Below, one piece after another: positions 1 through 64,000 of a DNA stretch of 64,000 nucleotides. Under the pieces are notes generated by a model. That model did not search any database. It saw only the letters and a program-made list of their open reading frames with translations, and was not told the DNA's origin. The position numbers and the translations under genes were made by a program. Origin of the DNA: an uncultured Clostridia bacterium (GTDB lineage Bacteria; Bacillota; Clostridia; Christensenellales; Aristaeellaceae); contig CAKTWP010000002.1 of the NCBI GenBank assembly GCA_934630705.1, forward strand, positions 100,195-164,194, given 5' to 3'. Positions within the stretch are counted from its first letter, which is position 1; the number at the start of each line of letters is the position of its first letter.

Positions 1-530
1 TGCTTGGATTTAGGAAATCAGCGGGCTTCTGTGTGATGCAATGGGAACGGTGCGGGGCGCTGCCCCACACCCCGCCAGGGAGTTCCTCCCTGGACCCGGT
101 ACACAATGGGACTTGGATTTAAGAAGTCGACGTTTTTCTGTGTGAGACAACAGGAACGGATGTGTTACAGCATCCCGCGGCAGCGCCTGAGCGAATGCTC
201 AGGCCCCGGTCAACCTGTTGACCGGGGGTTTTCGGCATGTCGAGTCCCGGGGAGAACTTGTTCTCCCCGGGATCGATCATCCGAAAACCGCTTCCTGCCG
301 CGGGGAACATGGCCGTAACCCAACATAACCTCACGCTTCACGCGGAAAGATTTCGGATAACCTGCCAACAATCATCGCGGAATGGGGGTGCAGGGGAAGC
401 CTTCCCCTGCTTCGGGGGTTTGGGGGCGAAGAGCCCCCAAAGACTCCCCTGCCCGCGGTCGGCCCCCGTTTAGCTGCTGGGCATATGCAAAAGGCACCAT
501 ACCGTGAAGGCATGGTGCTTTTTTGCTTTG
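1..530. other. Noncoding GC-rich block downstream of tsaC. It carries at least five perfect palindromic stem-loops and a diverged tandem ~60-nt repeat; no convincing ORF.
   Basis: Perfect palindromes: ccagggag-ttc-ctccctgg (82-100); ccccggtcaac-ct-gttgaccgggg (200-223); tcccggggagaac-tt-gttctccccggga (241-268); gcaggggaa-gcc-ttcccctgc (389-409); tttgggggc-gaaga-gcccccaaa (416-438). Segments 4-70 and 113-185 share ttggatttaRgaaRtc...ttctgtgtga...aacgg. Overlapping ORFs are low-complexity. Confidence 0.4.
494..526. terminator. Bidirectional intrinsic terminator
   Basis: Stem gcaccat...catggtgc followed by tttttt on the + strand and tttt on the - strand. Lies ~120 nt downstream of the tsaC stop. 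Confidence 0.55.
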
Positions 531-643
531 CATTTAACTGCGAGAACATAAAATCGGGCCGATCAGCCGTGGGATACAGCCGCAGAGCCTCCACGCCATA
601 GGGCCGCAGAAGGGAGCGCAGCGTTTCTTTGTCCATCATTTCC

Positions 644-1660
644 TCATAGCGTCACGATGTCAAAGGCGGCAGCGCGGGCCATGCGGTTCATCACCGCCAG
701 CGCCACGTCGTCCCCCTGCCAGCCCATGGCCAGAATCAGGGAGCAGCCGGTTTCGTCCATTTCCCGCAGCCGCTGAAACAGCAGATGCGCCGTTTCCTCC
801 GGCGTAGCACCCAGCGATACCGCGGCGCGATGGCCAAAGGCGGGCAACGCATCGGTGTGCGCCAGAATGCAGGCGTTTTCCGCCGCATCGTACCGGCGGC
901 AGATTTCGGCAATCACCTTCTGCTCGTCGCCTACAAACACGGTCATTTTCGCCCGGGGCGCATAATGCCGATGCCGCATGCCGGGAGAGGGCGCGGCTTC
1001 GCCTTCCTTCAGCGGCCGCATCACGCTGGGTGCCACCGTGCAAGCGCCCACAACCTGCTTTACCATGGCCGGGGTAATGGCTCCGGGCCGCAGCACGCAG
1101 GGCGCCTCGCCCGTCACGTCCAGCACCGTGGATTCCACGCCCACCTGGCATTCGCCCCCATCCAGAATCAGGGGGATGCGGCCGTCCATGTCCTCCAGAA
1201 CATGCCGGGCCGTGGTGGGGCTGGGACGGCCGGAGCGATTGGCGCTGGGCGCCGCAATGGGCAGGCCGCATTGGGCCAGCAGCTGATGGGCCACGGGATG
1301 ATTGGGGCAGCGCACGGCCACGGAGGCCAGACCGGCCGTGGTCACATCCGGCACCCGGTCCGTCTTGCGCAGCAGCAGCGTCAGCGGCCCGGGCCAGAAT
1401 GCGTCCATCAGCTTTTTCGCCGTATCCGTCACTTCGCACAGGCCTTCCAGCTGCTCCCGCCGGGCTACATGCACGATCAGCGGGTTGTCCGCCGGCCGCT
1501 CCTTGGCGGCAAAAATGGCGCGCACAGCGTCCGGGTTCAAAGCATCCGCCCCCAGGCCGTAAACCGTTTCCGTGGGGAAGGCCACCACCTGGCCCGCCCG
1601 CAGCAGGGCGCAGGCCCGCTCAAGGGCTGCGGCGTTGGCGGCGCAAAGCATGGTTTCCAT
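644..1660 (-). CDS. tsaC: L-threonylcarbamoyladenylate synthase (Sua5/YrdC family, long form with Sua5 C-terminal domain)
   Basis: 338 aa. YrdC-fold motifs (AFPTETVYGLGADALNPDAVRAIFAAKERPADNPLIVH, LLLRK, IAAPSANRSGRPSPTTA) plus a C-terminal Sua5 domain. Confidence 0.85.
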   Translation of the reverse strand: METMLCAANAAALERACALLRAGQVVAFPTETVYGLGADALNPDAVRAIFAAKERPADNPLIVHVARREQLEGLCEVTDTAKKLMDAFWPGPLTLLLRKTDRVPDVTTAGLASVAVRCPNHPVAHQLLAQCGLPIAAPSANRSGRPSPTTARHVLEDMDGRIPLILDGGECQVGVESTVLDVTGEAPCVLRPGAITPAMVKQVVGACTVAPSVMRPLKEGEAAPSPGMRHRHYAPRAKMTVFVGDEQKVIAEICRRYDAAENACILAHTDALPAFGHRAAVSLGATPEETAHLLFQRLREMDETGCSLILAMGWQGDDVALAVMNRMARAAAFDIVTL

Positions 1661-1681
1661 GAAAAATCGATCTCCTTTTGC

Positions 1682-2173
1682 TCAGCCCAGGGTCTTGCGA
1701 ACCCGGCCCATCAGCGGCCACAGCACCGCGCCGCACACCAGCCCGGCCACGCCCTGGAACGCATTGCCCAGCAAGCTGGCCGCCGCGGTCGCCGCGCCAT
1801 ACAGGCAGGTTTCAAACAGGAAATACCCGGCCACCATCCACGCTTCCGCCACGGCCATCCACACAATCCGCTGCCAGACCTTTTCCGCCTTCAGGCACAG
1901 CGTGCCCGCCATCAGGCCCATCAGCCCCTTGATAATCGCCGTTGCGGGGACATACAGCCCATAGCCCAGAATCAGATCCGCCAGGGCGCTGCCCAGCGCG
2001 CCGGGAATCACCGCCAGCGGGCCCAGCAGCGCGCCGCCGCAGAGAATCAGGCCGTCGCCCAGGTTGCAATAGCCCTGGGTCATGGGAATGGGCACATGCA
2101 GAAATAACGTGGCCACCGCCACCAGCGCGGTCATCACCGCCAAATACACCAGCTGCTTCACAGACATACGCAT
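1682..2173 (-). CDS. ECF-transporter S (substrate-capture) component, ThiW/QueT-like small membrane protein
   Basis: 163 aa with ~5 TM segments. Motifs HVPIPMTQGYCNLGDGLILCGGALLGP are typical of ECF S components. Ends 22 nt upstream of the tsaC start, so probably co-transcribed. Confidence 0.55.
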   Translation of the reverse strand: MRMSVKQLVYLAVMTALVAVATLFLHVPIPMTQGYCNLGDGLILCGGALLGPLAVIPGALGSALADLILGYGLYVPATAIIKGLMGLMAGTLCLKAEKVWQRIVWMAVAEAWMVAGYFLFETCLYGAATAAASLLGNAFQGVAGLVCGAVLWPLMGRVRKTLG

Positions 2174-2205
2174 GGGGAAACATCCTCCTTTTTGGGATAC
2201 GCCTT

Positions 2206-2234
2206 ATCATAGGCGTTAACTGGGCTTTTGTCAA
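2206..2234 (-). promoter_or_regulatory. Sigma-70 promoter for the S-component/tsaC operon
   Basis: On the - strand, TTGACA-17 nt-TATGAT, ~30 nt upstream of the RBS aaggagg and the ATG. The leader is short, with no room for a riboswitch. Confidence 0.5.
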
Positions 2235-2496
2235 GGGCGAAGCTCCACGCGCTTTTCCCTTTGAGCGTCTTCGCTGCGCGCGACGCTATAGGGAAGCGCG
2301 TCACTTTGCTAAGAAGCCTGCCTTCCTTCCGCCGCCGCAGAGCGTCGGCTCCAGAAGCGGCCTGCTGCGCTTGCCCGCGCCGCGTTGCGTCGTAAGGCAA
2401 AGTGCTTTGACTTGCAACGAAAAGGCCGTCGAAAAGCTTTTTCGACAGCCGGAACGCTTTGGGGAAATCGCGGCAGAAATGCGCGCATGCCGGGGG

Positions 2497-3660
2497 TCAT
2501 TTTTTTCGGGCTCTTTCATGGGCCTGGCTTTTCTCCTGATACAGGTTTTTATCCGCGGCGCGGATGAAATCCGGGATGTCCTGAATGGCGGGGGTCTTTA
2601 CGGCGTAGCCGATGCTGAGCGTCACCTGCGCGGGCGTGTTGGCCAGGCAGTTGTTCTGGCGAAGCGTGGCGCGGACGGTATTGCGCACCATGCGAATTTC
2701 CTGCTCGCTTTCCGCTTCGCCGATGGCGATAAACTCATCCCCGCCATAGCGGCCGATAAAGAACGAGTGGGGCAGGGCGGCCTTGAGCGTGTCCGCAATG
2801 CGGCACAGGGCGTTATCGCCCTCCACATGGCCGAATTCATCGTTGATCTGCTTCAGGTTATCCACGTCCAACATCAGCAGATACAGCCGGTAATCGGCGT
2901 TATGATTCTTCATTTTGCTGGACAGGAATCGGATCATCTGGCTGCGGTTATTCAGCTGGGTCAGCGGGTCGATGGAGATCATGCTGCCCTGCTGGCTGAT
3001 ATAGAGCATCAGGGTGGCCAGGGTTGCGCCGATGTGCAGGGCGGGGATCGCGCCGCCGGACAGGAGCTGCTGGGCCAGGAAGGGCAGGGGCACGAAGGTG
3101 AACAGCGTGAGGCTGAGCAGCTCCGTCCGCCGGGCATAATTTTTCTTTTGCAGCGCCAGAATCATGGCACGGATGGAGGCAAACAGCATGTAGCCGTAGG
3201 ACACGATGATATGCAGCCCGTGCAGCGGCCCCCGGTGATAAACGTTTTGCTCGTCAATAAAGAAAATCCAGTGGGTGAAGGGAGAAAGGAGAATCATCGC
3301 CACCATCGCCAGTATGGGAATGGCCACCAGCGCGATCCGCCAGGGCTTTCTGCTTACGGAAGCATTCTGCTGCTTCTCGGCATACAGAAACCAGCCCAGG
3401 CATCCCAAGCTGATGGCAATGAAATAGCCATGGTTCACCGCCCAAAGGAGCCATCGGGGCAGCGAAACGGCGCTGGCGGTCAGCGCGGTCCATGCCCCAT
3501 CGCATAAAATGGCAAGCTGGAAAAGTGACAGCGTCATTATCAGCACCTGATGCTCCCAGCGGCGATCCAGGCTTTTGAACAGCCGACAAACGATGATGCC
3601 CATGATCAGAAAGCACATGATTGTGATTTCCACATACAGCATTGCGGCCAGATTGGTCAA
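2497..3660 (-). CDS. Membrane-anchored diguanylate cyclase (multi-TM N-terminal sensor plus GGDEF domain)
   Basis: 387 aa. The N-terminal ~200 aa are hydrophobic. The C-terminal GGDEF motifs are ...RYGGDEFIAIGEAE... and LMLDVDNLKQINDEFGH. Confidence 0.8.
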   Translation of the reverse strand: MTNLAAMLYVEITIMCFLIMGIIVCRLFKSLDRRWEHQVLIMTLSLFQLAILCDGAWTALTASAVSLPRWLLWAVNHGYFIAISLGCLGWFLYAEKQQNASVSRKPWRIALVAIPILAMVAMILLSPFTHWIFFIDEQNVYHRGPLHGLHIIVSYGYMLFASIRAMILALQKKNYARRTELLSLTLFTFVPLPFLAQQLLSGGAIPALHIGATLATLMLYISQQGSMISIDPLTQLNNRSQMIRFLSSKMKNHNADYRLYLLMLDVDNLKQINDEFGHVEGDNALCRIADTLKAALPHSFFIGRYGGDEFIAIGEAESEQEIRMVRNTVRATLRQNNCLANTPAQVTLSIGYAVKTPAIQDIPDFIRAADKNLYQEKSQAHERARKK

Positions 3661-3806
3661 GGCGGCATCCGTCCTTTCTCAGGCCCTGTTCAGCAAATGG
3701 TTACTGCAAGGTTACGCGATAGGCTCATTGTGTAAAGTGCTTTTCATTTTAGCATATCGCTTGGCGTTTGTAAACACTTTTTGCGTGCGGGGCTGTTTCC
3801 AGGCGC

Positions 3807-3835
3807 TTGACTTTTTCTTTCCGCCCATGTATAAT
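3807..3835 (+). promoter_or_regulatory. Sigma-70 promoter of the proS leader
   Basis: TTGACT-17 nt-TATAAT with an extended TG. Confidence 0.55.
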
Positions 3836-3841
3836 ATCGGT

Positions 3842-4008
3842 AATTTCACACGGCGATGCAAGGTTCCCGCCCTTGGGCCAGCGGCCAATCCCCGCCGGAT
3901 GCCTCCGTTATCAGGCGATCGAGCGGGCGCGCAAAGCGCCAAGCCGGGTGGTACCGCGAAGCTGATTCCCCCTTCGTCCCTGCAAAGGAGCGAGGGGGAT
4001 TTTCTGTT
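3842..4008 (+). promoter_or_regulatory. T-box riboswitch leader (tRNA-sensing antiterminator) controlling proS
   Basis: Conserved T-box sequence GGGTGGTACCGCG at 3946-3958. Followed by a terminator hairpin tcccccttcg...cgagggggat and a U-tract (3964-4008), immediately before the proS RBS. Confidence 0.7.
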
Positions 4009-4028
4009 TGTTTGAAGGAGGAAGCGTT

Positions 4029-5471
4029 ATGGCAAAGGAAAAGAAGCAGGAGTTTGTGCAGCATATTACGCCCCGGGATGAAAACTTCTCCCAGTGGTAT
4101 ACCGACGTGGTCACCCAGACCGACCTGATGGATTACACCCCCGTGCGCGGCTGCATGGCCCTCAAGCCCTACGGCAACCGGATCTGGGAGCTGATTCATG
4201 AGCAGCTGGACGGGATGTTTAAGGAAACGGGCCATGAAAACGTGTCCATGCCCATGCTGATCCCCGAATCCCTGCTGCTCAAGGAAGCGGATCACGTGGA
4301 AGGGTTTGCGCCGGAGGTGGCGTGGGTCACCCAGGGGGGCGCCGAGCCGCTCACAGAGCGCCTGGCCGTTCGCCCCACCAGCGAAACCATTTTTTGCACC
4401 ATGTTTTCCAAGTGGGTGGAATCCTGGCGCGACCTGCCGCTGAAATACAACCAGTGGTGCTCCGTGATGCGCTGGGAAAAGACCACCCGCCCCTTCCTGC
4501 GCACGGCGGAATTCTGGTGGCAGGAGGGCCACACGGTCCACGCCACCGCCGAGGAAGCCGAGCAGGAAACCCAGCAGATGCTGGGCGTGTATAAGACCTT
4601 CTGCGAAAACAACCTGGCCATCCCCGTGTTTGCGGGCCAGAAATCCGAAAAGGAGAAGTTTGCCGGCGCGCAGGCCACCTATTCCATCGAGGCCATGATG
4701 CAGGACGGCAAAGCGCTGCAGGCAGGCACCAGCCATAACTTCGGCACCAATTTCTCCGTGCCCTTCGACATCAAGTATCTGTCCAAGGAAGGCAAGCTGG
4801 AATACTGCTACGAAACCTCCTGGGGCTGCTCCACCCGGCTCATCGGCGCCATCATCATGACCCACGGCGACGAGCGCGGCCTGAAGCTGCCGCCCATGAT
4901 CGCCCCCTATCAGGCGGTGATTCTGCCCATTGCGGCGCATAAGGGCGGCGTGATGGAAAAGTGCGAGGAAGCGTTTGCTGCGCTGAAGGCGGCGGGCATC
5001 CGCGTGAAGCTGGACGACCGGGACAATGTGTCCCCCGGCTGGAAGTTTAACGAATGGGAGCTCAAGGGCGTGCCCGTGCGCGTGGAAATGGGGCCCCGGG
5101 ATATTGAAAACGGCGTGGCCACCGTGATGCGCCGGGATACCTTTGAAAAGACCACCATCTCTCTGGCGCATCTGGCCGAGGAGCTCAAGGCGCTGCTGGA
5201 TGACATTCAGCAGAACATGTTCCGCCAGGCCAATGAATTCCGGCTGGCCCACACCCGGGATGTGCATTCCTACGAGGAGCTCAAGGCCCAGGTGGACGGT
5301 GGCTATGCCCGGGCCATGTGGTGCGGCGACCGGGCCTGCGAGGATAAGATTAAGGAAGAAACCGGCGCCACCTCCCGGAATATGCCCTTCGATCAGACGC
5401 CCATCGGCGACACCTGCGTCTGCTGCGGACGCAAGGCCACGAAGGTCATGTATTTCGCTAAGGCATATTAA
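4029..5471 (+). CDS. proS: Prolyl-tRNA synthetase, archaeal/eukaryotic-type (class II, ~480 aa form)
   Basis: Begins MAKEKKQEFVQHITPRDENFSQWYTDVV with an RBS gaaggagg. The short ProRS architecture lacks the bacterial insertion domain. Class II motifs are present. Confidence 0.9.
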   Translation: MAKEKKQEFVQHITPRDENFSQWYTDVVTQTDLMDYTPVRGCMALKPYGNRIWELIHEQLDGMFKETGHENVSMPMLIPESLLLKEADHVEGFAPEVAWVTQGGAEPLTERLAVRPTSETIFCTMFSKWVESWRDLPLKYNQWCSVMRWEKTTRPFLRTAEFWWQEGHTVHATAEEAEQETQQMLGVYKTFCENNLAIPVFAGQKSEKEKFAGAQATYSIEAMMQDGKALQAGTSHNFGTNFSVPFDIKYLSKEGKLEYCYETSWGCSTRLIGAIIMTHGDERGLKLPPMIAPYQAVILPIAAHKGGVMEKCEEAFAALKAAGIRVKLDDRDNVSPGWKFNEWELKGVPVRVEMGPRDIENGVATVMRRDTFEKTTISLAHLAEELKALLDDIQQNMFRQANEFRLAHTRDVHSYEELKAQVDGGYARAMWCGDRACEDKIKEETGATSRNMPFDQTPIGDTCVCCGRKATKVMYFAKAY

Positions 5472-5478
5472 AAATATA

Positions 5479-5690
5479 GGGGGATCGTTCTTTGCGGTCA
5501 AAGAACAATTCCCCCTGTCCCCTTCCAGAAAAGCCATCGGGATAAAAACGGAATACATCCTATCGGCAATGTGCCCCAGATGGGAGAGAAACGAAAATGC
5601 TGTCGTTCCTTTTCCCGTCCGGGGCACATTGCCGATTGCGCGAAAACCTGCTTTTGTTCCGGCCGGTTTTCGGAGGGGTACGGGGACCGC
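5479..5690 (+). repeat. Composite structured repeat, copy 1 (5' REP hairpin + GGGATAAAAA box + large hairpin + 3' G/C-run hairpin)
   Basis: gggggatcgttctttgcggtcaaagaacaattccccc ... gggataaaaacggaa ... aatgtgccccagatggg[loop]cccgtccggggcacatt ... ccggccggttttcgg ... cggggaccgcttttgacgcaaaagcggtccccg. About 88% identical to 16399-16615. Confidence 0.65.
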
Positions 5691-5720
5691 TTTTGACGCA
5701 AAAGCGGTCCCCGCATTTGT

Positions 5721-6512
5721 TTATTCGCCATAGCTTTCGTCGCTGGTGATTTGCCCTTGGGCGTTCAGCCGAACTATGTATTCGTTCCGGCTGTCGTCCA
5801 GCGGCAGGAAAGAAAACACCCATTCCGGCGGGCCGGAGCGTTCGTCGCCTATCCAGGAATGGCCGTACTGCACCGATTCCTCCCACACAGCGGGATCGGC
5901 GGGATCATCGCCATACCTGTCGCGGATGTAGGCAAGCGCCGCGGCCCGGGCCTGATCGTAGGCGTATTCCCCTTCCCCGGGCAGGAGCAGATAATTCTTC
6001 TCCTTGAATCCGATGGCCACCATAGCCTCCTCGAACCAATACTTCTGCTGGATGCTCCAGGTGTAATACAGCCCGCCGAACGCGTCCCGGGCAAATTCCA
6101 TGATGGTTTCCTCGGCGGAATAATCCTGCCCCGCCGTCAGGGCGGCTTTCAGCCGATCCGAAAGCTGAATGCCGTTTTCCTCCGCCAGAAGCAGCACCTG
6201 CTTTAACTGTGCATTGGTGAATACCTGCTCGTCCCCAAGCGGCTTGTTTTTCTCGTTTTCCTGGGCCATGGGCACCAGATGCCCTTCGATAATCTCCTGT
6301 CCGGACAGCAGCGCCGCTGCCAGCGCGCCCAAGGTCAGCAGGCACAAAAGCAGCGCCAGCACCAGACCGATGGATAACCTCTTTTTCATCGTTCGTTTTC
6401 CCTCCAAAATATGCTGCGTAAGCTGGGCACGCTGGGCGGAAGAGGGGTCAAGGGAAAAAAGCGCGCTGTCCACAGCGTTGGTCAGCCGCTTTTGCAGCTC
6501 CAGATCCTTCAT
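5721..6512 (-). CDS. Membrane-anchored anti-sigma factor (cognate to the upstream ECF sigma)
   Basis: 263 aa with a single TM (LSIGLVLALLLCLLTLGALAAALL). Its start overlaps the sigma gene stop by 4 nt (ATGA coupling). Confidence 0.55.
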   Translation of the reverse strand: MKDLELQKRLTNAVDSALFSLDPSSAQRAQLTQHILEGKRTMKKRLSIGLVLALLLCLLTLGALAAALLSGQEIIEGHLVPMAQENEKNKPLGDEQVFTNAQLKQVLLLAEENGIQLSDRLKAALTAGQDYSAEETIMEFARDAFGGLYYTWSIQQKYWFEEAMVAIGFKEKNYLLLPGEGEYAYDQARAAALAYIRDRYGDDPADPAVWEESVQYGHSWIGDERSGPPEWVFSFLPLDDSRNEYIVRLNAQGQITSDESYGE

Positions 6513-7030
6513 GGTTCATCCCCTCCCGTCAGGCTTTGCCGAAGCATTTCCTCCGCCCGCCGCAGGCGTTTGGCGGCGGTGGATTTGGGCATGCCCAGAA
6601 TGTCCGCCGCTTCCCGCAGCGTCAGGTTGTGATAGTAATACAGGAGAATCAGCCTTTTTTCAGGCGCGGGCAGCCCGGCCAGAGAAAGAAACAGCGATCG
6701 ATCCTCCGCCGGAAGCGCCAGCAGGCCGGGCGGCAATTCCTCCAGCGCCTGATGAAAATCCATCCGCCGAAACCATGCGCCCCGGCGATAATCCCGGCAG
6801 GTGTTGATGGCGATGCGCAGAAGCCAGGCCCTGACATTGCGCACCTGCTGCCGCTCAAAGCGCTCCATGGCTTTCCAGGCCTTGAAAAATGTATCCTGCA
6901 AAGCGTCCTGCGCCAGCGCCCGATCGCCCAGCTCCAGAAAGCAGGTTTTGAGAAGACAATCGCTGTACGCGTCCACCCAGCCCTCCAGCGTTTCCTCCCG
7001 GGTCATGCCGGGTACCGCAGCATGCTCCAT
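6509..7030 (-). CDS. RNA polymerase ECF-type sigma-70 factor
   Basis: 173 aa. Region 2 (FLELGDRALAQDALQDTFFKAWK) and region 4 HTH (LTLREAADILGMPKSTAAKRLRRA). Confidence 0.85.
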   Translation of the reverse strand: MEHAAVPGMTREETLEGWVDAYSDCLLKTCFLELGDRALAQDALQDTFFKAWKAMERFERQQVRNVRAWLLRIAINTCRDYRRGAWFRRMDFHQALEELPPGLLALPAEDRSLFLSLAGLPAPEKRLILLYYYHNLTLREAADILGMPKSTAAKRLRRAEEMLRQSLTGGDEP

Positions 7031-7082
7031 TGGCGCTCCCTCCCTTCCTCACCAATAAAGACGATATACCCCGGCGCTTTGT

Positions 7083-7109
7083 CCACGAAAGTCGGCGAAA
7101 AATGTTGCA
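7083..7109 (-). promoter_or_regulatory. Candidate ECF-type autoregulatory promoter upstream of the sigma gene
   Basis: On the - strand, tGCAAC-16 nt-CGTg, matching the AAC-N16-CGT pattern of SigW/SigM-type ECF promoters. Sits ~50 nt upstream of the sigma ATG. Confidence 0.35.
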
Positions 7110-7203
7110 AAAGTCTTAAATTTGAAAAGTCCACAATTTGTTTGCCAAAAGCGCTGCATGATTTGCTATGATAAAACCAGCATTTCCAAAGGAGGCGTTT
7201 GGA

Positions 7204-8295
7204 ATGAAACGAATGATGGCTTTACTGCTGGCGCTTGTGCTGTGGCTGCCTGTGGGGGCGGGGGCCGCTTCGCTGGATGCGCTGGCCGGGCTGATACAGG
7301 GGCAGAAGGAGAATAGCGATCCGGTGCTTACCTCTCCGGCGTTTTTGCTGGGCGGGGAGGGTGCGCTGCTGCTGGAAGACGTGGTCATGGGCGATCAGCT
7401 TTACGACGCATATGGTTATCCCCTGTGTGAAGATACGAATGCTTTCGCGGCTACCTATGAAAAATGGATGACGCTGGCAGGCTACGAAATGACCGCCGTT
7501 ACCATCAATGATTACAGCGCCTATCAGCTGACCGCGCCCTCCGGGCTGTGCGCTTATCTGATTCCCCGGTTTTCCAAGGCGGCCGTGCTGTTTATCCCGG
7601 AGGGCATCACGGTGGGGCCGCTGGTGCTTCCCGATCCGGCGGACTATTGCTCCGCGGCCATGGCCCCTACCCACGATCAGGCGGATAGTGGATTCACCTG
7701 GTATTTCTATCGCACGGAAGATGCGGATGTTTTCGATTATAAACGTTATTTTCAGGCCTTGGAAAGCCAGTATGGATTCAAGCGGCTGTTAGATGAAGAA
7801 AATGCCATCGAAACGATCTGGTCTGCCGAAGATTATACAAGCTATACGCCCTTCTCTGTGCCGGGCTATCAGGGAAAACAGCTTACTGCACGGGGGAGTA
7901 CCTGCGATTTTATGGTTTATGTTAACAGCAAGGTGATTTCATCCGTACGCTGGACAACGATGGGCCCTGCCTTGGCAAATGGAGCCGTGGGCATTGTGGC
8001 TTCAGGCTATGAGGACAACGGCGTCTACTTTGCCAAGGGCGGCGCTGGCGGGGAAAGGACGCAGTCCGGCGAACCGGCAAAGCAGTCCGCCAGCCCTACG
8101 GCGAAGCCCACCGCCAAGCCCACCGAGGCCCCCAAGGCCTGCAATTATTGCGGTGGCTCCGGCTGGCAGCAGCACAGCTTCTGCCGCGGCAGCGGAAAAA
8201 ACTATATGGCGGGCAGCGGATACAGGAGCTGCCCGTCCTGCGGCGGCACAGGCCGCGTCCGCTGCAATTATTGCGGCGGTACCGGGAAAAAATAA
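7204..8295 (+). CDS. Secreted protein with a C-terminal DnaJ-type CxxCxGxG zinc-finger repeat domain
   Basis: Signal peptide MKRMMALLLALVLWLPVGAGAA. Pro/Thr/Ala/Lys linker PTAKPTAKPTEAPKA. Three CxxCxGxG repeats (CNYCGGSG, CPSCGGTG, CNYCGGTG). RBS aaaggagg. Divergent from the ECF sigma operon. Confidence 0.6.
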   Translation: MKRMMALLLALVLWLPVGAGAASLDALAGLIQGQKENSDPVLTSPAFLLGGEGALLLEDVVMGDQLYDAYGYPLCEDTNAFAATYEKWMTLAGYEMTAVTINDYSAYQLTAPSGLCAYLIPRFSKAAVLFIPEGITVGPLVLPDPADYCSAAMAPTHDQADSGFTWYFYRTEDADVFDYKRYFQALESQYGFKRLLDEENAIETIWSAEDYTSYTPFSVPGYQGKQLTARGSTCDFMVYVNSKVISSVRWTTMGPALANGAVGIVASGYEDNGVYFAKGGAGGERTQSGEPAKQSASPTAKPTAKPTEAPKACNYCGGSGWQQHSFCRGSGKNYMAGSGYRSCPSCGGTGRVRCNYCGGTGKK

Positions 8296-8362
8296 TCCGC
8301 GCCTTCCTTCAGGAAAGCCCAATGCGCAAAGAAGGAGCAATTTACCCGTTTCTCTGCCGAAA

Positions 8363-8399
8363 AATCCGCATCGGATGTTGCCGGTGCGGATTCTTTCGT
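8363..8399 (+). terminator. Intrinsic terminator
   Basis: aatccgca...tgcggatt hairpin followed by ctttcgtt. Confidence 0.45.
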
Positions 8400-8411
8400 T
8401 CTGTCCGTGCC

Positions 8412-8441
8412 GCCATAATTGCCCGTCCCGTCTCATATAGT
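8412..8441 (+). promoter_or_regulatory. Candidate sporulation-sigma (sigE/sigK-type) promoter of sigK
   Basis: ccATAATT-14 nt-CATATAGT resembles the sigE consensus (kmATATT-N14-CATACAnT). Sits ~20 nt upstream of the sigK RBS. Confidence 0.35.
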
Positions 8442-8460
8442 GGGCTAAGGAGGTGGGCGC

Positions 8461-9150
8461 ATGCTTTCGTTTTTGATGTGGCTGCTCAGGGACGCGCTGT
8501 TTTTCTTTGGCATGGTTTCCGGGCGGGGGTCGTTTCCCAAGCCCCTGTCCCGGCAGGAGGAGGCCCAGGCCATCGCCGCCATGGCCGCGGGAGATGCGGA
8601 CGCACGGCTGCGGCTGATTGAGCATAATCTGCGGCTGGTGTCTCACATTGCGCGCAAATACACGGTGCCGGGCTACAGTCAGGAGGATCTGGTTTCCGTT
8701 GGCACCCTGGGGCTGATGAAGGCGGTGGATACCTTTAAGCCCGAGACGGGTTCCCAGCTGGCCACTTATGCTGCCAGATGCATTGAAAATGAAATCCTGA
8801 TGCTGCTGCGCGCGTCCAAGAAGCGGCGGGGAGATGTATCCCTTTCTGATCCCATCGGCACGGATGGCGAGGGCAATGATATTTCCTTTATGGATATTCT
8901 GGGCACGCCGCCGGGGCAAGTGGAGGAGCAGGTGGCCCAACGGCTGGACCTGGCCAAGGTGAAGGCGCTGGTGCGCACGCTTCCTCGTAAGGAACGGCTG
9001 GTGATTGAAATGCGTTATGGGCTGCTGGACGGGGCTGCGCATCCCCAGCATGAGGTGGCTGCACTGCTGGGTATTTCCCGCTCCTATGTATCCCGGCTGG
9101 AGAAAAAGGCTCTGGCACTGCTGCGGGAGGGAATGGAAAAACCGGTTTGA
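8461..9150 (+). CDS. sigK: Sporulation sigma factor SigK (pro-sigma-K with N-terminal pro-sequence); uninterrupted
   Basis: Strong similarity to B. subtilis SigK throughout: FPKPLSRQEE pro-region, RLIEHNLRLVSHIARKY, SDPIGTDGEGNDISFMDIL, SRSYVSRLEKKAL. Confidence 0.8.
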   Translation: MLSFLMWLLRDALFFFGMVSGRGSFPKPLSRQEEAQAIAAMAAGDADARLRLIEHNLRLVSHIARKYTVPGYSQEDLVSVGTLGLMKAVDTFKPETGSQLATYAARCIENEILMLLRASKKRRGDVSLSDPIGTDGEGNDISFMDILGTPPGQVEEQVAQRLDLAKVKALVRTLPRKERLVIEMRYGLLDGAAHPQHEVAALLGISRSYVSRLEKKALALLREGMEKPV

Positions 9151-9574
9151 GCGCGCGGGAAGGCGCTGCGGGGAAAAACATTACTTGCGAACAGAGAATG
9201 GTTTTCCCCGTTCCGCAGTCTCGATCGGTGCGGCGGAACGCTGCTAATTGTTTCGATTGATTCGCGCAACTCCCTGCAGCTTGCGCTGGCAGGGCGGCCG
9301 TTTCATTCAGCCTCTCCAAGAAGGCAGTAGGGCTAAAAACGAAATTGCCCCTATCATCAGCGAACCCCCATTTGAGGAAAGAAAAGACCTTTTTCCTATC
9401 TGGCGTGGATTGCTGATAAGGAAGCGGCTACCAATTTATCCTAATCGGCCTTTGGGGGGAGCGCACGAAAGAGGCTAAAACCTTCCTGTATATTCTTCTT
9501 TCTGTCCCCGCCTCGCCCTTGCCAGCAGGCGGCGGGTGTGGTACAATACGGGCGCAGAGAAAGGGGGCGGGCGC

Positions 9575-10168
9575 ATGCCGGATAAACGGGGAAAGGCCAC
9601 GAAGAAGAAAATCGTGTCTGCCGCATGGAAGCTCTTTTATGAGCAGGGCTATGACAGCACCACCATTGAGGAAATCATCGCGGAATCCGGCACGTCCCGG
9701 GGCTCCTTTTATCATTATTTCGCTGGAAAGGATGCGCTGCTGGGATCGCTGTCGTTCATGTTTGATGAGAAATATGAGGAGCTGATTCCGCAGCTGGATC
9801 CGGCCATGGACGCCTTCGATCAGCTGATGCTTTTGAACCGGGAATTGTTCGGCATGATCGAGGATACCATCTCTCTGGATCTGCTGGCCCGGATGTATTC
9901 CACCCAGCTGACCACCAGCGGCGAAAAGCACCTGATGGATCACAACCGCATTTATTATCGCCTGATCCGCAAAATCGCTGTGGAAGGGCAGGAAAAGGGC
10001 CAGCTCCGAAGCGATATTTCCGTGAACGAAATCACCAAGCTCTATGCCCTGTGCGAGCGGGCGCTGCTGTATGACTGGTGCCTGTGCGGGGGCAGCTATT
10101 CCTTGAAGCATTACGCCGAAACAACGCTGCCCATGCTGCTGGGTCATGTTCGGGCCAGGCAGGCCTGA
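9575..10168 (+). CDS. TetR/AcrR family transcriptional regulator
   Basis: N-terminal HTH KKKIVSAAWKLFYEQGYDSTTIEEIIAESGTSRGSFYHYF. Start moved to MPDKRG. Confidence 0.8.
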   Translation: MPDKRGKATKKKIVSAAWKLFYEQGYDSTTIEEIIAESGTSRGSFYHYFAGKDALLGSLSFMFDEKYEELIPQLDPAMDAFDQLMLLNRELFGMIEDTISLDLLARMYSTQLTTSGEKHLMDHNRIYYRLIRKIAVEGQEKGQLRSDISVNEITKLYALCERALLYDWCLCGGSYSLKHYAETTLPMLLGHVRARQA

Positions 10169-10247
10169 TGGTCCAATACGCAAAACATCCCGGGCAAGGG
10201 AGAAAATCCGCTTTGCCCGGGACGCTTTTTATGCCATGGAAACGGAA

Positions 10248-11810
10248 TTACGCGGCGCGCTTGGCCTGCTCAAACTCCGCCTGAATTTCCGCGCTGGGCG
10301 CAGGCGTAAGCAGGGAGACGACCACGATCAGCAGCGCCGAGAACAGAAATGCCGGCAGCAGCTCGTAAATGCCCAGCAGCCCGCCCAGGGGTTTAATCAG
10401 CAGCTTCCAGATGAACACCATCGCGCCGCCGCCTACCATGCCGGCAATGGCTCCGGCCCGGGTGGTGCGCTTCCAGAACAGGGAGAAAAGCATCAGCGGG
10501 CCGAACGTGGCGCCAAAGCCCGCCCAGGCAAAGGAAACCACCTGGAAAATCACGCTGTTTTCATCCCAGGCAATCACCAGTCCCAGCAGCGTGATGGCCA
10601 GCACCACCAGCCGGGACAAACGCATCACCTGCTTGTCCGAGGCGTTTTTCTTGATGATTCCGCCATAAATGTTCTTGGAAACGGCGGAGGAGGCGATCAG
10701 CAGATAGGAATCGGAGGAGCTGATGGTGGCCGCCAGAATCCCGGCGGTGACCAGCCCGGCCAGCACAGGATGAAACATCAGCTTCGCCAACTGGGCAAAC
10801 ACGTTTTCAGAGCCGCTCTGTGTGGCCAGCGCGGGATCTACCGGCAGCAGCGCCCGGCCCATCAGGCCGATGAATACCGCTGCGGCCAAAGAAATTACCA
10901 CCCACACCGTGGCAATCCGGCGGGACCGGGTAAGCTCGCTGCCCCGGCGAATGGCCATGAATCGCAGCAGCACCTGGGGCATGCCGAAATAGCCAAGTCC
11001 CCAGCTCAGGGTGGAGAGAATCGTGAGGAAGCCATAGCCCTGCGCATTGCCGAACACCGCCGCGCCCTCCTTGGCCAGCTGCACGCCGTTTGCGTCCAGC
11101 GTGGGGAAGGCCAGCGCCGTCAGCGACAGGAAGCCGGGAATGCTGCGGGCGTTTTCGATCACCGCCTTCAGCCCGCCGGCGTTTTTTACGCCCACGATCA
11201 GCACACACAGCAGCGCTACCACCATCACCATCGCCTGAAGAAAGTCCGACACGCTTTCGGCCAGAAATCCGCCCAGAATGGTATACAGCAGCACAAACGC
11301 CGCGCCGATGAGCATCATGGTGTGATACGGCATGTTAAACAGCCCGGCGAACAGCTTTCCGCAGGTGACAAAGCAGCTGGCGGCGTACACCGTGAAGAAA
11401 ATCAGAATGAACACAGCCGATACGCTCAGAATCACCTTTTTCTTTTCATGGAAGCGATTGCTCAGGAAATCCGGCACGGTGATGGCGTTGCCCGCCGCCA
11501 CGGAATAGCTCCGCAGCCGCCGGGAGACCAGCAGCCAGTTCAGATAGGTGCCCAGCGCCAGACCGATGGCCGTCCAGCCCGCGTCCGCCAGGCCGCACCA
11601 ATAGGCCAGCCCCGGCACGCCCATGAGCAGATAGCCGCTCATATCCGAGGCCTCAGCGCTCATGGCCGACACCCACGGCCCCAGCGTGCGCCCGCCCAGA
11701 AAATAGTTTTCACTGCTCTGCTGGGATCGCCGCGCAAACAGAACGCCAATTAGAATGATCATTAGCATATAACATAGCATAACCACCAGGATAATCGCCT
11801 GACTTGTCAT
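10248..11810 (-). CDS. Sodium:solute symporter family transporter (PutP/OpuE-like Na+/proline-type)
   Basis: 520 aa with ~13 TM. The N-terminal SSF signature is YFLGGRTLGPWVSAMSAEASDMSGYLLMGVPGLAYWCG. Confidence 0.75.
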   Translation of the reverse strand: MTSQAIILVVMLCYMLMIILIGVLFARRSQQSSENYFLGGRTLGPWVSAMSAEASDMSGYLLMGVPGLAYWCGLADAGWTAIGLALGTYLNWLLVSRRLRSYSVAAGNAITVPDFLSNRFHEKKKVILSVSAVFILIFFTVYAASCFVTCGKLFAGLFNMPYHTMMLIGAAFVLLYTILGGFLAESVSDFLQAMVMVVALLCVLIVGVKNAGGLKAVIENARSIPGFLSLTALAFPTLDANGVQLAKEGAAVFGNAQGYGFLTILSTLSWGLGYFGMPQVLLRFMAIRRGSELTRSRRIATVWVVISLAAAVFIGLMGRALLPVDPALATQSGSENVFAQLAKLMFHPVLAGLVTAGILAATISSSDSYLLIASSAVSKNIYGGIIKKNASDKQVMRLSRLVVLAITLLGLVIAWDENSVIFQVVSFAWAGFGATFGPLMLFSLFWKRTTRAGAIAGMVGGGAMVFIWKLLIKPLGGLLGIYELLPAFLFSALLIVVVSLLTPAPSAEIQAEFEQAKRAA

Positions 11811-12058
11811 TCCCGTTCCCCTCGCTTCTCTTTGTAAATCCTTTATTTTTGCGGATTACGAACGGGATTATAGCATGCGATTATTCGAATGTAAATACAG
11901 AATGAATTACAGAATAAAGTCTGTACATCATAAGACAGAAAAACGGAAAAACACAGCTTTCAGGCCTGGATGCGCCTTGAAGCATCGCGCATCCTCTTGC
12001 CAACAAACGGGAAATATCGTATAATAAAATCAATGAAAAACAGGAGGAGGGATGCGCA

Positions 12059-13777
12059 ATGGGCTATCGGGAAGAATATGAAGGCTGGCTGAAACGCTTT
12101 GCCAACGATGCGGAAACGGTGCAGGAGCTGCAATCCATTGCCGGCGACGAAAAGGAAATCGAAGATCGGTTCTATACGGAATTGGCCTTTGGCACGGGCG
12201 GTCTGCGGGGCGTGCTGGGCATGGGCACCAACCGGATGAACGTGTATAATATCCGCCGGGCCACCATGGGCCTGGCCCATTATCTGCAGGCGCAGGGCAT
12301 TGCGGACAAGGGCGTGGTGATCGCCTTTGACAGCCGAATCAAAAGCGATGTGTTCGCCAAAGAAACGGCCCTGACCCTGGCGGCGGCGGGCATCAAAGCG
12401 TATCTGTTTGATGCGCTGCGGCCTGTGCCCATCCTGTCCTATGCGGTGCGGCATCTGGGCACGGCGGCGGGCGTGGTGATCACCGCCAGCCATAATCCGC
12501 CCCAGTATAACGGCTATAAGGTGTATGCGTCCGATGGTGCGCAGATCGCCCCCGAGGCGGCCGATGCTGTTACCGGCTTCATCCGCGCCCTTGCCTATGA
12601 ACAGTGCCAGCCCATGGCCGAGGCGGAAGCCCGGGAAAAGGGACTGCTGCAGATCGTGGGCAACCGGGAAGTGGACGACGATTATATCGCCATGGTCAAA
12701 ACACTGGCCCAGCGGCCGGAGCTGCTGGAAAAGCGGGGCAAGGATCTGAACATCGTGTATACGCCCCTGCATGGCTCGGGCAATGTGCCGGTGCGCCGGC
12801 TGCTGCATGAGCTGGGGGTCAGCCACGTGACGGTGGTGCCCCAGCAGGAAAAGCCGGATGGCCGTTTCCCCACCGTCACCGCTCCTAACCCCGAGGATCC
12901 CGCCGCTTTCAAGCTGGCCATTCCGCTGGCCAACGAAGTGGGGGCCACCACGGTGTTTGGCACGGATCCGGACTGCGACCGGCTGGGCGCCGCCGTGCGG
13001 GATGGCCAGGGCAATTTCCATACCCTCACCGGCAACCAGATCGCCTGCCTGATGCTGGACCATATCCTCAAAAGCCGGCAGGAAAAGGGCATTCTGGAAA
13101 AGAACGGCGCGGTGGTCAAGTCCGTGGTAAGCACGGAGCTGGCCCGGGCGATCTGCGAGCATTACGGCGTGAAGATGGTGGAAGTGCTCACGGGATTCAA
13201 ATTTATCGGCGAAAAAATTCAGCAGTTTGAAGAAACAGGGGATTACACCTTCCTGTTTGGCTTCGAGGAGAGCTTTGGCTATCTGTCCGGCACCCAGGTG
13301 CGGGATAAGGATGGGGTGAATGCGTCCCTGCTGCTGTGCGAAGCCACCTGCGCCTGCATGGAGCGGGGCGAAACCCTCTATGACGCGCTGCAGCGGCTCT
13401 ATCGCCAGTATGGTTATTTCAAGGAAACGGGCCTGTCCGTGGTGCTGCCGGGGAAGGATGGCGTGGAGAAAATGCAGGCCATCATGGCTGGCCTGCGCCA
13501 GACCCCGCCTGCGGAGCTGGCCGGTCTGCAGGTGACCGCCGTGCGGGATTTCCTGCGGGGCGTGCGCACGGAGGGCGAAAAGGAAGAGCCGCTGGATTTC
13601 CCCAAGTCCAATGTGCTGTATTTCGAGCTGGAGGGCGGCAACTGGGTCTGCATTCGTCCCAGCGGCACCGAGCCCAAGATCAAGCTCTATATCGCCACCC
13701 GGGCGCAGGATCAGGCTGCCGCGGATGAACGCAACGCCGCCCTGTCCGTCGCGGCCAAGGAGATGCTGGCGATCTGA
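12059..13777 (+). CDS. pgcA: Phosphoglucomutase / phosphomannomutase (alpha-D-phosphohexomutase family)
   Basis: 572 aa. Active-site loop TASHNPPQYNGYKV. Four-domain architecture of the PgcA type. Confidence 0.85.
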   Translation: MGYREEYEGWLKRFANDAETVQELQSIAGDEKEIEDRFYTELAFGTGGLRGVLGMGTNRMNVYNIRRATMGLAHYLQAQGIADKGVVIAFDSRIKSDVFAKETALTLAAAGIKAYLFDALRPVPILSYAVRHLGTAAGVVITASHNPPQYNGYKVYASDGAQIAPEAADAVTGFIRALAYEQCQPMAEAEAREKGLLQIVGNREVDDDYIAMVKTLAQRPELLEKRGKDLNIVYTPLHGSGNVPVRRLLHELGVSHVTVVPQQEKPDGRFPTVTAPNPEDPAAFKLAIPLANEVGATTVFGTDPDCDRLGAAVRDGQGNFHTLTGNQIACLMLDHILKSRQEKGILEKNGAVVKSVVSTELARAICEHYGVKMVEVLTGFKFIGEKIQQFEETGDYTFLFGFEESFGYLSGTQVRDKDGVNASLLLCEATCACMERGETLYDALQRLYRQYGYFKETGLSVVLPGKDGVEKMQAIMAGLRQTPPAELAGLQVTAVRDFLRGVRTEGEKEEPLDFPKSNVLYFELEGGNWVCIRPSGTEPKIKLYIATRAQDQAAADERNAALSVAAKEMLAI

Positions 13778-13800
13778 AGCCATTAAAAAAGCAGAATACG

Positions 13801-13854
13801 ATGCGGGAGGAAGCTTTTTGAAAAGCGTCCTTCCGCATTTTTCTTCATCCGGTT
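13801..13854 (+). terminator. Intrinsic terminator after the phosphoglucomutase gene
   Basis: atgcgggaggaagc...gcgtccttccgcat hairpin followed by ttttctt. Confidence 0.5.
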
Positions 13855-13920
13855 TTTGCAAGGATTTCTCCGCCCTTGTTCATTCTGTGCAGTTTTCCTT
13901 ATTTTTCTGCGTTTTCGTCA

Positions 13921-13949
13921 TTGCGCTTTCCCTGGAATGCCGATACAAT
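13921..13949 (+). promoter_or_regulatory. Sigma-70 promoter (TTGCGC-17-TACAAT)
   Basis: Hexamers with 17-nt spacing, ~40 nt upstream of the RBS aaaagggga. Confidence 0.4.
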
Positions 13950-13986
13950 GGCCTTACATCCCAGAGAAAAGGGGAGCGATGAAAAC

Positions 13987-14988
13987 ATGCCCAGGGGAAA
14001 ACGACCGCTCTGGCTTCGGAAGCTGCGCACAGCCACCGTCGCCGCGCCCAGTCTGGTGCGGGTGCGTCTGGCGGCGCGCCGTCCCGTTGAGCCGGACGCC
14101 GCGCTGCGGCTGGCACTGATTGCCGATCTGCATACCGACGCGGACCCGTACCGGGATCGCAGCAACGTGCTGCGCCGGGCCTTTGCGGGCATGATGGCCC
14201 AGTGCCGGGGATATGATGGGGTGGTGGCCGCCGGGGATCTGACCAATTCCGCCCATCCCCGGGAATACGCGCTGCTGCTTGGGCTGCTGCGGGCCTATTT
14301 TCCAGGGGCGCTGGAACGCATGATTCCCCAGATGGGCAATCATGACGCCCGGGGAACCAGCATCGATCCGGACTTTCCCCAGGCCTGCCGGTTGTTTCAG
14401 GATTTCTGCGGGCAATGCGGGCTGCAGGCGCGGCGCAACTATTTTGCCGTCCGGAAGAAAGCACACACATTTCTGGTGCTGGGCACAGAGCGGCTTTTGC
14501 AAAACGAGGCCTATCTTTCCGATGCGCAGTTTGAATGGCTGGAACAGGAGCTGGCCCGGGCCTGCGCCGAGGGGAAGCCGGTGTTTGTGGTTTGCCATCA
14601 GCCGCCCCACGGCCGCAATCAGGTGGACCAGCGTTGGCCCGAGGGCGCTCTGGGCGCGGAATCCCAGCGGCTGGATGCGCTGCTGCTGCGCTATGGGCAA
14701 AAGGCGCGGGCGCCGATCATCTATATCAGCGGGCATTTGCATAAGCGTTCCCCCGCCGCCTTTGAGCAGGCAGGGCAGAATGTGTATTATCTGAATTTGC
14801 CGGGCCTGCTGGATTGCGGCTGCGCCCCCCGGGGAACCATGCGGGCTGGGGGAGAAGGGTTCGTGCTGGCGGCGGAAAACGGAAAAGTCACCCTTCAGGG
14901 AATAAACTTTATCACCGGAAAACGCCATCCGGAGCAGCGCTATGAAATTCTCTATGGGGCGCCGGGGGATGAAGCCATGCCGAAATAA
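13987..14988 (+). CDS. Calcineurin-like metallophosphoesterase
   Basis: Motifs LIADLHTD, AAGDLTN, GNHD, VVCHQPPHG. Start is uncertain (ATG 13948 or 13987); I chose 13987 from the promoter and RBS positions. Confidence 0.65.
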   Translation: MPRGKRPLWLRKLRTATVAAPSLVRVRLAARRPVEPDAALRLALIADLHTDADPYRDRSNVLRRAFAGMMAQCRGYDGVVAAGDLTNSAHPREYALLLGLLRAYFPGALERMIPQMGNHDARGTSIDPDFPQACRLFQDFCGQCGLQARRNYFAVRKKAHTFLVLGTERLLQNEAYLSDAQFEWLEQELARACAEGKPVFVVCHQPPHGRNQVDQRWPEGALGAESQRLDALLLRYGQKARAPIIYISGHLHKRSPAAFEQAGQNVYYLNLPGLLDCGCAPRGTMRAGGEGFVLAAENGKVTLQGINFITGKRHPEQRYEILYGAPGDEAMPK

Positions 14989-15046
14989 AGGGCAGCGATG
15001 GCGGCATGCGCAGCTGTTCTTTGTCTGTGCTTTTGCGGGAATGCCC

Positions 15047-15075
15047 TTGCGCGGGCGGGGGGATTTCTCTATAAT
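15047..15075 (+). promoter_or_regulatory. Sigma-70 promoter (TTGCGC-17-TATAAT) of the decarboxylase gene
   Basis: Hexamers with 17-nt spacing. Same -35 hexamer as the promoter at 13921. Confidence 0.45.
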
Positions 15076-15079
15076 GAAG

Positions 15080-15117
15080 GCCGAAGGAGAGAAAACGCTC
15101 CTTCGGCTATTGATTTT
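15080..15117 (+). promoter_or_regulatory. Perfect 10-bp hairpin plus U-tract at the very 5' end of the transcript (attenuator or 5' stabiliser)
   Basis: gccgaaggag-agaaaacg-ctccttcggc then tattgatttt. The 3' arm could alternatively pair with the RBS region ccgaagagg. Confidence 0.35.
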
Positions 15118-15138
15118 AGAACCGAAGAGGAACAGAAC

Positions 15139-16374
15139 ATGCCGAATTTTTCTTTGCCCGATTCCGTTTTTGAGGCGGCGGCCAGCCGCTTCCCCACGCC
15201 CTTCCATCTGTACAATGAACAGGGTATTCGAGAAAACGCCCGCCGTATCAATCAGGCCTTTGCCTGGGCTCCCCATTATAAGGAATATTTCGCGGTTAAG
15301 GCCCTGCCCAACCCGCATATTTTAGAAATCTTCAAGCAGGAGGGATGCGGCCTGGATTGCTCCAGCGAGTGCGAGCTGCTGCTGGCGGAGCGGGGTGGTT
15401 TTTCCGGGGAGGACATTATGTTCAGCGCCAATGCCATGCCACCTGCCGAATTCGATCATGCCCGCCGTCTGGGTGCGATCGTGAATCTGGATGACTGCAG
15501 CGATATTGACACCCTGGCCGCCCACGGCGGCATCCCGGAAACCATCTGCGTTCGCTTTAATCCCGGCGGCACCTTTTCCCTGGGCACGCAGATCATGGGC
15601 GCGCCGGGAGAATCCAAATACGGCTGGACCCGGGAACAGCTTCTTCCCGGCTTGAACCGGCTGCGGGAGCTGGGGGCGAAGCAGTTTGGGCTTCATGCGT
15701 TCCTGGCCAGCAACACCACCGACCACAGCTATTATCCCAAGCTGGCGGGCATCCTCCTTGCTCTGGGCAAGGAGCTGGCACCCCAATGCGGGCTGCGGTT
15801 CGCGTTTGTGAATCTGTCCGGCGGGGTGGGCATTCCCTATCAGCCCGATCAGCCTGCGGCAGATATTTTGAAGATCGGCGCGGCGGTGGAGCAGGAATAT
15901 CGCCAAATTTTGGGCGATCCCCGGGAAGCGGGGGTGGGGATCAAAACGGAGCTGGGCCGGTTCATGACGGGGCCCCAGGGCTGGCTGGTCACCCGGGCGG
16001 TGCATGAAAAGAAAATTTACCGGGATTACATTGGCGTGGACGCCTGCGCGGCGAACCTGATGCGCCCGGTCATGTATGGCGCGTATCATCATATCCATGT
16101 GTGCGGCAAGCGGGATTGGCCCTGCGATCATGTGTATGATGTGACCGGATGCCTGTGCGAAAACAACGACAAGTTTGCCGTGAATCGCCCGCTGCCAAAG
16201 ATTCAGCTGGGGGATCTGCTGGTGATCCACGATACCGGCGCTCACGGCTTCTGCATGGGGTATCAGTATAACGGCCGGCTGCGCAGCGCGGAAATTCTCT
16301 ATCGCGCCGATGGCAGCTTCCAGCTTATCCGCCGGGCCGAAACCCCCGAGGATTATTTCGCCACGCTGGTGTGA
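15139..16374 (+). CDS. lysA: PLP-dependent fold-III decarboxylase, diaminopimelate decarboxylase-like
   Basis: 411 aa. N-terminal TPFHLYNEQGIRENARRINQAF...YFAVKALPNP. Orn/DAP/Arg decarboxylase family 2 architecture. Confidence 0.65.
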   Translation: MPNFSLPDSVFEAAASRFPTPFHLYNEQGIRENARRINQAFAWAPHYKEYFAVKALPNPHILEIFKQEGCGLDCSSECELLLAERGGFSGEDIMFSANAMPPAEFDHARRLGAIVNLDDCSDIDTLAAHGGIPETICVRFNPGGTFSLGTQIMGAPGESKYGWTREQLLPGLNRLRELGAKQFGLHAFLASNTTDHSYYPKLAGILLALGKELAPQCGLRFAFVNLSGGVGIPYQPDQPAADILKIGAAVEQEYRQILGDPREAGVGIKTELGRFMTGPQGWLVTRAVHEKKIYRDYIGVDACAANLMRPVMYGAYHHIHVCGKRDWPCDHVYDVTGCLCENNDKFAVNRPLPKIQLGDLLVIHDTGAHGFCMGYQYNGRLRSAEILYRADGSFQLIRRAETPEDYFATLV

Positions 16375-16398
16375 TGGAAAACGGGGACATTGTAGTGA

Positions 16399-16615
16399 AA
16401 TCGTTCCTTGTGGCCAAAGAACGTTTCCGCCTGTACCCCTTCCGGGAAAGCGATAGGGATAAAAACGGAACACATCCTGTCAGTAATGTGCCCCAGATGG
16501 GAGAGAAACGAAAATGCTGTCGTTTCTTTTCCCGTCTGGGGCACATTACCGATTGTGTGAAAATCTGTTTTTATCCCGGCAGGTTTTCGGGTGGGCGCGG
16601 GAGGGGGGCGCAAAA
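16399..16615 (+). repeat. Composite structured repeat, copy 2
   Basis: Same modules as 5479-5690. The large hairpin taatgtgccccagatggg...cccgtctggggcacatta carries compensatory changes relative to copy 1. Ends with gcgggaggggggcgcaaaagcctcctcccgc. Confidence 0.65.
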
Positions 16616-16645
16616 GCCTCCTCCCGCAATATTTTCCATTGCTGA

Positions 16646-17197
16646 TTAAACCAGCAGATACAGCCCCAGCCCGGCTGCGCCGGAAGCGAAAATCACCAGA
16701 ATGGGGTTGAGCTTGCCCTTGCGCAGGGCGATAAGGGCGGCAATAAAAATCCCGGCGGCGATCCAGTCCGTCTGCGCAAGGGTCATAGCGCCGGGAAACA
16801 CGGCGTTAAGCAGAATGCTCAGCCCGGCCCCGGCAATCAGCGCCACGATCACCGGCCGCAGCGAGGACAGCACCTCCTGAAACAGCGCCATGCTTTTGAA
16901 CCGCCTGTAAATGTACGCCAGCAGCGATACGATGATGCACGATGGCAGAATGCATCCCATCGTGGCAATCAGCGCGCCTGGAATCCCCGCCACCCGGATG
17001 CCCACGAACGTGGCTCCGTTTACCGCAATGGGCCCCGGGGTCATTTCCGCGATGGTCACCAGATTGGCAAACTCCTGCATGGTCAGCCAGCCGTGGCGCT
17101 CCACCACCTGGGCCTGAATCAGCGGCATGGCCGCATAGCCCCCGCCGATGCTGAACAGCCCGATCTGCAGGAAGCTGAGAAACAGCTGCATCAGCAT
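16646..17197 (-). CDS. chrA: Chromate transporter (CHR family, short-chain half)
   Basis: 183 aa. FLQIGLFSIGGGYAAMPLIQ signature of CHR proteins. Confidence 0.75.
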   Translation of the reverse strand: MLMQLFLSFLQIGLFSIGGGYAAMPLIQAQVVERHGWLTMQEFANLVTIAEMTPGPIAVNGATFVGIRVAGIPGALIATMGCILPSCIIVSLLAYIYRRFKSMALFQEVLSSLRPVIVALIAGAGLSILLNAVFPGAMTLAQTDWIAAGIFIAALIALRKGKLNPILVIFASGAAGLGLYLLV

Positions 17198-17766
17198 TTT
17201 TCCTGCGCCTCCCTGCGTTTTTTCAGCGCCAGCGCCTTGATCACGCCGATGACCGCCGCCGCCAGAATCAGATACACCACATTGACGTTTGCAAAGAAGG
17301 ACAGCCCGAACGCCGCGGCCAGCAGCACGGCGTTAAAAGCCTTTTCGCCCTTGAACACCTGGCCGCCCAGGCTGAGCACCACATCGAAAATCACTGCGGC
17401 CACCCCGGCCTGCATTCCCCGCAGCGCCAGCGCCACGAACCGGTTGGCGGCGAAGGCAGCATAGAAAAAGGCAATCGCCGCCAGAATCAGCATGGGGGGC
17501 AGGATGGTGCCGATCACGGAAAGCAGCATTCCCGGCAGCCCGCCGATTTTCCAGCCCACCAGCACCGCCGCGTTCACCGCAATCGCTCCCGGCGATGCCT
17601 GGGCCAGGGCGGTGTAATCCAGCATTTCCTGCTCATCCAGCCAGTGCAGCTCGTCCACATATTTGCGCTTCATCAGCGTCACGATCACAAAGCCCCCGCC
17701 GAAGGTGCAGGCGCTGATTATGAATGAATTCACAAACAGCGTCAGCAGCCGGTTTTTTGCTTGCAT
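17191..17766 (-). CDS. chrA: Chromate transporter (CHR family, short-chain half, paired with the downstream gene)
   Basis: 191 aa, homologous to its neighbour (FVNSFIISACTFGGGFVIVTLM). Overlaps the next gene by 7 nt. Confidence 0.75.
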   Translation of the reverse strand: MQAKNRLLTLFVNSFIISACTFGGGFVIVTLMKRKYVDELHWLDEQEMLDYTALAQASPGAIAVNAAVLVGWKIGGLPGMLLSVIGTILPPMLILAAIAFFYAAFAANRFVALALRGMQAGVAAVIFDVVLSLGGQVFKGEKAFNAVLLAAAFGLSFFANVNVVYLILAAAVIGVIKALALKKRREAQEKC

Positions 17767-18058
17767 GCCCTTGTCCTCTCTTTCATGTCGTCAACGCTTC
17801 CCATTATAGCCCAGGGCAGGACGATTGTAAAGCCTTATCCTGCGGGCGGGTGCGTCTGAGTCGCTTCGCCTGGTGTCTGCGATCTTCAGCGCACTGGCGG
17901 CGGCCGGTTCTCTCCTTCTCCTGAAGGAAAGCACCCATCGCATGTTTTCTCTTTTGCAGCTTTCAGGAAAGGAACGTTCCGGCGCATTTTTTCGCACCCC
18001 CCTTCTTTACTTTTTTGGGATTGTGTGGTATTGTTGAGGGAGCGAGGGGGGAGGATGG

Positions 18059-18538
18059 ATGATTGCCGTGGCGCAGGTGGAAATCGCTTTGCAGCCCTGG
18101 CTTGGCGTGCGCCTGTCCCGGGCGCTGTTTCCTTTCATGGAGGAAATCGCCAGCCTGCTCAACGGCTATTCTGCCCATCGTGCCCCGCCCGATACCCTGT
18201 TTCACCAGCTGGACAGCCTGCTTTTCCGCGCCGTGCGGGAGCAGACGGGCGGCTCCATGCTGGCCATGCTGCAGGACGGCAGCTGGATCCGCATTCAGGT
18301 GGAGGATTTTGCCACCATGGCCGATGATCTGCTGCTGCTGGTGTTTCAGCTTTTTCCGGTGGACAGCTTTCATCTGCTGCTGCTCAGGGATTATTCCATG
18401 CGCCAATCCAGCCTTGCGGCGCTGCGGGTGCTTTATACCCGCTTTGCGGCGCTGCAAACGCCCGGGGAATTGGAGACCATTGCTTCCGTGGCCCGGGCCT
18501 GCCATCCGGCGTTTCGGCTGCGGGGCTGGCTGGATTGA
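18059..18538 (+). CDS. Hypothetical protein immediately upstream of parA
   Basis: 159-aa ORF with a coding-like codon pattern. No domain recognised. Confidence 0.35.
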   Translation: MIAVAQVEIALQPWLGVRLSRALFPFMEEIASLLNGYSAHRAPPDTLFHQLDSLLFRAVREQTGGSMLAMLQDGSWIRIQVEDFATMADDLLLLVFQLFPVDSFHLLLLRDYSMRQSSLAALRVLYTRFAALQTPGELETIASVARACHPAFRLRGWLD

Positions 18539-18573
18539 CGGCTTGACGCACTGTATATAAAGAAGGGTTTGCA

Positions 18574-19350
18574 TTGGGAAAGATTATTTGCATTGCCAAT
18601 CAGAAGGGCGGCGTGGGCAAGACCACCACGGCCGTGAACCTGGCCGCCTGCCTGGCTGCGGAGGGCAAGAAGGTGCTGCTGGTGGATATGGATCCCCAGG
18701 GCAACGCCTCCAGCGGCCTGGGCGTGAAGGCAGGAAAAAAGACGGTTTATGAAGCGCTGCTGGGGGAATGCACCCTGGAAAGCACCTTTCAGAAAACGCC
18801 GCAGAAAACCCTCACCGTGGCGCCCTCGGATATTCGCCTGGCGGGCGCGGAGCTGGAGCTGGCCAATATGGACCGGCGGGAGTTTCGCATGCGGGCGGCG
18901 CTGGAGGCGGTGAAGGGGCAGTTTGGCTATCTGATCATTGACTGCCCGCCGTCCTTGGGGCTGCTGACCATTAACGCCCTCACCGCGGCGCAGAGCATCC
19001 TGATTCCCATCCAGTGTGAATATTATGCGCTGGAGGGAGTGACGGCGCTGATGAACACGGTGCAGCGGGTGAAGCGCGGGCTGAACCCCGGGCTGGAGAT
19101 CGAGGGCGTGGTAATGACCATGCTGGACGGCCGCACCAATCTGGGACTGCAGGTGGTGGATCAGGTGAAAAAGCATTTCCGGGGCAAGGTGTTTTCCACC
19201 ACGATTCCCCGCAACGTGCGCCTGGGCGAGGCCCCCAGCCATGGGCTGCCCATTCATCTGTATGATCCCCGCAGCACCGGGGCGGAGGCCTATCAGGCTC
19301 TGGCTCGGGAGGTATTGCGCCGGAATGGGGACACGCTCATCAGCCGTTAA
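18574..19350 (+). CDS. parA: Chromosome partitioning ATPase ParA/Soj
   Basis: Deviant Walker A KGGVGKTT; 258 aa. Confidence 0.9.
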
Positions 19351-19368
19351 GCAAGGGAGGCCATTGCC

Positions 19369-20220
19369 ATGAAAAAGCCCGGGCTGGGCCGCGGCCTGGA
19401 TGCGCTGCTGCCCGAAACCAATGATCTGAATAATACCGTAAGCATGATTTCCATCACGGAGCTGGACCGGAATCCCGATCAGCCCCGCCGGGATTTTGAC
19501 GAAGAAGCTCTGCAGACGCTGGCTGATTCCGTGAAGGAAGCCGGCGTGCTGCAGCCCCTTTTGGTGGTGGAGCAGAACGGGCGGTATCGCATTGTGGCGG
19601 GGGAGCGCCGGTTCCGGGCGGCTCGGCTGGCTGGGCTGGACGCGGTGCCCTGCATCGTGCGGGATTTCACCCCCGAGGAGCAGATGGAGGCCGCGCTGAT
19701 TGAAAACATCCAGCGGGAAGACCTGAACGCCATGGAAGAAGCCGCCGCCATCCGGCAATTGATGGAAAGCTGCGGCTATACCCAGGAAAAGGCCGCGAAA
19801 CGGCTGGGCAAGTCCCGGCCTGTGGTGGCCAATATGCTGCGGCTGCTCACGCTGCCGGAGCCTGTGCAGGCACTGGTGAAGGCGGGCAAGCTGTCCGCCG
19901 GGCATGCGCGGGTGCTGGCCGGGCTGGACGACGAGGCCCAGCAGCTGGCCCTGGCGGATAAAACCGTGCGGGAAAGCCTGAGCGTTCGTGCACTGGAAAA
20001 ACTGGCGGCCCAGCCGGTACCGGTGAAAAAGGAAAAGCCGGAGCCCCGGCCCCTGCCGCTGGAGCTGCAGGACATGGAAAAGAAAATGCTGGATACCCTG
20101 GGCCTGCGCACCACCATCCGCGGCAACCGCAAGCATGGGAAAATCACCTTGCAGTATTATAACGAGGATGAGCTGGAGCGGCTCTATCAATGCCTGGAAA
20201 TGCTGGAGGGGCGGCAATGA
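19369..20220 (+). CDS. parB: Chromosome partitioning protein ParB/Spo0J
   Basis: ParB box LQPLLVVEQNGRYRIVAGERRFRAARLAGLDAVPCIV, with an HTH after it. Confidence 0.9.
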   Translation: MKKPGLGRGLDALLPETNDLNNTVSMISITELDRNPDQPRRDFDEEALQTLADSVKEAGVLQPLLVVEQNGRYRIVAGERRFRAARLAGLDAVPCIVRDFTPEEQMEAALIENIQREDLNAMEEAAAIRQLMESCGYTQEKAAKRLGKSRPVVANMLRLLTLPEPVQALVKAGKLSAGHARVLAGLDDEAQQLALADKTVRESLSVRALEKLAAQPVPVKKEKPEPRPLPLELQDMEKKMLDTLGLRTTIRGNRKHGKITLQYYNEDELERLYQCLEMLEGRQ

Positions 20221-21386
20221 CCGCCCTGCGCCGCGGCGCGCTGCTGCTGGCGCTTTTGATCGCGTTTGCCTTTCCTGCCGCCGGGGAAATTACCGACGCC
20301 CAGCGGCAGGAGGCGGATGCTTTTTTTTCTGCACTGTTTGAGGAATCCAGGGCGGTTGGCGGCGTGGTGCTGGTGGCCCAGCAGGGCGCCCATCTGTATG
20401 ACTTCTCTTATGGCTACGCCGATCGCCACCATACCCGAGCCGTCACCCCGGATACGGTGTTCAAGGCGGCGTCTGTGACGAAGCTGGTCACGGCCATTGG
20501 CATGCTGCGGCTGGTAGAGCAGGGGCTGATTGATCTGGATGAACCGTTGGCCCAGGCAACAGGCCAGTCGATCATCAATCCCCTGTATCCCGAAGCGGCC
20601 ATTACCCTGCGCCAGGTGATGAGCCATACCTCGTCCATCGCGTCCACTGCGTCCTATAGCCGCGCCGTGCCCTGGGAGACGATTCCCCGCAGCTCGGATT
20701 ATTTTCTGTCCAGTGCGCCCGGCACGGTTTATGAATATGCCAATCTGAACGGCGGGCTGCTGGGCAGCCTGATCGAGCGGCTCAGCGGCCAGAGCCTGAA
20801 CAGCTTCATGCGCCAGCAGGTGTTCGAGCCGCTGGGGATTAACGCGGCCTATGCTGCGCCCCTGCTGCCCGATCCCGACGCCCTGTCGGCCACTTTCAAA
20901 GCCGACGGCAGCCTGTATATCAGCGCCGAGAGCTATCTGGAGGACGATGCGGCCTACGAGGATTCCTGCAATCCGGATGCGCATTATCGCGCGGCGGTGG
21001 GCGGGCTGTATATCAGCGCCAGCGGGCTGGAAACGCTGGGCATGGCGCTGGCGGGCGGCGGGCAGGTAAGCGGCGTGCAGCTGCTCAGCCCCGAGATGGC
21101 CCGGATGATGCAGCTGGATCAATCGCTGGTGGCGGGCAGCAGCGTAACGGCGGAAAGCCCCTATGGCCTGTGCCTGTACCGGCTGAATCTGGACGGCGAC
21201 GTCTGGTACGGCCATCAGGGCCGCTGGGAAGGGCTGGTGGTGGATCTGTTTTTTGAACGGGAAACTGAAACCGTGGTGGTGCTGGTGGCCAACGGCGTAA
21301 GGCGGAAATTGGGTTTGGAAATCTGCCCGCAGGGCGAAGCAGCCATTCGCTTTGTTCAGCCATGGACCTATTTTATCGTGGATTGA
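20217..21386 (+). CDS. Serine hydrolase of the beta-lactamase / PBP4*-like family, secreted
   Basis: Signal peptide. SxxK motif ASVTKLV. Starts at the ATGA overlap with the parB stop. Confidence 0.7.
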   Translation: MTALRRGALLLALLIAFAFPAAGEITDAQRQEADAFFSALFEESRAVGGVVLVAQQGAHLYDFSYGYADRHHTRAVTPDTVFKAASVTKLVTAIGMLRLVEQGLIDLDEPLAQATGQSIINPLYPEAAITLRQVMSHTSSIASTASYSRAVPWETIPRSSDYFLSSAPGTVYEYANLNGGLLGSLIERLSGQSLNSFMRQQVFEPLGINAAYAAPLLPDPDALSATFKADGSLYISAESYLEDDAAYEDSCNPDAHYRAAVGGLYISASGLETLGMALAGGGQVSGVQLLSPEMARMMQLDQSLVAGSSVTAESPYGLCLYRLNLDGDVWYGHQGRWEGLVVDLFFERETETVVVLVANGVRRKLGLEICPQGEAAIRFVQPWTYFIVD

Positions 21387-21436
21387 CGGCCCTGATTGCG
21401 CTGCTGACGCGCAATACGAGATAAAGGAGAAAAGCA

Positions 21437-21907
21437 ATGAAACGAATGATGCCGGTGCTCCTGCTGCTTTCCTTTTTCTGCGCCATTACGGCGATGGGAG
21501 AAGAAACGGTTCCGTCCTGCGAAGCGCGGTATGCGGTTCTAAACGGGGATGATACGCTGAAAATCGAAGCGTCGCTGGTGACCTGCAGCCCGCTAGATCA
21601 TTACGTGGCGATCGCGGTTCGCTGCGCCTATCGCAGCCCGGTGAATTTTGAAGTGACGGCCTTTCATGTGTATTTCAACGATCAGCCGGTGGAAACGCTG
21701 CTGCCGCTGCGAGAAACAGAACTTCGTGCATCAGAGGACTTCTATGGCGTTTTTGCCATGCCCGAAGGCGGGATCACGCAATTGCGGATTGTTCCCGTCG
21801 GCACGACCGCTTACGCGGTGGAGACGATCACGGAAGAATTTCCGGCTCACACGCTTTCTCTGACGGACTTTAGCCCAATCGAGGGACAGGGAGAAACCGC
21901 GCGCTGA
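21437..21907 (+). CDS. Secreted hypothetical protein
   Basis: Signal peptide MKRMMPVLLLLSFFCAITAMG; 156 aa; no known domain. Confidence 0.45.
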   Translation: MKRMMPVLLLLSFFCAITAMGEETVPSCEARYAVLNGDDTLKIEASLVTCSPLDHYVAIAVRCAYRSPVNFEVTAFHVYFNDQPVETLLPLRETELRASEDFYGVFAMPEGGITQLRIVPVGTTAYAVETITEEFPAHTLSLTDFSPIEGQGETAR

Positions 21908-21927
21908 GCGTGGATGAAAAAAAGCAA

Positions 21928-21964
21928 GAGGGGCTTTCTTTCGGAGAAAGTCCCTCTTTTTTCA
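21928..21964 (+). terminator. Intrinsic terminator
   Basis: agaggggctttc...gaaagtccctct followed by tttttt. Confidence 0.5.
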
Positions 21965-22132
21965 GAAAAAGTCGTGGGCGTATGGGAGGGCGGGATGAGA
22001 AATCCGCGTTTGCGTCATTTCCACCTTGCCCCATTGCCTTGACAGCAAGCGCAGCGCGCCGTGTATGAAACACGATATTTAACACTTTTTACGGTAACGA
22101 TGAAAAAACATGCCTTTTGCAAGGATTTTTTA

Positions 22133-22167
22133 CACAAAAACACGGCTGCGGAAAAACCACAGCCGTG
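22133..22167 (-). terminator. Intrinsic terminator of the rpsF-ssb-rpsR operon
   Basis: On the - strand, cacggctgtgg-tttttcc-gcagccgtg followed by tttttgtg. Confidence 0.6.
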
Positions 22168-22188
22168 CAAAGAACCAAAAGACGCAGA

Positions 22189-22443
22189 TCAGTCCACAGT
22201 GTAGGGCAGCAGCGCGATGGCACGGGCGCGCTTGATAGCCTCAGACAGCTGACGCTGATGCTTGGCGCAGTTGCCAGTCATCCGGCGGGGCAGAATCTTG
22301 CCACGCTCGTTGATGGAACGGCGCAGACGGTTAACGTCTTTGTAGTCAATGTATTCGATTTTGTTCACGCAAAAATCGCACACCTTACGACGGGGGCGCT
22401 TTCCGCGCGGACGCGGACGCTTTTCGCCACGATCCTCAGACAT
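22189..22443 (-). CDS. rpsR: 30S ribosomal protein S18
   Basis: 84 aa. [43 protein letters not shown]. Confidence 0.9.
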
Positions 22444-22482
22444 GAGTGTTTCCCTCCTTTTTATGATTTCCGATTTCAGGGC

Positions 22483-22932
22483 TTAGAAAGGCAATTCTTC
22501 TTCATCTACCTGCACGAATCCGCCGCCCTGGGGCGCAGCAGCGCTGGCAGGGGCCGTGCGGGGCGCGGCAGGAGCCGCCGGAGCATAAGCGGGCGCTTCG
22601 CCAGCTTCGCTGCGGGGCGTGAGGAATTCCACATCATCCGCCTGCACTTCCAAGCTCGCCCGGGCCTGGCCGTCATTGCCGATATAGGCAGAGGCAGACA
22701 CCGTGCCGACCACGGAAACCTTGCGGCCCTTGGCCAGATACTTGGAGCAAATATCCCCCAGCTGCCGCCAGGCGCTGACGCGGAAGAAATCCGCTTCGGG
22801 CTGGCCCGCCTCGGCGTTGTTGGCGCGGCGGCGGTTGACGGCGATGGTGAAGGAACAGACGGACACGCCGGACGGCGTGGTGCGCAATTCGGGGTCACGG
22901 GTGAGATTGCCGATCAGAAAAACCTTGTTCAT
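22483..22932 (-). CDS. ssb: Single-stranded DNA-binding protein
   Basis: OB-fold N-terminus MNKVFLIGNLTRDPELRTTPSGVSVCSFTIAVNRR. Acidic C-terminal tail ...DEEELPF. Confidence 0.9.
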   Translation of the reverse strand: MNKVFLIGNLTRDPELRTTPSGVSVCSFTIAVNRRRANNAEAGQPEADFFRVSAWRQLGDICSKYLAKGRKVSVVGTVSASAYIGNDGQARASLEVQADDVEFLTPRSEAGEAPAYAPAAPAAPRTAPASAAAPQGGGFVQVDEEELPF

Positions 22933-22950
22933 TGCTGTAACTCCTCCCGA

Positions 22951-23328
22951 TTATTCGGCGGCAGGGGTTTCCACGGGCGCTTCAGCAGCGGCGGGGGCAG
23001 CGGGCGCAACGCGCACAGGGCGCGGCTTGACGCCAGCCTTCCGCTCCAGCAGCTTAATCACCTGGTAGCGAATGACGCTGTCGGAAATCTGAAGGTTGCG
23101 CTCCAGCTCCTTGGGGAGCTCGGATTCAGCCTGGAAGTTCACCAGCACGTAATAGCCCTCGGTCTTATAATCGATGGCATAGGCCAGGCGACGCTTGCCC
23201 CACTCCTCCACCTTGTCCACGGTGCCGCCATTTTCGGCGATCAGCGTGTTGTACTTGGCAATGAGCTCCTTGCGGGCTTCTTCTTCCACGGCGGGATCGA
23301 TGATGTACACCACTTCATACTTGTTCAT
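22951..23328 (-). CDS. rpsF: 30S ribosomal protein S6
   Basis: MNKYEVVYIIDPAVEEEARKELIAKYNTLI... with an RBS gaggaggtg. The track ORF extends further upstream without support. Confidence 0.9.
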   Translation of the reverse strand: MNKYEVVYIIDPAVEEEARKELIAKYNTLIAENGGTVDKVEEWGKRRLAYAIDYKTEGYYVLVNFQAESELPKELERNLQISDSVIRYQVIKLLERKAGVKPRPVRVAPAAPAAAEAPVETPAAE

Positions 23329-23403
23329 TCTTTTCACCTCCTCATGGACATATGGCGTCCTATCCTTGTAGGACGCAAGGATGTGCCAATTCCATATTAT
23401 ACA
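23329..23403 (-). promoter_or_regulatory. rpsF promoter (extended -10 TGTATAAT) and structured 5' leader (S6:S18 autoregulatory-type)
   Basis: On the - strand: ...ctgTATAATatggaattggcacATCCTTGCGTCCTACAAGGATAGGACGCcatatgtcc. Two overlapping, mutually exclusive 7-bp hairpins (atccttg/caaggat and gcgtcct/aggacgc). Confidence 0.45.
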
Positions 23404-23758
23404 GGAACCCGTGCAAAAAAGCAAGCGAAAAAGCCGAAATAAAAAGATTTTTCGGCCATGTCGGAAAATTTTCTGCGCGGATGGGCAAAAGCGGCGGGTA
23501 TTGGCCTGCGCCGGGACCGCTTCAGGGCAAAATGCATCAGCCGCCCTCATTTTTTCGGCGCAGGGCGAGGAAGAAGCAGCGCCGCTGCAAAATTCTGCAC
23601 AATTCCCTGCATTTTCATAAAATGAATTTTAAACATATAAAACTTTCAAATTCAAAGAAATTTTTTATTTTGTAGCAGGAAAAATGAAATTTGCATAGAA
23701 TAAAATATGCGAAAAGGCAATTACGCAGCGCTGCTGCTTGAGAAGGGATCGGTTCAGA

Positions 23759-24973
23759 ATGTCGCTGGAAATCTCCCGTTTGTGTCAGAGCATCGCCCCT
23801 TCGGTTACGCTGAAGATCAACGCCATGGCCGCCCAGCTTCGGGAAAAGGGCCAGGATATTATCAGCCTGGGCGCAGGCGAACCGGATTTTGACACCCCCG
23901 CTTTCATCCGCGATGCGGCCAAGGCAGCCCTGGACGCCGGCGAAACCCGCTATACTGCCGCCAGCGGCACGCCTGCCCTGCGCCGGAGCGTGTGCGATTT
24001 TCTGCGCCGGGAAAAGGGCCTGACCTATCGGCCCGATCAGGTGCTGATCTGCACCGGGGCCAAGCAGGCACTGCTGAACGCCTTTGTGGCCATGCTCAAT
24101 CCCGGGGACGAGGTGATTCTGCCTGCGCCCTGCTGGGTGAGCTATCCGGAGATGATCGCCATGGCCGGGGGAAAGGCGGTTTGGGTGGAAGCCACGGAGG
24201 CGGAGGGATTCGTGCCCCCCATCGAGCGCATCCGCGCCGCGGTGACGGAGCGCACCAAGGCCATTTTGCTCAATTCGCCCAATAATCCCACTGGTGCGGT
24301 CTGGACCCGGGAACAGCTGCTGGCGGTAGGGCAGCTGGCGGTGGAAAAGAATATTTATCTGATCAGCGATGAGATTTACGATCAGCTGGTGTATGACGGG
24401 GCGGAAGCGGTATCCGTGGCATCCCTGTCTCCGGCCATTTATGCCCGGACCCTGATGGTGAACGGCTGGAGCAAGGCCTATGCCATGACCGGCTGGCGGC
24501 TGGGCTATGCCGCCGGGCCCAAGGCGCTGATTGCGGCCATGGGCGCGTATCAGAGCCATGCCACCGGCAACCCCAACGCCATTGCCCAGGCTGCTGGCCG
24601 GGCCGCGCTGGAAGGGGATCAGCGCTGCGTGCGGGAAATGGCCGCGGCCTTTGCCAGGCGGCGGGAAATGGTGCTCTCCCTGCTTGCGGAGATGCCCTAT
24701 GTGTCCGCCTTCCGGCCCCAGGGCGCGTTTTATGTGCTGCTGAACGTAAAGGAGCTGATGGGCAAGCGCATCGGCGGGCGGGAGATTCATGGCAGCGTGG
24801 AGCTGGCGGAAATGCTGCTGGAATACGCCCAGATCGCCGTGGTGCCCGGCGCGCCCTTTGGGGCGGAGGGCTATGTGCGCCTTTCCTATGCCGCAGCGGA
24901 CGACCGGCTGCGGGAGGCCATGCGGCGGCTGCGGGCGTTTCTGCTGCAGCTGGACGCGGCGGAAGCAATGTGA
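23759..24973 (+). CDS. aspC: Aspartate/aromatic aminotransferase (class I PLP aminotransferase)
   Basis: 404 aa. N-terminal SLEISRLCQSIAPSVTLKINAMAAQLREKGQDIISLGAGEPDFDTP. PLP lysine region NGWSKAYAMTGWRLGY. Confidence 0.85.
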   Translation: MSLEISRLCQSIAPSVTLKINAMAAQLREKGQDIISLGAGEPDFDTPAFIRDAAKAALDAGETRYTAASGTPALRRSVCDFLRREKGLTYRPDQVLICTGAKQALLNAFVAMLNPGDEVILPAPCWVSYPEMIAMAGGKAVWVEATEAEGFVPPIERIRAAVTERTKAILLNSPNNPTGAVWTREQLLAVGQLAVEKNIYLISDEIYDQLVYDGAEAVSVASLSPAIYARTLMVNGWSKAYAMTGWRLGYAAGPKALIAAMGAYQSHATGNPNAIAQAAGRAALEGDQRCVREMAAAFARRREMVLSLLAEMPYVSAFRPQGAFYVLLNVKELMGKRIGGREIHGSVELAEMLLEYAQIAVVPGAPFGAEGYVRLSYAAADDRLREAMRRLRAFLLQLDAAEAM

Positions 24974-24996
24974 TATAATGAAATAGACCAAAAGCA

Positions 24997-25040
24997 GGGA
25001 AACCGTTCTTTGGGCGCAAAGGACGGTTTTCTTTTCTATC
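24997..25040 (+). terminator. REP-like hairpin/terminator (GGAAACCGTTCTTTGG family member)
   Basis: gggaaaccgttctttgggcgcaaaggacggttttc followed by ttttctatcc. Confidence 0.55.
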
Positions 25041-25072
25041 CGGCGCGCAGCGCATCAAGGAGGGGGAAACAA

Positions 25073-26074
25073 ATGAAAGCATTGATTTACGGCGCGGGTT
25101 CTCTGGGGATTGTGCTGGGGGCTTATCTGGCCAAGGGCGGCGCGGACATTACGCTGTGCAACCGCAACCCGGCGCAGGTGGCGGCGCTGCAGGAAAAAGG
25201 CGCGCAGGTGACCGGAACGGTGGAGATGACCGTTCCCGTGCAGGCGGTGCTGCCCGGGGACATTCAGGATCGCTATGATGTGATCTTCCTGATGACCAAG
25301 CAGCTGGACAACGCGGCCAACTGCGCATTTTTGAAGGACAAGCTGACGAAGAAGGGCGTGATCGTGACGCTGCAAAACGGCATGCCGGAAATGGGCGTGG
25401 CAGAGGTGATCGGATCGGAGCGGACGCTGGGCTGTGCCGTGGCCTGGGGGGCCACCCTGGAAGGCAACGGCGTATCCCGCCTCACTTCTGAGCCGGACAG
25501 CCTGACCATGAGCCTGGGCCGGATGCCGGGGGTGCCGGATGAAACGCTGGCGGCGGTGAAGGGGCTGCTGGAGCTGATGTGTCCAGTGGAAGTGGAGGAA
25601 AACTTCATGGGCGCGCGGATGAGCAAGCTGCTGATTAACGCGGCGTTCAGCGGCATGAGCGCCGTGATTGGCGGCACCTTTGGGGAAGCCGCAGGTAATA
25701 AAGCCTCTCGCCGGGTGGTGCAGGCGCTGATTAAGGAATGCATCGATGTGAGCCGGGCGGCGGGCATTCGCATGGCTCCGGTGCAGGGCAAGGATATCGC
25801 CGCGCTGCTGGATTATCACGGGCCTGTGAAGAAGCTGATTTCCTTTCTGGTGATTCCCATCGCCATCAAAAAGCATGCGGCGCTGAAAGCCAGCATGCTG
25901 CAGGATCTGGAAAAGGGCAAGCGCACGGAGGTGGACGCCATCAATGGGCAGGTTTGCCGTCTGGGCAAGGCCCACGGTGTGGCCACGCCATACAACGACA
26001 CGGTGGTGCGCCTGATTCATGAAATGGAGATGGGCAAGCGTCGCCCCGGCATGGAAAACCTGACAGCGTTTTGA
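25073..26074 (+). CDS. panE: 2-dehydropantoate 2-reductase (ketopantoate reductase, ApbA/PanE family)
   Basis: N-terminal Rossmann fold MKALIYGAGSLGIVLGAYLAKGG. RBS aaggaggggg. 333 aa. Confidence 0.8.
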   Translation: MKALIYGAGSLGIVLGAYLAKGGADITLCNRNPAQVAALQEKGAQVTGTVEMTVPVQAVLPGDIQDRYDVIFLMTKQLDNAANCAFLKDKLTKKGVIVTLQNGMPEMGVAEVIGSERTLGCAVAWGATLEGNGVSRLTSEPDSLTMSLGRMPGVPDETLAAVKGLLELMCPVEVEENFMGARMSKLLINAAFSGMSAVIGGTFGEAAGNKASRRVVQALIKECIDVSRAAGIRMAPVQGKDIAALLDYHGPVKKLISFLVIPIAIKKHAALKASMLQDLEKGKRTEVDAINGQVCRLGKAHGVATPYNDTVVRLIHEMEMGKRRPGMENLTAF

Positions 26075-26113
26075 GCTGCGGATAAAGGCGCATGGCGTCA
26101 ATATCTGAGATGC

Positions 26114-26168
26114 AAAAACGCCTCTGATGGGAGAAAACAGACGTTTCTTCCGCCAGAGGCGTTTTTTA
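26114..26168. terminator. Bidirectional terminator between convergent panE and CotH genes
   Basis: aaaaacgcctctg...cagaggcgtttttt. Confidence 0.55.
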
Positions 26169-26264
26169 ATGGCATCCACGATTTTTGAAATAACCGTGTA
26201 TTTTGCTCTGCATGTCGCCACAAATACTGAAATTTCTTAAGAATAGCAGAACAAAATCGCCACT

Positions 26265-28232
26265 TTAATTCAGATTCGTGCTTTCCAGCAATCGCTGAAC
26301 CGAACTGAAATAGGTTTCCACCTCGTCGTCGGTGAGCTTCATATGTTTTTGCAGCAGGCTCACGATTTTGGTGGGGCGCACCCGGGCGTAATACTTCACC
26401 GCGTCCACGTTCTGCCGCCAATCGCCCATGGTGAAATGGGGCCAGCGCTTGAGATGGCGGGGGAGAAGGGTTTCCAGCGTGGCTTCCCAGGGCGCGAAGG
26501 CGGCTTCCACATCCGGCCACTGGAACGACAGCTCCAGCACCTCCGCGAAGCGCCGCAGGAATTGCGCCTTCATTTCAGGCACATTCAGCAGCGCTGCCAG
26601 GGGCTCATGCCGGAAACCCTGCACCTTGTCGCTCACCTTTTTGATGTAATACTTCATGGGCGACGGATCCAGAGACAGGAACCCGGCCTCTACGTCAAAC
26701 AGCAGGTATTTCCATTTGCCGCCGGGCACCCGATAGAGCCGCACGTTGGTGAAATCGCTGTTGCCGATGATGATTTCAAAGCTGGCGTGGGTGAACAGGC
26801 TGTCCGCGTCCAATCGATCGGTGACGTATTGCAGATTGGCCGGGTCGTTCAGATCATGGGTTTTGCAGAAATCGCACAGGGCAATCCAATCCGCGCCGCT
26901 GCCGTTATTCACAAACTCGTCCCGGCCGGTGCGGGCGATCAGATCGATGTTGTCCACATCCTTTTCCTTTTCCACGCCCTCCCATTGGGCCACGAAATGC
27001 TTGTTGATTTTCTCCCGCAGGTTGTAATGGCCCCAGTATTGGCCGTTGATGTATACCTCGATGGCCAGCGCGTCCTGATAGAGAATGTTCAAGGGCTTGG
27101 CCAGCGAGGAAATCACCACGTCCCGCAGGCGGGTGGAAAAGGCATCGGAATTAGCGCCCCGCAGCAGCAGGGATTTATAGCTGCCGTAATCCCGATTGGG
27201 GAAAGGGTTGAAATAAAACCGATCCGGGCCATAGGCCTTCCGGGCGAATACGGCGATGGATTTCTGGGCGTTCTGCCGGGCGGAATGGCCAGCGGCGGTG
27301 AAGGTGCCCATCTGGTTGAGCTGGCATTCTCCGCCCAGCGCGAAAAATTCGATGTTGGTGGGGTATTCCCATTCCCGCTCATAATTGGGATAATCCGCAT
27401 TGCTGCCCTTCACCAGCGCGCCGGTCTTTTTATTGAACAGGTATTTCTCATCCGTAATCAGCGATACCACCGCCGCCGGCTGGCTTTCCCCAATGAAATA
27501 GCTGGCGGAAACCACGGGGGAGGGCACCTGGTCCTCTCGGAACGCGCCCACCCGCAGCACGCCGGTTTTGGAAAAGGCCAGGCCTTTTTCCGGGAGCTTT
27601 TTGGATTTTTCCGTGGGCGTGGAGCCATCCAGCGTGTAGCGCAGAACAGCGCCTGCCGGGGCGGCAACGGAGACGGTGACTTCCTCCGCATAAAAGCCGC
27701 CGGGGGTGAGGATTTCCGGCGCGTCGGTTCGGGCGGTATAGGCAGCCTTGGGATTCTTTTCTCCCGGCGTGGCCTGGGCAAAGTATCCGTATTCGCTGCC
27801 GCCTGTGGGCAGGCCCCAGGATACATTGCCGTATTGCGCCGGCACGGTCAGGCTGGTCAGGCGTGTGGTCCCGTCCCGATCCGTCAGCAGCAGCTGATCT
27901 CCGGAAGCGGAAATTTTGAAGCTGGCGTAATAAGGCGCCTTGGCGGTGTTATTCAGCTTTTTACCGGTGCAGTACACCAGCAGATAGCCCCCCGCCTTCA
28001 GCTTCGCGCCCTCGGGGAAGGCCCATTTGGCGGGCTTTTCCGGGTTGTCGCTCAGATAACAGCCGCTCAGATCCACGGTCTTGCTGCCGGTATTGTGCAG
28101 CTCCAGCCAGTCGTAGGCTTCGCCGTTTACATACACGCCGTTGGAGGCCATCACCTCGCTGATGACCATCTCCGCACAGGCGGGCGCGGCCGCGGCCAGC
28201 ATCAGCAGCAGCCAGAGCATCAGCTTGCGCAT
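26265..28232 (-). CDS. Secreted CotH-family protein kinase-like protein with N-terminal lamin-tail domain
   Basis: Signal peptide MRKLMLWLLLMLAAAAPACA. Lamin-tail domain motifs ISEVMASN...DWLELHNTGSKTVDLSGCYLSD. The C-terminal ~450 aa are CotH-like. Start set at MRKLM with an RBS gagggggaaaacgc. Confidence 0.65.
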   Translation of the reverse strand: MRKLMLWLLLMLAAAAPACAEMVISEVMASNGVYVNGEAYDWLELHNTGSKTVDLSGCYLSDNPEKPAKWAFPEGAKLKAGGYLLVYCTGKKLNNTAKAPYYASFKISASGDQLLLTDRDGTTRLTSLTVPAQYGNVSWGLPTGGSEYGYFAQATPGEKNPKAAYTARTDAPEILTPGGFYAEEVTVSVAAPAGAVLRYTLDGSTPTEKSKKLPEKGLAFSKTGVLRVGAFREDQVPSPVVSASYFIGESQPAAVVSLITDEKYLFNKKTGALVKGSNADYPNYEREWEYPTNIEFFALGGECQLNQMGTFTAAGHSARQNAQKSIAVFARKAYGPDRFYFNPFPNRDYGSYKSLLLRGANSDAFSTRLRDVVISSLAKPLNILYQDALAIEVYINGQYWGHYNLREKINKHFVAQWEGVEKEKDVDNIDLIARTGRDEFVNNGSGADWIALCDFCKTHDLNDPANLQYVTDRLDADSLFTHASFEIIIGNSDFTNVRLYRVPGGKWKYLLFDVEAGFLSLDPSPMKYYIKKVSDKVQGFRHEPLAALLNVPEMKAQFLRRFAEVLELSFQWPDVEAAFAPWEATLETLLPRHLKRWPHFTMGDWRQNVDAVKYYARVRPTKIVSLLQKHMKLTDDEVETYFSSVQRLLESTNLN

Positions 28233-28266
28233 GCGTTTTCCCCCTCGCTTTCTCTTGCCGGGATTG

Positions 28267-28611
28267 TTACAGATAAAGCGGATTGGTTTTCTTTTTCTTG
28301 TCCGGATCGATAAATTCCACTTCCATCCGGTCAAACCCCACGGATTCCACAAAATGCTCCGGCAAAAAGCGCACCTGGGAGAACTGATCCCAGTCCCGCT
28401 CATGGCGGGGGAGAATCATGGGCCGGGGCACATCCAGATCATGGCAGGCCTCCTGCAGCGCTTCCTGCCAGTCATCCAGACTGCACGCCACGGTAACGTC
28501 CCGGTCGATCCGGGTTTTGTGCATCAGACGCACCCAAATTCCTGCGGCCATTTTCATTCCTCCGTCCTGCTGCATATTGAGAAAGCGCACAGGATTGAGG
28601 ATATTCCCCAT
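28267..28611 (-). CDS. Small hypothetical protein (start uncertain; alternatives at 28575 or 28551)
   Basis: ORF with a coding-like pattern. The N-terminal part of the track ORF overlaps a REP hairpin and was trimmed. Confidence 0.3.
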   Translation of the reverse strand: MGNILNPVRFLNMQQDGGMKMAAGIWVRLMHKTRIDRDVTVACSLDDWQEALQEACHDLDVPRPMILPRHERDWDQFSQVRFLPEHFVESVGFDRMEVEFIDPDKKKKTNPLYL

Positions 28612-28619
28612 GTAAACCC

Positions 28620-28687
28620 TTATGGCTTTCTTGGATGGGGGTGCGGGGGAAACCGTTCTTTGGCCACAAAAGAACGGTTTCCCCCGC
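28620..28687 (+). repeat. Partial composite repeat (3' module: GGCTTTCTTGG + REP hairpin)
   Basis: atggctttcttggatgggggtgcgggggaaaccgttctttggccacaaaagaacggtttcccccgc. The same module is seen at 60310-60378 and 40160-40221. Confidence 0.55.
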
Positions 28688-28708
28688 ATCATCTCCCCAT
28701 GATTCTCG

Positions 28709-29578
28709 TCACTGCCAGGTCTGGCAGAAGATGTTGATGTACCAGTCCTTCTGGTGCTTGGTGTATTGGAAGGTACCCGGGTCCGTGCGCAGGGCCTCGG
28801 GCGTGTCGCTCATGTTTTTCCGGGGTTTAGCGTTGGTATCGTAAATATAGGAATAGCGTTTAATCCGGCTGGATACATTGCCTTCCACCGTGAAAATCTG
28901 ATACGTGCCGTCGCCTCGATCCACCACGTCCGTCACCATGCCGATGTGCGTGTAGGCGTATTGATCCCACTTCCCGTAGATCACCAGATACCCCGGCCGC
29001 GGAACGGCGGAAAGCCGCTCCATCTTCTGAAAACCCGTGTAAATCTTGCCCACGCCCGCTTCCCGCACGGCATAGGGCACGCCACCTTCATGGGGCACAC
29101 AGTCTTCCTTGTCATCCATGGGCACACCCGCCGTGTCCAGACAATAGCTCACAAACCCGCCGCACCAGCCGAAATAGCATTTGGGCCCCGTGCCGCAATA
29201 CCAGGCGGTATACTTGTTGCGCTGGGTAAAGGTCTTGCCCAGATGGTCCTGCCATTCCTGCAGGGCCAGATCAATGGCCGAGCGGATCAGCGGCGGCACG
29301 TCATCCGCCGCGCCCACGGTGATTTCCACCTGAAACTCCGCATCATCGGAAATCAGGCACAAAACCGCGCTGCCTTCGGCCAGCGCCGTGATCGTGCCGC
29401 CCTCGGCGGAAACCACATCCCAGGCGTCGCAGTCCCAGTATCCGTCGAAGGGCAGGGAAAAGACGCGGGTTTCACCAACGGCCAGCGTCAGCTCCGATGG
29501 CAGCGCTTCCGCGTTCAGCGAAAGAGCGGTCAGCGGCAGCAGACAGAGCAAAAGCATCAGCGCCCCCAACCGTTTCAC
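28709..29578 (-). CDS. Secreted CHAP-domain (cysteine, histidine-dependent amidohydrolase/peptidase) protein
   Basis: Signal peptide. Catalytic region WYCGTGPKCYFGWCGGFVSYCL...HIGMV is typical of CHAP. Overlaps the PII gene by 4 nt. Confidence 0.6.
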   Translation of the reverse strand: MKRLGALMLLLCLLPLTALSLNAEALPSELTLAVGETRVFSLPFDGYWDCDAWDVVSAEGGTITALAEGSAVLCLISDDAEFQVEITVGAADDVPPLIRSAIDLALQEWQDHLGKTFTQRNKYTAWYCGTGPKCYFGWCGGFVSYCLDTAGVPMDDKEDCVPHEGGVPYAVREAGVGKIYTGFQKMERLSAVPRPGYLVIYGKWDQYAYTHIGMVTDVVDRGDGTYQIFTVEGNVSSRIKRYSYIYDTNAKPRKNMSDTPEALRTDPGTFQYTKHQKDWYINIFCQTWQ

Positions 29579-30294
29579 TGCTCCTGCGCCTCCACATTTT
29601 CTTCATCCGTCATCCGCACCACGCCAATCACATCTGTTACCGGCAGGCTGAACACAATGCCGTGGCCTTCGCTGGTCATGCCCGCGCCCTTGACAATGGC
29701 CTGCATCACGGGCACCTTGTGGGCGTGGTCCACCAGAATCAGCACCATCTCTTTCTCAGGCTGGATGGTGATGCCAAAGAACTGGCTGGCCTCCACCACC
29801 CCGGCGCCCCGGGCGTGAACCACCGTGCCGCCCCGGGCCCCGGCGGGCAGGGCAGCGTCCATTACCAGATCGGTGTAGCCCCGGTTGACGATGGTGATAA
29901 TCAGATCGTTTTTCGGCTGTTCTGTCATTTGCTTGTCCCCCTCCTCGGCATTTACGGGCGCTGTGTTGCCCATCAGGTATTTCAGGGTGCTGGGGCCGCC
30001 CACGCTGCTGAGCCTTACCGTGAAAGCAATGCCCCGGCCGGGCAGATCAATTTCCAGCGCATGGGACAGCCGGCGCAGCGCCCGGGCGGCCACGCTGCTT
30101 TGCATGAAGCTGACCACCACGTCCTTGGCCGTGTCCCGCAGGCCCAGCAGGCTCAGCAGATCCTTGTGCGCCGTGCCGTTGCCCAGGGCGATATAATGGG
30201 TCATCACCCCTTCCCGGAGCAGAAGCTGGCTTACGCCGTCGCCCTTGCCCCGGTCCACAATGGATACCAGCATATTTAACGAAGCTGTTTGCAT
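29575..30294 (-). CDS. Tandem P-II-like (nitrogen regulatory protein P-II fold) signalling protein
   Basis: 239 aa. Two ~110-aa P-II-like halves (MLVSIVDRGKGDGVSQLL... and LIITIVNRGYTDLVMDAA...). Confidence 0.6.
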   Translation of the reverse strand: MQTASLNMLVSIVDRGKGDGVSQLLLREGVMTHYIALGNGTAHKDLLSLLGLRDTAKDVVVSFMQSSVAARALRRLSHALEIDLPGRGIAFTVRLSSVGGPSTLKYLMGNTAPVNAEEGDKQMTEQPKNDLIITIVNRGYTDLVMDAALPAGARGGTVVHARGAGVVEASQFFGITIQPEKEMVLILVDHAHKVPVMQAIVKGAGMTSEGHGIVFSLPVTDVIGVVRMTDEENVEAQEQ

Positions 30295-30323
30295 AGTTCC
30301 TCCCTTATGCGGCGCGAAGGCCC

Positions 30324-31910
30324 TTACACGTCGATGATTTCTTCTTCCTGGGAAGCGAGCGCATCCGGCGCGCCCGTATCGGCCGGGGCTTTCCGGGTCT
30401 TGAGCTTATAGACCACGCCCAGCACCTGAATGGCAATCAGCGGCGTCATGGCCACCATGGCCACAATGCCGAATGCGTCCTGCAGAATATTCCCGCCTAC
30501 GGCCCCGCAGGCGCCCATGGCCAGGGGCAGCATAAACGCTGCCGTCATGGGGCCGGAGGCCACCCCGCCGGAGTCAAAGGCGATGGCGGTGAAGATGGGA
30601 TCGGTCACGAAGCTCAGCCCCAGGGCAATGGCATACCCCGGCGCGATGAACCACCAGATGGAAATGCCGGTGAGCACCCGCGTCATGGCCAGGCCCACGG
30701 AAATGGACACGCCGATGGCCAGGGTCTTCATCATCACGGTCTTGCTGATGGCGCCGGAGGTGACCTGCTCCACCTGGGAATTGAGCACGTGCACCGCAGG
30801 CTCCGCCGCCACCACCAGATAGCCCATCACCAGCCCCAGCGGGATCAGCAGCCATTTGTAATCCGATCCAGCCAGGTGCTGGCCCAGATATTCGCCCATG
30901 GGCAGGAAGCCGATATTGACCCCCGCCAGAAAAATGACCAGCCCCACATACGTGTGCACCAGCCCCACGCCCATGCGCTGGATTTCCGCGCTGGGCAGAT
31001 GCAGCGCAAAAATCTGAAACAGCCCAAACAGCACAATAATGGGCAGCAGCGCCACGGCCACTTCCCTGATATAAAGGGGAATGCCCTGGGCGTAGGCGGC
31101 CCGGAGCTCATGGGTATCCGCCACCACGGCCACCGTGCTTTCAGAGGGCACATTGGTCAGATGGGGGAAAAACAGGCTGATGATCATAATTGCCAGAATG
31201 GGCCCCACCGAGCACAGCGCCACCAGGCCGAAGGAATCGTCCTGGGCGTTTTTGCCTCCGTGCACGTTGGCCACGCCCATGCCCAGCGCCAGAATGAAGG
31301 GTACGGTCATAGGCCCGGTGGTCACGCCGCCAGAATCAAAGGCCATGGGCAGAAATTCGGGCTTGATCAGCGCCCCCAGCAGGAACACCAGCCCATAGAG
31401 CGCCAGCAGAATATAGGACAGCTTCAGGCGGAACAGAATGCGCAGCAGCGCCACCACCAGAAACAGCCCCACGCCCACGGCCACCGCCAGAATCAGCGTC
31501 ATATTGGGCACGCCCTGCACCTGATTGGCCAGCACGCTCAGATCCGGCTCGGCCATGGTGATCAGCACGCCCAGGATGAACGCCACCGCGGACATGAAAA
31601 GAATCTTGCGCTTTCGGGTCAGATAGGCCCCCAGATGGGTGCCCATGGGCAGCATGGCCATGTCCGCCCCCAGGGTGAACAGGCCCATGCCCACAACCAG
31701 CATCAGCGCGCCTACCACAAACAGGCTCATGGTGCTCAGATCCACAGGCACCAGCGTGGCGCTGAGCAGTAGCACCAGCAGGCTGATGGGCAGCACCGAA
31801 GCGATGGACTCATGAATTTTCTCTTTCAGTTTCTTGAAGGTTGTTCGTTGCTGGGGCAGCAGGGTTTCGTAGGTTTGCCGCAGCTTCTCTTTGGGTTTCT
31901 TCCGGTTCAA
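30324..31910 (-). CDS. DUF1538-family integral membrane protein (internally duplicated)
   Basis: ~12 TM in two homologous halves. A TTG start at 31910 with a strong RBS agaaaggaga is preferred. The track ORF extends to 31985 and overlaps the upstream gene. Confidence 0.55.
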   Translation of the reverse strand: MNRKKPKEKLRQTYETLLPQQRTTFKKLKEKIHESIASVLPISLLVLLLSATLVPVDLSTMSLFVVGALMLVVGMGLFTLGADMAMLPMGTHLGAYLTRKRKILFMSAVAFILGVLITMAEPDLSVLANQVQGVPNMTLILAVAVGVGLFLVVALLRILFRLKLSYILLALYGLVFLLGALIKPEFLPMAFDSGGVTTGPMTVPFILALGMGVANVHGGKNAQDDSFGLVALCSVGPILAIMIISLFFPHLTNVPSESTVAVVADTHELRAAYAQGIPLYIREVAVALLPIIVLFGLFQIFALHLPSAEIQRMGVGLVHTYVGLVIFLAGVNIGFLPMGEYLGQHLAGSDYKWLLIPLGLVMGYLVVAAEPAVHVLNSQVEQVTSGAISKTVMMKTLAIGVSISVGLAMTRVLTGISIWWFIAPGYAIALGLSFVTDPIFTAIAFDSGGVASGPMTAAFMLPLAMGACGAVGGNILQDAFGIVAMVAMTPLIAIQVLGVVYKLKTRKAPADTGAPDALASQEEEIIDV

Positions 31911-32985
31911 TAGGCAAATCTCCTTTCTCTGGTTGCTCCAAGGGGCTGCGCTTGCGCCGGCGAATGCTGTCCGCGCTGTCGCCAATTACGCAGCCAAGCC
32001 CTACGATCAGGGTGAGATAATAGGTGAAAAACCGCCATAGCAGCAGCGCCCCCAGCAGCTTGCTTTCGGGAAACATGTCCTGGAAGAACAGATAAAATCC
32101 GCCTTCCTGGGCCCCGGAAGCGCCGGGCAGGGGGGTGAAGGATGCTGCAATCTGCAGCAGCGTCTGCAAGGCGAGAATTTCCGAATATGTGGCGGCGCTT
32201 TGCCCCATGGCCCGATACACGCAGTAAGCGATGCTCATCTGGCCCAGCACCTGCACAACCGAGATGCCCAGCAGCACCAGCAGCCGCACGGGATGATGGG
32301 TGAGCATATCCACGCTGGCATGGAAATCCACCAGCGCCGCGTCCGCCCGGGAAGCCGTTTTGGCCACGTCCTTCACCAGATGCAGCGCCTTGCCTGCCCG
32401 GATCAGCAGCGTGATGATCCCCCGCACGATGTTTTTGTTGATGGCCAGCAGGAGGACTAACGCCACCGTGACGCCGTTGAGCACGAAGCCCGTGGCCACC
32501 AGCACCCGTCCCCGCTTGATGCATTCCGCCACCAGCCCGGGATGCACAAGCCACATCACGCCGCCCAGGGCCAGCAGCGCCGTCTGATAACAGAAAAATT
32601 TTACGGCCAGGCCCGAGGAGGAAAGCCCTGTGGGCACTCCGCGCTTTTTGAAGGAAAATACCTGCATGGGCTGGCCGCCCGTGGCCGCGGGGGTGACGCT
32701 GGAATAAAACATGCCGATCATGGATACCAGCAGCGAGGTGCGGAAGGGCACCTTCAGCTTTTGCTGGCGGAAAAAAACATGCAGCCCCATGGCTTCAAAA
32801 ACCATAAACATGCTCCAAGTGCCCGCCGCGGCCAGCAGCCATGGGGTCCGGGCGGAACGCAGCGCCCGGTAAGCGTCCCCGATATCGCCGTTCTTGGCGC
32901 CCAGATAAATCACCAGCACGATGGTGAACAGAATCACCAGCGCGTTGAGCAGATTGCTCCGGGCTCGTTTGGTGAGCTTTTTCAA
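31810..32985 (-). CDS. UPF0104-family membrane protein (lysylphosphatidylglycerol-synthase-TM-region / flippase-like)
   Basis: 391 aa, ~8 TM. Its 3' end overlaps the DUF1538 gene start by ~100 nt. Confidence 0.55.
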   Translation of the reverse strand: MKKLTKRARSNLLNALVILFTIVLVIYLGAKNGDIGDAYRALRSARTPWLLAAAGTWSMFMVFEAMGLHVFFRQQKLKVPFRTSLLVSMIGMFYSSVTPAATGGQPMQVFSFKKRGVPTGLSSSGLAVKFFCYQTALLALGGVMWLVHPGLVAECIKRGRVLVATGFVLNGVTVALVLLLAINKNIVRGIITLLIRAGKALHLVKDVAKTASRADAALVDFHASVDMLTHHPVRLLVLLGISVVQVLGQMSIAYCVYRAMGQSAATYSEILALQTLLQIAASFTPLPGASGAQEGGFYLFFQDMFPESKLLGALLLWRFFTYYLTLIVGLGCVIGDSADSIRRRKRSPLEQPEKGDLPIEPEETQREAAANLRNPAAPATNNLQETERENS

Positions 32986-33137
32986 GGCCGTCCATCCTTC
33001 AACTTCGTTTACGGATAAGTCCGCAAGCTTAGTATATCATACTTTATGCTTGCGTGCATCAATAATTTTCCGCCATAAAAGCGGCAGAACTGCGCCTGCA
33101 AGAAAAAACACCGAGACGCTCTGGCTTTTTCGCGCAT

Positions 33138-33163
33138 GCAAAAAGCCCGGCATTTTGCCGGGC
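33138..33163 (-). terminator. Intrinsic terminator
   Basis: On the - strand, gcccggcaaaatgccgggc followed by ttttt. Confidence 0.5.
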
Positions 33164-33193
33164 CAGCGCATACGCCCCATAGGCGCACGGGAA

Positions 33194-34057
33194 TTATTCC
33201 CCGATCTCCAGTGCTTCCACCTGCGAGAGCATCAGCCCCTGCTGATTCTTCCATTCAGTTCGGCCATTCGTACTTGCCCCGCGAACAATCGACGCGGCTG
33301 TGGAGGGGCTGGAAAACAGATAGTCGCAGGTGAAGCGAAAATCCCCGTCGATCACGCCGGAATCGATCAAACGATTGCGAATTCTTTGTAACGCTATGGA
33401 AAAACTCGGCGTTACGCTTGAAGCGGCCTTTGATCCCCTTAGCACTGTAAATCCGTCCGCAACGCTGATGCCTCGCGCATCGGTTCCTCTGTTGTTGTCC
33501 TTGATTACGTATTCCGTGCTGGCGTGTGCAGGATGACCGTCCCCTGAAACAGCGGTGATTCCTTCAAAAGGCTTATAGCCCAGGGTGCTGACCAGAAGGA
33601 TCGTGTGATCGATGAACTCTGAAAGCATCGCCTGATCGTATTCTGAAACCGAGCTGCAGGTGGGAATCGAGCTATTGGTCACTGTATAACGATGGGCCTG
33701 AATGGCCTTCTGATAGAAATCGTATTCCAAATGCTTCACATGTGCCTTGTTCAGATGGTTGTCCTTGCTGATGACCGCAACGCATTCGTTCCATTCTTCG
33801 TGATCGTTGATATGCTGTTTGAGCCGGTTGAGCATTTTTTCGGCTTCGCCCACATAGACGGTGTCGTTCATCGCCTGATCGCGGCCAAACAGAAAGTATA
33901 CGCCGGTATTCTGACAATCGGAGCGATGCGCAAAGCGAGACAGCGCGTTTCTGGAAATCTTGTAAACGCGGCCATTTCAGTTTGAAAGTTCGCCCATCAT
34001 GAGCCCGTTCGGATTCCCATCAAAAATCAGAAAATTCATCGTCTTATCGTATCGCAT
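33194..34057 (-). pseudogene. GIY-YIG nuclease-family protein with C-terminal DUF4357, interrupted by an in-frame TGA
   Basis: Upstream of the 225-aa ORF, the same frame continues: MRYDKTMNFLIFDGNPNGLMMGELSN-TGA-NGRVYKISRNALSRFAHRSDCQNTGVYFLFGRDQAMNDTVYVGEAE. The TGA is at 33977-33979. The GIY motif (GVYFLF) lies upstream of the stop and the YIG-like motif (VYVGEA) downstream. The C-terminal FSSPSTAASIVRGASTNGRTEWK matches DUF4357. Confidence 0.5.
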
Positions 34058-34188
34058 GTGCTCACCTCTGTAACAAATATACTACACAGGAAGGCTTGTG
34101 TCAACGAGATTGAATCGGGCAAGCACGATGTGTTCTCATGGATTTAGGCAAAGAAAAAAAGAAAGCCGGATTCACCGACTTCCCAGCT

Positions 34189-34276
34189 TGGCGGAGAGTT
34201 AGGGATTCGAACCCTAGGTGAGTTTCCCCACACAGCATTTCGAGTGCTGCACCTTCGACCACTCGGACAACTCTCC
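34189..34276 (-). tRNA. tRNA-Ser (anticodon CGA), CCA encoded
   Basis: rc = GGAGAGTTGTCCGAGTGGTCGAAGGTGCAGCACTCGAAATGCTGTGTGGGGAAACTCACCTAGGGTTCGAATCCCTAACTCTCCGCCA. 7-bp acceptor stem, T-arm TAGGG-TTCGAAT-CCCTA, long variable arm, anticodon loop cTCGAaa. Confidence 0.85.
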
Positions 34277-34661
34277 ATCTGGTTTTCGCGTACCTTCCGC
34301 GCATAAATACAGCCGAAACGGCAAGCCGCCCGGCAGCAGGCACGCACAAAACAACATGAATAGTATAATCGAGATGGGGAAAAAAGTCAAGGCGTAGCCG
34401 ATGACAAAATCAGGAGGGCAGGAAAAAAGAAACAGAGAAACCGTGCTCATCGGCAAAACCAAGGGAAAACGGAAATGGACAACGGGGAAACTGCAACGGA
34501 TTCCAGCCCTTCGTGACGCATAGCAAAAACTAAAAAAGGGGAAACAACGGCGAATGCTGAAACGTGTCAGGCAGCGCAGGTCAAGAAAAGCCTTCCTGCA
34601 GGCGCTCGGTTTATAAAAAAGGCAAAAAGCAAGATGCAGTGAAGGGACTCACGCTTTTTTC

Positions 34662-34956
34662 CTATTGATCGCCGTTGCCGATTGGCAGGGCGATTTTTGG
34701 GGGGAAGCAACGCAGAAAACGCAGCACGTCGCTGCAAGATCAAGCTTAAGGGTTACAAAAATCTGCCCGAAGGCAGAACCGGTTTGTAAGCCCATAAAGA
34801 CAAAGCAGGATGCAATGGAGGGATTTATGTCCTTTTCGTATCGATCGACTTTATCGGCCGGGCAGGCGATTTGGGGGAAGGCAAAGCAGAAAAAACGCTG
34901 CATGTCACTGCAAAATCAGAATTTTGAATTTACAAAAAGGCTGCCCGAAGGCAGCC
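34662..34956 (+). repeat. Two direct copies (~95-115 nt each, 176-nt period) of an intergenic element, each ending in a ctgcccgaaggcag hairpin
   Basis: 34685-34777 ggcagggcgatttttggggggaagcaacgcagaaaacgcagcacgtcgctgcaag...atctgcccgaaggcaga. 34861-34956 ggcaggcgatttgggggaaggcaaagcagaaaaaacgctgcatgtcactgcaaaa...ggctgcccgaaggcagcc. Confidence 0.5.
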
Positions 34957-34961
34957 TTTTT
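34934..34961. terminator. Bidirectional intrinsic terminator (ppdK 3' end)
   Basis: aaaaa-ggctgcccgaaggcagcc-ttttt. Confidence 0.6.
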
Positions 34962-34987
34962 GCGATGCGGCCGAAAACCGCAAAGGA

Positions 34988-37624
34988 TTAGTTCTTCTTG
35001 GCCTTGATGGCAGCCTGGGCGGCGCTCAGACGAGCGATCGGCACCCGGAAGGGGCTGCAGGAAACATAGTTCAAGCCAATCTTGTTGCAGAACTCGATGG
35101 AGGACGGATCGCCGCCATGCTCGCCGCAGATGCCGCAATGCAGCTTGGGATTGGCAGCCTTGCCCAGCTTCACAGCCATTTCCATCAGCTTGCCCACGCC
35201 CACGGTATCCAGCCGGGCGAAGGGATCGGACTCATAGATCTTGTTGGCATAATACGCGGGCAGGAACTTGCCGGCGTCGTCGCGGCTGAAGCCGAAGGTC
35301 ATCTGGGTGAGGTCGTTGGTGCCGAAGCAGAAGAAGTCGGCTTCCTTGGCGATCTCATCGGCGGTCAGCGCGGCGCGGGGGATTTCGATCATGGTGCCCA
35401 CTTCGTAGCTCAGCTTTTCATTGGAAGCGGCGATGAGCTCATCGGCGGTCTTGGTGACGATGTTCTTCACGAACTTGTATTCCTTCACTTCGCCCACCAG
35501 CGGGATCATAATTTCGGGAACCACATTCCATTCGGGATGACGGCCCTTCACAGCCAGCGCGGCCTTGATGATGGCGCGGGTCTGCATGGCGGCGATTTCA
35601 GGATAGGTGACGGTGAGACGGCAGCCGCGATGACCCATCATGGGGTTGAACTCATGGAGGTCCGCGATGACCTGCTTGATGTAAGCCACGGTCTTGCCCT
35701 GGGTCTTGGCCAGCGCTTCGATATCGGCTTCGTCGGTGGGCACGAACTCATGGAGCGGGGGATCCAGGAAGCGGATGGTGACAGGATAGCCGGCCAGCGC
35801 TTCGAACAGGCCCTCGAAGTCCGCCTGCTGCATGGGCTCAATCTTGGCCAGGGCAGCTTCGCGTTCTTCCACGGTTTCAGAGCAGATCATTTCCCGGAAC
35901 GCGCCGATACGGGCGGGATCGAAGAACATATGCTCGGTGCGGCACAGGCCGATGCCGGTGGCGCCGAAGGCGGCCGCCTGCTTGGCGTCCTTGGGGGTGT
36001 CGGCATTGGTGCGCACGCCCATGGTCTTATACTTGTCGGCCAGATCCATAATACGGCCGAAGTAACCGCTGTTGGGGTCGGCGGGCACGGTGGGGATCAG
36101 CTCGCCGTAGATGTTGCCGGTGGAGCCGTCCAGGGACAGGTTATCGCCCTCGTGATAGACCTTGCCGGCCAGGGTGAAGCACTTGTTTTCTTCATCCATT
36201 TTAATGTCGCCGCAGCCGGAGACGCAGCAGGTGCCCATGCCGCGGGCAACCACGGCCGCGTGGCTGGTCTGGCCGCCGCGCACGGTGAGGATGCCCTGGG
36301 AGAACTTCATGCCCTCAATGTCCTCGGGGCTGGTTTCCAGTCGCACCAGCACAACCTTTTCACCCTTCTTGCCATGCTCCACAGCGTCTTCCGCAGTGAA
36401 CACGATATGGCCGGCGGCGGCGCCGGGGGAAGCGGCAATGCCCTTGCCCACGGGAACGGCCTTCTTCAGGGCGGCGGGGTCAAAGGTGGGATGGAGCAGC
36501 ATGTCCAGAGATTTGGCGTCGATCTGCATCAGCGCTTCTTCTTCGGTGATCATGCCTTCGTCGATCAGATCGCAGGCGATCTTGATGGCGGCGGCGGCGG
36601 TGCGCTTGCCGTTACGGGTCTGCAGCATATAGAGCTTCTCGTTTTCCACGGTGAACTCCATGTCCTGCATGTCATGATAATGGTTTTCCAGGATCCTGCA
36701 CACTTCCTGGAACTGCTTATACACGTCGGGGAAGATTTCCGCCATTTTGGCGATGGGCATGGGGGTACGCACGCCGGCCACCACGTCTTCGCCCTGGGCA
36801 TTGGTGAGGAATTCGCCCATCAGGCCCTTTTCGCCGGTGGCGGGGTTGCGGGTGAAAGCCACGCCGGTGCCGCAGTTGTCGCCCATGTTGCCAAAGGCCA
36901 TCATCTGCACGTTCACGGCCGTGCCCCAGGAATAGGGGATGTCGTGGTCCATACGATAGATATTGGCACGGGGATTATCCCAGGACCGGAACACGGCCTT
37001 GATGGCTTCGAAGAGCTGCTCCTTGGGATCGTTGGGGAAATCCTTGCCCAGCTGCTTTTTGTATTCGGCCTTGAATTGATTGGCCAGGGCCTTGAGGTCG
37101 TCGGCGTCCAGCTCCACGTCCTGGGTCACGCCCTTGCGTTCCTTCATTTCGTCGATAAGCTTTTCAAAGTACTTCTTGCCAACTTCCATCACCACGTCAG
37201 AGAACATCTGGATGAAGCGGCGATAGCAGTCCCACGCCCAGCGGGGATTGCCGGACTTGGCGGCGATGACGTTGACCACGTCCTCGTTCAGGCCCAGGTT
37301 CAGGATGGTATCCATCATGCCGGGCATGGAAGCGCGGGCGCCGGAGCGCACGGACACCAGCAGGGGATTTTCCATATCGCCGAACTTCTTGCCGGTGATC
37401 TGCTCCATCTTGCCGATGTATTCCATGATCTGGCCCTGGATTTCGTCGTTGATGCGGCGGCCGTCCTCATAATACTGGGTGCAGGCTTCGGTGGAGATGG
37501 TGAAGCCCTGGGGAACGGGCAGGCCGATATTGGTCATTTCGGCCAGGTTCGCGCCCTTGCCGCCCAGCAGCTCGCGCATGTTGGCGTTGCCTTCGGTGAA
37601 GAGGTACACATACTTTTTCGCCAT
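34988..37624 (-). CDS. ppdK: Pyruvate, phosphate dikinase
   Basis: 878 aa. MAKKYVYLFTEGNANMRELLGGKGANLAEMTNIGLPVPQGFT. Phospho-His domain GGQTSHAAVVARGMG. PEP-utilising C-terminal domain. RBS aaaggag. Confidence 0.9.
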   Translation of the reverse strand: MAKKYVYLFTEGNANMRELLGGKGANLAEMTNIGLPVPQGFTISTEACTQYYEDGRRINDEIQGQIMEYIGKMEQITGKKFGDMENPLLVSVRSGARASMPGMMDTILNLGLNEDVVNVIAAKSGNPRWAWDCYRRFIQMFSDVVMEVGKKYFEKLIDEMKERKGVTQDVELDADDLKALANQFKAEYKKQLGKDFPNDPKEQLFEAIKAVFRSWDNPRANIYRMDHDIPYSWGTAVNVQMMAFGNMGDNCGTGVAFTRNPATGEKGLMGEFLTNAQGEDVVAGVRTPMPIAKMAEIFPDVYKQFQEVCRILENHYHDMQDMEFTVENEKLYMLQTRNGKRTAAAAIKIACDLIDEGMITEEEALMQIDAKSLDMLLHPTFDPAALKKAVPVGKGIAASPGAAAGHIVFTAEDAVEHGKKGEKVVLVRLETSPEDIEGMKFSQGILTVRGGQTSHAAVVARGMGTCCVSGCGDIKMDEENKCFTLAGKVYHEGDNLSLDGSTGNIYGELIPTVPADPNSGYFGRIMDLADKYKTMGVRTNADTPKDAKQAAAFGATGIGLCRTEHMFFDPARIGAFREMICSETVEEREAALAKIEPMQQADFEGLFEALAGYPVTIRFLDPPLHEFVPTDEADIEALAKTQGKTVAYIKQVIADLHEFNPMMGHRGCRLTVTYPEIAAMQTRAIIKAALAVKGRHPEWNVVPEIMIPLVGEVKEYKFVKNIVTKTADELIAASNEKLSYEVGTMIEIPRAALTADEIAKEADFFCFGTNDLTQMTFGFSRDDAGKFLPAYYANKIYESDPFARLDTVGVGKLMEMAVKLGKAANPKLHCGICGEHGGDPSSIEFCNKIGLNYVSCSPFRVPIARLSAAQAAIKAKKN

Positions 37625-37867
37625 TGAATATTTGCTCCTTTCGGAATTGAATTGACAAATTTGCGGAGAGGGAATGGGACGGACAAAAAAGCCCCTTCCC
37701 GTGCTCATTGGTTGATTATACTATGTTTTTCCCGTCTTGGCAAGGGCTGGAACGGTAAAAACATCCTGCATTTTCGCCTTTTAGGGCAAAAAATCAACCG
37801 GCGGGGAAAATCTGTCCCGCCTGGCAGCCCAAATTGCGGCAGAAACGGGCCTTTATGAATTCAATGC

Positions 37868-37896
37868 TTGCATCCCGGGCCAAAATACCTTATACT
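37868..37896 (+). promoter_or_regulatory. Sigma-70 promoter (TTGCAT-17-TATACT) of asp23-yloV
   Basis: Hexamers with 17-nt spacing; a hairpin tgaccttcgggtca sits in the leader. Confidence 0.45.
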
Positions 37897-37945
37897 ATAA
37901 AGTGACCTTCGGGTCAGGAACGGCGTAAGGAGGTTCCGAAGAAAA

Positions 37946-38296
37946 ATGGAATGCAAGATCAAGAATGACATCGGCACGATCTATATTTCAGAGGACGTGA
38001 TGCTCAAGGTTGTGGGATACGCCGCGCTGGAATGCTATGGGATCGTGGCCATGTCCTCCAAGCGCGCCAAGGACGGTCTGGTGGAATGGCTGGGCCGGGA
38101 AAACCTGAGCAAGGGCGTGCAGGTTAAGATGGTGGACGATCAGCTGGATGTGGATCTGTTCATCGTGGTAGAATACGGCATTTCCGTGGCCGAGGTATGC
38201 AAGACCATCGTGGAGGTTGTGCGCTACAAGCTGGAAAGCATGACGGGGGTTAAGGTTCGCTCCGTCAACATTTCTGTGGAAGGAATCCGGGTGTGA
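37946..38296 (+). CDS. Asp23/Gls24 (DUF322) family envelope stress protein, YloU-like
   Basis: 116 aa. Typical Asp23 sequence YISEDVMLKVVGYAALECYGIV...VAEVCKTIVEVVRYKLESMTGVKV. Confidence 0.75.
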   Translation: MECKIKNDIGTIYISEDVMLKVVGYAALECYGIVAMSSKRAKDGLVEWLGRENLSKGVQVKMVDDQLDVDLFIVVEYGISVAEVCKTIVEVVRYKLESMTGVKVRSVNISVEGIRV

Positions 38297-38329
38297 TTTT
38301 TTCCGCGCAGTGAACGGAGGGAAAAACCT

Positions 38330-39976
38330 TTGATTCAAGTACAGGCAATTGACGGGCTGCTGCTGCGGGAAATGGTGCTTTCCGGGGCGGCGCTGCTGGA
38401 GAAAAACCGGGAGGCGGTGGACGCGCTGAACGTGTTCCCTGTGCCGGATGGGGATACGGGCACCAACATGTCTCTGACCATGGCCAGCGCCACCCGGGAA
38501 GTCAATCAGAAGGAATACGCCCGGGCGGATGAAGCGGCTGAAGCCCTGGCCAAGGGCGCGCTGCGGGGCGCCCGGGGCAACAGCGGCGTGATCACCAGCC
38601 AGCTGTATCGGGGCTTTGCCCGGGCAGTGGAAGGGCTGGAAAAGATTACGCCTGTGGACTTTGCAAATGCCCTGAAATCCGGGGCGGACACGGCGTACAA
38701 GGCCGTGATGAAGCCCAAGGAGGGCACGATTCTCACCGTGGCCCGGGTGATTGCGGAGGAAGCCATGCGCCAGGCCCAGGCGGCGCCCGATGATTTCGAT
38801 GCGCTGTTTACCACCATCCTCACCGCCGGCGAAGCCATCCTCAAGCGCACGCCGGAGATGCTGCCGGTGCTCAAACAGGCCGGCGTGGTGGACGCGGGCG
38901 GCAAGGGCCTGCTCACCATCTATACCGGCTATGCAGCCGCGTTGCGGGGCGAAACCATCGAAGCCCTGCCCGATACCGGCCATGCCGCCGCGCCCATGGC
39001 GTTCGAGGACGACCATGATTCCATTGAGGAAATCAAGTTCGCTTACTGCACCGAGTTCCTCATTCAGAATCTGCGCCCGGACGCCGCGGAGGCGGATATT
39101 GACACCTTCCGCCGCCAGCTCAATCGCATTGGCGACTGCGTGCTGGTGGTAGGCGATCTGGCGCTGGTGAAGGTGCATGTGCACACCAACGATCCCGGCA
39201 AGGCGCTGCAATACGGCCTGTCGCTGGGCGAGCTGGTGAACCTGAAAATTGAGAACATGGTGGAGCAGCGCCGGGAAAACATCCGCCGCAAGGAGGCCCA
39301 GGCCAAAAAGGAGCCGCCCAAGCCCTACGGCATGGTCAGCGTTTCTCTGGGCGATGGGTTCAGCAAGATTCTGCGGGATCTGCAGGTGGACTGCGTGGTG
39401 GAGGGCGGCCAGACCATGAACCCCTCCATCGAGGATCTGCAAAAGGCCATTGATTCGGTAAACGCCGAAACGGTGTTTGTGTTCCCCAACAACGGGAATA
39501 TCATTCTCGCGGCCCAGCAGGCGGCGGAATTGTCCGAAAAGAACGTGATCGTGGTGCCCACCAAGAATGTGGCCATGGGCATTGCGGCCGCCGTGGCGTT
39601 CCAGCCTGATCTGTCCGCGGCGGAGAACGCAGAGCGGATGGAGGAAGCAGCTCAGCGTGTGCGCACCGGCACCATTACCTATGCCGTGCGGGACAGCGAA
39701 TTTGAGGGTATGCACATCTCCGAGGGCGACATCATCGGCCTGCATAACGGCAAGGTGGAGTTCAAGGCGGATACGCCCCGGGACGTGGCCGTGGAAATGA
39801 TGCGCCAGATCGTCACCGAGGATGACGGCCTGATTACCATCTATTATGGCGCGGACACCAAGGAAGAGGACGCGGAGGCACTGGGCGCCGAGTTTGAGGA
39901 AATGTTCCCCGACTGCGATGTGGAGGTTCATTCCGGCGGCCAGCCGCTGTATTACTACCTGATTTCTGTGGAGTAA
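38330..39976 (+). CDS. DAK2-domain fusion protein YloV
   Basis: 548 aa. The N-terminal DhaL-like domain is PDGDTGTNMSLTMASA...ALRGARGNSGVITSQL. Conserved Asp23-YloV gene pair. Confidence 0.75.
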   Translation: MIQVQAIDGLLLREMVLSGAALLEKNREAVDALNVFPVPDGDTGTNMSLTMASATREVNQKEYARADEAAEALAKGALRGARGNSGVITSQLYRGFARAVEGLEKITPVDFANALKSGADTAYKAVMKPKEGTILTVARVIAEEAMRQAQAAPDDFDALFTTILTAGEAILKRTPEMLPVLKQAGVVDAGGKGLLTIYTGYAAALRGETIEALPDTGHAAAPMAFEDDHDSIEEIKFAYCTEFLIQNLRPDAAEADIDTFRRQLNRIGDCVLVVGDLALVKVHVHTNDPGKALQYGLSLGELVNLKIENMVEQRRENIRRKEAQAKKEPPKPYGMVSVSLGDGFSKILRDLQVDCVVEGGQTMNPSIEDLQKAIDSVNAETVFVFPNNGNIILAAQQAAELSEKNVIVVPTKNVAMGIAAAVAFQPDLSAAENAERMEEAAQRVRTGTITYAVRDSEFEGMHISEGDIIGLHNGKVEFKADTPRDVAVEMMRQIVTEDDGLITIYYGADTKEEDAEALGAEFEEMFPDCDVEVHSGGQPLYYYLISVE

Positions 39977-39987
39977 ATCGCATAAGG

Positions 39988-40221
39988 TGCGGGGGAAGCG
40001 CTTTTGCTTCAAAAGCAGCTCCTCCGCGCCCCCTCCGAAAACCGGTTGGGATATAAAAAGGATTGCGTTAATCAGCGGTGTGCCCCAGCTTGGAAAAGGA
40101 ACCATTTCCTCAACCAGCTGGGGCACATGTGCGATTAAGCAAGGACTGCTGAATCCCTGCCGGCTTTCTTGGGGTAACGCGGGAAGGGGAACTTTTCCCC
40201 GGGAAAGAATCCCCCTCCCGC
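39988..40221 (+). repeat. Composite structured repeat, copy 3 (diverged)
   Basis: gggggaagcgcttttgcttcaaaagcagc...gggatataaaaagga...gtgtgccccagcttgg[loop]ccagctggggcacatg...cgattaagc...ccggctttcttgggg...gcgggaaggggaacttttccccgggaaagaatccccctcccgc. Arm substitutions relative to copies 1 and 2 are compensatory. Confidence 0.55.
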
Positions 40222-40252
40222 TTTCATCTTTGTCTCAGCTGAGGAGGTACCT

Positions 40253-42403
40253 ATGGATTTTGTAACGGTTCTGGCCCAGGAGTTTCACCTGCGGCCGCAG
40301 CAGGTGCAGGCAGTGATCGATCTGTTGGACGCGGGGAACACCATCCCCTTCATCGCCCGCTATCGCAAGGAAGCCCACGGCTCTTTGGATGATCAGGTGC
40401 TGCGGGAGATTGCCGAGCGGCTGGAATACCTGCGGGGCCTGGAAAAGCGCCGGGAGGAAATCCGCAAGGCGCTGACCGAGCAGGAACAGCTGACCGACGA
40501 GCTGGCGTCCCGGCTTTCCGCCGCCGCCACCCTGGCTGAGCTGGAGGATCTGTATCGTCCCTTCCGGCCCAAGCGCCGCACCCGCGCCACCGTGGCCAAG
40601 GAAAAGGGGCTGGAGCCGCTGGCCCTGTGGCTGCTGATGCAGCTGCCCAGGGGCGATGCGCTGGCGGAAGCGGAAAAGTATGTCAGTGCCGAAAAGGGCG
40701 TGGAAAATGCGGAGGATGCGCTTCAGGGCGCGCGGGACATCATTGCCGAATCCGTCAGCGATGACGCGGCCCTGCGCAAGGAGCTGCGGGCGCTGCTGCT
40801 GCGGGAGGGCGTGATTGAAACCCGCGGCGCCAAAGACGAGGACAGCGTCTATCGCATGTATTATGAATACAGCGAACCGGTGCCCCGGATGGCCGCGCAT
40901 CGGGTGCTGGCCATCAATCGCGGCGAACGGGAGGAATTTCTGAAGGTGACGCTGAAAGCACCGGAGGAAAAGGCGCTGTTTACGGTGAAGCAGGCCTTCG
41001 TCCGTCCTGGCAGCCAGGGCGCAGAGCAGGTGGCCCTGGCCTGCGAGGACGCATGGGAGCGGCTGCTGTTTCCCTCGCTGGAACGGGAAATCCGCAGCGA
41101 GCTTACCGACCGGGCCAATACCGCCGCCATCCGTGTGTTTTCTCAAAACCTGCATCAGCTGCTGATGCAGCCGCCCATTCATGGCAAGGTGACGCTGGGG
41201 GTGGATCCTGGCTTCCGCACGGGCTGCAAGCTGGCGGTGGTGGATGAAAACGGGAAGGTGCTGGAAACGGGCGTGGGGCATTTCACCCTGCCGGGCCAGA
41301 GCTTTCAGAAGGAGCAATCCGCCAGGCTGATCAAGCGCATGGTGCGGGAACACGGCGTGACCGCCATCGCCATTGGCAATGGCACCGCCTCCCGGGAAAG
41401 CGAGCAGTTTATCGCCTCGCTGCTGCCCGAGCTGCCGGGGGTGGCCTATGTGATTGTCAGCGAGGCGGGCGCATCGGTGTATTCGGCCAGCAAGCTGGCG
41501 GCCCAGGAATTCCCGGAATATGATGTGTCTCTGCGCAGCGCGGTGTCCATCGCCCGGCGCATGCAGGATCCGCTGGCCGAGCTGGTGAAGATCGATCCCA
41601 AGGCCATCGGCGTGGGCCAGTATCAGCATGATTTGAAGCAGAACGAGCTGACGGACGCGCTGGATGGGGTGGTGGAGCAATGCGTGAACGGCGTGGGCGT
41701 GGAGGTGAGCACCGCGTCGGCGGAGCTTTTGTCCCATGTGGCGGGCATCGGCCCGGCGCTGGCGAAAAACATCGTGGCCTATCGGGAGGAAAACGGCATC
41801 CCGTCTCGGGCGGCGCTGAAAAAGGTGCCCAAGCTGGGGCCCCGGGCCTATGAGCAGTGCGCGGGCTTTTTGCGGGTGGCGGGCAGCAAGAACCCGCTGG
41901 ACGCCACCGCCGTGCATCCCGAAAGCTATGACGCGGCCAAGGCGCTGCTGGGCGCGCTGGGCTATGAACTGCAGGATGTGAAAAACGGCGGCGTGCCCGG
42001 CATGGGGGAGCGGGCGGCGGCCTATGGGCTGGAAAAGCTCAGCGGCGAGCTGGGCCTTGGCCTGCCCACCCTCAAGGACATGCTGGCCGAGCTGCAAAAG
42101 CCCGGCCGGGATCCCCGGGAGGATCTGCCCAAGCCGGTGCTGCGCACGGACGTGCTGGACATCAAGGATTTGCAGCCGGGAATGGAGCTTACCGGCACGG
42201 TGCGCAACGTGATCGATTTCGGCGCATTTGTGGACATCGGCGTGCATCAGGACGGGCTGGTGCATATTTCCCGCATGGCGGATAAGTTTATCCGCCACCC
42301 CTCTGAGATCGTGAAGGTGGGGGACGTGGTGAAGGTCTGGGTGGTGGATGTGGATGAAAAGAAAAAGCGCATCGCCCTGACCATGGTGAAGGATCGGAAA
42401 TAA
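40253..42403 (+). CDS. tex: Tex-like transcription accessory protein (YqgF/RuvC-like, HhH and C-terminal S1 domains)
   Basis: 716 aa. N-terminal IIDLLDAGNTIPFIARYRKE. C-terminal S1 domain GMELTGTVRNVIDFGAFVDIGVHQDGLVHISRMADKFIRHPSEIVKVGDVVKVWVVDVD. Confidence 0.85.
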   Translation: MDFVTVLAQEFHLRPQQVQAVIDLLDAGNTIPFIARYRKEAHGSLDDQVLREIAERLEYLRGLEKRREEIRKALTEQEQLTDELASRLSAAATLAELEDLYRPFRPKRRTRATVAKEKGLEPLALWLLMQLPRGDALAEAEKYVSAEKGVENAEDALQGARDIIAESVSDDAALRKELRALLLREGVIETRGAKDEDSVYRMYYEYSEPVPRMAAHRVLAINRGEREEFLKVTLKAPEEKALFTVKQAFVRPGSQGAEQVALACEDAWERLLFPSLEREIRSELTDRANTAAIRVFSQNLHQLLMQPPIHGKVTLGVDPGFRTGCKLAVVDENGKVLETGVGHFTLPGQSFQKEQSARLIKRMVREHGVTAIAIGNGTASRESEQFIASLLPELPGVAYVIVSEAGASVYSASKLAAQEFPEYDVSLRSAVSIARRMQDPLAELVKIDPKAIGVGQYQHDLKQNELTDALDGVVEQCVNGVGVEVSTASAELLSHVAGIGPALAKNIVAYREENGIPSRAALKKVPKLGPRAYEQCAGFLRVAGSKNPLDATAVHPESYDAAKALLGALGYELQDVKNGGVPGMGERAAAYGLEKLSGELGLGLPTLKDMLAELQKPGRDPREDLPKPVLRTDVLDIKDLQPGMELTGTVRNVIDFGAFVDIGVHQDGLVHISRMADKFIRHPSEIVKVGDVVKVWVVDVDEKKKRIALTMVKDRK

Positions 42404-42471
42404 ATATCGCTTATCCGGCGGCGCGGCCAGGCTCAGGCTGCGCCCCGGATTTTTGAAAGGAAAGATGAGGC

Positions 42472-43536
42472 ATGGATTGGCGGGAGCATCCGGCGCTGCA
42501 GCGGCAGTTTGTGCTGGCGGAGGAAAATCTGCGGGCCATGGAGCTGTTTTCCGCGCTGCTCAATGAGCGGCCGGATTATTTCAGCGCTTCCGAGGTGGAA
42601 GCCTTTGCCCGGGATTGCGATTTGCCCCGGGATGTGGCCTTTGAAGCGCTGCTGGCCGCCGGATGCGGGCTGGAAAGCGATGTGAATCCCCGGCATCGGC
42701 GGCTGGAGGAACGGTATTTCGTGCCTGCCCTGCGGCGATTGGATGCGGCGGAATACCGCAAAAATCCCTATTACCAGACCATTCGCTTTCCTGAAAAAAC
42801 ACTGGGCGGCTGGCAGATGACCCATCAGCAATACAAGCCCTACGAGCTGTTTTGCTATAACGACACCGCCCTGCTCAAAGACGGCCGGGAAATTCCGCCC
42901 ATCGGCTATTTTACCGAGGAATTCTCTTTCCCGGCGGTGCTGGAAAAGGGCCGGCTCTGGATGGCGATTACCCCCAACGAAGTGGAAACCATGCAGGCAG
43001 ATATTGACGCGGCGTTTGGCCGCATCGCCGTGTTCGGGCTGGGTCTGGGATATTATCCCTTCATGACCGCCCGGATGGATCCGGTGACGGAGATTACCGT
43101 GGTGGAACGGGATCCCAATGCCATCGCGCTGTTTGAAAAGCATCTGCTGCCCCAGTTTCCCCACCGGGAGAAAATCCGTGTGGTGCAGGGGGATGCATAC
43201 GATTTTCTGGCCCGGGAGATGGGAAACGGGCGGTTTGACTTTGCGTATGTGGATATCTGGCACGATGTGCTGGACGGCACGCCCATGTATCTGCGCTGCA
43301 GGCAGCTGGAGCATCGGGCCGGCGGCATCCCCTTCCGCTATTGGGTGGAGCAGAGCATGCTGATCTGGTTGCGGGGGCTGGCGCTTTCCGAATTGCAGGC
43401 GGGAGCGGGCCAGCTGCATGATCTGCTGATGTGCAGGGCACAATCCCCGGAGGGCCTGCTTTCCCTGCTTTCGCTGGAGTCCCTTCATGCGCTGGCTCCG
43501 GAAATTCCACTGGAGGCTGTGGAACCCGACCGGTAA
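42472..43536 (+). CDS. Hypothetical protein with a C-terminal Rossmann-like (SAM-methyltransferase / spermidine-synthase-like) fold
   Basis: 354 aa. Motifs VFGLGLGYYPF...VVERDPNAIALFEK...VVQGDAYDFL...FDFAYVDIWHD. Confidence 0.4.
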   Translation: MDWREHPALQRQFVLAEENLRAMELFSALLNERPDYFSASEVEAFARDCDLPRDVAFEALLAAGCGLESDVNPRHRRLEERYFVPALRRLDAAEYRKNPYYQTIRFPEKTLGGWQMTHQQYKPYELFCYNDTALLKDGREIPPIGYFTEEFSFPAVLEKGRLWMAITPNEVETMQADIDAAFGRIAVFGLGLGYYPFMTARMDPVTEITVVERDPNAIALFEKHLLPQFPHREKIRVVQGDAYDFLAREMGNGRFDFAYVDIWHDVLDGTPMYLRCRQLEHRAGGIPFRYWVEQSMLIWLRGLALSELQAGAGQLHDLLMCRAQSPEGLLSLLSLESLHALAPEIPLEAVEPDR

Positions 43537-43586
43537 CAGCATTTTCCTTCTTTTCAAGGAAAGTTTTTATATGCTCTTCCAAAATG

Positions 43587-43605
43587 CGAACAAATGTGCT
43601 ATAAT
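43587..43605 (+). promoter_or_regulatory. Candidate LexA (Cheo-box-like) operator overlapping the uvrA extended -10 promoter
   Basis: CGAACAAATGTGC differs at one position from CGAACRNRYGTTCG. It is immediately followed by TGcTATAAT, ~155 nt upstream of the uvrA ATG. Confidence 0.45.
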
Positions 43606-43761
43606 CATTCCGCTTCCGGGCTCATGAGGCCCAGCGAAGCGAGTTGCGTTTTTTTATCATTTTCCTATACAGCGCTCTTGGAAGAGCGCGCGATGGGAAC
43701 CGCTCTTTGGCCGCCAGGGCACGGTTCCTCTCGTAAAAACTTCATCGTACCGGAGGTTCAG

Positions 43762-46569
43762 ATGGAAGATCAGATTATTGTGCGCGGGGCGCGGGAGCAT
43801 AACCTGAAAAACGTGGATATCACCATTCCGCGGAACAAGCTGGTGGTGTTTACGGGGCTGTCGGGCTCGGGAAAATCCTCGCTGGCGTTTGACACGATTT
43901 ACGCTGAGGGCCAGCGGCGATATGTGGAGAGCATGAGCAGCTACGCCCGGCAGTTCCTGGGCCAAATGGATAAGCCCGATGTGGACAGCATCGAGGGCCT
44001 GTCTCCCGCCATCTCCATCGACCAGAAAACCACCGCCCGCAATCCCCGGTCCACCGTGGGCACCGTGACGGAAATTTACGATTATATGCGCCTGATGTAT
44101 GCCCGGGTGGGCACGCCCCATTGCCCCAAATGCGGCAAGGAAATCAAGCAGCAGACCGTGGACCAGATGACCGACGCCATGATGGCCCTGCCTGAGGGCA
44201 CCAAGCTTCAGCTGATGGCCCCGGTGGTGCGCGCCCGGAAGGGCGAGCATGTGAAGCTGCTGGAGGACGCCCGAAAGGCCGGGTTTGTCCGCGTGCGCAT
44301 TGATGGGGACATGTATGAGCTGGACGATGTGCCCGCGCTGGACAAACAGAAAAAGCACCAGATCGATATTGTGGTAGACCGGCTGGTGGTGCGCCCGGGT
44401 ATTCAGCAGCGTCTGGCCGACAGCCTGGAAACCGCCATGCGGGAATCCGGCGGCCTGGCCGCGGCCCAGGTCGTGCCCGACGGCGACGAAATGCTCTTTT
44501 CTCAGAACTACGCCTGCCCGGACTGCGGCGTGAATATCGAAGAGCTGGCCCCCCGGATGTTCTCTTTCAATAATCCCTATGGCGCATGCCCCGTATGCAG
44601 CGGCCTGGGCGTGCTGCAAAAGGTCAGCGAGGAGCTGGTGGTGCCCGATCCTGGCAAATCCCTGAATCAGGGGGCTGTGGACTGCATGGGGTGGAACAGC
44701 GGCGAGAGCAATTCCACCGCCCATATGATGTTTCAGGCGCTGGCGGATTTCTTCGGCTTCTCCATGGATGCCCCCTTCCGGGAGCTGCCTGAGGATGTGC
44801 GCAAAAAAATCTTCTATGGCACCGGCAGCCAGAAAATCAAAATCAAAATGGAAACCGGCTATTATCAGACCACCTATGAGGGCGTGATTCCCTCTCTGGA
44901 ACGGCGATACCGGGAGACCCAGAGCGAGGGAATGAAGGCTGCCTACGAGGAGTATATGGCGGAGGAAACCTGCCCGGCCTGCCATGGGCTGCGGCTGAAG
45001 CCCGAATCTCTGGCGGTGACGGTGGGGGAGAAGAACATCGCCCAGGTCTGCGCGATGAATATCCGCAAAGCCCGGGTGTTTTTCGACGGGCTCACCTTTT
45101 CCGAAAAGAACGGCATGATCGCCGCGCCCATCCTGCGGGAGATTGACGCGCGGCTGGGCTTTCTGTGCGATGTGGGGCTGGATTACCTGACCTTGTCCCG
45201 GGCCGCGGCCACGCTGTCGGGCGGCGAGGCCCAGCGTATCCGTCTGGCCACCCAGATCGGCAGCGGGCTGATGGGCGTGCTGTATATTCTGGATGAGCCC
45301 TCCATCGGCCTGCATCAGCGGGATAACGCCCGGCTGCTGGCCACCATGCGCCATCTGCGGGAGCTGGGGAACACCCTGATCGTGGTGGAGCACGATGAGG
45401 AAACCCTGCGCAGCGCGGATTATCTGGTGGATATTGGCCCCGGAGCCGGGGAGCACGGCGGCCATGTGGTGGCCCAGGGCACGGTGCAGGATATTATCAA
45501 CACCCCCGAATCCATCACCGGCCAGTATCTGTCCGGCCGCAAACGCATCGCCGTGCCCGCATCCCGGCGCGTGCCCCAGGGCTGGCTGACGGTTCACGGC
45601 GCGCGGGAGCATAACCTCAAAAACATTGACGTGCGGTTCCCACTGGGGGTGCTCTGCTGCGTCACAGGCGTGTCCGGCAGCGGGAAAAGCAGCCTGGTCA
45701 ACACCATTCTGTATGGCGCGCTGGCCCACGATCTGAACCGCGCCCGGGCCCGCAAGGCGGATTTTGACAGCCTGGAGGGCGAGGAACAGCTGGATAAGAT
45801 CATCAATATTGACCAGTCGCCGATCGGCCGGTCGCCCCGGTCCAATCCCGCCACGTATACCGGACTGTTTGATCTGATCCGCCGGGTGTTTGCCCAGCTT
45901 CCGGAGGCCAAGATTCGTGGCTATAAGGAAAACCGGTTCTCCTTCAATGTGAAGGGCGGCCGTTGCGAGGCCTGCTCCGGCGACGGGCTGCTGAAAATTG
46001 AAATGCATTTCATGGCGGATATTTATGTGCCCTGCGAGGTCTGCCATGGGAAGCGCTATAACCGGGAAACGCTGGAGGTGAAGTATCGGGGGCTGTCCAT
46101 TGCGGATGTGCTGGATCTGACGGTGGAGGAGGCCATGGATGTGTTTCAGGCCCATCCATCCATCATGACCAAGCTGCAAACCCTCTATGACGTGGGCCTG
46201 GGCTATATGCATCTGGGCCAGCCCAGCACCACCCTGTCCGGCGGCGAAGCCCAGCGGGTGAAGCTGGCTACGGAGCTGAGCCGCCGGGCTACCGGCAAAA
46301 CCATCATCCTTCTGGACGAGCCTACCACCGGTTTGCATATGGACGATGTGAACCGGCTGGTGCAGGTGCTGCAGCGGCTTACCGATGCGGGAAATACCGT
46401 GCTGGTGATCGAACATAATCTGGATATGATTAAAACTGCCGATTATCTGATTGATCTGGGGCCGGAGGGCGGCGACGGCGGCGGCCAGATCGTGGCCCAG
46501 GGCACGCCCGAGCAGGTGGCCCAGGTGAAAAAGAGCTACACGGGCCAGTTCCTGCGGGAGATTCTTTGA
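43762..46569 (+). CDS. uvrA: Excinuclease ABC subunit A
   Basis: 935 aa. Two ABC modules ([24 protein letters not shown]) and zinc fingers ([20 protein letters not shown]). RBS ccggagg. Confidence 0.9.
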
Positions 46570-46580
46570 GCAGTGCATGC

Positions 46581-46623
46581 GCGGCGTTTCGGATGCTCCT
46601 TCATCCGGGACGCCGCGTTTTTG
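46581..46623 (+). terminator. Intrinsic terminator of uvrA
   Basis: gcggcgtttcgg...ccgggacgccgc hairpin followed by gtttttg. Confidence 0.55.
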
Positions 46624-46797
46624 CATCATTCCTTCTGGAACTTCTGGGAAAGAAATCTTAAGTCAAGGCGATGCTGGACCTATCTTGAAAAGGGACAGAA
46701 AAGGAGCGCAATATGCGCTTCAGCGTGTCAAAACGTTTTTGGGCACGCAAAAAAGGAACGCAATGATGCGCTCCCTTACGGCACTGCCGAATTGAAA

Positions 46798-46827
46798 GGG
46801 CCTTTCTTTCTTCCGAAAGAAAGGCCC
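46798..46827. terminator. Hairpin (likely rny 3' terminator)
   Basis: gggcctttctttc-ttccg-aaagaaaggccc perfect stem, 20 nt beyond the rny stop. Confidence 0.4.
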
Positions 46828-46846
46828 TCTCGCTTACATGCTTCGC

Positions 46847-48412
46847 TTACTTGGCGTATTCCGTGCTCCGGGTTTCGCGGATCACGTTCACACGGATCTG
46901 GCCGGGATACTCCATTTCCTTTTCGATGCGCTTGGCGATTTCCTTGGCCAGCACCTTGGTGCCCTCATCGGTAACGTCGTCAGGCTTGACCATGATGCGC
47001 ACCTCGCGGCCGCTCTGGATGGCATAGCACTTTTCCACGCCGTCGAAGGAATTGGCGATTTCCTCCAGCTTGGTAAGCCGCTTGATGTAATTCTCCAGGG
47101 ATTCGCGGCGGGCGCCGGGCCGGGCGGCGCTGATGGCGTCTGCGGCCTGCACCAGCACGGCTTCCACCGTCTGGGGCTCCACATCGTTGTGATGGGCCAG
47201 AATGGCGTGGATCACATCGGGGCTCTCATGATACTTCCGGGCAAGCTCGCCGCCCAGAGACACGTGGGTGCCCTCCTGCTCATGGTCCACCGCCTTGCCG
47301 ATATCATGCAGCAGGCCCGCGCGCTTGGCCAGGGCCACATCCGCGCCCAGCTCCGCAGCCATCAGGCCGGCCAGATGGCTCACCTCGATGGAATGCTTAA
47401 GCACGTTCTGGCCATAGCTGGTGCGATACCGCATCCGGCCCAGCAGCTTCACCAGCTCCGGATGGATGCCGTGCTGGCCGGTTTCAAACACGGCCTGCTC
47501 TCCGGCTTCGCGGATCTGGTTATCCACTTCCTTCTTGGCTTTCTCCACGCATTCCTCAATCCGGGCGGGATGGATACGGCCGTCCATGATCAGCTTTTCA
47601 ATGGCCAGGCGGGCCACTTCCCGGCGCACCGGATCAAAGGCGGAAACGATCACGGCTTCGGGGGTGTCATCGATAATCAGATCCACGCCGGTGGCGGTTT
47701 CCAGGGCGCGGATATTGCGGCCCTCGCGGCCAATGATGCGGCCCTTCATATCGTCGTTGGGCAGGTTAATCACGGACACGGTGGTTTCCGCCACATGATC
47801 CGCAGCGCATTTCTGAATGGCCAGGGCGATGATGTTCCGGGCCTTCTTTTCACCCTCCTCCTTGGCGCGGCTTTCGATTTCCCGCACCGTAGCGGCGGCG
47901 TCATGGAAGGCTTCCTTCTGCACCCGATCGATCACCATTTGACGGGCTTCGTCCTGGGTCATGGTGGCGATGCGCTCCAGCTCGGTGATCTGCTTTTGCT
48001 TGATTTCTTCCGCTTCGTCTTCCAGCTTCTGCGCGTTTTCAAATTTCTGGTTCAGGGCTTCCTCCCGTTCCGAGAGGCCGTCCCGCTTCTTTTCCAGCTG
48101 TTCTTCCCGCTTATCCAGGGTTTCCTCCCGCTGGATCATGCGGCGCTCGGAGCGCTGGATTTCCGCCCGGCGGGTGCGGATTTCTTTATCCAGCTCGGTT
48201 TTGAGATGCAGGATTTCCTCCTTGGCCTCCAGCAGCATTTCTTTTTTCTTGTCGTCTGCCTTGCGGGTTGCATCGTCCAGGAGCTTTTTCGCGTATTCTT
48301 CCGTGCGGCCGATTTTCTTTTCCGCCACGTTTTTGCGATACAGGAAGCCACCGTATCCGCCGGCCGCGCCGGCGATCAGGGCTGCCAGAATAATCCATAG
48401 GGCAGTTGGCAT
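46847..48412 (-). CDS. rny: Ribonuclease Y
   Basis: 521 aa. N-terminal TM helix ([23 protein letters not shown]), long coiled-coil, KH domain, HD domain ([17 protein letters not shown]...HDIGK). RBS aaaggagga. Confidence 0.9.
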
Positions 48413-48488
48413 GGCAATACTCCTCCTTTCGGTTTCCGATTTTTCCATGATTTTATGTTCGCAAGTTTATCAGTTGAAATACCGCACG

Positions 48489-48750
48489 AAAAAAAGGCCG
48501 TTTTTTCGCACGGCAAAGCTGATTTTCTGATACCGCGTGCTGCCAGCACGCAAGCTTACACACAACTCAAACACACTCTCGCCCGCCGGCCGCGCCGGAA
48601 GCGCCATATGCTAAAGCGGCAAACGCCTGCATAGAAAAAATCTCTGGGAACCACCACTGTATCCGAAAACAGCTTGCCTGCTGCGCCGAAACGCAGGCAG
48701 ACTTTTTAGCCGATCATATCTATTGTACACAGATTCGCCTTTTCTGTCAA
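48489..48750 (-). ncRNA. Candidate small RNA or attenuating leader upstream of rny: promoter (TTGACA-17-TACAAT at 48722-48750) followed ~220 nt later by an intrinsic terminator (48489-48514)
   Basis: On the - strand, cTTGACAgaaaaggcgaatctgtgTACAATa, then structured RNA, then gccgtgcgaaaaaacggc plus ctttttttcg. The terminator ends ~77 nt upstream of the rny ATG. No ORF is supported in between. Confidence 0.35.
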
Positions 48751-48860
48751 GGCTAAAAGCTGGCCAAATGGCATAAAGAAGCAACAAAAAATTACTGCAA
48801 AATGGAAAGAAATGGGCGCAGATTGGACAGAAATCGGGGGTTTCAAAGGGCAAAAAATCG

Positions 48861-49075
48861 TGTATAATATCAGTGTGTGTCATGAAGCCGCAAGCCTGCG
48901 TGGCGGGAAATCCGTCATAAGGGGGAGGGGCGGCACGGCAAAAAAGCTCCCTTGAGGGCAAGGATGCGTCCCGGCCCGAAAGCGAAAGGAGGAAAACAGC
49001 ATGCGGCGTTTTTTGGATGGGGCATGACCGGCTTTTTCGGGCATGCTTATTTTAATGGAAACGGAGGCGCGGCCG
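48861..49075 (+). promoter_or_regulatory. Extended -10 promoter (TGTATAAT) plus a ~200-nt GC-rich leader upstream of the TM1266-like gene; candidate cis-regulatory RNA of unknown class
   Basis: gtgTATAATat then leader cagtgtgtgtcatgaagccgcaagcctgcgtggcgggaaatccgtcataagggggaggggcggcacgg...gcatgcggcgttttttgg...gcatgaccggctttttcgggcatgc. No TPP/SAM/B12 signature was recognised. Confidence 0.3.
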
Positions 49076-49348
49076 ATGGGGGATGAACGGCTGGGATTCG
49101 TGGGCATCGTGATCGAAGATCTTTCGCAGGCTCCCCGGGTGAATCAGGTGGTGGGCCAGTTTCAGGATATGGTCACGGGCCGGATCGGCGTGCCGGACCA
49201 TGAACGGAGCCTGGCGGTGATCGGGCTGCTGGTGCGGGGCGACAGCGCCCGCATCGGCCAGTTTACCGGCAAGCTGGGCAATATTCCGGGGGTGCAGGTA
49301 AAAAGCGCCCTCACCAAATGCGATAGAAAGGAAACGAAAACGGAATGA
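49076..49348 (+). CDS. TM1266-like small ACT-like regulator (annotated in databases as 'putative iron-only hydrogenase system regulator' family)
   Basis: RLGFVGIVIEDLSQAPRVNQVVGQFQDMVTGRIGVPDHERSLAVIGLLVRGDSARIGQFTGKLGNIPGVQVKSAL matches the TIGR03959-type consensus. ATGA overlap with the next gene. Confidence 0.55.
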   Translation: MGDERLGFVGIVIEDLSQAPRVNQVVGQFQDMVTGRIGVPDHERSLAVIGLLVRGDSARIGQFTGKLGNIPGVQVKSALTKCDRKETKTE

Positions 49349-50304
49349 AGAAAATGATGAAGCTACTGGCGGCGCTGCTGCTGGCGATGGGGATTGCCAT
49401 GGTATCCTGCAGCGCGGAGGATACGGCTGCGATGCGCGTGGGCGGGCTCAAGGGCCCCACCGGCATGGCGCTGGCCCACATGATGACGGAAAACACCGGC
49501 GCTTACGAATTTACGCTGGCGGGCGCGCCCGACGAGCTCACCGGCCAGATCATTCAGGGCAATGTGGATGTGGCCGCCGTGCCGGTGAATCTGGGCGCGG
49601 TGCTGTATAATAAGACCCAGGGCGGGGTGCAGGCCCTGTCGCTGATTACCCGGGGCATGCTGTATGTGCTGGAAAAGGGCGATTCCATTCAGTCCGTGGC
49701 CGATCTGCAGGGCAAAACCATTGTCACCGCCGGTCAGGGCGCCACGCCGGAATACGTGATGAATTACATCCTTCAGAGCAATGGTGTGGAAGCCACGCTG
49801 GATTTCAAAAGCGAGCACGCGGAAGTGACCACGCTGGCGCTTAACGGCATGGCGGACGTTGTGCTGGTGCCCGAACCCCATGCCACCACCCTGCGGATGA
49901 AGGACGACAGCTATCGCGTGGCGCTGGACATTACCGAGGAATTTGCCAGGGCAGCCAGCGAGAACGGCTATCCCCAGGCTCAGCTGAGCATGAGCGTGGT
50001 GATCGTGCGCACCGCGTTTGCCCAGGAGCATCCCCAGCAGGTGGCGCAGTTCATGGCGGATCTGGAAGCGTCCATTGCCTTTGCCAATGAGAACGTGGAC
50101 GCGGCGGCGCAGGAAATTGCAGATCAGGGGATCATTGCTTCCGCGGCGGTGGCCAAGCAGGCGCTGCCCTCCTGTCGGCTGGTGTTCGTGGCGGGAGCGG
50201 AGATGCAGGCGCAGGCAACGCCCCTGTATGAGATTCTGTTTGCGGCCAATCCCGCCTCTGTGGGAGGCGCGCTGCCGGACGCGGGTTACTTCTATATGCA
50301 GTAA
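49345..50304 (+). CDS. NMT1/THI5-like (TauA/SsuA-type) ABC transporter substrate-binding lipoprotein; no permease or ATPase gene adjacent
   Basis: Lipoprotein signal MKKMMKLLAALLLAMGIAMVSCS; 319 aa; NMT1-like fold motifs. Confidence 0.6.
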   Translation: MKKMMKLLAALLLAMGIAMVSCSAEDTAAMRVGGLKGPTGMALAHMMTENTGAYEFTLAGAPDELTGQIIQGNVDVAAVPVNLGAVLYNKTQGGVQALSLITRGMLYVLEKGDSIQSVADLQGKTIVTAGQGATPEYVMNYILQSNGVEATLDFKSEHAEVTTLALNGMADVVLVPEPHATTLRMKDDSYRVALDITEEFARAASENGYPQAQLSMSVVIVRTAFAQEHPQQVAQFMADLEASIAFANENVDAAAQEIADQGIIASAAVAKQALPSCRLVFVAGAEMQAQATPLYEILFAANPASVGGALPDAGYFYMQ

Positions 50305-50321
50305 ATGATAAAAAATCTGGC

Positions 50322-50356
50322 GGAAGGGCGTTCCTGGCGATCCGGGAACGCCCTCC
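50322..50356 (+). terminator. Strong hairpin after the binding-protein gene (no U-tract)
   Basis: ggaagggcgttcc-tggcgatccg-ggaacgccctcc. Confidence 0.3.
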
Positions 50357-50612
50357 TGCGTTATCCCAGAAAGCCCGCAGGCGGGATGACGCGTCATGCG
50401 TCGTCCGAAATGTGTCCCTGTCTGCGAAAAAACGAAACGCTGCGTCCGGTTTTTCTGATTTGCCGATGCATATTTTTATGTGACGCTTCTGCGCCGCTTC
50501 ATGCCTGCCGCTGTATTTTTTCAGCAGGAAAAAGCTGCTTTTGAGCGAATTTCTGATACAAACCCGCGCAAATCTGGCATACTAAAGCCGTGCTTGAAAG
50601 GAGCGATGAAGG

Positions 50613-51080
50613 ATGGAACAAATTTCTAACGAAATCAAGAAGGTGCTCAAGGCGGGCATCGGCGCCGTGGCAACCGGCGTGGAAAAAACCCAGGAGGCGA
50701 TTGAAACCCTGGCCAAGAAGGGCGAGCCCCTTTATGAGCAGGCGAAAACGGCGGTTGTGGACGCGGCGGACAAGGTGAAAAAGGCCGTGGCAGACAGCGG
50801 CATCGCGGATGCGTTTTCCTGCCCCTCCCGGGTGGACAGCGTGATTCGGACGCTGCAGCAAATGACCCAGCAGGAGCTGGATCAGGTAACCGCCGCGATT
50901 CAGGATATTTACCCCACCCGTCCCCGGCAGGAAAACGCGGAAAATGCGGATGCCGCCGACAAGCCTGCGGAAAATACCGATGCGTCTGCGGATGAAGCGG
51001 ATACGCCGGACAAGGAAGCGGAGCAACCACAGCAGCCGGACGAACCGGCCGATAATCCGCCGCCCGAGGAGAAGGCTTGA
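50613..51080 (+). CDS. Phasin-like / hypothetical protein with acidic low-complexity C-terminus
   Basis: The N-terminal ~100 aa are alpha-helical (MEQISNEIKKVLKAGIGAVATGVEKTQEAIETLAKKGE...). The C-terminus is a D/E/P/A-rich tail. Confidence 0.45.
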   Translation: MEQISNEIKKVLKAGIGAVATGVEKTQEAIETLAKKGEPLYEQAKTAVVDAADKVKKAVADSGIADAFSCPSRVDSVIRTLQQMTQQELDQVTAAIQDIYPTRPRQENAENADAADKPAENTDASADEADTPDKEAEQPQQPDEPADNPPPEEKA

Positions 51081-51097
51081 AAAAGTATTGAATATTG

Positions 51098-51148
51098 CGG
51101 GGAAACCATTCTTTGAAAGCCCAAAATGGTTTTTCCCGCCCCCCTCCA
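51098..51148 (+). repeat. REP-like hairpin (GGAAACC-ATTCTTTG family member)
   Basis: gcggggaaaccattctttgaaagcccaaaatggtttttcccgcccccc. Confidence 0.5.
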
Positions 51149-51405
51149 AGAAAGACGTATTTAGAGATTGTCGAAAAAGCCCCTATATGCAAAGCGGGAT
51201 GCAATGCAGGGCTGTAAGCTCTTCATCCTGCACGGAGCGTATCTAAAACATCGTTTTCGACATGCGGATGAATGAATGCGCCCCGGATGGAGAAAGGACA
51301 GAAGTCTGTTTCCTTCCTTCATCTGGGGCGCATTATTATTAGGGCGGCTTTTATTTTTTGTTAGGATGCTTTGACCACAAACCATTCGCAATCTTGCCGT
51401 ACTCC

Positions 51406-53409
51406 TCAGTTCATGGCCACTTCGTTCATGACCTGAGCAAAGGCGGCGCGGGCGCTGCGCTGCACCATATCCCATTCCTGTTTAAAGCCGGGAGAACGAA
51501 TCTCCTTGAGGCAGGCGGTGGTTTCCTCCAGCATGCCCACATCGGCCCCCAGCGCCATGCCGGGAAGCAGGGTATCTCCGTGCTGGCGCGTGCCGAGGAA
51601 ATCCCCGGGCCCGCGCATTTCCAAATCCTTTTTTGCAATGAGAAAGCCATCGCCGGTTTCGCACAGCGTTTTCAGCCGCTCGTTGGGCGCGGCCATCAGA
51701 AAACACCAGCTCTCCTTCGCGCCCCGGCCCACGCGTCCCCGCAGCTGATGCAGCTGGGACAGCCCGAACCGATCCGCGTTCTCGATCACCATCACCGTGG
51801 CGGAGGGCACGTTTACGCCCACCTCAATAACCGTGGTGGCCACCAGCACGTCCAGCTGCCCGGCGGAAAACGCATCAATCACCGCGGCCTTTTCCGCAGC
51901 GTCCTGCTCTCCATAGGTCAGCCCCAGGCGTAAATCGGCCAGCGGCCCGGTGCATAGCTCGGCATACATCTCCTGGGCGCTGCGGGCGTCAATCTGCTCG
52001 CTTTCCTCCACCAGTGGGCAGACAATGTACGTCTGCCGCCCTGCCGCGGCTTCCCGGCGAATGAAATCATAGAGCCCGTCCCGCTTTTCCTCAGGCACGA
52101 TTCGGGTTTTCACCGGCGTGCGCCCGGGGGGCAATTCGTCCACTACGGATAAATCCAGATCGCCGTACAGCACCAACGCCAGCGACCGGGGAATGGGCGT
52201 GGCGGACAGCACCAGCTCGTTGGGCGCTTCCGCCGCCTTCAGGGACAGCATCCGCCGCTGCCGCACCCCGAACCGGTGCTGCTCATCGGTGACCACCAGC
52301 CCCAGATGCTGATACTGCACGCCCTCGGAAATCAGCGCATGGGTGCCGATTACCGCCTGCCAGCCGCCGGATGCGATCTGCTCCAGCGCCTCCCGCCGGT
52401 CTTTGGCCTTCATGCCGCCCAGTAAAAGCCCGCAGCGGATGCCCAGCGGCTCCAGCGTTTTCCGGGCGCTTTCCAGATGCTGCCGGGCCAGAATCTCCGT
52501 GGGCGCCATCAGCGCGCTTTGATACCCCGCCCGGGCGGCCAGAAACATGGCTCCGAAGGCCAGCGCCGTTTTTCCGCAGCCCACATCCCCCTGCACCAGC
52601 CGTCCCATGGCCTGCGGCGCGGACAGATCGGCGGCGATTTCGGCCAGCACCCGCTGCTGTGCTCCGGTGGGCGGGAAGGGGAGGGATTGCCAGTAGGCCC
52701 GGCAATCCGCTTCGCCGGCGGGGATGACAACCCCCGCTTTTCGCTCTCCCCGCAGTGCCGCGGCTGCCGCCTGATACAGCAGCATCCCCTCAAAGGAGAT
52801 GCGCCGCAGGGCCAGCACCAGGTTTTCCCTGCTGTCCGGAAAATGGGCCTGACGCAGGGCAAAATTCCGCTCGCACAGCTGATGCCGAAGCCGCAGGGAG
52901 GGGGGCAGCGTTTCGGGGCAGCAGTCCTCCAACTGGGTCAGGGCCTGACGCATCAGCTCCCGCATGGTCTTGGGCGGAATGCCGCCCATGGCCCGGTAAA
53001 CGGGCAGAATGCCCCGCTCCTGCACCCGCTGGGGGGATACCATCCGCACCCGGCCCTGCTTGTCCCGGTCCACCCGGCCATAAAGCGTCAGCTCCTGCTC
53101 CGGGGAAAGCTGGCCTTGCAGCCAGGGCTGATTAAACCAGACCACCGGCAGCGAGCCCGTTTCATCGCACAGCCGCACGGTAACGGAGGTCATTCCCTTG
53201 AACCGGCTGAGCCGGGGCGCGGCCTTGAGATACCCCCGGACGCAGATTTCCCTGCCCGGAACCGCCTCGCTCAGGGACGTGATGGTTTCCGTGTCCTGAT
53301 AGCGAAGGGGCAGGGTTAAAAGCAGGTCGGCCATGGTGTGCACGCCTGCTTTCTCCAGCGCGTCCAGCCGCGCCTTGCCCAGCCCTCGGAGAGCGCTTAA
53401 TTCCATCAT
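51406..53409 (-). CDS. recG: ATP-dependent DNA helicase RecG
   Basis: 667 aa. Wedge domain, helicase motifs (GDVGCGKT, DEQHRFG), C-terminal helicase domain. Confidence 0.9.
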   Translation of the reverse strand: MMELSALRGLGKARLDALEKAGVHTMADLLLTLPLRYQDTETITSLSEAVPGREICVRGYLKAAPRLSRFKGMTSVTVRLCDETGSLPVVWFNQPWLQGQLSPEQELTLYGRVDRDKQGRVRMVSPQRVQERGILPVYRAMGGIPPKTMRELMRQALTQLEDCCPETLPPSLRLRHQLCERNFALRQAHFPDSRENLVLALRRISFEGMLLYQAAAAALRGERKAGVVIPAGEADCRAYWQSLPFPPTGAQQRVLAEIAADLSAPQAMGRLVQGDVGCGKTALAFGAMFLAARAGYQSALMAPTEILARQHLESARKTLEPLGIRCGLLLGGMKAKDRREALEQIASGGWQAVIGTHALISEGVQYQHLGLVVTDEQHRFGVRQRRMLSLKAAEAPNELVLSATPIPRSLALVLYGDLDLSVVDELPPGRTPVKTRIVPEEKRDGLYDFIRREAAAGRQTYIVCPLVEESEQIDARSAQEMYAELCTGPLADLRLGLTYGEQDAAEKAAVIDAFSAGQLDVLVATTVIEVGVNVPSATVMVIENADRFGLSQLHQLRGRVGRGAKESWCFLMAAPNERLKTLCETGDGFLIAKKDLEMRGPGDFLGTRQHGDTLLPGMALGADVGMLEETTACLKEIRSPGFKQEWDMVQRSARAAFAQVMNEVAMN

Positions 53410-55163
53410 ATCGTTCGCCTGATCTCGATCTGCACCCGCTCATTGGCTGCGGGCTTGCCAAACACGTCCCGGCCATCCCGGATCTCCCGGACGATGCGCA
53501 GCGTGTCGGCGTCCACGGCGGTCACTTCCAGCGTTCCCGTCTGCAGCGCCGGGCTTTGCCGCCGGGCCTGCAAAAGGGCGCGCACCTGGCTTTGCAGCGC
53601 CGCGTCCTCTTTCCCCCAGGGAAAGGTGCCCCGACAGAAGGGATCGGACGCTCCCTGCAGCCCCGCTTCATCTCCATAATACACGCAGGGAATGCCGGGC
53701 AGGGCGCACAAAAGCCGCAGCATGGCAACATACCGGGCCTTGCCGGACGCATATTCCTCTGCCGTGAGCCGCATGGGCCCCCGCTGAGGCTGGGGCAGCT
53801 CCTCCCAGGTGCGGCCGCACAGGGCGTTGATGCTCCGGGGCCGGTCATGGCTGCCGGTCAGGTTCATCAGGGAATAATAGAAGGGCGCGGGATAATTCTC
53901 CTGCTGGCTGCGGATCAGCCGGCACAGGGCAAATGCATCGGCCCTGCCGGTGAAAAAATCAATGGCCGCGGCGCGAAGGGGATAATTCATCACGCTGTCC
54001 AGGGTATCGCCCTGGCAATAGCAGCGCATTTCCCCGTAGGCCACCTTGTGGCTGGCGTCCTCCCATACCTCGCCCAGCACCAGCGCATCCGGGTTTTCCG
54101 CTTTCACGGCTGCGCGCAGCTTTCGCAGAAAATCCATGGGCAGCTCATCGGCCACATCCAGCCGCCAGCCGGCGCTGCCCTGCCGCACCCAGCTGCGGGC
54201 CACGCCGTCCTTTCCCAGGATAAACGCCTGATACCCGGGATCGGTTTTGTTCACCTCCGGGAGGGTGTGAAAATTCCACCAGCATTTGTATTCGTCGGGA
54301 TAGCGGGTGAAGGTATACCAGGGATAATAGGGGGATTGGGTGGACTGGCATGCGCCGACCACGGGAAACCGGCCCAGACGGTTGAAATACACGCTGTCCT
54401 CCCCGGTATGGCTGAACACGCCGTCCAGCACCACCCGGATGCCCGCAGCCTTCGCATCCCGGCACAGGGCGGCAAAATCCCCATTATCCCCCAGCAGGGG
54501 ATCAATCCGGGTATAATCCGCCGTGTCATAGCGATGATTGGAGCGGGCCATGAAAACGGGGTTCAGATACAGCACGGTCACGCCCAGCGCCTGCAGATAG
54601 GGCAGCTTTTCCCGAATGCCCTGCAAATCGCCGCCGAAAAAATCCCGGGCGCAGTTGTCATCCTCGCCCTCGGGAATGAGCAGGGGCGTATCCTGCCAAT
54701 CCTCGTGATACACGATCTCTTCCCGCCGGGGATGGGCCGCGCCGCTGCGATAAAACCGATCCGGGAAAATCTGATACATCACGCCCTCCCGCATAAAGGC
54801 GGGGGTTTTATAGCCGGGATCATAGACGGTGATCTGCCAGGCCCGGGGGCAATCCGTTTCCAGCCCCTCGCCGCCCATGCCGTCCGCGGGGCCGCCATAG
54901 GCGATCACATGGCCGTCCATATCCGCCACCCGGAAATCATACCAGCACAGAATCGGAATTTCCGGCATCACCGCTTCGGCGGCATACCAGCCGTCCGGCT
55001 CCTTTTCCATGGGAATCCATTTTTCGCTGCCGTCATAAAAGCGCAAAAGGGCGCTCTGAAGGGGCTCCGCCGCCCGCAGCCGCAGCCGCACCCTGGCCCC
55101 GCAGGGGGCAGCGCCCAGGGGAGAGCGGCACAGGAGACGCTGAGAATCATGATATAAATGCAT
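53406..55163 (-). CDS. Glycoside hydrolase family 13 enzyme (neopullulanase / cyclomaltodextrinase-like alpha-amylase)
   Basis: 585 aa. N-terminal beta domain, then the GH13 catalytic region (LGVTVLYLNPVF, GIRVVLDGVFSHTG, GWRLDVADE, EVWED). Its stop overlaps the recG start (ATGA). Confidence 0.75.
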   Translation of the reverse strand: MHLYHDSQRLLCRSPLGAAPCGARVRLRLRAAEPLQSALLRFYDGSEKWIPMEKEPDGWYAAEAVMPEIPILCWYDFRVADMDGHVIAYGGPADGMGGEGLETDCPRAWQITVYDPGYKTPAFMREGVMYQIFPDRFYRSGAAHPRREEIVYHEDWQDTPLLIPEGEDDNCARDFFGGDLQGIREKLPYLQALGVTVLYLNPVFMARSNHRYDTADYTRIDPLLGDNGDFAALCRDAKAAGIRVVLDGVFSHTGEDSVYFNRLGRFPVVGACQSTQSPYYPWYTFTRYPDEYKCWWNFHTLPEVNKTDPGYQAFILGKDGVARSWVRQGSAGWRLDVADELPMDFLRKLRAAVKAENPDALVLGEVWEDASHKVAYGEMRCYCQGDTLDSVMNYPLRAAAIDFFTGRADAFALCRLIRSQQENYPAPFYYSLMNLTGSHDRPRSINALCGRTWEELPQPQRGPMRLTAEEYASGKARYVAMLRLLCALPGIPCVYYGDEAGLQGASDPFCRGTFPWGKEDAALQSQVRALLQARRQSPALQTGTLEVTAVDADTLRIVREIRDGRDVFGKPAANERVQIEIRRTI

Positions 55164-55236
55164 GGCTTTATTCCTTTTAACAGCATTACCAATTAATGAT
55201 TATAGCAGCTTTTCGCCGCAAAAGCAATCCGAAGGG

Positions 55237-56232
55237 TCAAAGCGATGGATCGTCCTTGAGCTGCGCCGGATCGCCAAAACCCTCCAGGGTAGGCGCCTTG
55301 CGGCTCCAGAGGGTGGGCTCGGTATCCTGCTGCCGGTCGGTGGCGCGGTAAACGAAGGAGCGCAGGGTGTCGAGGGGCTCGGCATTGGAGGAAGGGGCCT
55401 TGCCCACCAGCTGGCGCTTATCCGCGCTGGGGGAATGGCCGAAAATCTTGGTATAGGCCCGATAAAAGCTGGTGTAATCCCCAAAGCCCGCTGCCTGGGC
55501 CGCCTGGGCTGCGGAAATGCCGCCGCTGAGCAGCTGCTGCACATAATTCACCCGCTTGTGGGTCACATAATCCATCACCGTGGTGCCCGTCATTTTCCGA
55601 AACATCTGATTCAAATGACTTTTGCTCACGAAAAACCGCTCCGCCAGCATGTCCAGAGAGATGGGCTGGGTGAAATGCTCGTCCAGATAATACAGAATAT
55701 GATTGTTCTGCCCCCGGGGCATGGCGCAGGACTGCTGGCGCAGCGGCAGATAATCCTGCATATGGCACAGCATTCGGGCCAGCACCGCTTCAATAAAAAT
55801 GGGCATGAGGGCCTTTTGCTGGGGCTTGCTCAGGGGCGCGCAGTCGTCCAGCTGCAAAAGGCTTTGGAGGATGCCGGTGGATTCCATGTCCGGCCAATGG
55901 AGGGAAAAGGCCGGGTTTCCGCCCTGGGGCAGCACCGCCATCAGCTGCGCCCGCCGCTCAAAGGATAAAACGTTTGGATCCAGATGCAGCGTGACGCGTT
56001 CATAGGGCGCTTCCGAATTGACCCGGATGCCGTGATACGCCCCCGGCGGATACAGCATCAGGGTATGCGGCGCCATATGATATTCCACCCCGGACAGCAG
56101 CACGTCCACATCCCCCTGCAGAAAATAATAAATCTCCGGAAAGGGATGCGCATGCACCAGATATCCGTTCGAGACAACATGGCTGACATTGTGGCCATAG
56201 CCGAAGAGCAGACCGTTAACGCTAATTTGCAA
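55237..56232 (-). CDS. AraC-family transcriptional regulator (cupin sensor + HTH)
   Basis: 331 aa. The C-terminal AraC HTH is ...QAAQAAGFGDYTSFYRAYTKIFGHSP. Confidence 0.8.
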   Translation of the reverse strand: MQISVNGLLFGYGHNVSHVVSNGYLVHAHPFPEIYYFLQGDVDVLLSGVEYHMAPHTLMLYPPGAYHGIRVNSEAPYERVTLHLDPNVLSFERRAQLMAVLPQGGNPAFSLHWPDMESTGILQSLLQLDDCAPLSKPQQKALMPIFIEAVLARMLCHMQDYLPLRQQSCAMPRGQNNHILYYLDEHFTQPISLDMLAERFFVSKSHLNQMFRKMTGTTVMDYVTHKRVNYVQQLLSGGISAAQAAQAAGFGDYTSFYRAYTKIFGHSPSADKRQLVGKAPSSNAEPLDTLRSFVYRATDRQQDTEPTLWSRKAPTLEGFGDPAQLKDDPSL

Positions 56233-56449
56233 GGAATAACCCCCTCATTTGCCTTTTCTTAGCCATATTATACATGAAACGTGCGATATTTGCAATATAA
56301 ACCGCGATATTTACCATGGTGTTTAGGGCATGGGACGCTTATAATAAGCATAGACTGAATCACACGGAAATGAGCCAATTTATACAGGCGACGTGTGATT
56401 GTGCGCTTTTCTCTGTGCAAAAGCGTCAAAATTGAAGGAGGATACGTCG

Positions 56450-58054
56450 ATGAAAAAGACCCTGGCTCTCGCTCTGGCCCTGTGCCTGGTGCTGGCTGCG
56501 CTGCCCGCATCCGCGCTGGAACTGCTCTCCGGGAAGGATACCTATCCCATCCAGACGGACAAGACCGTCAGCTTCTATTGCCAGTCCAACCTCAATCCCC
56601 ATGAAAAATTCAAGGATTGGCATGAATCCCCCTTCCATAATAATCTTATCAAAATGACCGGCATCAACATCGACTGGATGTTCCCCACCACGGGCACCGA
56701 CGGCGGCGTGTTCACCAACACCCTCATCGCCGATCCCACCAACCTGCCCGACATCATGGGCGTGCACTGGATGGACAATGCGGCCATGTATCTGGAAGAC
56801 GAGGTGATCTGGGATCTGACTCCCTACATCCAGGAATACGCCCCCGCGTATTACGCCTTCCTGCAGACCAACCCCGCCTATGACCGCGCCATGAAGACCG
56901 ACGACGGCCAGTATTACGCCTTCAACTTCTTCCGCGAGGATGGCGGCTGGAACGACACCTATCTGGGCCCGGTGGTTCGCACCGACTGGCTGGAAGAATG
57001 CGGCCTGGAAGAGCCCAAGACCATCTCTGAATTCAACAACGTGATCAAGGTGTTCAACGAGAAGTACGGCGCCAAGTTCTCCTTTGCCTGGAGCCGCTTC
57101 AATGGGCATGGCGGCGGCCTGGCCGGCGCGTTCGGCGCTTACACCGCCTGCAGCAACACCTACTATGTCCACGACGGCAAGGTTAACTATGCCATGGCTC
57201 AGCCTGAATGGCGCACCTACATGCAGTGGCTGGTGGGCCTGTGGAACGACGGGCTGCTGGACCAGGATATCATGACATTGGACGACACCTCCATCAAGGC
57301 CAAGATCCACAACGATCAGTGCGGCATCTCCATCACCTCCATGGGCCAGCTGAACAACTGGAACAAGGAACGGATGGCGGACGGCAAGGAACCCGTGTGG
57401 AAGGGCATTGCCTATCCCACGGGCGACGACGGCACCCTGGCCAACGTGTTCGGCGGCTTCGGCATCAGCGACTGGACCTTTGTGATCACCAAGTGCGCCG
57501 ATGAAGAAACCATGAAGCTGGCCCTGCAGCTGCTGGACTATGCCTACACCCAGGAGGGCTTCCTGTTCTGGAACTACGGCGTGGAAGGCGAATCCTGGAC
57601 CATGGGCGAGAACGGCGTGCCCCAGTACACCGATCTGGTCAAGAATGACACCGACACCGACCCGCAGACCAAGTACGGCGGCGCGACCTGGGGCGCCTGC
57701 TGCATCCAGGCGACCAACCTGCTCTATCTGAAGAACTCTCGGGCGGCTATCGAAGCCAACGACACCTGGTTCTATAACTATCCCGATGACGAAGAAAAGA
57801 ACCTGGCCGTCACCGGCGGCTGGAAGTGGCCCAACGGCATCACCTTCACCCTGGACGAATCTGACGAGCTGGATCTGATCGCCGGCGGCATCAGCACCTA
57901 TGCTTCCGAAGCTTTCGCCGCGTTCCTCACCGGCACCAAGGACATCAACAGCGACGCCGACTGGGACAACTACATTGCCGGTTACGAAACCCACAACCTG
58001 TCTCGGGTTCTGGAAATCCGTCAGGACGCTTACGATCGTTACCTGGCCCGCTAA
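56450..58054 (+). CDS. Extracellular solute-binding lipoprotein of a carbohydrate ABC transporter (large LplA/YesO-like family-1 binding protein)
   Basis: Lipoprotein signal MKKTLALALALCLVLAALPASA; 534 aa; RBS gaaggagg. Confidence 0.75.
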   Translation: MKKTLALALALCLVLAALPASALELLSGKDTYPIQTDKTVSFYCQSNLNPHEKFKDWHESPFHNNLIKMTGINIDWMFPTTGTDGGVFTNTLIADPTNLPDIMGVHWMDNAAMYLEDEVIWDLTPYIQEYAPAYYAFLQTNPAYDRAMKTDDGQYYAFNFFREDGGWNDTYLGPVVRTDWLEECGLEEPKTISEFNNVIKVFNEKYGAKFSFAWSRFNGHGGGLAGAFGAYTACSNTYYVHDGKVNYAMAQPEWRTYMQWLVGLWNDGLLDQDIMTLDDTSIKAKIHNDQCGISITSMGQLNNWNKERMADGKEPVWKGIAYPTGDDGTLANVFGGFGISDWTFVITKCADEETMKLALQLLDYAYTQEGFLFWNYGVEGESWTMGENGVPQYTDLVKNDTDTDPQTKYGGATWGACCIQATNLLYLKNSRAAIEANDTWFYNYPDDEEKNLAVTGGWKWPNGITFTLDESDELDLIAGGISTYASEAFAAFLTGTKDINSDADWDNYIAGYETHNLSRVLEIRQDAYDRYLAR

Positions 58055-58300
58055 ACCCAAACAAACCTGTTTCGCCCCGGGGGAAAATCCCCCGGCGGCG
58101 GAAAGCGGTTCATTTGCAAGGGGCGTTTCATCAAAGCTAAAAAGGCCGCTTGCGAAGAAAAGGGAGAAAGGCGCTCCGAAGGGCTTCGGGCCTCAGGAGC
58201 GTCTCCCTCCCTTAGCAGGCGCGGAGGCGGCGCTCAGCGTCCTCCGCGTTTTTCGGTTTTCGCATGGAAGCTTATTTTCTTCAAAAGGGGGCCGCGCCGT

Positions 58301-59257
58301 ATGACCACGAAGATCAAGCCGGTCGAAATCAACCATTATAACAAAGGATCCCTCGGCCAGCGCATTTCCCGGGATTTCAGCCTGAACAAGTATAAATATC
58401 TGCTGATTCTGCCTGTGCTGGTTTATCTGTTCCTGTTCTGCTACAAGCCCATGTATGGCCTGGTCATTGCGTTCAAAAATTACAAGCCCACCCGCGGCAT
58501 CGCCGGCAGCAAATGGGTTGGCTTTCTGTGGTTTGAAACCTTCTTTAAGGATCCCTACTTCTTCCGCCTCATCCGGAACACCTTCCTGCTGAGCCTGCTG
58601 AACATCGTGTTCGGCTTCCCGGCGCCCATTCTGCTGGCGCTGCTGCTCAACGAGGTGGGCAACAACAAATTCAAGCGCACCGTGCAGACCATCACCTATA
58701 TGCCCTACTTCATTTCGATGGTGGTCATGTGCTCGATCATTAGAATTTACTGCCAGGAGAACGGCCTGTTTTCGCAGATTGCCGAGTTCTTCGGCGGCTC
58801 AAGAAAGAATTATCTGATGGACGCCGGGGCGTTCCGGCCCATCCATGTGCTCTCGGGCATCTGGCAGGGCATTGGCTGGAATTCCATCATTTATTTGGCC
58901 GCGCTGGCGGGCATTGATCAGGCCCAGTATGAGGCCGCCCGCATCGACGGCGCCAATCGCTTCCAGCAGGTGCTGCATATTACCATCCCGGGCATCCTGC
59001 CCACCATCGTGGTTCTGTTCGTGCTGCGCATGGGCAGCATCCTGAACGTGGGCTATGAAAAAGTGCTGCTGCTGTATAACACCAGCATCTATGAAACCGC
59101 CGACGTGCTTTCCACCTATATCTACCGCATGGGCCTGGAAAGCCAGAAGTATTCCCTGTCCACGGCCGTGGGCCTGTTCAACACGCTGGTGAACATCGTA
59201 TTCCTGGTGCTCACGAACTGGATCAGCCGGCGGACCACCGAGTCCGGGCTGTTCTGA
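58301..59257 (+). CDS. Carbohydrate ABC transporter permease (LplB/MalF-like)
   Basis: 318 aa, 6 TM. The EAA-like loop is AARIDGANRFQQVLHITIP. Confidence 0.8.
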   Translation: MTTKIKPVEINHYNKGSLGQRISRDFSLNKYKYLLILPVLVYLFLFCYKPMYGLVIAFKNYKPTRGIAGSKWVGFLWFETFFKDPYFFRLIRNTFLLSLLNIVFGFPAPILLALLLNEVGNNKFKRTVQTITYMPYFISMVVMCSIIRIYCQENGLFSQIAEFFGGSRKNYLMDAGAFRPIHVLSGIWQGIGWNSIIYLAALAGIDQAQYEAARIDGANRFQQVLHITIPGILPTIVVLFVLRMGSILNVGYEKVLLLYNTSIYETADVLSTYIYRMGLESQKYSLSTAVGLFNTLVNIVFLVLTNWISRRTTESGLF

Positions 59258-59272
59258 GAGGAGGCGCTTGAA

Positions 59273-60187
59273 ATGACGAATATTGAAAAAGCGCAGGTTA
59301 AGCATAACGCCATCCGCAAATCCGTGGGCGATCGGATTTTCGATACCTTCAACACCATCCTTCTGCTGATGCTCTGCTTTATCACGCTGTATCCCATGTG
59401 GTATGTGCTGTGCGCATCGTTCACCAAGAACAGCTATCTGGTGGCCCATCCCGGGGCGATCTTCTGGCCCCACGGGTTCAATGTGGGCTCCTATAAGCTG
59501 GCGTTCAGCCATCCGCTGATCCTCAGCGGCTATAAGAACATCCTGATCGTGTTGGCTGTGTCGCTGCCCATTAACATCGCGCTGACGCTGTTCTGCGGCT
59601 ATTTCCTGGCTTCCAAGAACGTGCTGCTGAAAAAGCCGGTGCTGTTCATCATCATGTTCACCATGTTCTTCAACGGCGGCATGATTCCTTCGTATCTGAA
59701 CGTGCGCGATCTGGGGCTGTACAACAGTCTCTGGGCCCTGATTCTGCCCGGGGCCATGAGCGTTTATAACGCCATCATCTGCCGAACCGCCATTGAAGCG
59801 GTGCCGGACAGCCTGACTGAATCGGCGTACATTGATGGGGCGAACGATCTGATTATCGTGTTCCGGATTATCCTGCCCCTGATTATGCCTACCATCGCCG
59901 TGCTGCTGCTGTATTACGGCGTGGGCCACTGGAACGCCTGGTTCAACGCTTCCATCTACCTGAAGGACAACACCAAGCTGCCCATTCAGAACGTGCTGCG
60001 GTCCATTCTGATTGCCAACTCCAACATCCTCAATTCCGCCGCTGCGGAGAATGATCAGGTGAATGAATTCGCCGAGGCCATTAAGTATTCCACCATCATC
60101 CTCACCACCGTGCCCGTGCTGTGCATCTATCCGTTCCTGCAGAAGTATTTCGTCAAGGGCGTGATGATCGGCGCGGTCAAGGGCTGA
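59273..60187 (+). CDS. Carbohydrate ABC transporter permease (LplC/MalG-like)
   Basis: 304 aa, 6 TM. ESAYIDGANDLIIVFRIILP. Confidence 0.8.
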   Translation: MTNIEKAQVKHNAIRKSVGDRIFDTFNTILLLMLCFITLYPMWYVLCASFTKNSYLVAHPGAIFWPHGFNVGSYKLAFSHPLILSGYKNILIVLAVSLPINIALTLFCGYFLASKNVLLKKPVLFIIMFTMFFNGGMIPSYLNVRDLGLYNSLWALILPGAMSVYNAIICRTAIEAVPDSLTESAYIDGANDLIIVFRIILPLIMPTIAVLLLYYGVGHWNAWFNASIYLKDNTKLPIQNVLRSILIANSNILNSAAAENDQVNEFAEAIKYSTIILTTVPVLCIYPFLQKYFVKGVMIGAVKG

Positions 60188-60199
60188 GAATACCAACAG

Positions 60200-60378
60200 A
60201 ACGGGCGGACTCTTTACCTGCCGCCCCTGCGCCCCGGAATGGAGAGAAACGGAAAAGCCTTCGTTTTCTTCCCCACCCCGGGGCGCATTCGACGTTTCTA
60301 TAAAATTTGTTTTATCCGTATGGCTTTCTTGGGAGGGCGCGGGAGGGGGTTCTTTGGCCGCAAAGAACCTCCTCCCGC
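60200..60378 (+). repeat. Composite structured repeat, copy 4 (diverged)
   Basis: gcgccccggaatggagagaaacggaaaagccttcgttttcttccccaccccggggcgcattcgacg, then tatggctttcttgggagggcgcgggagggggttctttggccgcaaagaacctcctcccgc. Confidence 0.55.
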
Positions 60379-60415
60379 ATAATCGTTTTTTTGCTTTTCT
60401 CGTTTCTGAAAAATC

Positions 60416-60553
60416 TTGACTTTTTGCGCGGCGTGCGGTATAATCCTTTAGTAAGCCGCTCGGGAGGGGCTCCTTAAATGCGGAAACGCTGCCCCATGGC
60501 TGAAACATGCTATTCTTTCCTCTAAGATAGGCCCGGCGAGTAAATAACAGGAG
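60416..60553 (+). promoter_or_regulatory. Sigma-70 promoter (TTGACT-17-TATAAT) and ~100-nt structured leader of the rplU-prp-rpmA operon (L21-leader type)
   Basis: Hexamers at 60416-60421 and 60439-60444. The leader cctttagtaagccgctcgggaggggctcc...gataggcccggcgag sits before the RBS caggagg. Confidence 0.45.
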
Positions 60554-60868
60554 GTGCTGCCCATGTACGCGATTATTGCGACCGGCGGCAAACAGTACCG
60601 TGTGTCTGAGGGAGACACCATCTACATCGAAAAGCTCGAAAACGAAGTTGGCGACGTGGTTTCTTTCCCCGTCATGATGCTCTCTGGCGAGACCATTGAA
60701 GTGGGTTCTCCCTATATCGAGGGCGCTACCGTGACCGGCAAAGTCGTGCGCCATGGCAAGGGCGAAAAGATCGTCGTGTTCAAGTATAAGAGCAAGAAGA
60801 ATTATCGCCGCAAGGCTGGCCATCGTCAGCCCTTCACCCAGGTGGAAATCACCGGCGTGAACGCCTGA
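60554..60868 (+). CDS. rplU: 50S ribosomal protein L21
   Basis: [25 protein letters not shown]... Confidence 0.9.
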
Positions 60869-60873
60869 CCCGA

Positions 60874-61185
60874 ATGATCCGCCTTTCGCTTTATCGGGCC
60901 GGCGAGGCAATCACCGGCTTTGAATGCAAAGGCCATGCGGGCTACGCGGAGGAAGGCAGCGATATTGTCTGCGCCGCCGTTTCCGTGCTTGCCACCACCT
61001 GCGTGAACGCGCTGGAAAGCGTGGCGGGGGTGAAGGCAAAGGTGGAAATCGCGGACGGATATATGAAAGCGCTGCTGCCCGATGATAAGTCCCATGACGC
61101 GCAGGTGATCCTGCGATTCCTGCGCCAGGGCCTGAGCGATTTGGCGGAGCAGTATCCCCGATATCTTCGGCTCACTGAAATTTGA
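60874..61185 (+). CDS. prp: Ribosomal-processing cysteine protease Prp (cleaves the L27 N-terminal extension)
   Basis: 103 aa between rplU and rpmA. Catalytic motifs GHAGYAEEGSDIVCAAVSVL. Confidence 0.8.
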   Translation: MIRLSLYRAGEAITGFECKGHAGYAEEGSDIVCAAVSVLATTCVNALESVAGVKAKVEIADGYMKALLPDDKSHDAQVILRFLRQGLSDLAEQYPRYLRLTEI

Positions 61186-61203
61186 TCATTGGAGGAAGCA
61201 AAT

Positions 61204-61503
61204 ATGTTGAAGCTCAATTTGCAGCTTTTCGCCCATAAAAAAGGTATGGGCTCCACCCGTAACGGCCGCGACAGCGAGTCCAAGCGCCTGGGCCCGAAGC
61301 GGGCTGATGGCCAGTTCGTGCTGGCCGGCAACATCCTGGTTCGTCAGCGGGGCACCAAGGTGCATCCCGGCCTGAACGTGGGCATCGGCAAGGACGATAC
61401 CCTGTTCGCCAAGGTGGATGGCATCATGCGCTTCGAGCGCAAGGGCAAGTTTGACAAGCAGGTGAGCGTGCATCCCGTGGCCACCGAAGCTGCCGCCCAG
61501 TAA
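61204..61503 (+). CDS. rpmA: 50S ribosomal protein L27 (with cleavable N-terminal extension)
   Basis: [30 protein letters not shown]...; RBS ggagga. Confidence 0.9.
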
Positions 61504-61518
61504 TTCCATCAGCAATGA

Positions 61519-61554
61519 GGAGCCGTTTCGTTTCCACGGAACGGCTCTTTTCTT
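61519..61554 (+). terminator. Intrinsic terminator of the rplU operon
   Basis: gagccgtttcg-tttcca-cggaacggctc followed by ttttctt. Confidence 0.55.
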
Positions 61555-61640
61555 GTTAGGGCAAGAGGACGGGACGCGAACCTGGGCTTGGATGCGGCTG
61601 CACGCTGCATCCCCCAAAAGCCGCTTATAAGGAGGCCTGT

Positions 61641-62693
61641 ATGCGAAATCTGGAAACCAGCCGCCTGCTGCTGCGGCCCTTCACCTGGGAGGATTATCCC
61701 CTGATCTATGGCATTTCCTCGGATCCGGATACCGTAAAATATCTCTATTATTGGGGCCGCCCGGACATGACCGCCGAGCAGGACGCGCGGCGCTTTCTTC
61801 GCTACGCCATAGGCGCGTATGAAAAAACGCCTGTCAAATCCATGGAGTATGCGCTGGTGCGCAAAACGGATAGCCGGGCGATTGGCGATGGCAGCATCGA
61901 GCTGCTGGATGACGGCTTCTCCGCCGAGATCGGCTGGATTCTGCTGCCGTCCTTCCGGGGCCAGGGCTATGTGACCGAGATGGGCTGGGAGCTGCTGCGA
62001 TATGGCTTTGAGGAGCTGGGCGTGGAGCGGATCATCGCCCATTGCGATGCGTTGAATGCGCCGTCCTATCATGTGATGGAGCGGCTGGGTATGCGCCGGG
62101 AGGGCGTGGCGAGGGAAGTGCGCCCGGCCAAAACGATCGGCGGCCGGCGTGGCGATGAATGCACCTATGCCATTTTGAAGCGGGAATGGGAGATTCAGCG
62201 GATGCAGGCGCAGGTGCTGGCAATGCCCTGGCATTTCGATGGATTTATGGATGTGCCTGAGCTGACGGATGGGGAGATTCGGCTGATCTGCGCCAAGAAA
62301 CGGCCGCAGGATGGAATCGACCCCGCCGTGCCTTCTTACTTTTTCCTGATCGTCCGGGGCGGCGAGGCGATTGGCAGCGTTGATCTGCGGCTGGGGTATA
62401 CGCCCTTGCTGTTTTATGCGGGAAACATTGGCTATGACGTTCTCGAATCCCAGCGGGGGCATGGCTATGCGGGCCGGGCATGCCGGCTGCTGTGGCCGGT
62501 GCTGCGGCACCACGGAATGGGCTGCGCGGTGATTACCAATGATAGCGAAAACGCCGCGTCCCGGCGGGTGTGCGAAAAGCTGGGAGCGCGGCTTTTGTGC
62601 CAGGCGGATGTGCCGGAAACCATGCCCATGTACGCCCACGGGCTGCACCGGGCCAACATTTTCCTGATGGAGGACGCGGCGTGCGGATTGTGA
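61641..62693 (+). CDS. GNAT-family N-acetyltransferase with two tandem acetyltransferase domains (RimJ/RimL-like)
   Basis: 350 aa. First domain LETSRLLLRPFTWEDYP...FRGQGYVTEMGWELLRYGFEELGVERIIAHCDALNAPSYHVMERLGMRREG. A second GNAT-like domain follows. Confidence 0.7.
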   Translation: MRNLETSRLLLRPFTWEDYPLIYGISSDPDTVKYLYYWGRPDMTAEQDARRFLRYAIGAYEKTPVKSMEYALVRKTDSRAIGDGSIELLDDGFSAEIGWILLPSFRGQGYVTEMGWELLRYGFEELGVERIIAHCDALNAPSYHVMERLGMRREGVAREVRPAKTIGGRRGDECTYAILKREWEIQRMQAQVLAMPWHFDGFMDVPELTDGEIRLICAKKRPQDGIDPAVPSYFFLIVRGGEAIGSVDLRLGYTPLLFYAGNIGYDVLESQRGHGYAGRACRLLWPVLRHHGMGCAVITNDSENAASRRVCEKLGARLLCQADVPETMPMYAHGLHRANIFLMEDAACGL

Positions 62694-63124
62694 TCGAAAA
62701 AGCCCTGCGGCGGCTGACGCTGCTGGATGAAGAAATGGGGGAGATGCTGTGCTGTCCTGTGGGACTGGGCAGCTGCCCGATCGGTCCCAAGCAGTGGGAA
62801 GGGGACGGAAAAACGCCGGAGGGGACGTATTTTGTCTGCCTGAAAAAGCAGGGAAAGCATGGCCCGTCTCTGGGGGTAAGCTATCCCAATGTGGCGGACG
62901 CTGGGCGCGCAGGGGCGGATGCGGCACTGATTGCCTGCATCCGGGCGCGTGAGGCTGCCGGAGAACGGCCGCCTTGGGGCACCACCCTGGGCGGGGAAGT
63001 TTATATCCATGGCGGCGGCGCGGCGCGGGACTGGACGGCGGGCTGCATTGCGCTTTCGGATGCCGACGCGGAGCGGCTCTACCAGTTGACGCCACTGGGC
63101 ACGGCGATCGAAATTCGGGCTTAA
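62681..63124 (+). CDS. L,D-transpeptidase (YkuD-fold) catalytic-domain protein
   Basis: Active-site signature IHGGGAARDWTAGCIALSD. A GTG start at 62681 with an RBS ggagga; overlaps the GNAT 3' end. Confidence 0.55.
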   Translation: MRIVIEKALRRLTLLDEEMGEMLCCPVGLGSCPIGPKQWEGDGKTPEGTYFVCLKKQGKHGPSLGVSYPNVADAGRAGADAALIACIRAREAAGERPPWGTTLGGEVYIHGGGAARDWTAGCIALSDADAERLYQLTPLGTAIEIRA

Positions 63125-63137
63125 AAGCTGCACAGAG

Positions 63138-63177
63138 GGAACCATTCGCTGCAGCAAAGGGATGGTTCCTTTTTTTA
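63138..63177 (+). terminator. Intrinsic terminator
   Basis: ggaaccat...atggttcc hairpin followed by tttttttact. Confidence 0.55.
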
Positions 63178-63297
63178 CTCCTATCGCTGTTAGCACTCTT
63201 TTTTAATGAGTGCTAAATTTTTGTTGCATTTTGGATTAAGACGTGCTATAATAAGCTTGACCCTAAGAAAATCATACCCGCGAGGGAGGCAGACATC

Positions 63298-64000
63298 ATG
63301 GAAACCAAGGGCAATATTTCAATTCATGCGCAAAATATTATGCCGGTGATCAAGCGCTGGCTGTACTCGGACAAAGATATTTTCATCCGCGAGATGGTGA
63401 GCAACGGCTGCGACGCCGTGACCAAGTATAAAATGCTCAAGGGAGATACCGGCGAGGATTTGCGGGTCACCGTGACGGTGGATAAGGAAAACGGCGAGCT
63501 GCGCTTTACCGATAACGGCATCGGCATGACGGCGGAGGAAGTGGAAAAGTACATCAATCAGGTGGCCTTTTCCAGCGCTGAGGAATTTCTGAAGAATTAT
63601 ACCGGCGATGATAAGGGCGGCATTATCGGCCATTTTGGCCTGGGCTTTTATTCCGCGTTTATGGCCGCCGATAAGGTGACCATCGACACCCTGTCCTATC
63701 AGGAGGGGGCGGAGCCTGTGCTTTGGGAGAGCGAGGACGGCATGGCCTTCACCATGCGCACCGGCGCACGGACAGAGCGGGGCACCACCATCATCCTGCA
63801 TATCATGGAGGACGAGAAGGAATTTCTGGATGCGGGCCGGGTGCGGCAGGTGCTGGACCGGTACTGCGGGTATATGAGCGTGCCCATTTATCTGGAGGAT
63901 CTGAGCAAGCCTGCGGAGGAGAAGCCCGCCGAGGATGAAAATTCCGCCGCCAACGAAGATCAGGAGCCCAAGGTGCACGGCACCGAGGAAGAAGAAAAGG
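63298..64000 (+). CDS. htpG: Molecular chaperone HtpG (Hsp90), N-terminal part (runs off the window)
   Basis: GHKL ATPase motifs IHAQNIMPVIKRWLYSDKDIFIREMVSNGCDA and GHFGLGFYSAFMAADKV. RBS gagggagg. Confidence 0.85.
   Translation, partial: METKGNISIHAQNIMPVIKRWLYSDKDIFIREMVSNGCDAVTKYKMLKGDTGEDLRVTVTVDKENGELRFTDNGIGMTAEEVEKYINQVAFSSAEEFLKNYTGDDKGGIIGHFGLGFYSAFMAADKVTIDTLSYQEGAEPVLWESEDGMAFTMRTGARTERGTTIILHIMEDEKEFLDAGRVRQVLDRYCGYMSVPIYLEDLSKPAEEKPAEDENSAANEDQEPKVHGTEEEEK

What the first reader, a model, noticed from the sequence alone, without database searches (positions are those of the whole stretch)
5479..5690. Modular structured repeat family, always co-oriented with and immediately 3' of a gene (copies at 5479-5690, 16399-16615, 39988-40221, 60200-60378)
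Four ~180-230-nt copies share the same module order: a 5' G-run/GTTCTTTG palindrome, a GGGATAAAAA(c)GGA box, a 15-17-bp hairpin built on (A)ATGTGCCCCAG...CTGGGGCACAT(T), a CCGATTgcGC box, CCGGC(n)GGTTTTCGG or CCGGCTTTCTTGG, and a terminal GCGGG(A)GGGG-loop-CCCC(T)CCCGC hairpin. Between copies the big-hairpin arms change in a base-pair-preserving way: c-g versus t-a at the stem base, an A-C mismatch repaired to A-T in copy 2, and AGATGGG/CCCGTCYGG replaced by AGCTTGG/CCAGCTGG in copy 3. That argues for selection on structure, not just recent duplication. All four copies are on the + strand and sit directly after + strand genes (proS, lysA-like, yloV, sugar permease), although about half the genes here are on the - strand. 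This looks like a transcribed 3'-UTR or small-RNA element family rather than a randomly inserted MITE. I do not recognise it as a described RNA family.
Basis: seen in the sequence. Interest (0 to 1): 0.62.

Follow-up and report, generated by a model that had tools for sequence, protein, structure and literature searches.

The report
Palindromic mosaic repeat at gene ends
The four look-alike segments are real. They belong to a larger, lineage-restricted family of hairpin-forming repeats that sit just after genes in an uncultured gut Clostridia bacterium, and they look more like REP/BIME- or MITE-type repeated DNA than a new regulatory RNA.

Summary
The repeat is real. All four copies are at the stated coordinates. 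Three more copies or remnants lie in the window, one lies just beyond it, and there is one solo arm.

Each complete copy is nearly a perfect palindrome. It runs: terminator-type hairpin (H), a C-rich box (CCCyTCCmAGAAAGCC), a GGGAT..AAAAAC arm, a 60-70-nt central hairpin (HP), then the mirrored arm, box and H followed by a T-rich tail.

Evidence against a dedicated RNA:
- Rfam has no match.
- Plus and minus strands fold about equally well.
- G.U and A.C cells in the HP stem are equal (12 vs 13).
- Copy 3 aligns to copy 1 slightly better in reverse.

So the compensatory changes show that a hairpin is maintained, but not that a plus-strand RNA is selected.

Copies range from 86% identical to badly decayed. 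They are fixed in the sampled strains (13 metagenome contigs; not every copy was covered). Arm units occur in two sister lineages with different centres and are absent from other close lineages. One orthologous junction carries a plain terminator instead.

My best reading is a REPIN/BIME/MITE-like interspersed repeat tolerated at gene 3' ends and probably co-transcribed there. The one real asymmetry is unexplained: the purine-rich HP arm comes first on the plus strand in 8 of 8 copies. No transposase was seen. Interest is modest.

The parts
5479..5517 (+). c1 proximal hairpin H1 (GGGGGATCGTTCTTTG-CGGT-CAAAGAACAATTCCCCC). It starts 7 nt after the proS stop codon. It has no T tail on the plus strand but a T-rich tail on the minus strand.
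   Evidence: (D1 family)
5518..5563 (+). c1 left arm: box CCCCTTCCAGAAAAGCC followed by GGGATAAAAACGGAAT...
   Evidence: nhmmer E 0.0017
5564..5634 (+). c1 central hairpin HP (AATGTGCCCCAGATGGGAGAGAAACG-loop-CGTTCCTTTTCCCGTCCGGGGCACATT), 29 pairs
5635..5679 (+). c1 right arm, the mirror of the left arm, ending in GGTTTTCGGAGGGG
5680..5716 (+). c1 distal hairpin H2 with a T-rich tail on the plus strand. It is the top terminator-like site in the scan of 1-20000 and lies 4 nt from the stop codon of the convergent minus-strand gene.
16395..16627 (+). c2, a complete copy after the Orn/DAP decarboxylase-family gene. H1 16395-16431, left arm from 16436, HP 16481-16551, right arm to 16596, H2 16597-16627, then the tail AATATTTTCC.
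   Evidence: (190 bits)
39986..40221 (+). c3, a complete but diverged copy between the DAK2/yloV-like gene and the next plus-strand gene (Tex). H1 39986-40030, left arm from 40029, HP 40075-40133, right box 40150-40176, H2 40179-40221, then the tail TTTCATCTTTGT.
60228..60378 (+). c4, which lacks the left arm. HP 60228-60289, right arm 60290-60337 (GGCTTTCTTGGGAGGG), H2 60339-60378, then the tail. It lies between a sugar-ABC permease gene and rplU.
   Evidence: (D4)
H1 51097-51139, box CCCCCTCCAAGAAAGAC, an unrelated insert of about 115 nt, HP 51275-51334, then a T-rich tail. It has no right arm and lies between the phasin-like gene and the convergent recG.
9170..9466 (+). c6, a degenerate copy. 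H1 9170-9209, an extra module of about 100 nt 9210-9310, box and arm from 9311, a decayed HP, and a right box at about 9440-9466. It follows a sigma-factor gene.
   Evidence: (26.6 bits, E 0.001)
50320..50475 (+). c7, a remnant. H 50320-50359, box CCCAGAAAGCC, then decayed arm and HP traces. It lies between the NMT1-like and phasin-like genes.
28612..28688 (-). Solo unit: an H hairpin (28645-28688) followed on the minus strand by the box CCCCCATCCAAGAAAGCC. It lies directly after the stop codon of a minus-strand CHAP-domain gene.
   Evidence: E 0.0009
24996..25033 (.). Stand-alone H-type hairpin (GGGAAACCGTTCTTTG..CAAAGGACGGTTTTC) between two plus-strand genes. Similar stand-alone H hairpins lie at 13801-13838 and 43694-43728.

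Best explanation
**What it is.** This is a lineage-restricted family of non-coding, interspersed, palindromic mosaic repeats. It is of the same kind as REPIN/BIME elements and foldback MITEs such as BOX, ERIC and Correia.

**Building block.** The unit is a terminator-type hairpin H (consensus GCGGGGGAAnCGTTCTTTG-loop-CAAAGAACGnTTCCCCCGC) joined to a C-rich box (CCCyTCCmAGAAAGCC) and a GGGAT..AAAAAC arm. Two such units in inverted orientation flank a central hairpin HP, so a whole copy of about 240 nt can fold back on itself.

**How it spreads and persists (inferred).** The family spread by duplication or transposition within this clade. Copies survive only where insertions are harmless, between a stop codon and the next gene's control region. 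They then decay into one-armed and solo remnants. The hairpins are kept either because the propagation machinery needs a single-stranded-DNA hairpin or because they double as terminators.

**Effect on transcripts (inferred, not shown).** The inward-facing side of each H is C-rich and the outward-facing side is T-rich. Transcripts entering from the neighbouring gene therefore probably run through the first H and the core and end at the far H. That would give those mRNAs a long 3' hairpin, which could affect their stability.
For: **Copy number and decay series.** There are seven copies or remnants plus one solo unit in 64 kb, and an eighth copy 1.3 kb beyond the window. They span 86% identity (c1/c2), about 70% (c3), one-armed copies (c4, c5, c8, L023) and degenerate copies (c6, c7).

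**Palindromy.**
- Each core aligns to its own reverse complement.
- GGGATAAAAAC is found on both strands in c2.
- Each core folds as a single long hairpin.

**No RNA-strand signal.**
- Minimum free energies for plus and minus strands are similar: -85.5/-82.8, -74.8/-75.8, -52.3/-55.1 and -80.7/-82.5 kcal/mol. Only c2 favours the plus strand.
- There are 12 G.U against 13 A.C cells in the HP alignment.

**Mosaic build.** H-type hairpins also stand alone (D1 family). Extra modules are shared between c6, c8 and L045 7914-8010.

**Patchy distribution of the arm unit (nhmmer, E below 0.3).**
- Present: 8 hits in the window, 4 in L040 (17 kb), 7 in L045 (21.6 kb).
- Absent: 0 hits in L037 (21 kb), 0 in L043 plus L050 (26 kb, one assembly), 0 in L032-L034 (57 kb).
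- The sister lineages that have the unit carry different central modules.

**Filled against empty site.** The NMT1-to-phasin junction is 308 nt with c7 in the window. In L050 it is 179 nt with a plain terminator, and the downstream promoter region is conserved between the two. The genes that carry c1 and c3 here carry ordinary terminators in L037 and L043.

**No known RNA family or coding signal.** Rfam gives nothing. An SD-plus-ATG in the HP loop occurs in only 3 of 9 copies (sequence read).

**Tail asymmetry of H1 and H2:**

**Literature.** REP doublets in inverted orientation that form hairpins, with singlets as decayed remnants, define REPINs (PMC3116915, read).
Against: - No transposase or RAYT-type gene lies in the roughly 86 kb of this species that was examined.
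- No target-site duplication or clean insertion boundary could be defined.
- No presence/absence polymorphism was seen in the sampled strains: c1 in 10 contigs, c7 in 3, c5 in 2 plus part of a third, c4 in 1, and c2 through one further contig. c3 and c6 were not tested across strains. This fits old, fixed elements but gives no direct sign of mobility.
- The purine-rich HP arm comes first on the plus strand in 8 of 8 copies, and no HP-bearing copy follows a gene that is only on the minus strand. That is unexpected for random insertion. It would fit either selection on the transcript or strand-specific single-stranded-DNA transposition.
- HP covariation exceeds the controls, so some constraint on pairing does exist.
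Confidence: 0.55

Rival explanations
1. It is a cis-acting 3'-UTR RNA element selected at the RNA level. The long hairpin plus terminal terminator would stabilise or insulate the upstream mRNA or serve as an RNase III site, and copies would be retained because they do this job.
For: - All copies begin 7-21 nt after a stop codon.
- The far hairpin has a T tail and the near one does not.
- The HP shows compensatory changes above shuffled and slid controls.
- The purine-rich arm comes first in 8 of 8 copies, and in L023 relative to its upstream gene.
- Copies are fixed and 99-100% conserved in the strain contigs that cover them.
Against: - There is no strand-specific pairing signal: 12 G.U against 13 A.C cells, and equal fold energies on both strands.
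- Copies decay freely. Arms are lost in c4, c5 and c8, and c6 and c7 are degenerate.
- Orthologous genes in sister lineages do without the element.
- L045 7875-8210 is collinear with c6 but inverted relative to its flanking genes.
- Only four of the sites (tandem contexts) inform on gene co-orientation, giving a chance probability of about 1/16.
Confidence: 0.22
2. These are independent small-RNA genes. Each copy would be transcribed from its own promoter and end at H2, acting in trans.
For: H2 is a good terminator. The size, 160-240 nt, is typical of small RNAs.
Against: - No conserved promoter lies upstream. The copy starts within 7-21 nt of a stop codon, and H1 comes first.
- The only promoter-like hexamers lie on the minus strand inside H1 of c1 and c2.
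- There are many diverged and truncated copies and no conserved single-stranded seed.
- Rfam gives nothing.
Confidence: 0.04
3. It is a DNA-level element with replication-linked polarity. One form would be a footprint of strand-specific single-stranded-DNA transposition of the IS200/IS605-RAYT type. Another would be a binding site for a chromosome-organising protein near the origin.
For: - All 8 HP-bearing copies share one strand in a stretch with positive cumulative GC skew.
- That stretch carries parA/parB, so it probably lies on one replichore near oriC.
- Hairpins are maintained with no RNA-strand bias.
Against: - The element is almost its own reverse complement, so it carries little polarity.
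- No Y1 transposase was seen.
- No conserved GTAG-type cleavage motif lies next to H (read).
- Gene orientation and replication orientation are confounded in this window.
Confidence: 0.1

Closest known systems
REPINs / BIMEs (REP doublets and mosaic REP arrays of Pseudomonas and enterobacteria; Bertels & Rainey 2011, PMC3116915)
   Same: - A short palindromic unit is repeated in extragenic space.
- Two units in inverted orientation plus a spacer form a long hairpin.
- Solo units look like decayed remnants.
- Units combine with other motifs into mosaics.
- Copies sit at 3' ends of genes and between convergent genes.
- The hairpin is preserved.
- Inheritance is vertical and the element is fixed within a species.
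   Different: - The host is a Gram-positive-type Clostridia (Christensenellales-like) gut bacterium.
- The unit is longer: about 40 nt of hairpin plus a 16-nt box plus an arm.
- The spacer itself is a conserved 60-70-nt hairpin.
- No GTAG-like motif and no RAYT gene was found in the sequence available.
BOX elements of Streptococcus pneumoniae, and the similar ERIC and Correia/NEMIS foldback repeats
   Same: - The build is modular: left module, variable middle, right module.
- The outer modules are complementary, so the element folds into a long stem-loop.
- It is intergenic and co-transcribed with neighbouring genes.
- No transposase is encoded.
- Some of these elements affect mRNA stability or termination (from general knowledge).
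   Different: - Sequence similarity to these families was not tested here, because no library of them was available.
- No TA-type target duplication was seen here.
- Here the outermost modules are themselves terminator-type hairpins.
Rho-independent (intrinsic) terminators
   Same: H2 of c1-c4, and the HP in the one-armed copies c5, c8 and L023, are GC-rich hairpins followed by T-rich tails directly after genes.
   Different: Ordinary terminators do not share stem sequences between loci, nor 16-nt flanking boxes, nor 160-nt palindromic inserts. The same window holds many unrelated plain terminators.

Membership tests
Any Rfam family (release 15) | Covariance-model match at or near the gathering score | tested here: not met
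   (gathering threshold) return only tRNA. In one search (E up to 10, on c1) only miRNA-precursor models match the long hairpin, at 40 bits or less against gathering scores of 86 or more.
REPIN / REP-RAYT system | A short imperfect palindrome repeated many times in extragenic space | tested here: met
   About 14 H-type hairpins lie in 64 kb, all intergenic. The same hairpin occurs in sister lineages L040 and L045.
REPIN / REP-RAYT system | Two units in inverted orientation with a spacer, predicted to fold as one hairpin; singlets more decayed | tested here: met
   c1-c3 fold as one long hairpin between inverted H-plus-box units. One-armed and solo forms (c4, c5, c7, 28612-28688) are the more diverged ones.
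REPIN / REP-RAYT system | A single-copy RAYT (Y1 transposase) gene flanked by the repeats | not testable with these tools
   None lies in the roughly 86 kb of this species that was seen (Pfam tables).
REPIN / REP-RAYT system | A conserved GTAG-type tetranucleotide at the 5' side of the palindrome | tested here: not met
   The bases flanking H differ between copies: TATAG, TGTAG, AAGGT, ATATT, GCTGC, ATCTG (read).
MITE (non-autonomous DNA transposon) | Terminal inverted repeats | tested here: met
   Left CCCCTTCCAGAAAAGCC against right GGTTTTCGGAGGGG, and equivalents in every complete copy.
MITE (non-autonomous DNA transposon) | Target-site duplication flanking the element | tested here: inconclusive
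   No direct repeat is seen at the outer edges of c1-c4. Without a clean empty site, however, the true ends are unknown.
MITE (non-autonomous DNA transposon) | Presence/absence polymorphism (filled against empty sites) | tested here: inconclusive
   Within the species there is none in the contigs that cover each copy: c1 in 10, c7 in 3, c5 in 2 plus part of a third, c4 in 1, c2 in 1; c3 and c6 were not tested. Between lineages, c7's junction is 308 nt against 179 nt with a plain terminator in L050. c1's and c3's host genes lack the element in L037 and L043, but divergence hides the exact boundaries.
MITE (non-autonomous DNA transposon) | A related autonomous element with the same ends | not testable with these tools
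   No match in plasmid or phage records or in viral contigs. An HTH-only transposase-like ORF next to repeats in L045 is not flanked by the units.
Intrinsic terminator | A GC-rich stem-loop followed by a T-rich tract on the transcribed strand | tested here: met
   The H2 tails hold 6-8 T in 12 nt. The H1 tails on the plus strand hold 1-4 T. c1's H2 is the top terminator-like site.

The most novel reading that the evidence does not exclude
This could be a self-propagating 'terminator cassette' in a Gram-positive gut lineage. It would be a REPIN-like replicator whose arms are working terminators, so the host has come to depend on it to end transcription of core genes such as proS, the decarboxylase-family gene and yloV. 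In this reading the strict single-strand orientation would reflect replication-coupled single-stranded-DNA transposition by a transposase not yet identified. Alternatively, the core could be processed into a family of 3'-UTR-derived small RNAs.
Probability: 0.12. Interest if true: 0.6.

Novelty: new member of a known kind. Interest (0 to 1): 0.3.

Why it matters
- **Repeats outside Proteobacteria.** REP/REPIN-type repeats are well studied in Proteobacteria. I found nothing on them in Clostridia: a full-text search for REPIN, RAYT and Firmicutes returned no paper. A well-defined mosaic family in an uncultured gut Christensenellales-like lineage would extend that biology.
- **Assembly and strain typing.** The family could serve as a strain- or lineage-typing marker. 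It could also explain contig breaks in MAG assemblies. Gene order in sister lineages changes exactly at the 3' ends that carry copies.
- **Caution for motif hunters.** Compensatory changes in a palindromic repeat are not evidence for an RNA unless they are strand-specific.
- **Gene expression.** If the copies really supply the terminators of housekeeping genes, they bear on gene expression in this organism.

Tried and rejected
1. **Known RNA family.** Rfam at gathering and at permissive thresholds returned only tRNA and spurious miRNA-hairpin hits.
2. **Small protein.** c1, c2 and c8 have GGGAGAG/GGGAAG followed 8-10 nt later by ATG in the HP loop. c3, c4, c5, c6 and L023 lack the ATG, and the reading frames differ downstream, so this was rejected.
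3. **More copies from public collections.** The HP pattern found only chance hits in the GTDB representative genomes. In metagenome contigs it found only the c2 orthologue (L030) and one one-armed copy (L023). Viral contigs, plasmid records and phage records gave nothing.
4. **Clean empty sites.** ProS and YloV orthologues at 84-92% identity lie in different gene neighbourhoods, so exact boundaries could not be read. Only the NMT1-phasin junction is syntenic.
5. **Strain polymorphism and SNP covariation.** Only 1-4 SNPs per copy were found, and none are compensatory.
6. **Strand test.** Fold energies and G.U against A.C counts show no asymmetry.
7. **Covariance model orientation scores.** These are biased because c3 was in the training set, so they were replaced by unbiased pairwise forward and reverse alignments.
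8. **Other motifs.** GTAG-type REP motifs, TA duplications, and parS or Noc-site resemblance (only c2 has CTTCCGGGAAAG) were not consistent between copies.
9. **Transposase-like ORF in L045 (378-1397).** It has HTH domains only and is not flanked by the units.

Full report
**1. Checking the observation**

The four segments are as described.
- c1 and c2 align at 85.6% over 202 nt (E 3e-62). c3 matches both at about 70%.
- The core pattern GCCCCRG-N25-55-CYGGGGC occurs six times in the window against 0.46 expected, and no shuffle out of 100 reaches six. Five of the six hits are family members. That revealed a fifth copy at 51275-51334.
- c1 and c3 fold far better than dinucleotide shuffles (z = -10.5 and -8.2).

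Rfam has no family for it. At gathering threshold only a tRNA is found. At E up to 10, only miRNA-precursor models hit the long hairpin, far below their thresholds.

**2. Anatomy**

A complete copy (c1, c2, c3) runs as follows:
- the stop codon, then 7-21 nt;
- hairpin H1;
- a C-rich box, CCCyTCCmAGAAAGCC;
- an arm, nTnGGGATAAAAAC...;
- the central hairpin HP (TGYGCCCCRG ... CYGGGGCRCA, with a purine-rich 5' interior and a pyrimidine-rich 3' interior);
- the mirror-image arm and box (GGCTTTCTTGGGAGGG or GGTTTTCGGAGGGG);
- hairpin H2;
- a T-rich tail.

The 160-nt core folds as one long interrupted hairpin.

GGGATAAAAAC is found on both strands in c2. Each core aligns well to its own reverse complement, and c3 aligns to c1 slightly better reversed (117.5) than forward (105.5).

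H1 and H2 belong to one hairpin family, GCGGGGGAAnCGTTCTTTG-loop-CAAAGAACGnTTCCCCCGC. That family also occurs alone in the window at 24996, 13801 and 43694 (D1 family).

**3. More members**

A covariance model and an nhmmer profile of the arm unit added:
- c5 (51097-51345): H1, box, an unrelated 115-nt insert, then HP;
- c6 (9170-9466): an extra module of about 100 nt and a decayed HP;
- c7 (50320-50475): a remnant;
- a solo H-plus-box on the minus strand at 28612-28688, directly after a minus-strand gene;
- c8, 1.3 kb beyond the window end (L054 13640-13870).

c4 lacks the whole left arm. So does a metagenome copy, L023, where the HP alone sits 14 nt after a stop codon with a TTTTGTT tail.

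The family is therefore a decay series and a mosaic, not four equivalent copies.

**4. RNA or DNA?**

The HP alignment of seven copies has 9 of 23 pairs with double changes. Shuffles give 5.2 +/- 1.4, and 7 of 500 reach the observed value. The true register also clearly beats slid registers. So pairing is maintained.

Watson-Crick compensation is the same on both strands, however. The strand-specific signature of RNA is missing:
- There are 12 G.U cells against 13 A.C cells.
- Minimum free energies of plus and minus strands are similar for c1, c3, c4 and c5. Only c2 favours the plus strand.

The data do not single out a plus-strand RNA.

**5. Orientation and placement**

All eight HP-bearing copies lie on the plus strand with the purine-rich HP arm first, and all follow plus-strand genes.
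- Four sites are convergent (c1, c2, c5, c8) and say nothing about gene co-orientation.
- Four are tandem (c3, c4, c6, c7), giving a chance probability of about 1/16.

The window has positive cumulative GC skew and carries parA/parB. The plus strand is therefore probably the leading strand near the origin. Gene orientation and replication orientation are confounded here.

In sister lineage L045, a copy collinear with c6 lies between two minus-strand genes, so it is inverted relative to its neighbours.

No copy lies in any divergent, promoter-containing intergenic region.

The sides of H that face outward are T-rich: H2 plus-strand tails hold 6-8 T in 12 nt, and H1 minus-strand tails hold up to 8. 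The inward sides are the C-rich boxes. I infer that transcripts from either flank read through the first hairpin and the core and stop at the far hairpin.

**6. Who has it**

The organism is an uncultured human-gut Clostridia (Christensenellales-like) MAG species.

Where the sampled strain contigs cover a copy, it is kept at 99-100% identity with the same intergenic lengths. That covers c1 in 10 contigs, c2 in part, c7 in 3, c5 in 2 plus part of a third, and c4 in 1.

Among sister lineages the arm unit (nhmmer, E below 0.3) is patchy:

| Source | Length | Arm-unit hits |
|---|---|---|
| window | 64 kb | 8 |
| L040 | 17 kb | 4 |
| L045 | 21.6 kb | 7 |
| L037 | 21 kb | 0 |
| L043 + L050 (one assembly) | 26 kb | 0 |
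| L032-L034 | 57 kb | 0 |

L040 and L045 keep H and the box but have different central modules, and L045 has tandem arrays.

The only syntenic junction recovered is NMT1-like to phasin-like. It is 308 nt with c7 here and 179 nt with a plain terminator in L050, and the downstream promoter region is conserved between the two. proS and yloV, which carry c1 and c3 here, end in ordinary terminators in L037 and L043.

Gene order in sister lineages changes exactly at these 3' ends.

**7. Interpretation**

The following are the hallmarks of REP/BIME/REPIN-type or foldback-MITE repeated DNA (definition in PMC3116915):
- conserved inverted ends with variable interiors;
- near-perfect palindromy;
- a decay series;
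- lineage-specific abundance;
- restriction to harmless 3' intergenic sites;
- no strand-specific RNA signal.

I take that as the best explanation (confidence 0.55). Co-transcription as a hairpin-forming 3' UTR is a likely but unproven side effect.

Against a simple mobile-element reading:
- no transposase in about 86 kb;
- no target duplication;
- no within-species polymorphism;
- a one-strand orientation in 8 of 8 copies that random insertion does not explain.

That orientation keeps two rivals alive. The other is a replication-polar DNA mechanism (0.10).

**8. Novelty**

The family is not in Rfam. It was not found in plasmid, phage or viral collections. A full-text search for REPIN, RAYT and Firmicutes returned no paper.

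It is a new member of a well-known kind of element, so interest is modest.

Noticed in passing
window 2240-2360; L010 14154-14490: A 120-nt unit in the GGDEF-to-ECF-transporter intergenic region is present once in the window. It is tandemly repeated in other strains of the same species (2.8 copies in L010), so the intergenic length varies from 324 to 720 nt. Its motif AAGTGACGCGCTTCC also recurs on metagenome contig L023, next to a family copy.
   Followed up: partly
window 18574-20220: ParA/Soj-like and ParB/Spo0J-like genes lie here, and cumulative GC skew rises across the window. The window is therefore probably near oriC on one replichore. This confounds the 'same strand as the gene' argument.
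   Followed up: partly
window 5471 and 39976, compared with L037, L040, L043, L045: In sister lineages with 86-92% identical ProS or YloV, gene order changes exactly at the 3' ends where this species carries copies c1 and c3. The repeats may mark rearrangement breakpoints, or these genomes may simply be heavily shuffled.
   Followed up: no
window 5473-5501 and 16389-16417, minus strand: Promoter-like hexamers (TTGACC-17-TATATT and TTGGCC-17-TACAAT) lie inside H1 of c1 and c2, pointing back into proS and the decarboxylase gene. They are probably chance matches created by the hairpin loop and the AT-rich stop region.
   Followed up: no
window 26114-26166: An ordinary bidirectional terminator between convergent genes has an interior (GATGGGAGAAAACAG...GTTTCTTCC) that resembles the interior of the family's central hairpin. 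The covariance model scores it 18 bits.
   Followed up: no
window 51177-51211 and 34788-34822: The 115-nt insert inside copy c5 shares a 35-nt stretch (83% identity) with a site near the tRNA region. This may be another small repeat.
   Followed up: no
L045 1640-1890 and L045 378-1397: A sister lineage carries two tandem units of about 105 nt from its own version of the repeat. They lie next to a 339-aa ORF that has only transposase-type HTH domains (HTH_23/28/29/32), and that ORF is not flanked by the units.
   Followed up: partly
window 34192-34276, minus strand: A tRNA gene, the only Rfam match in the window.
   Followed up: no
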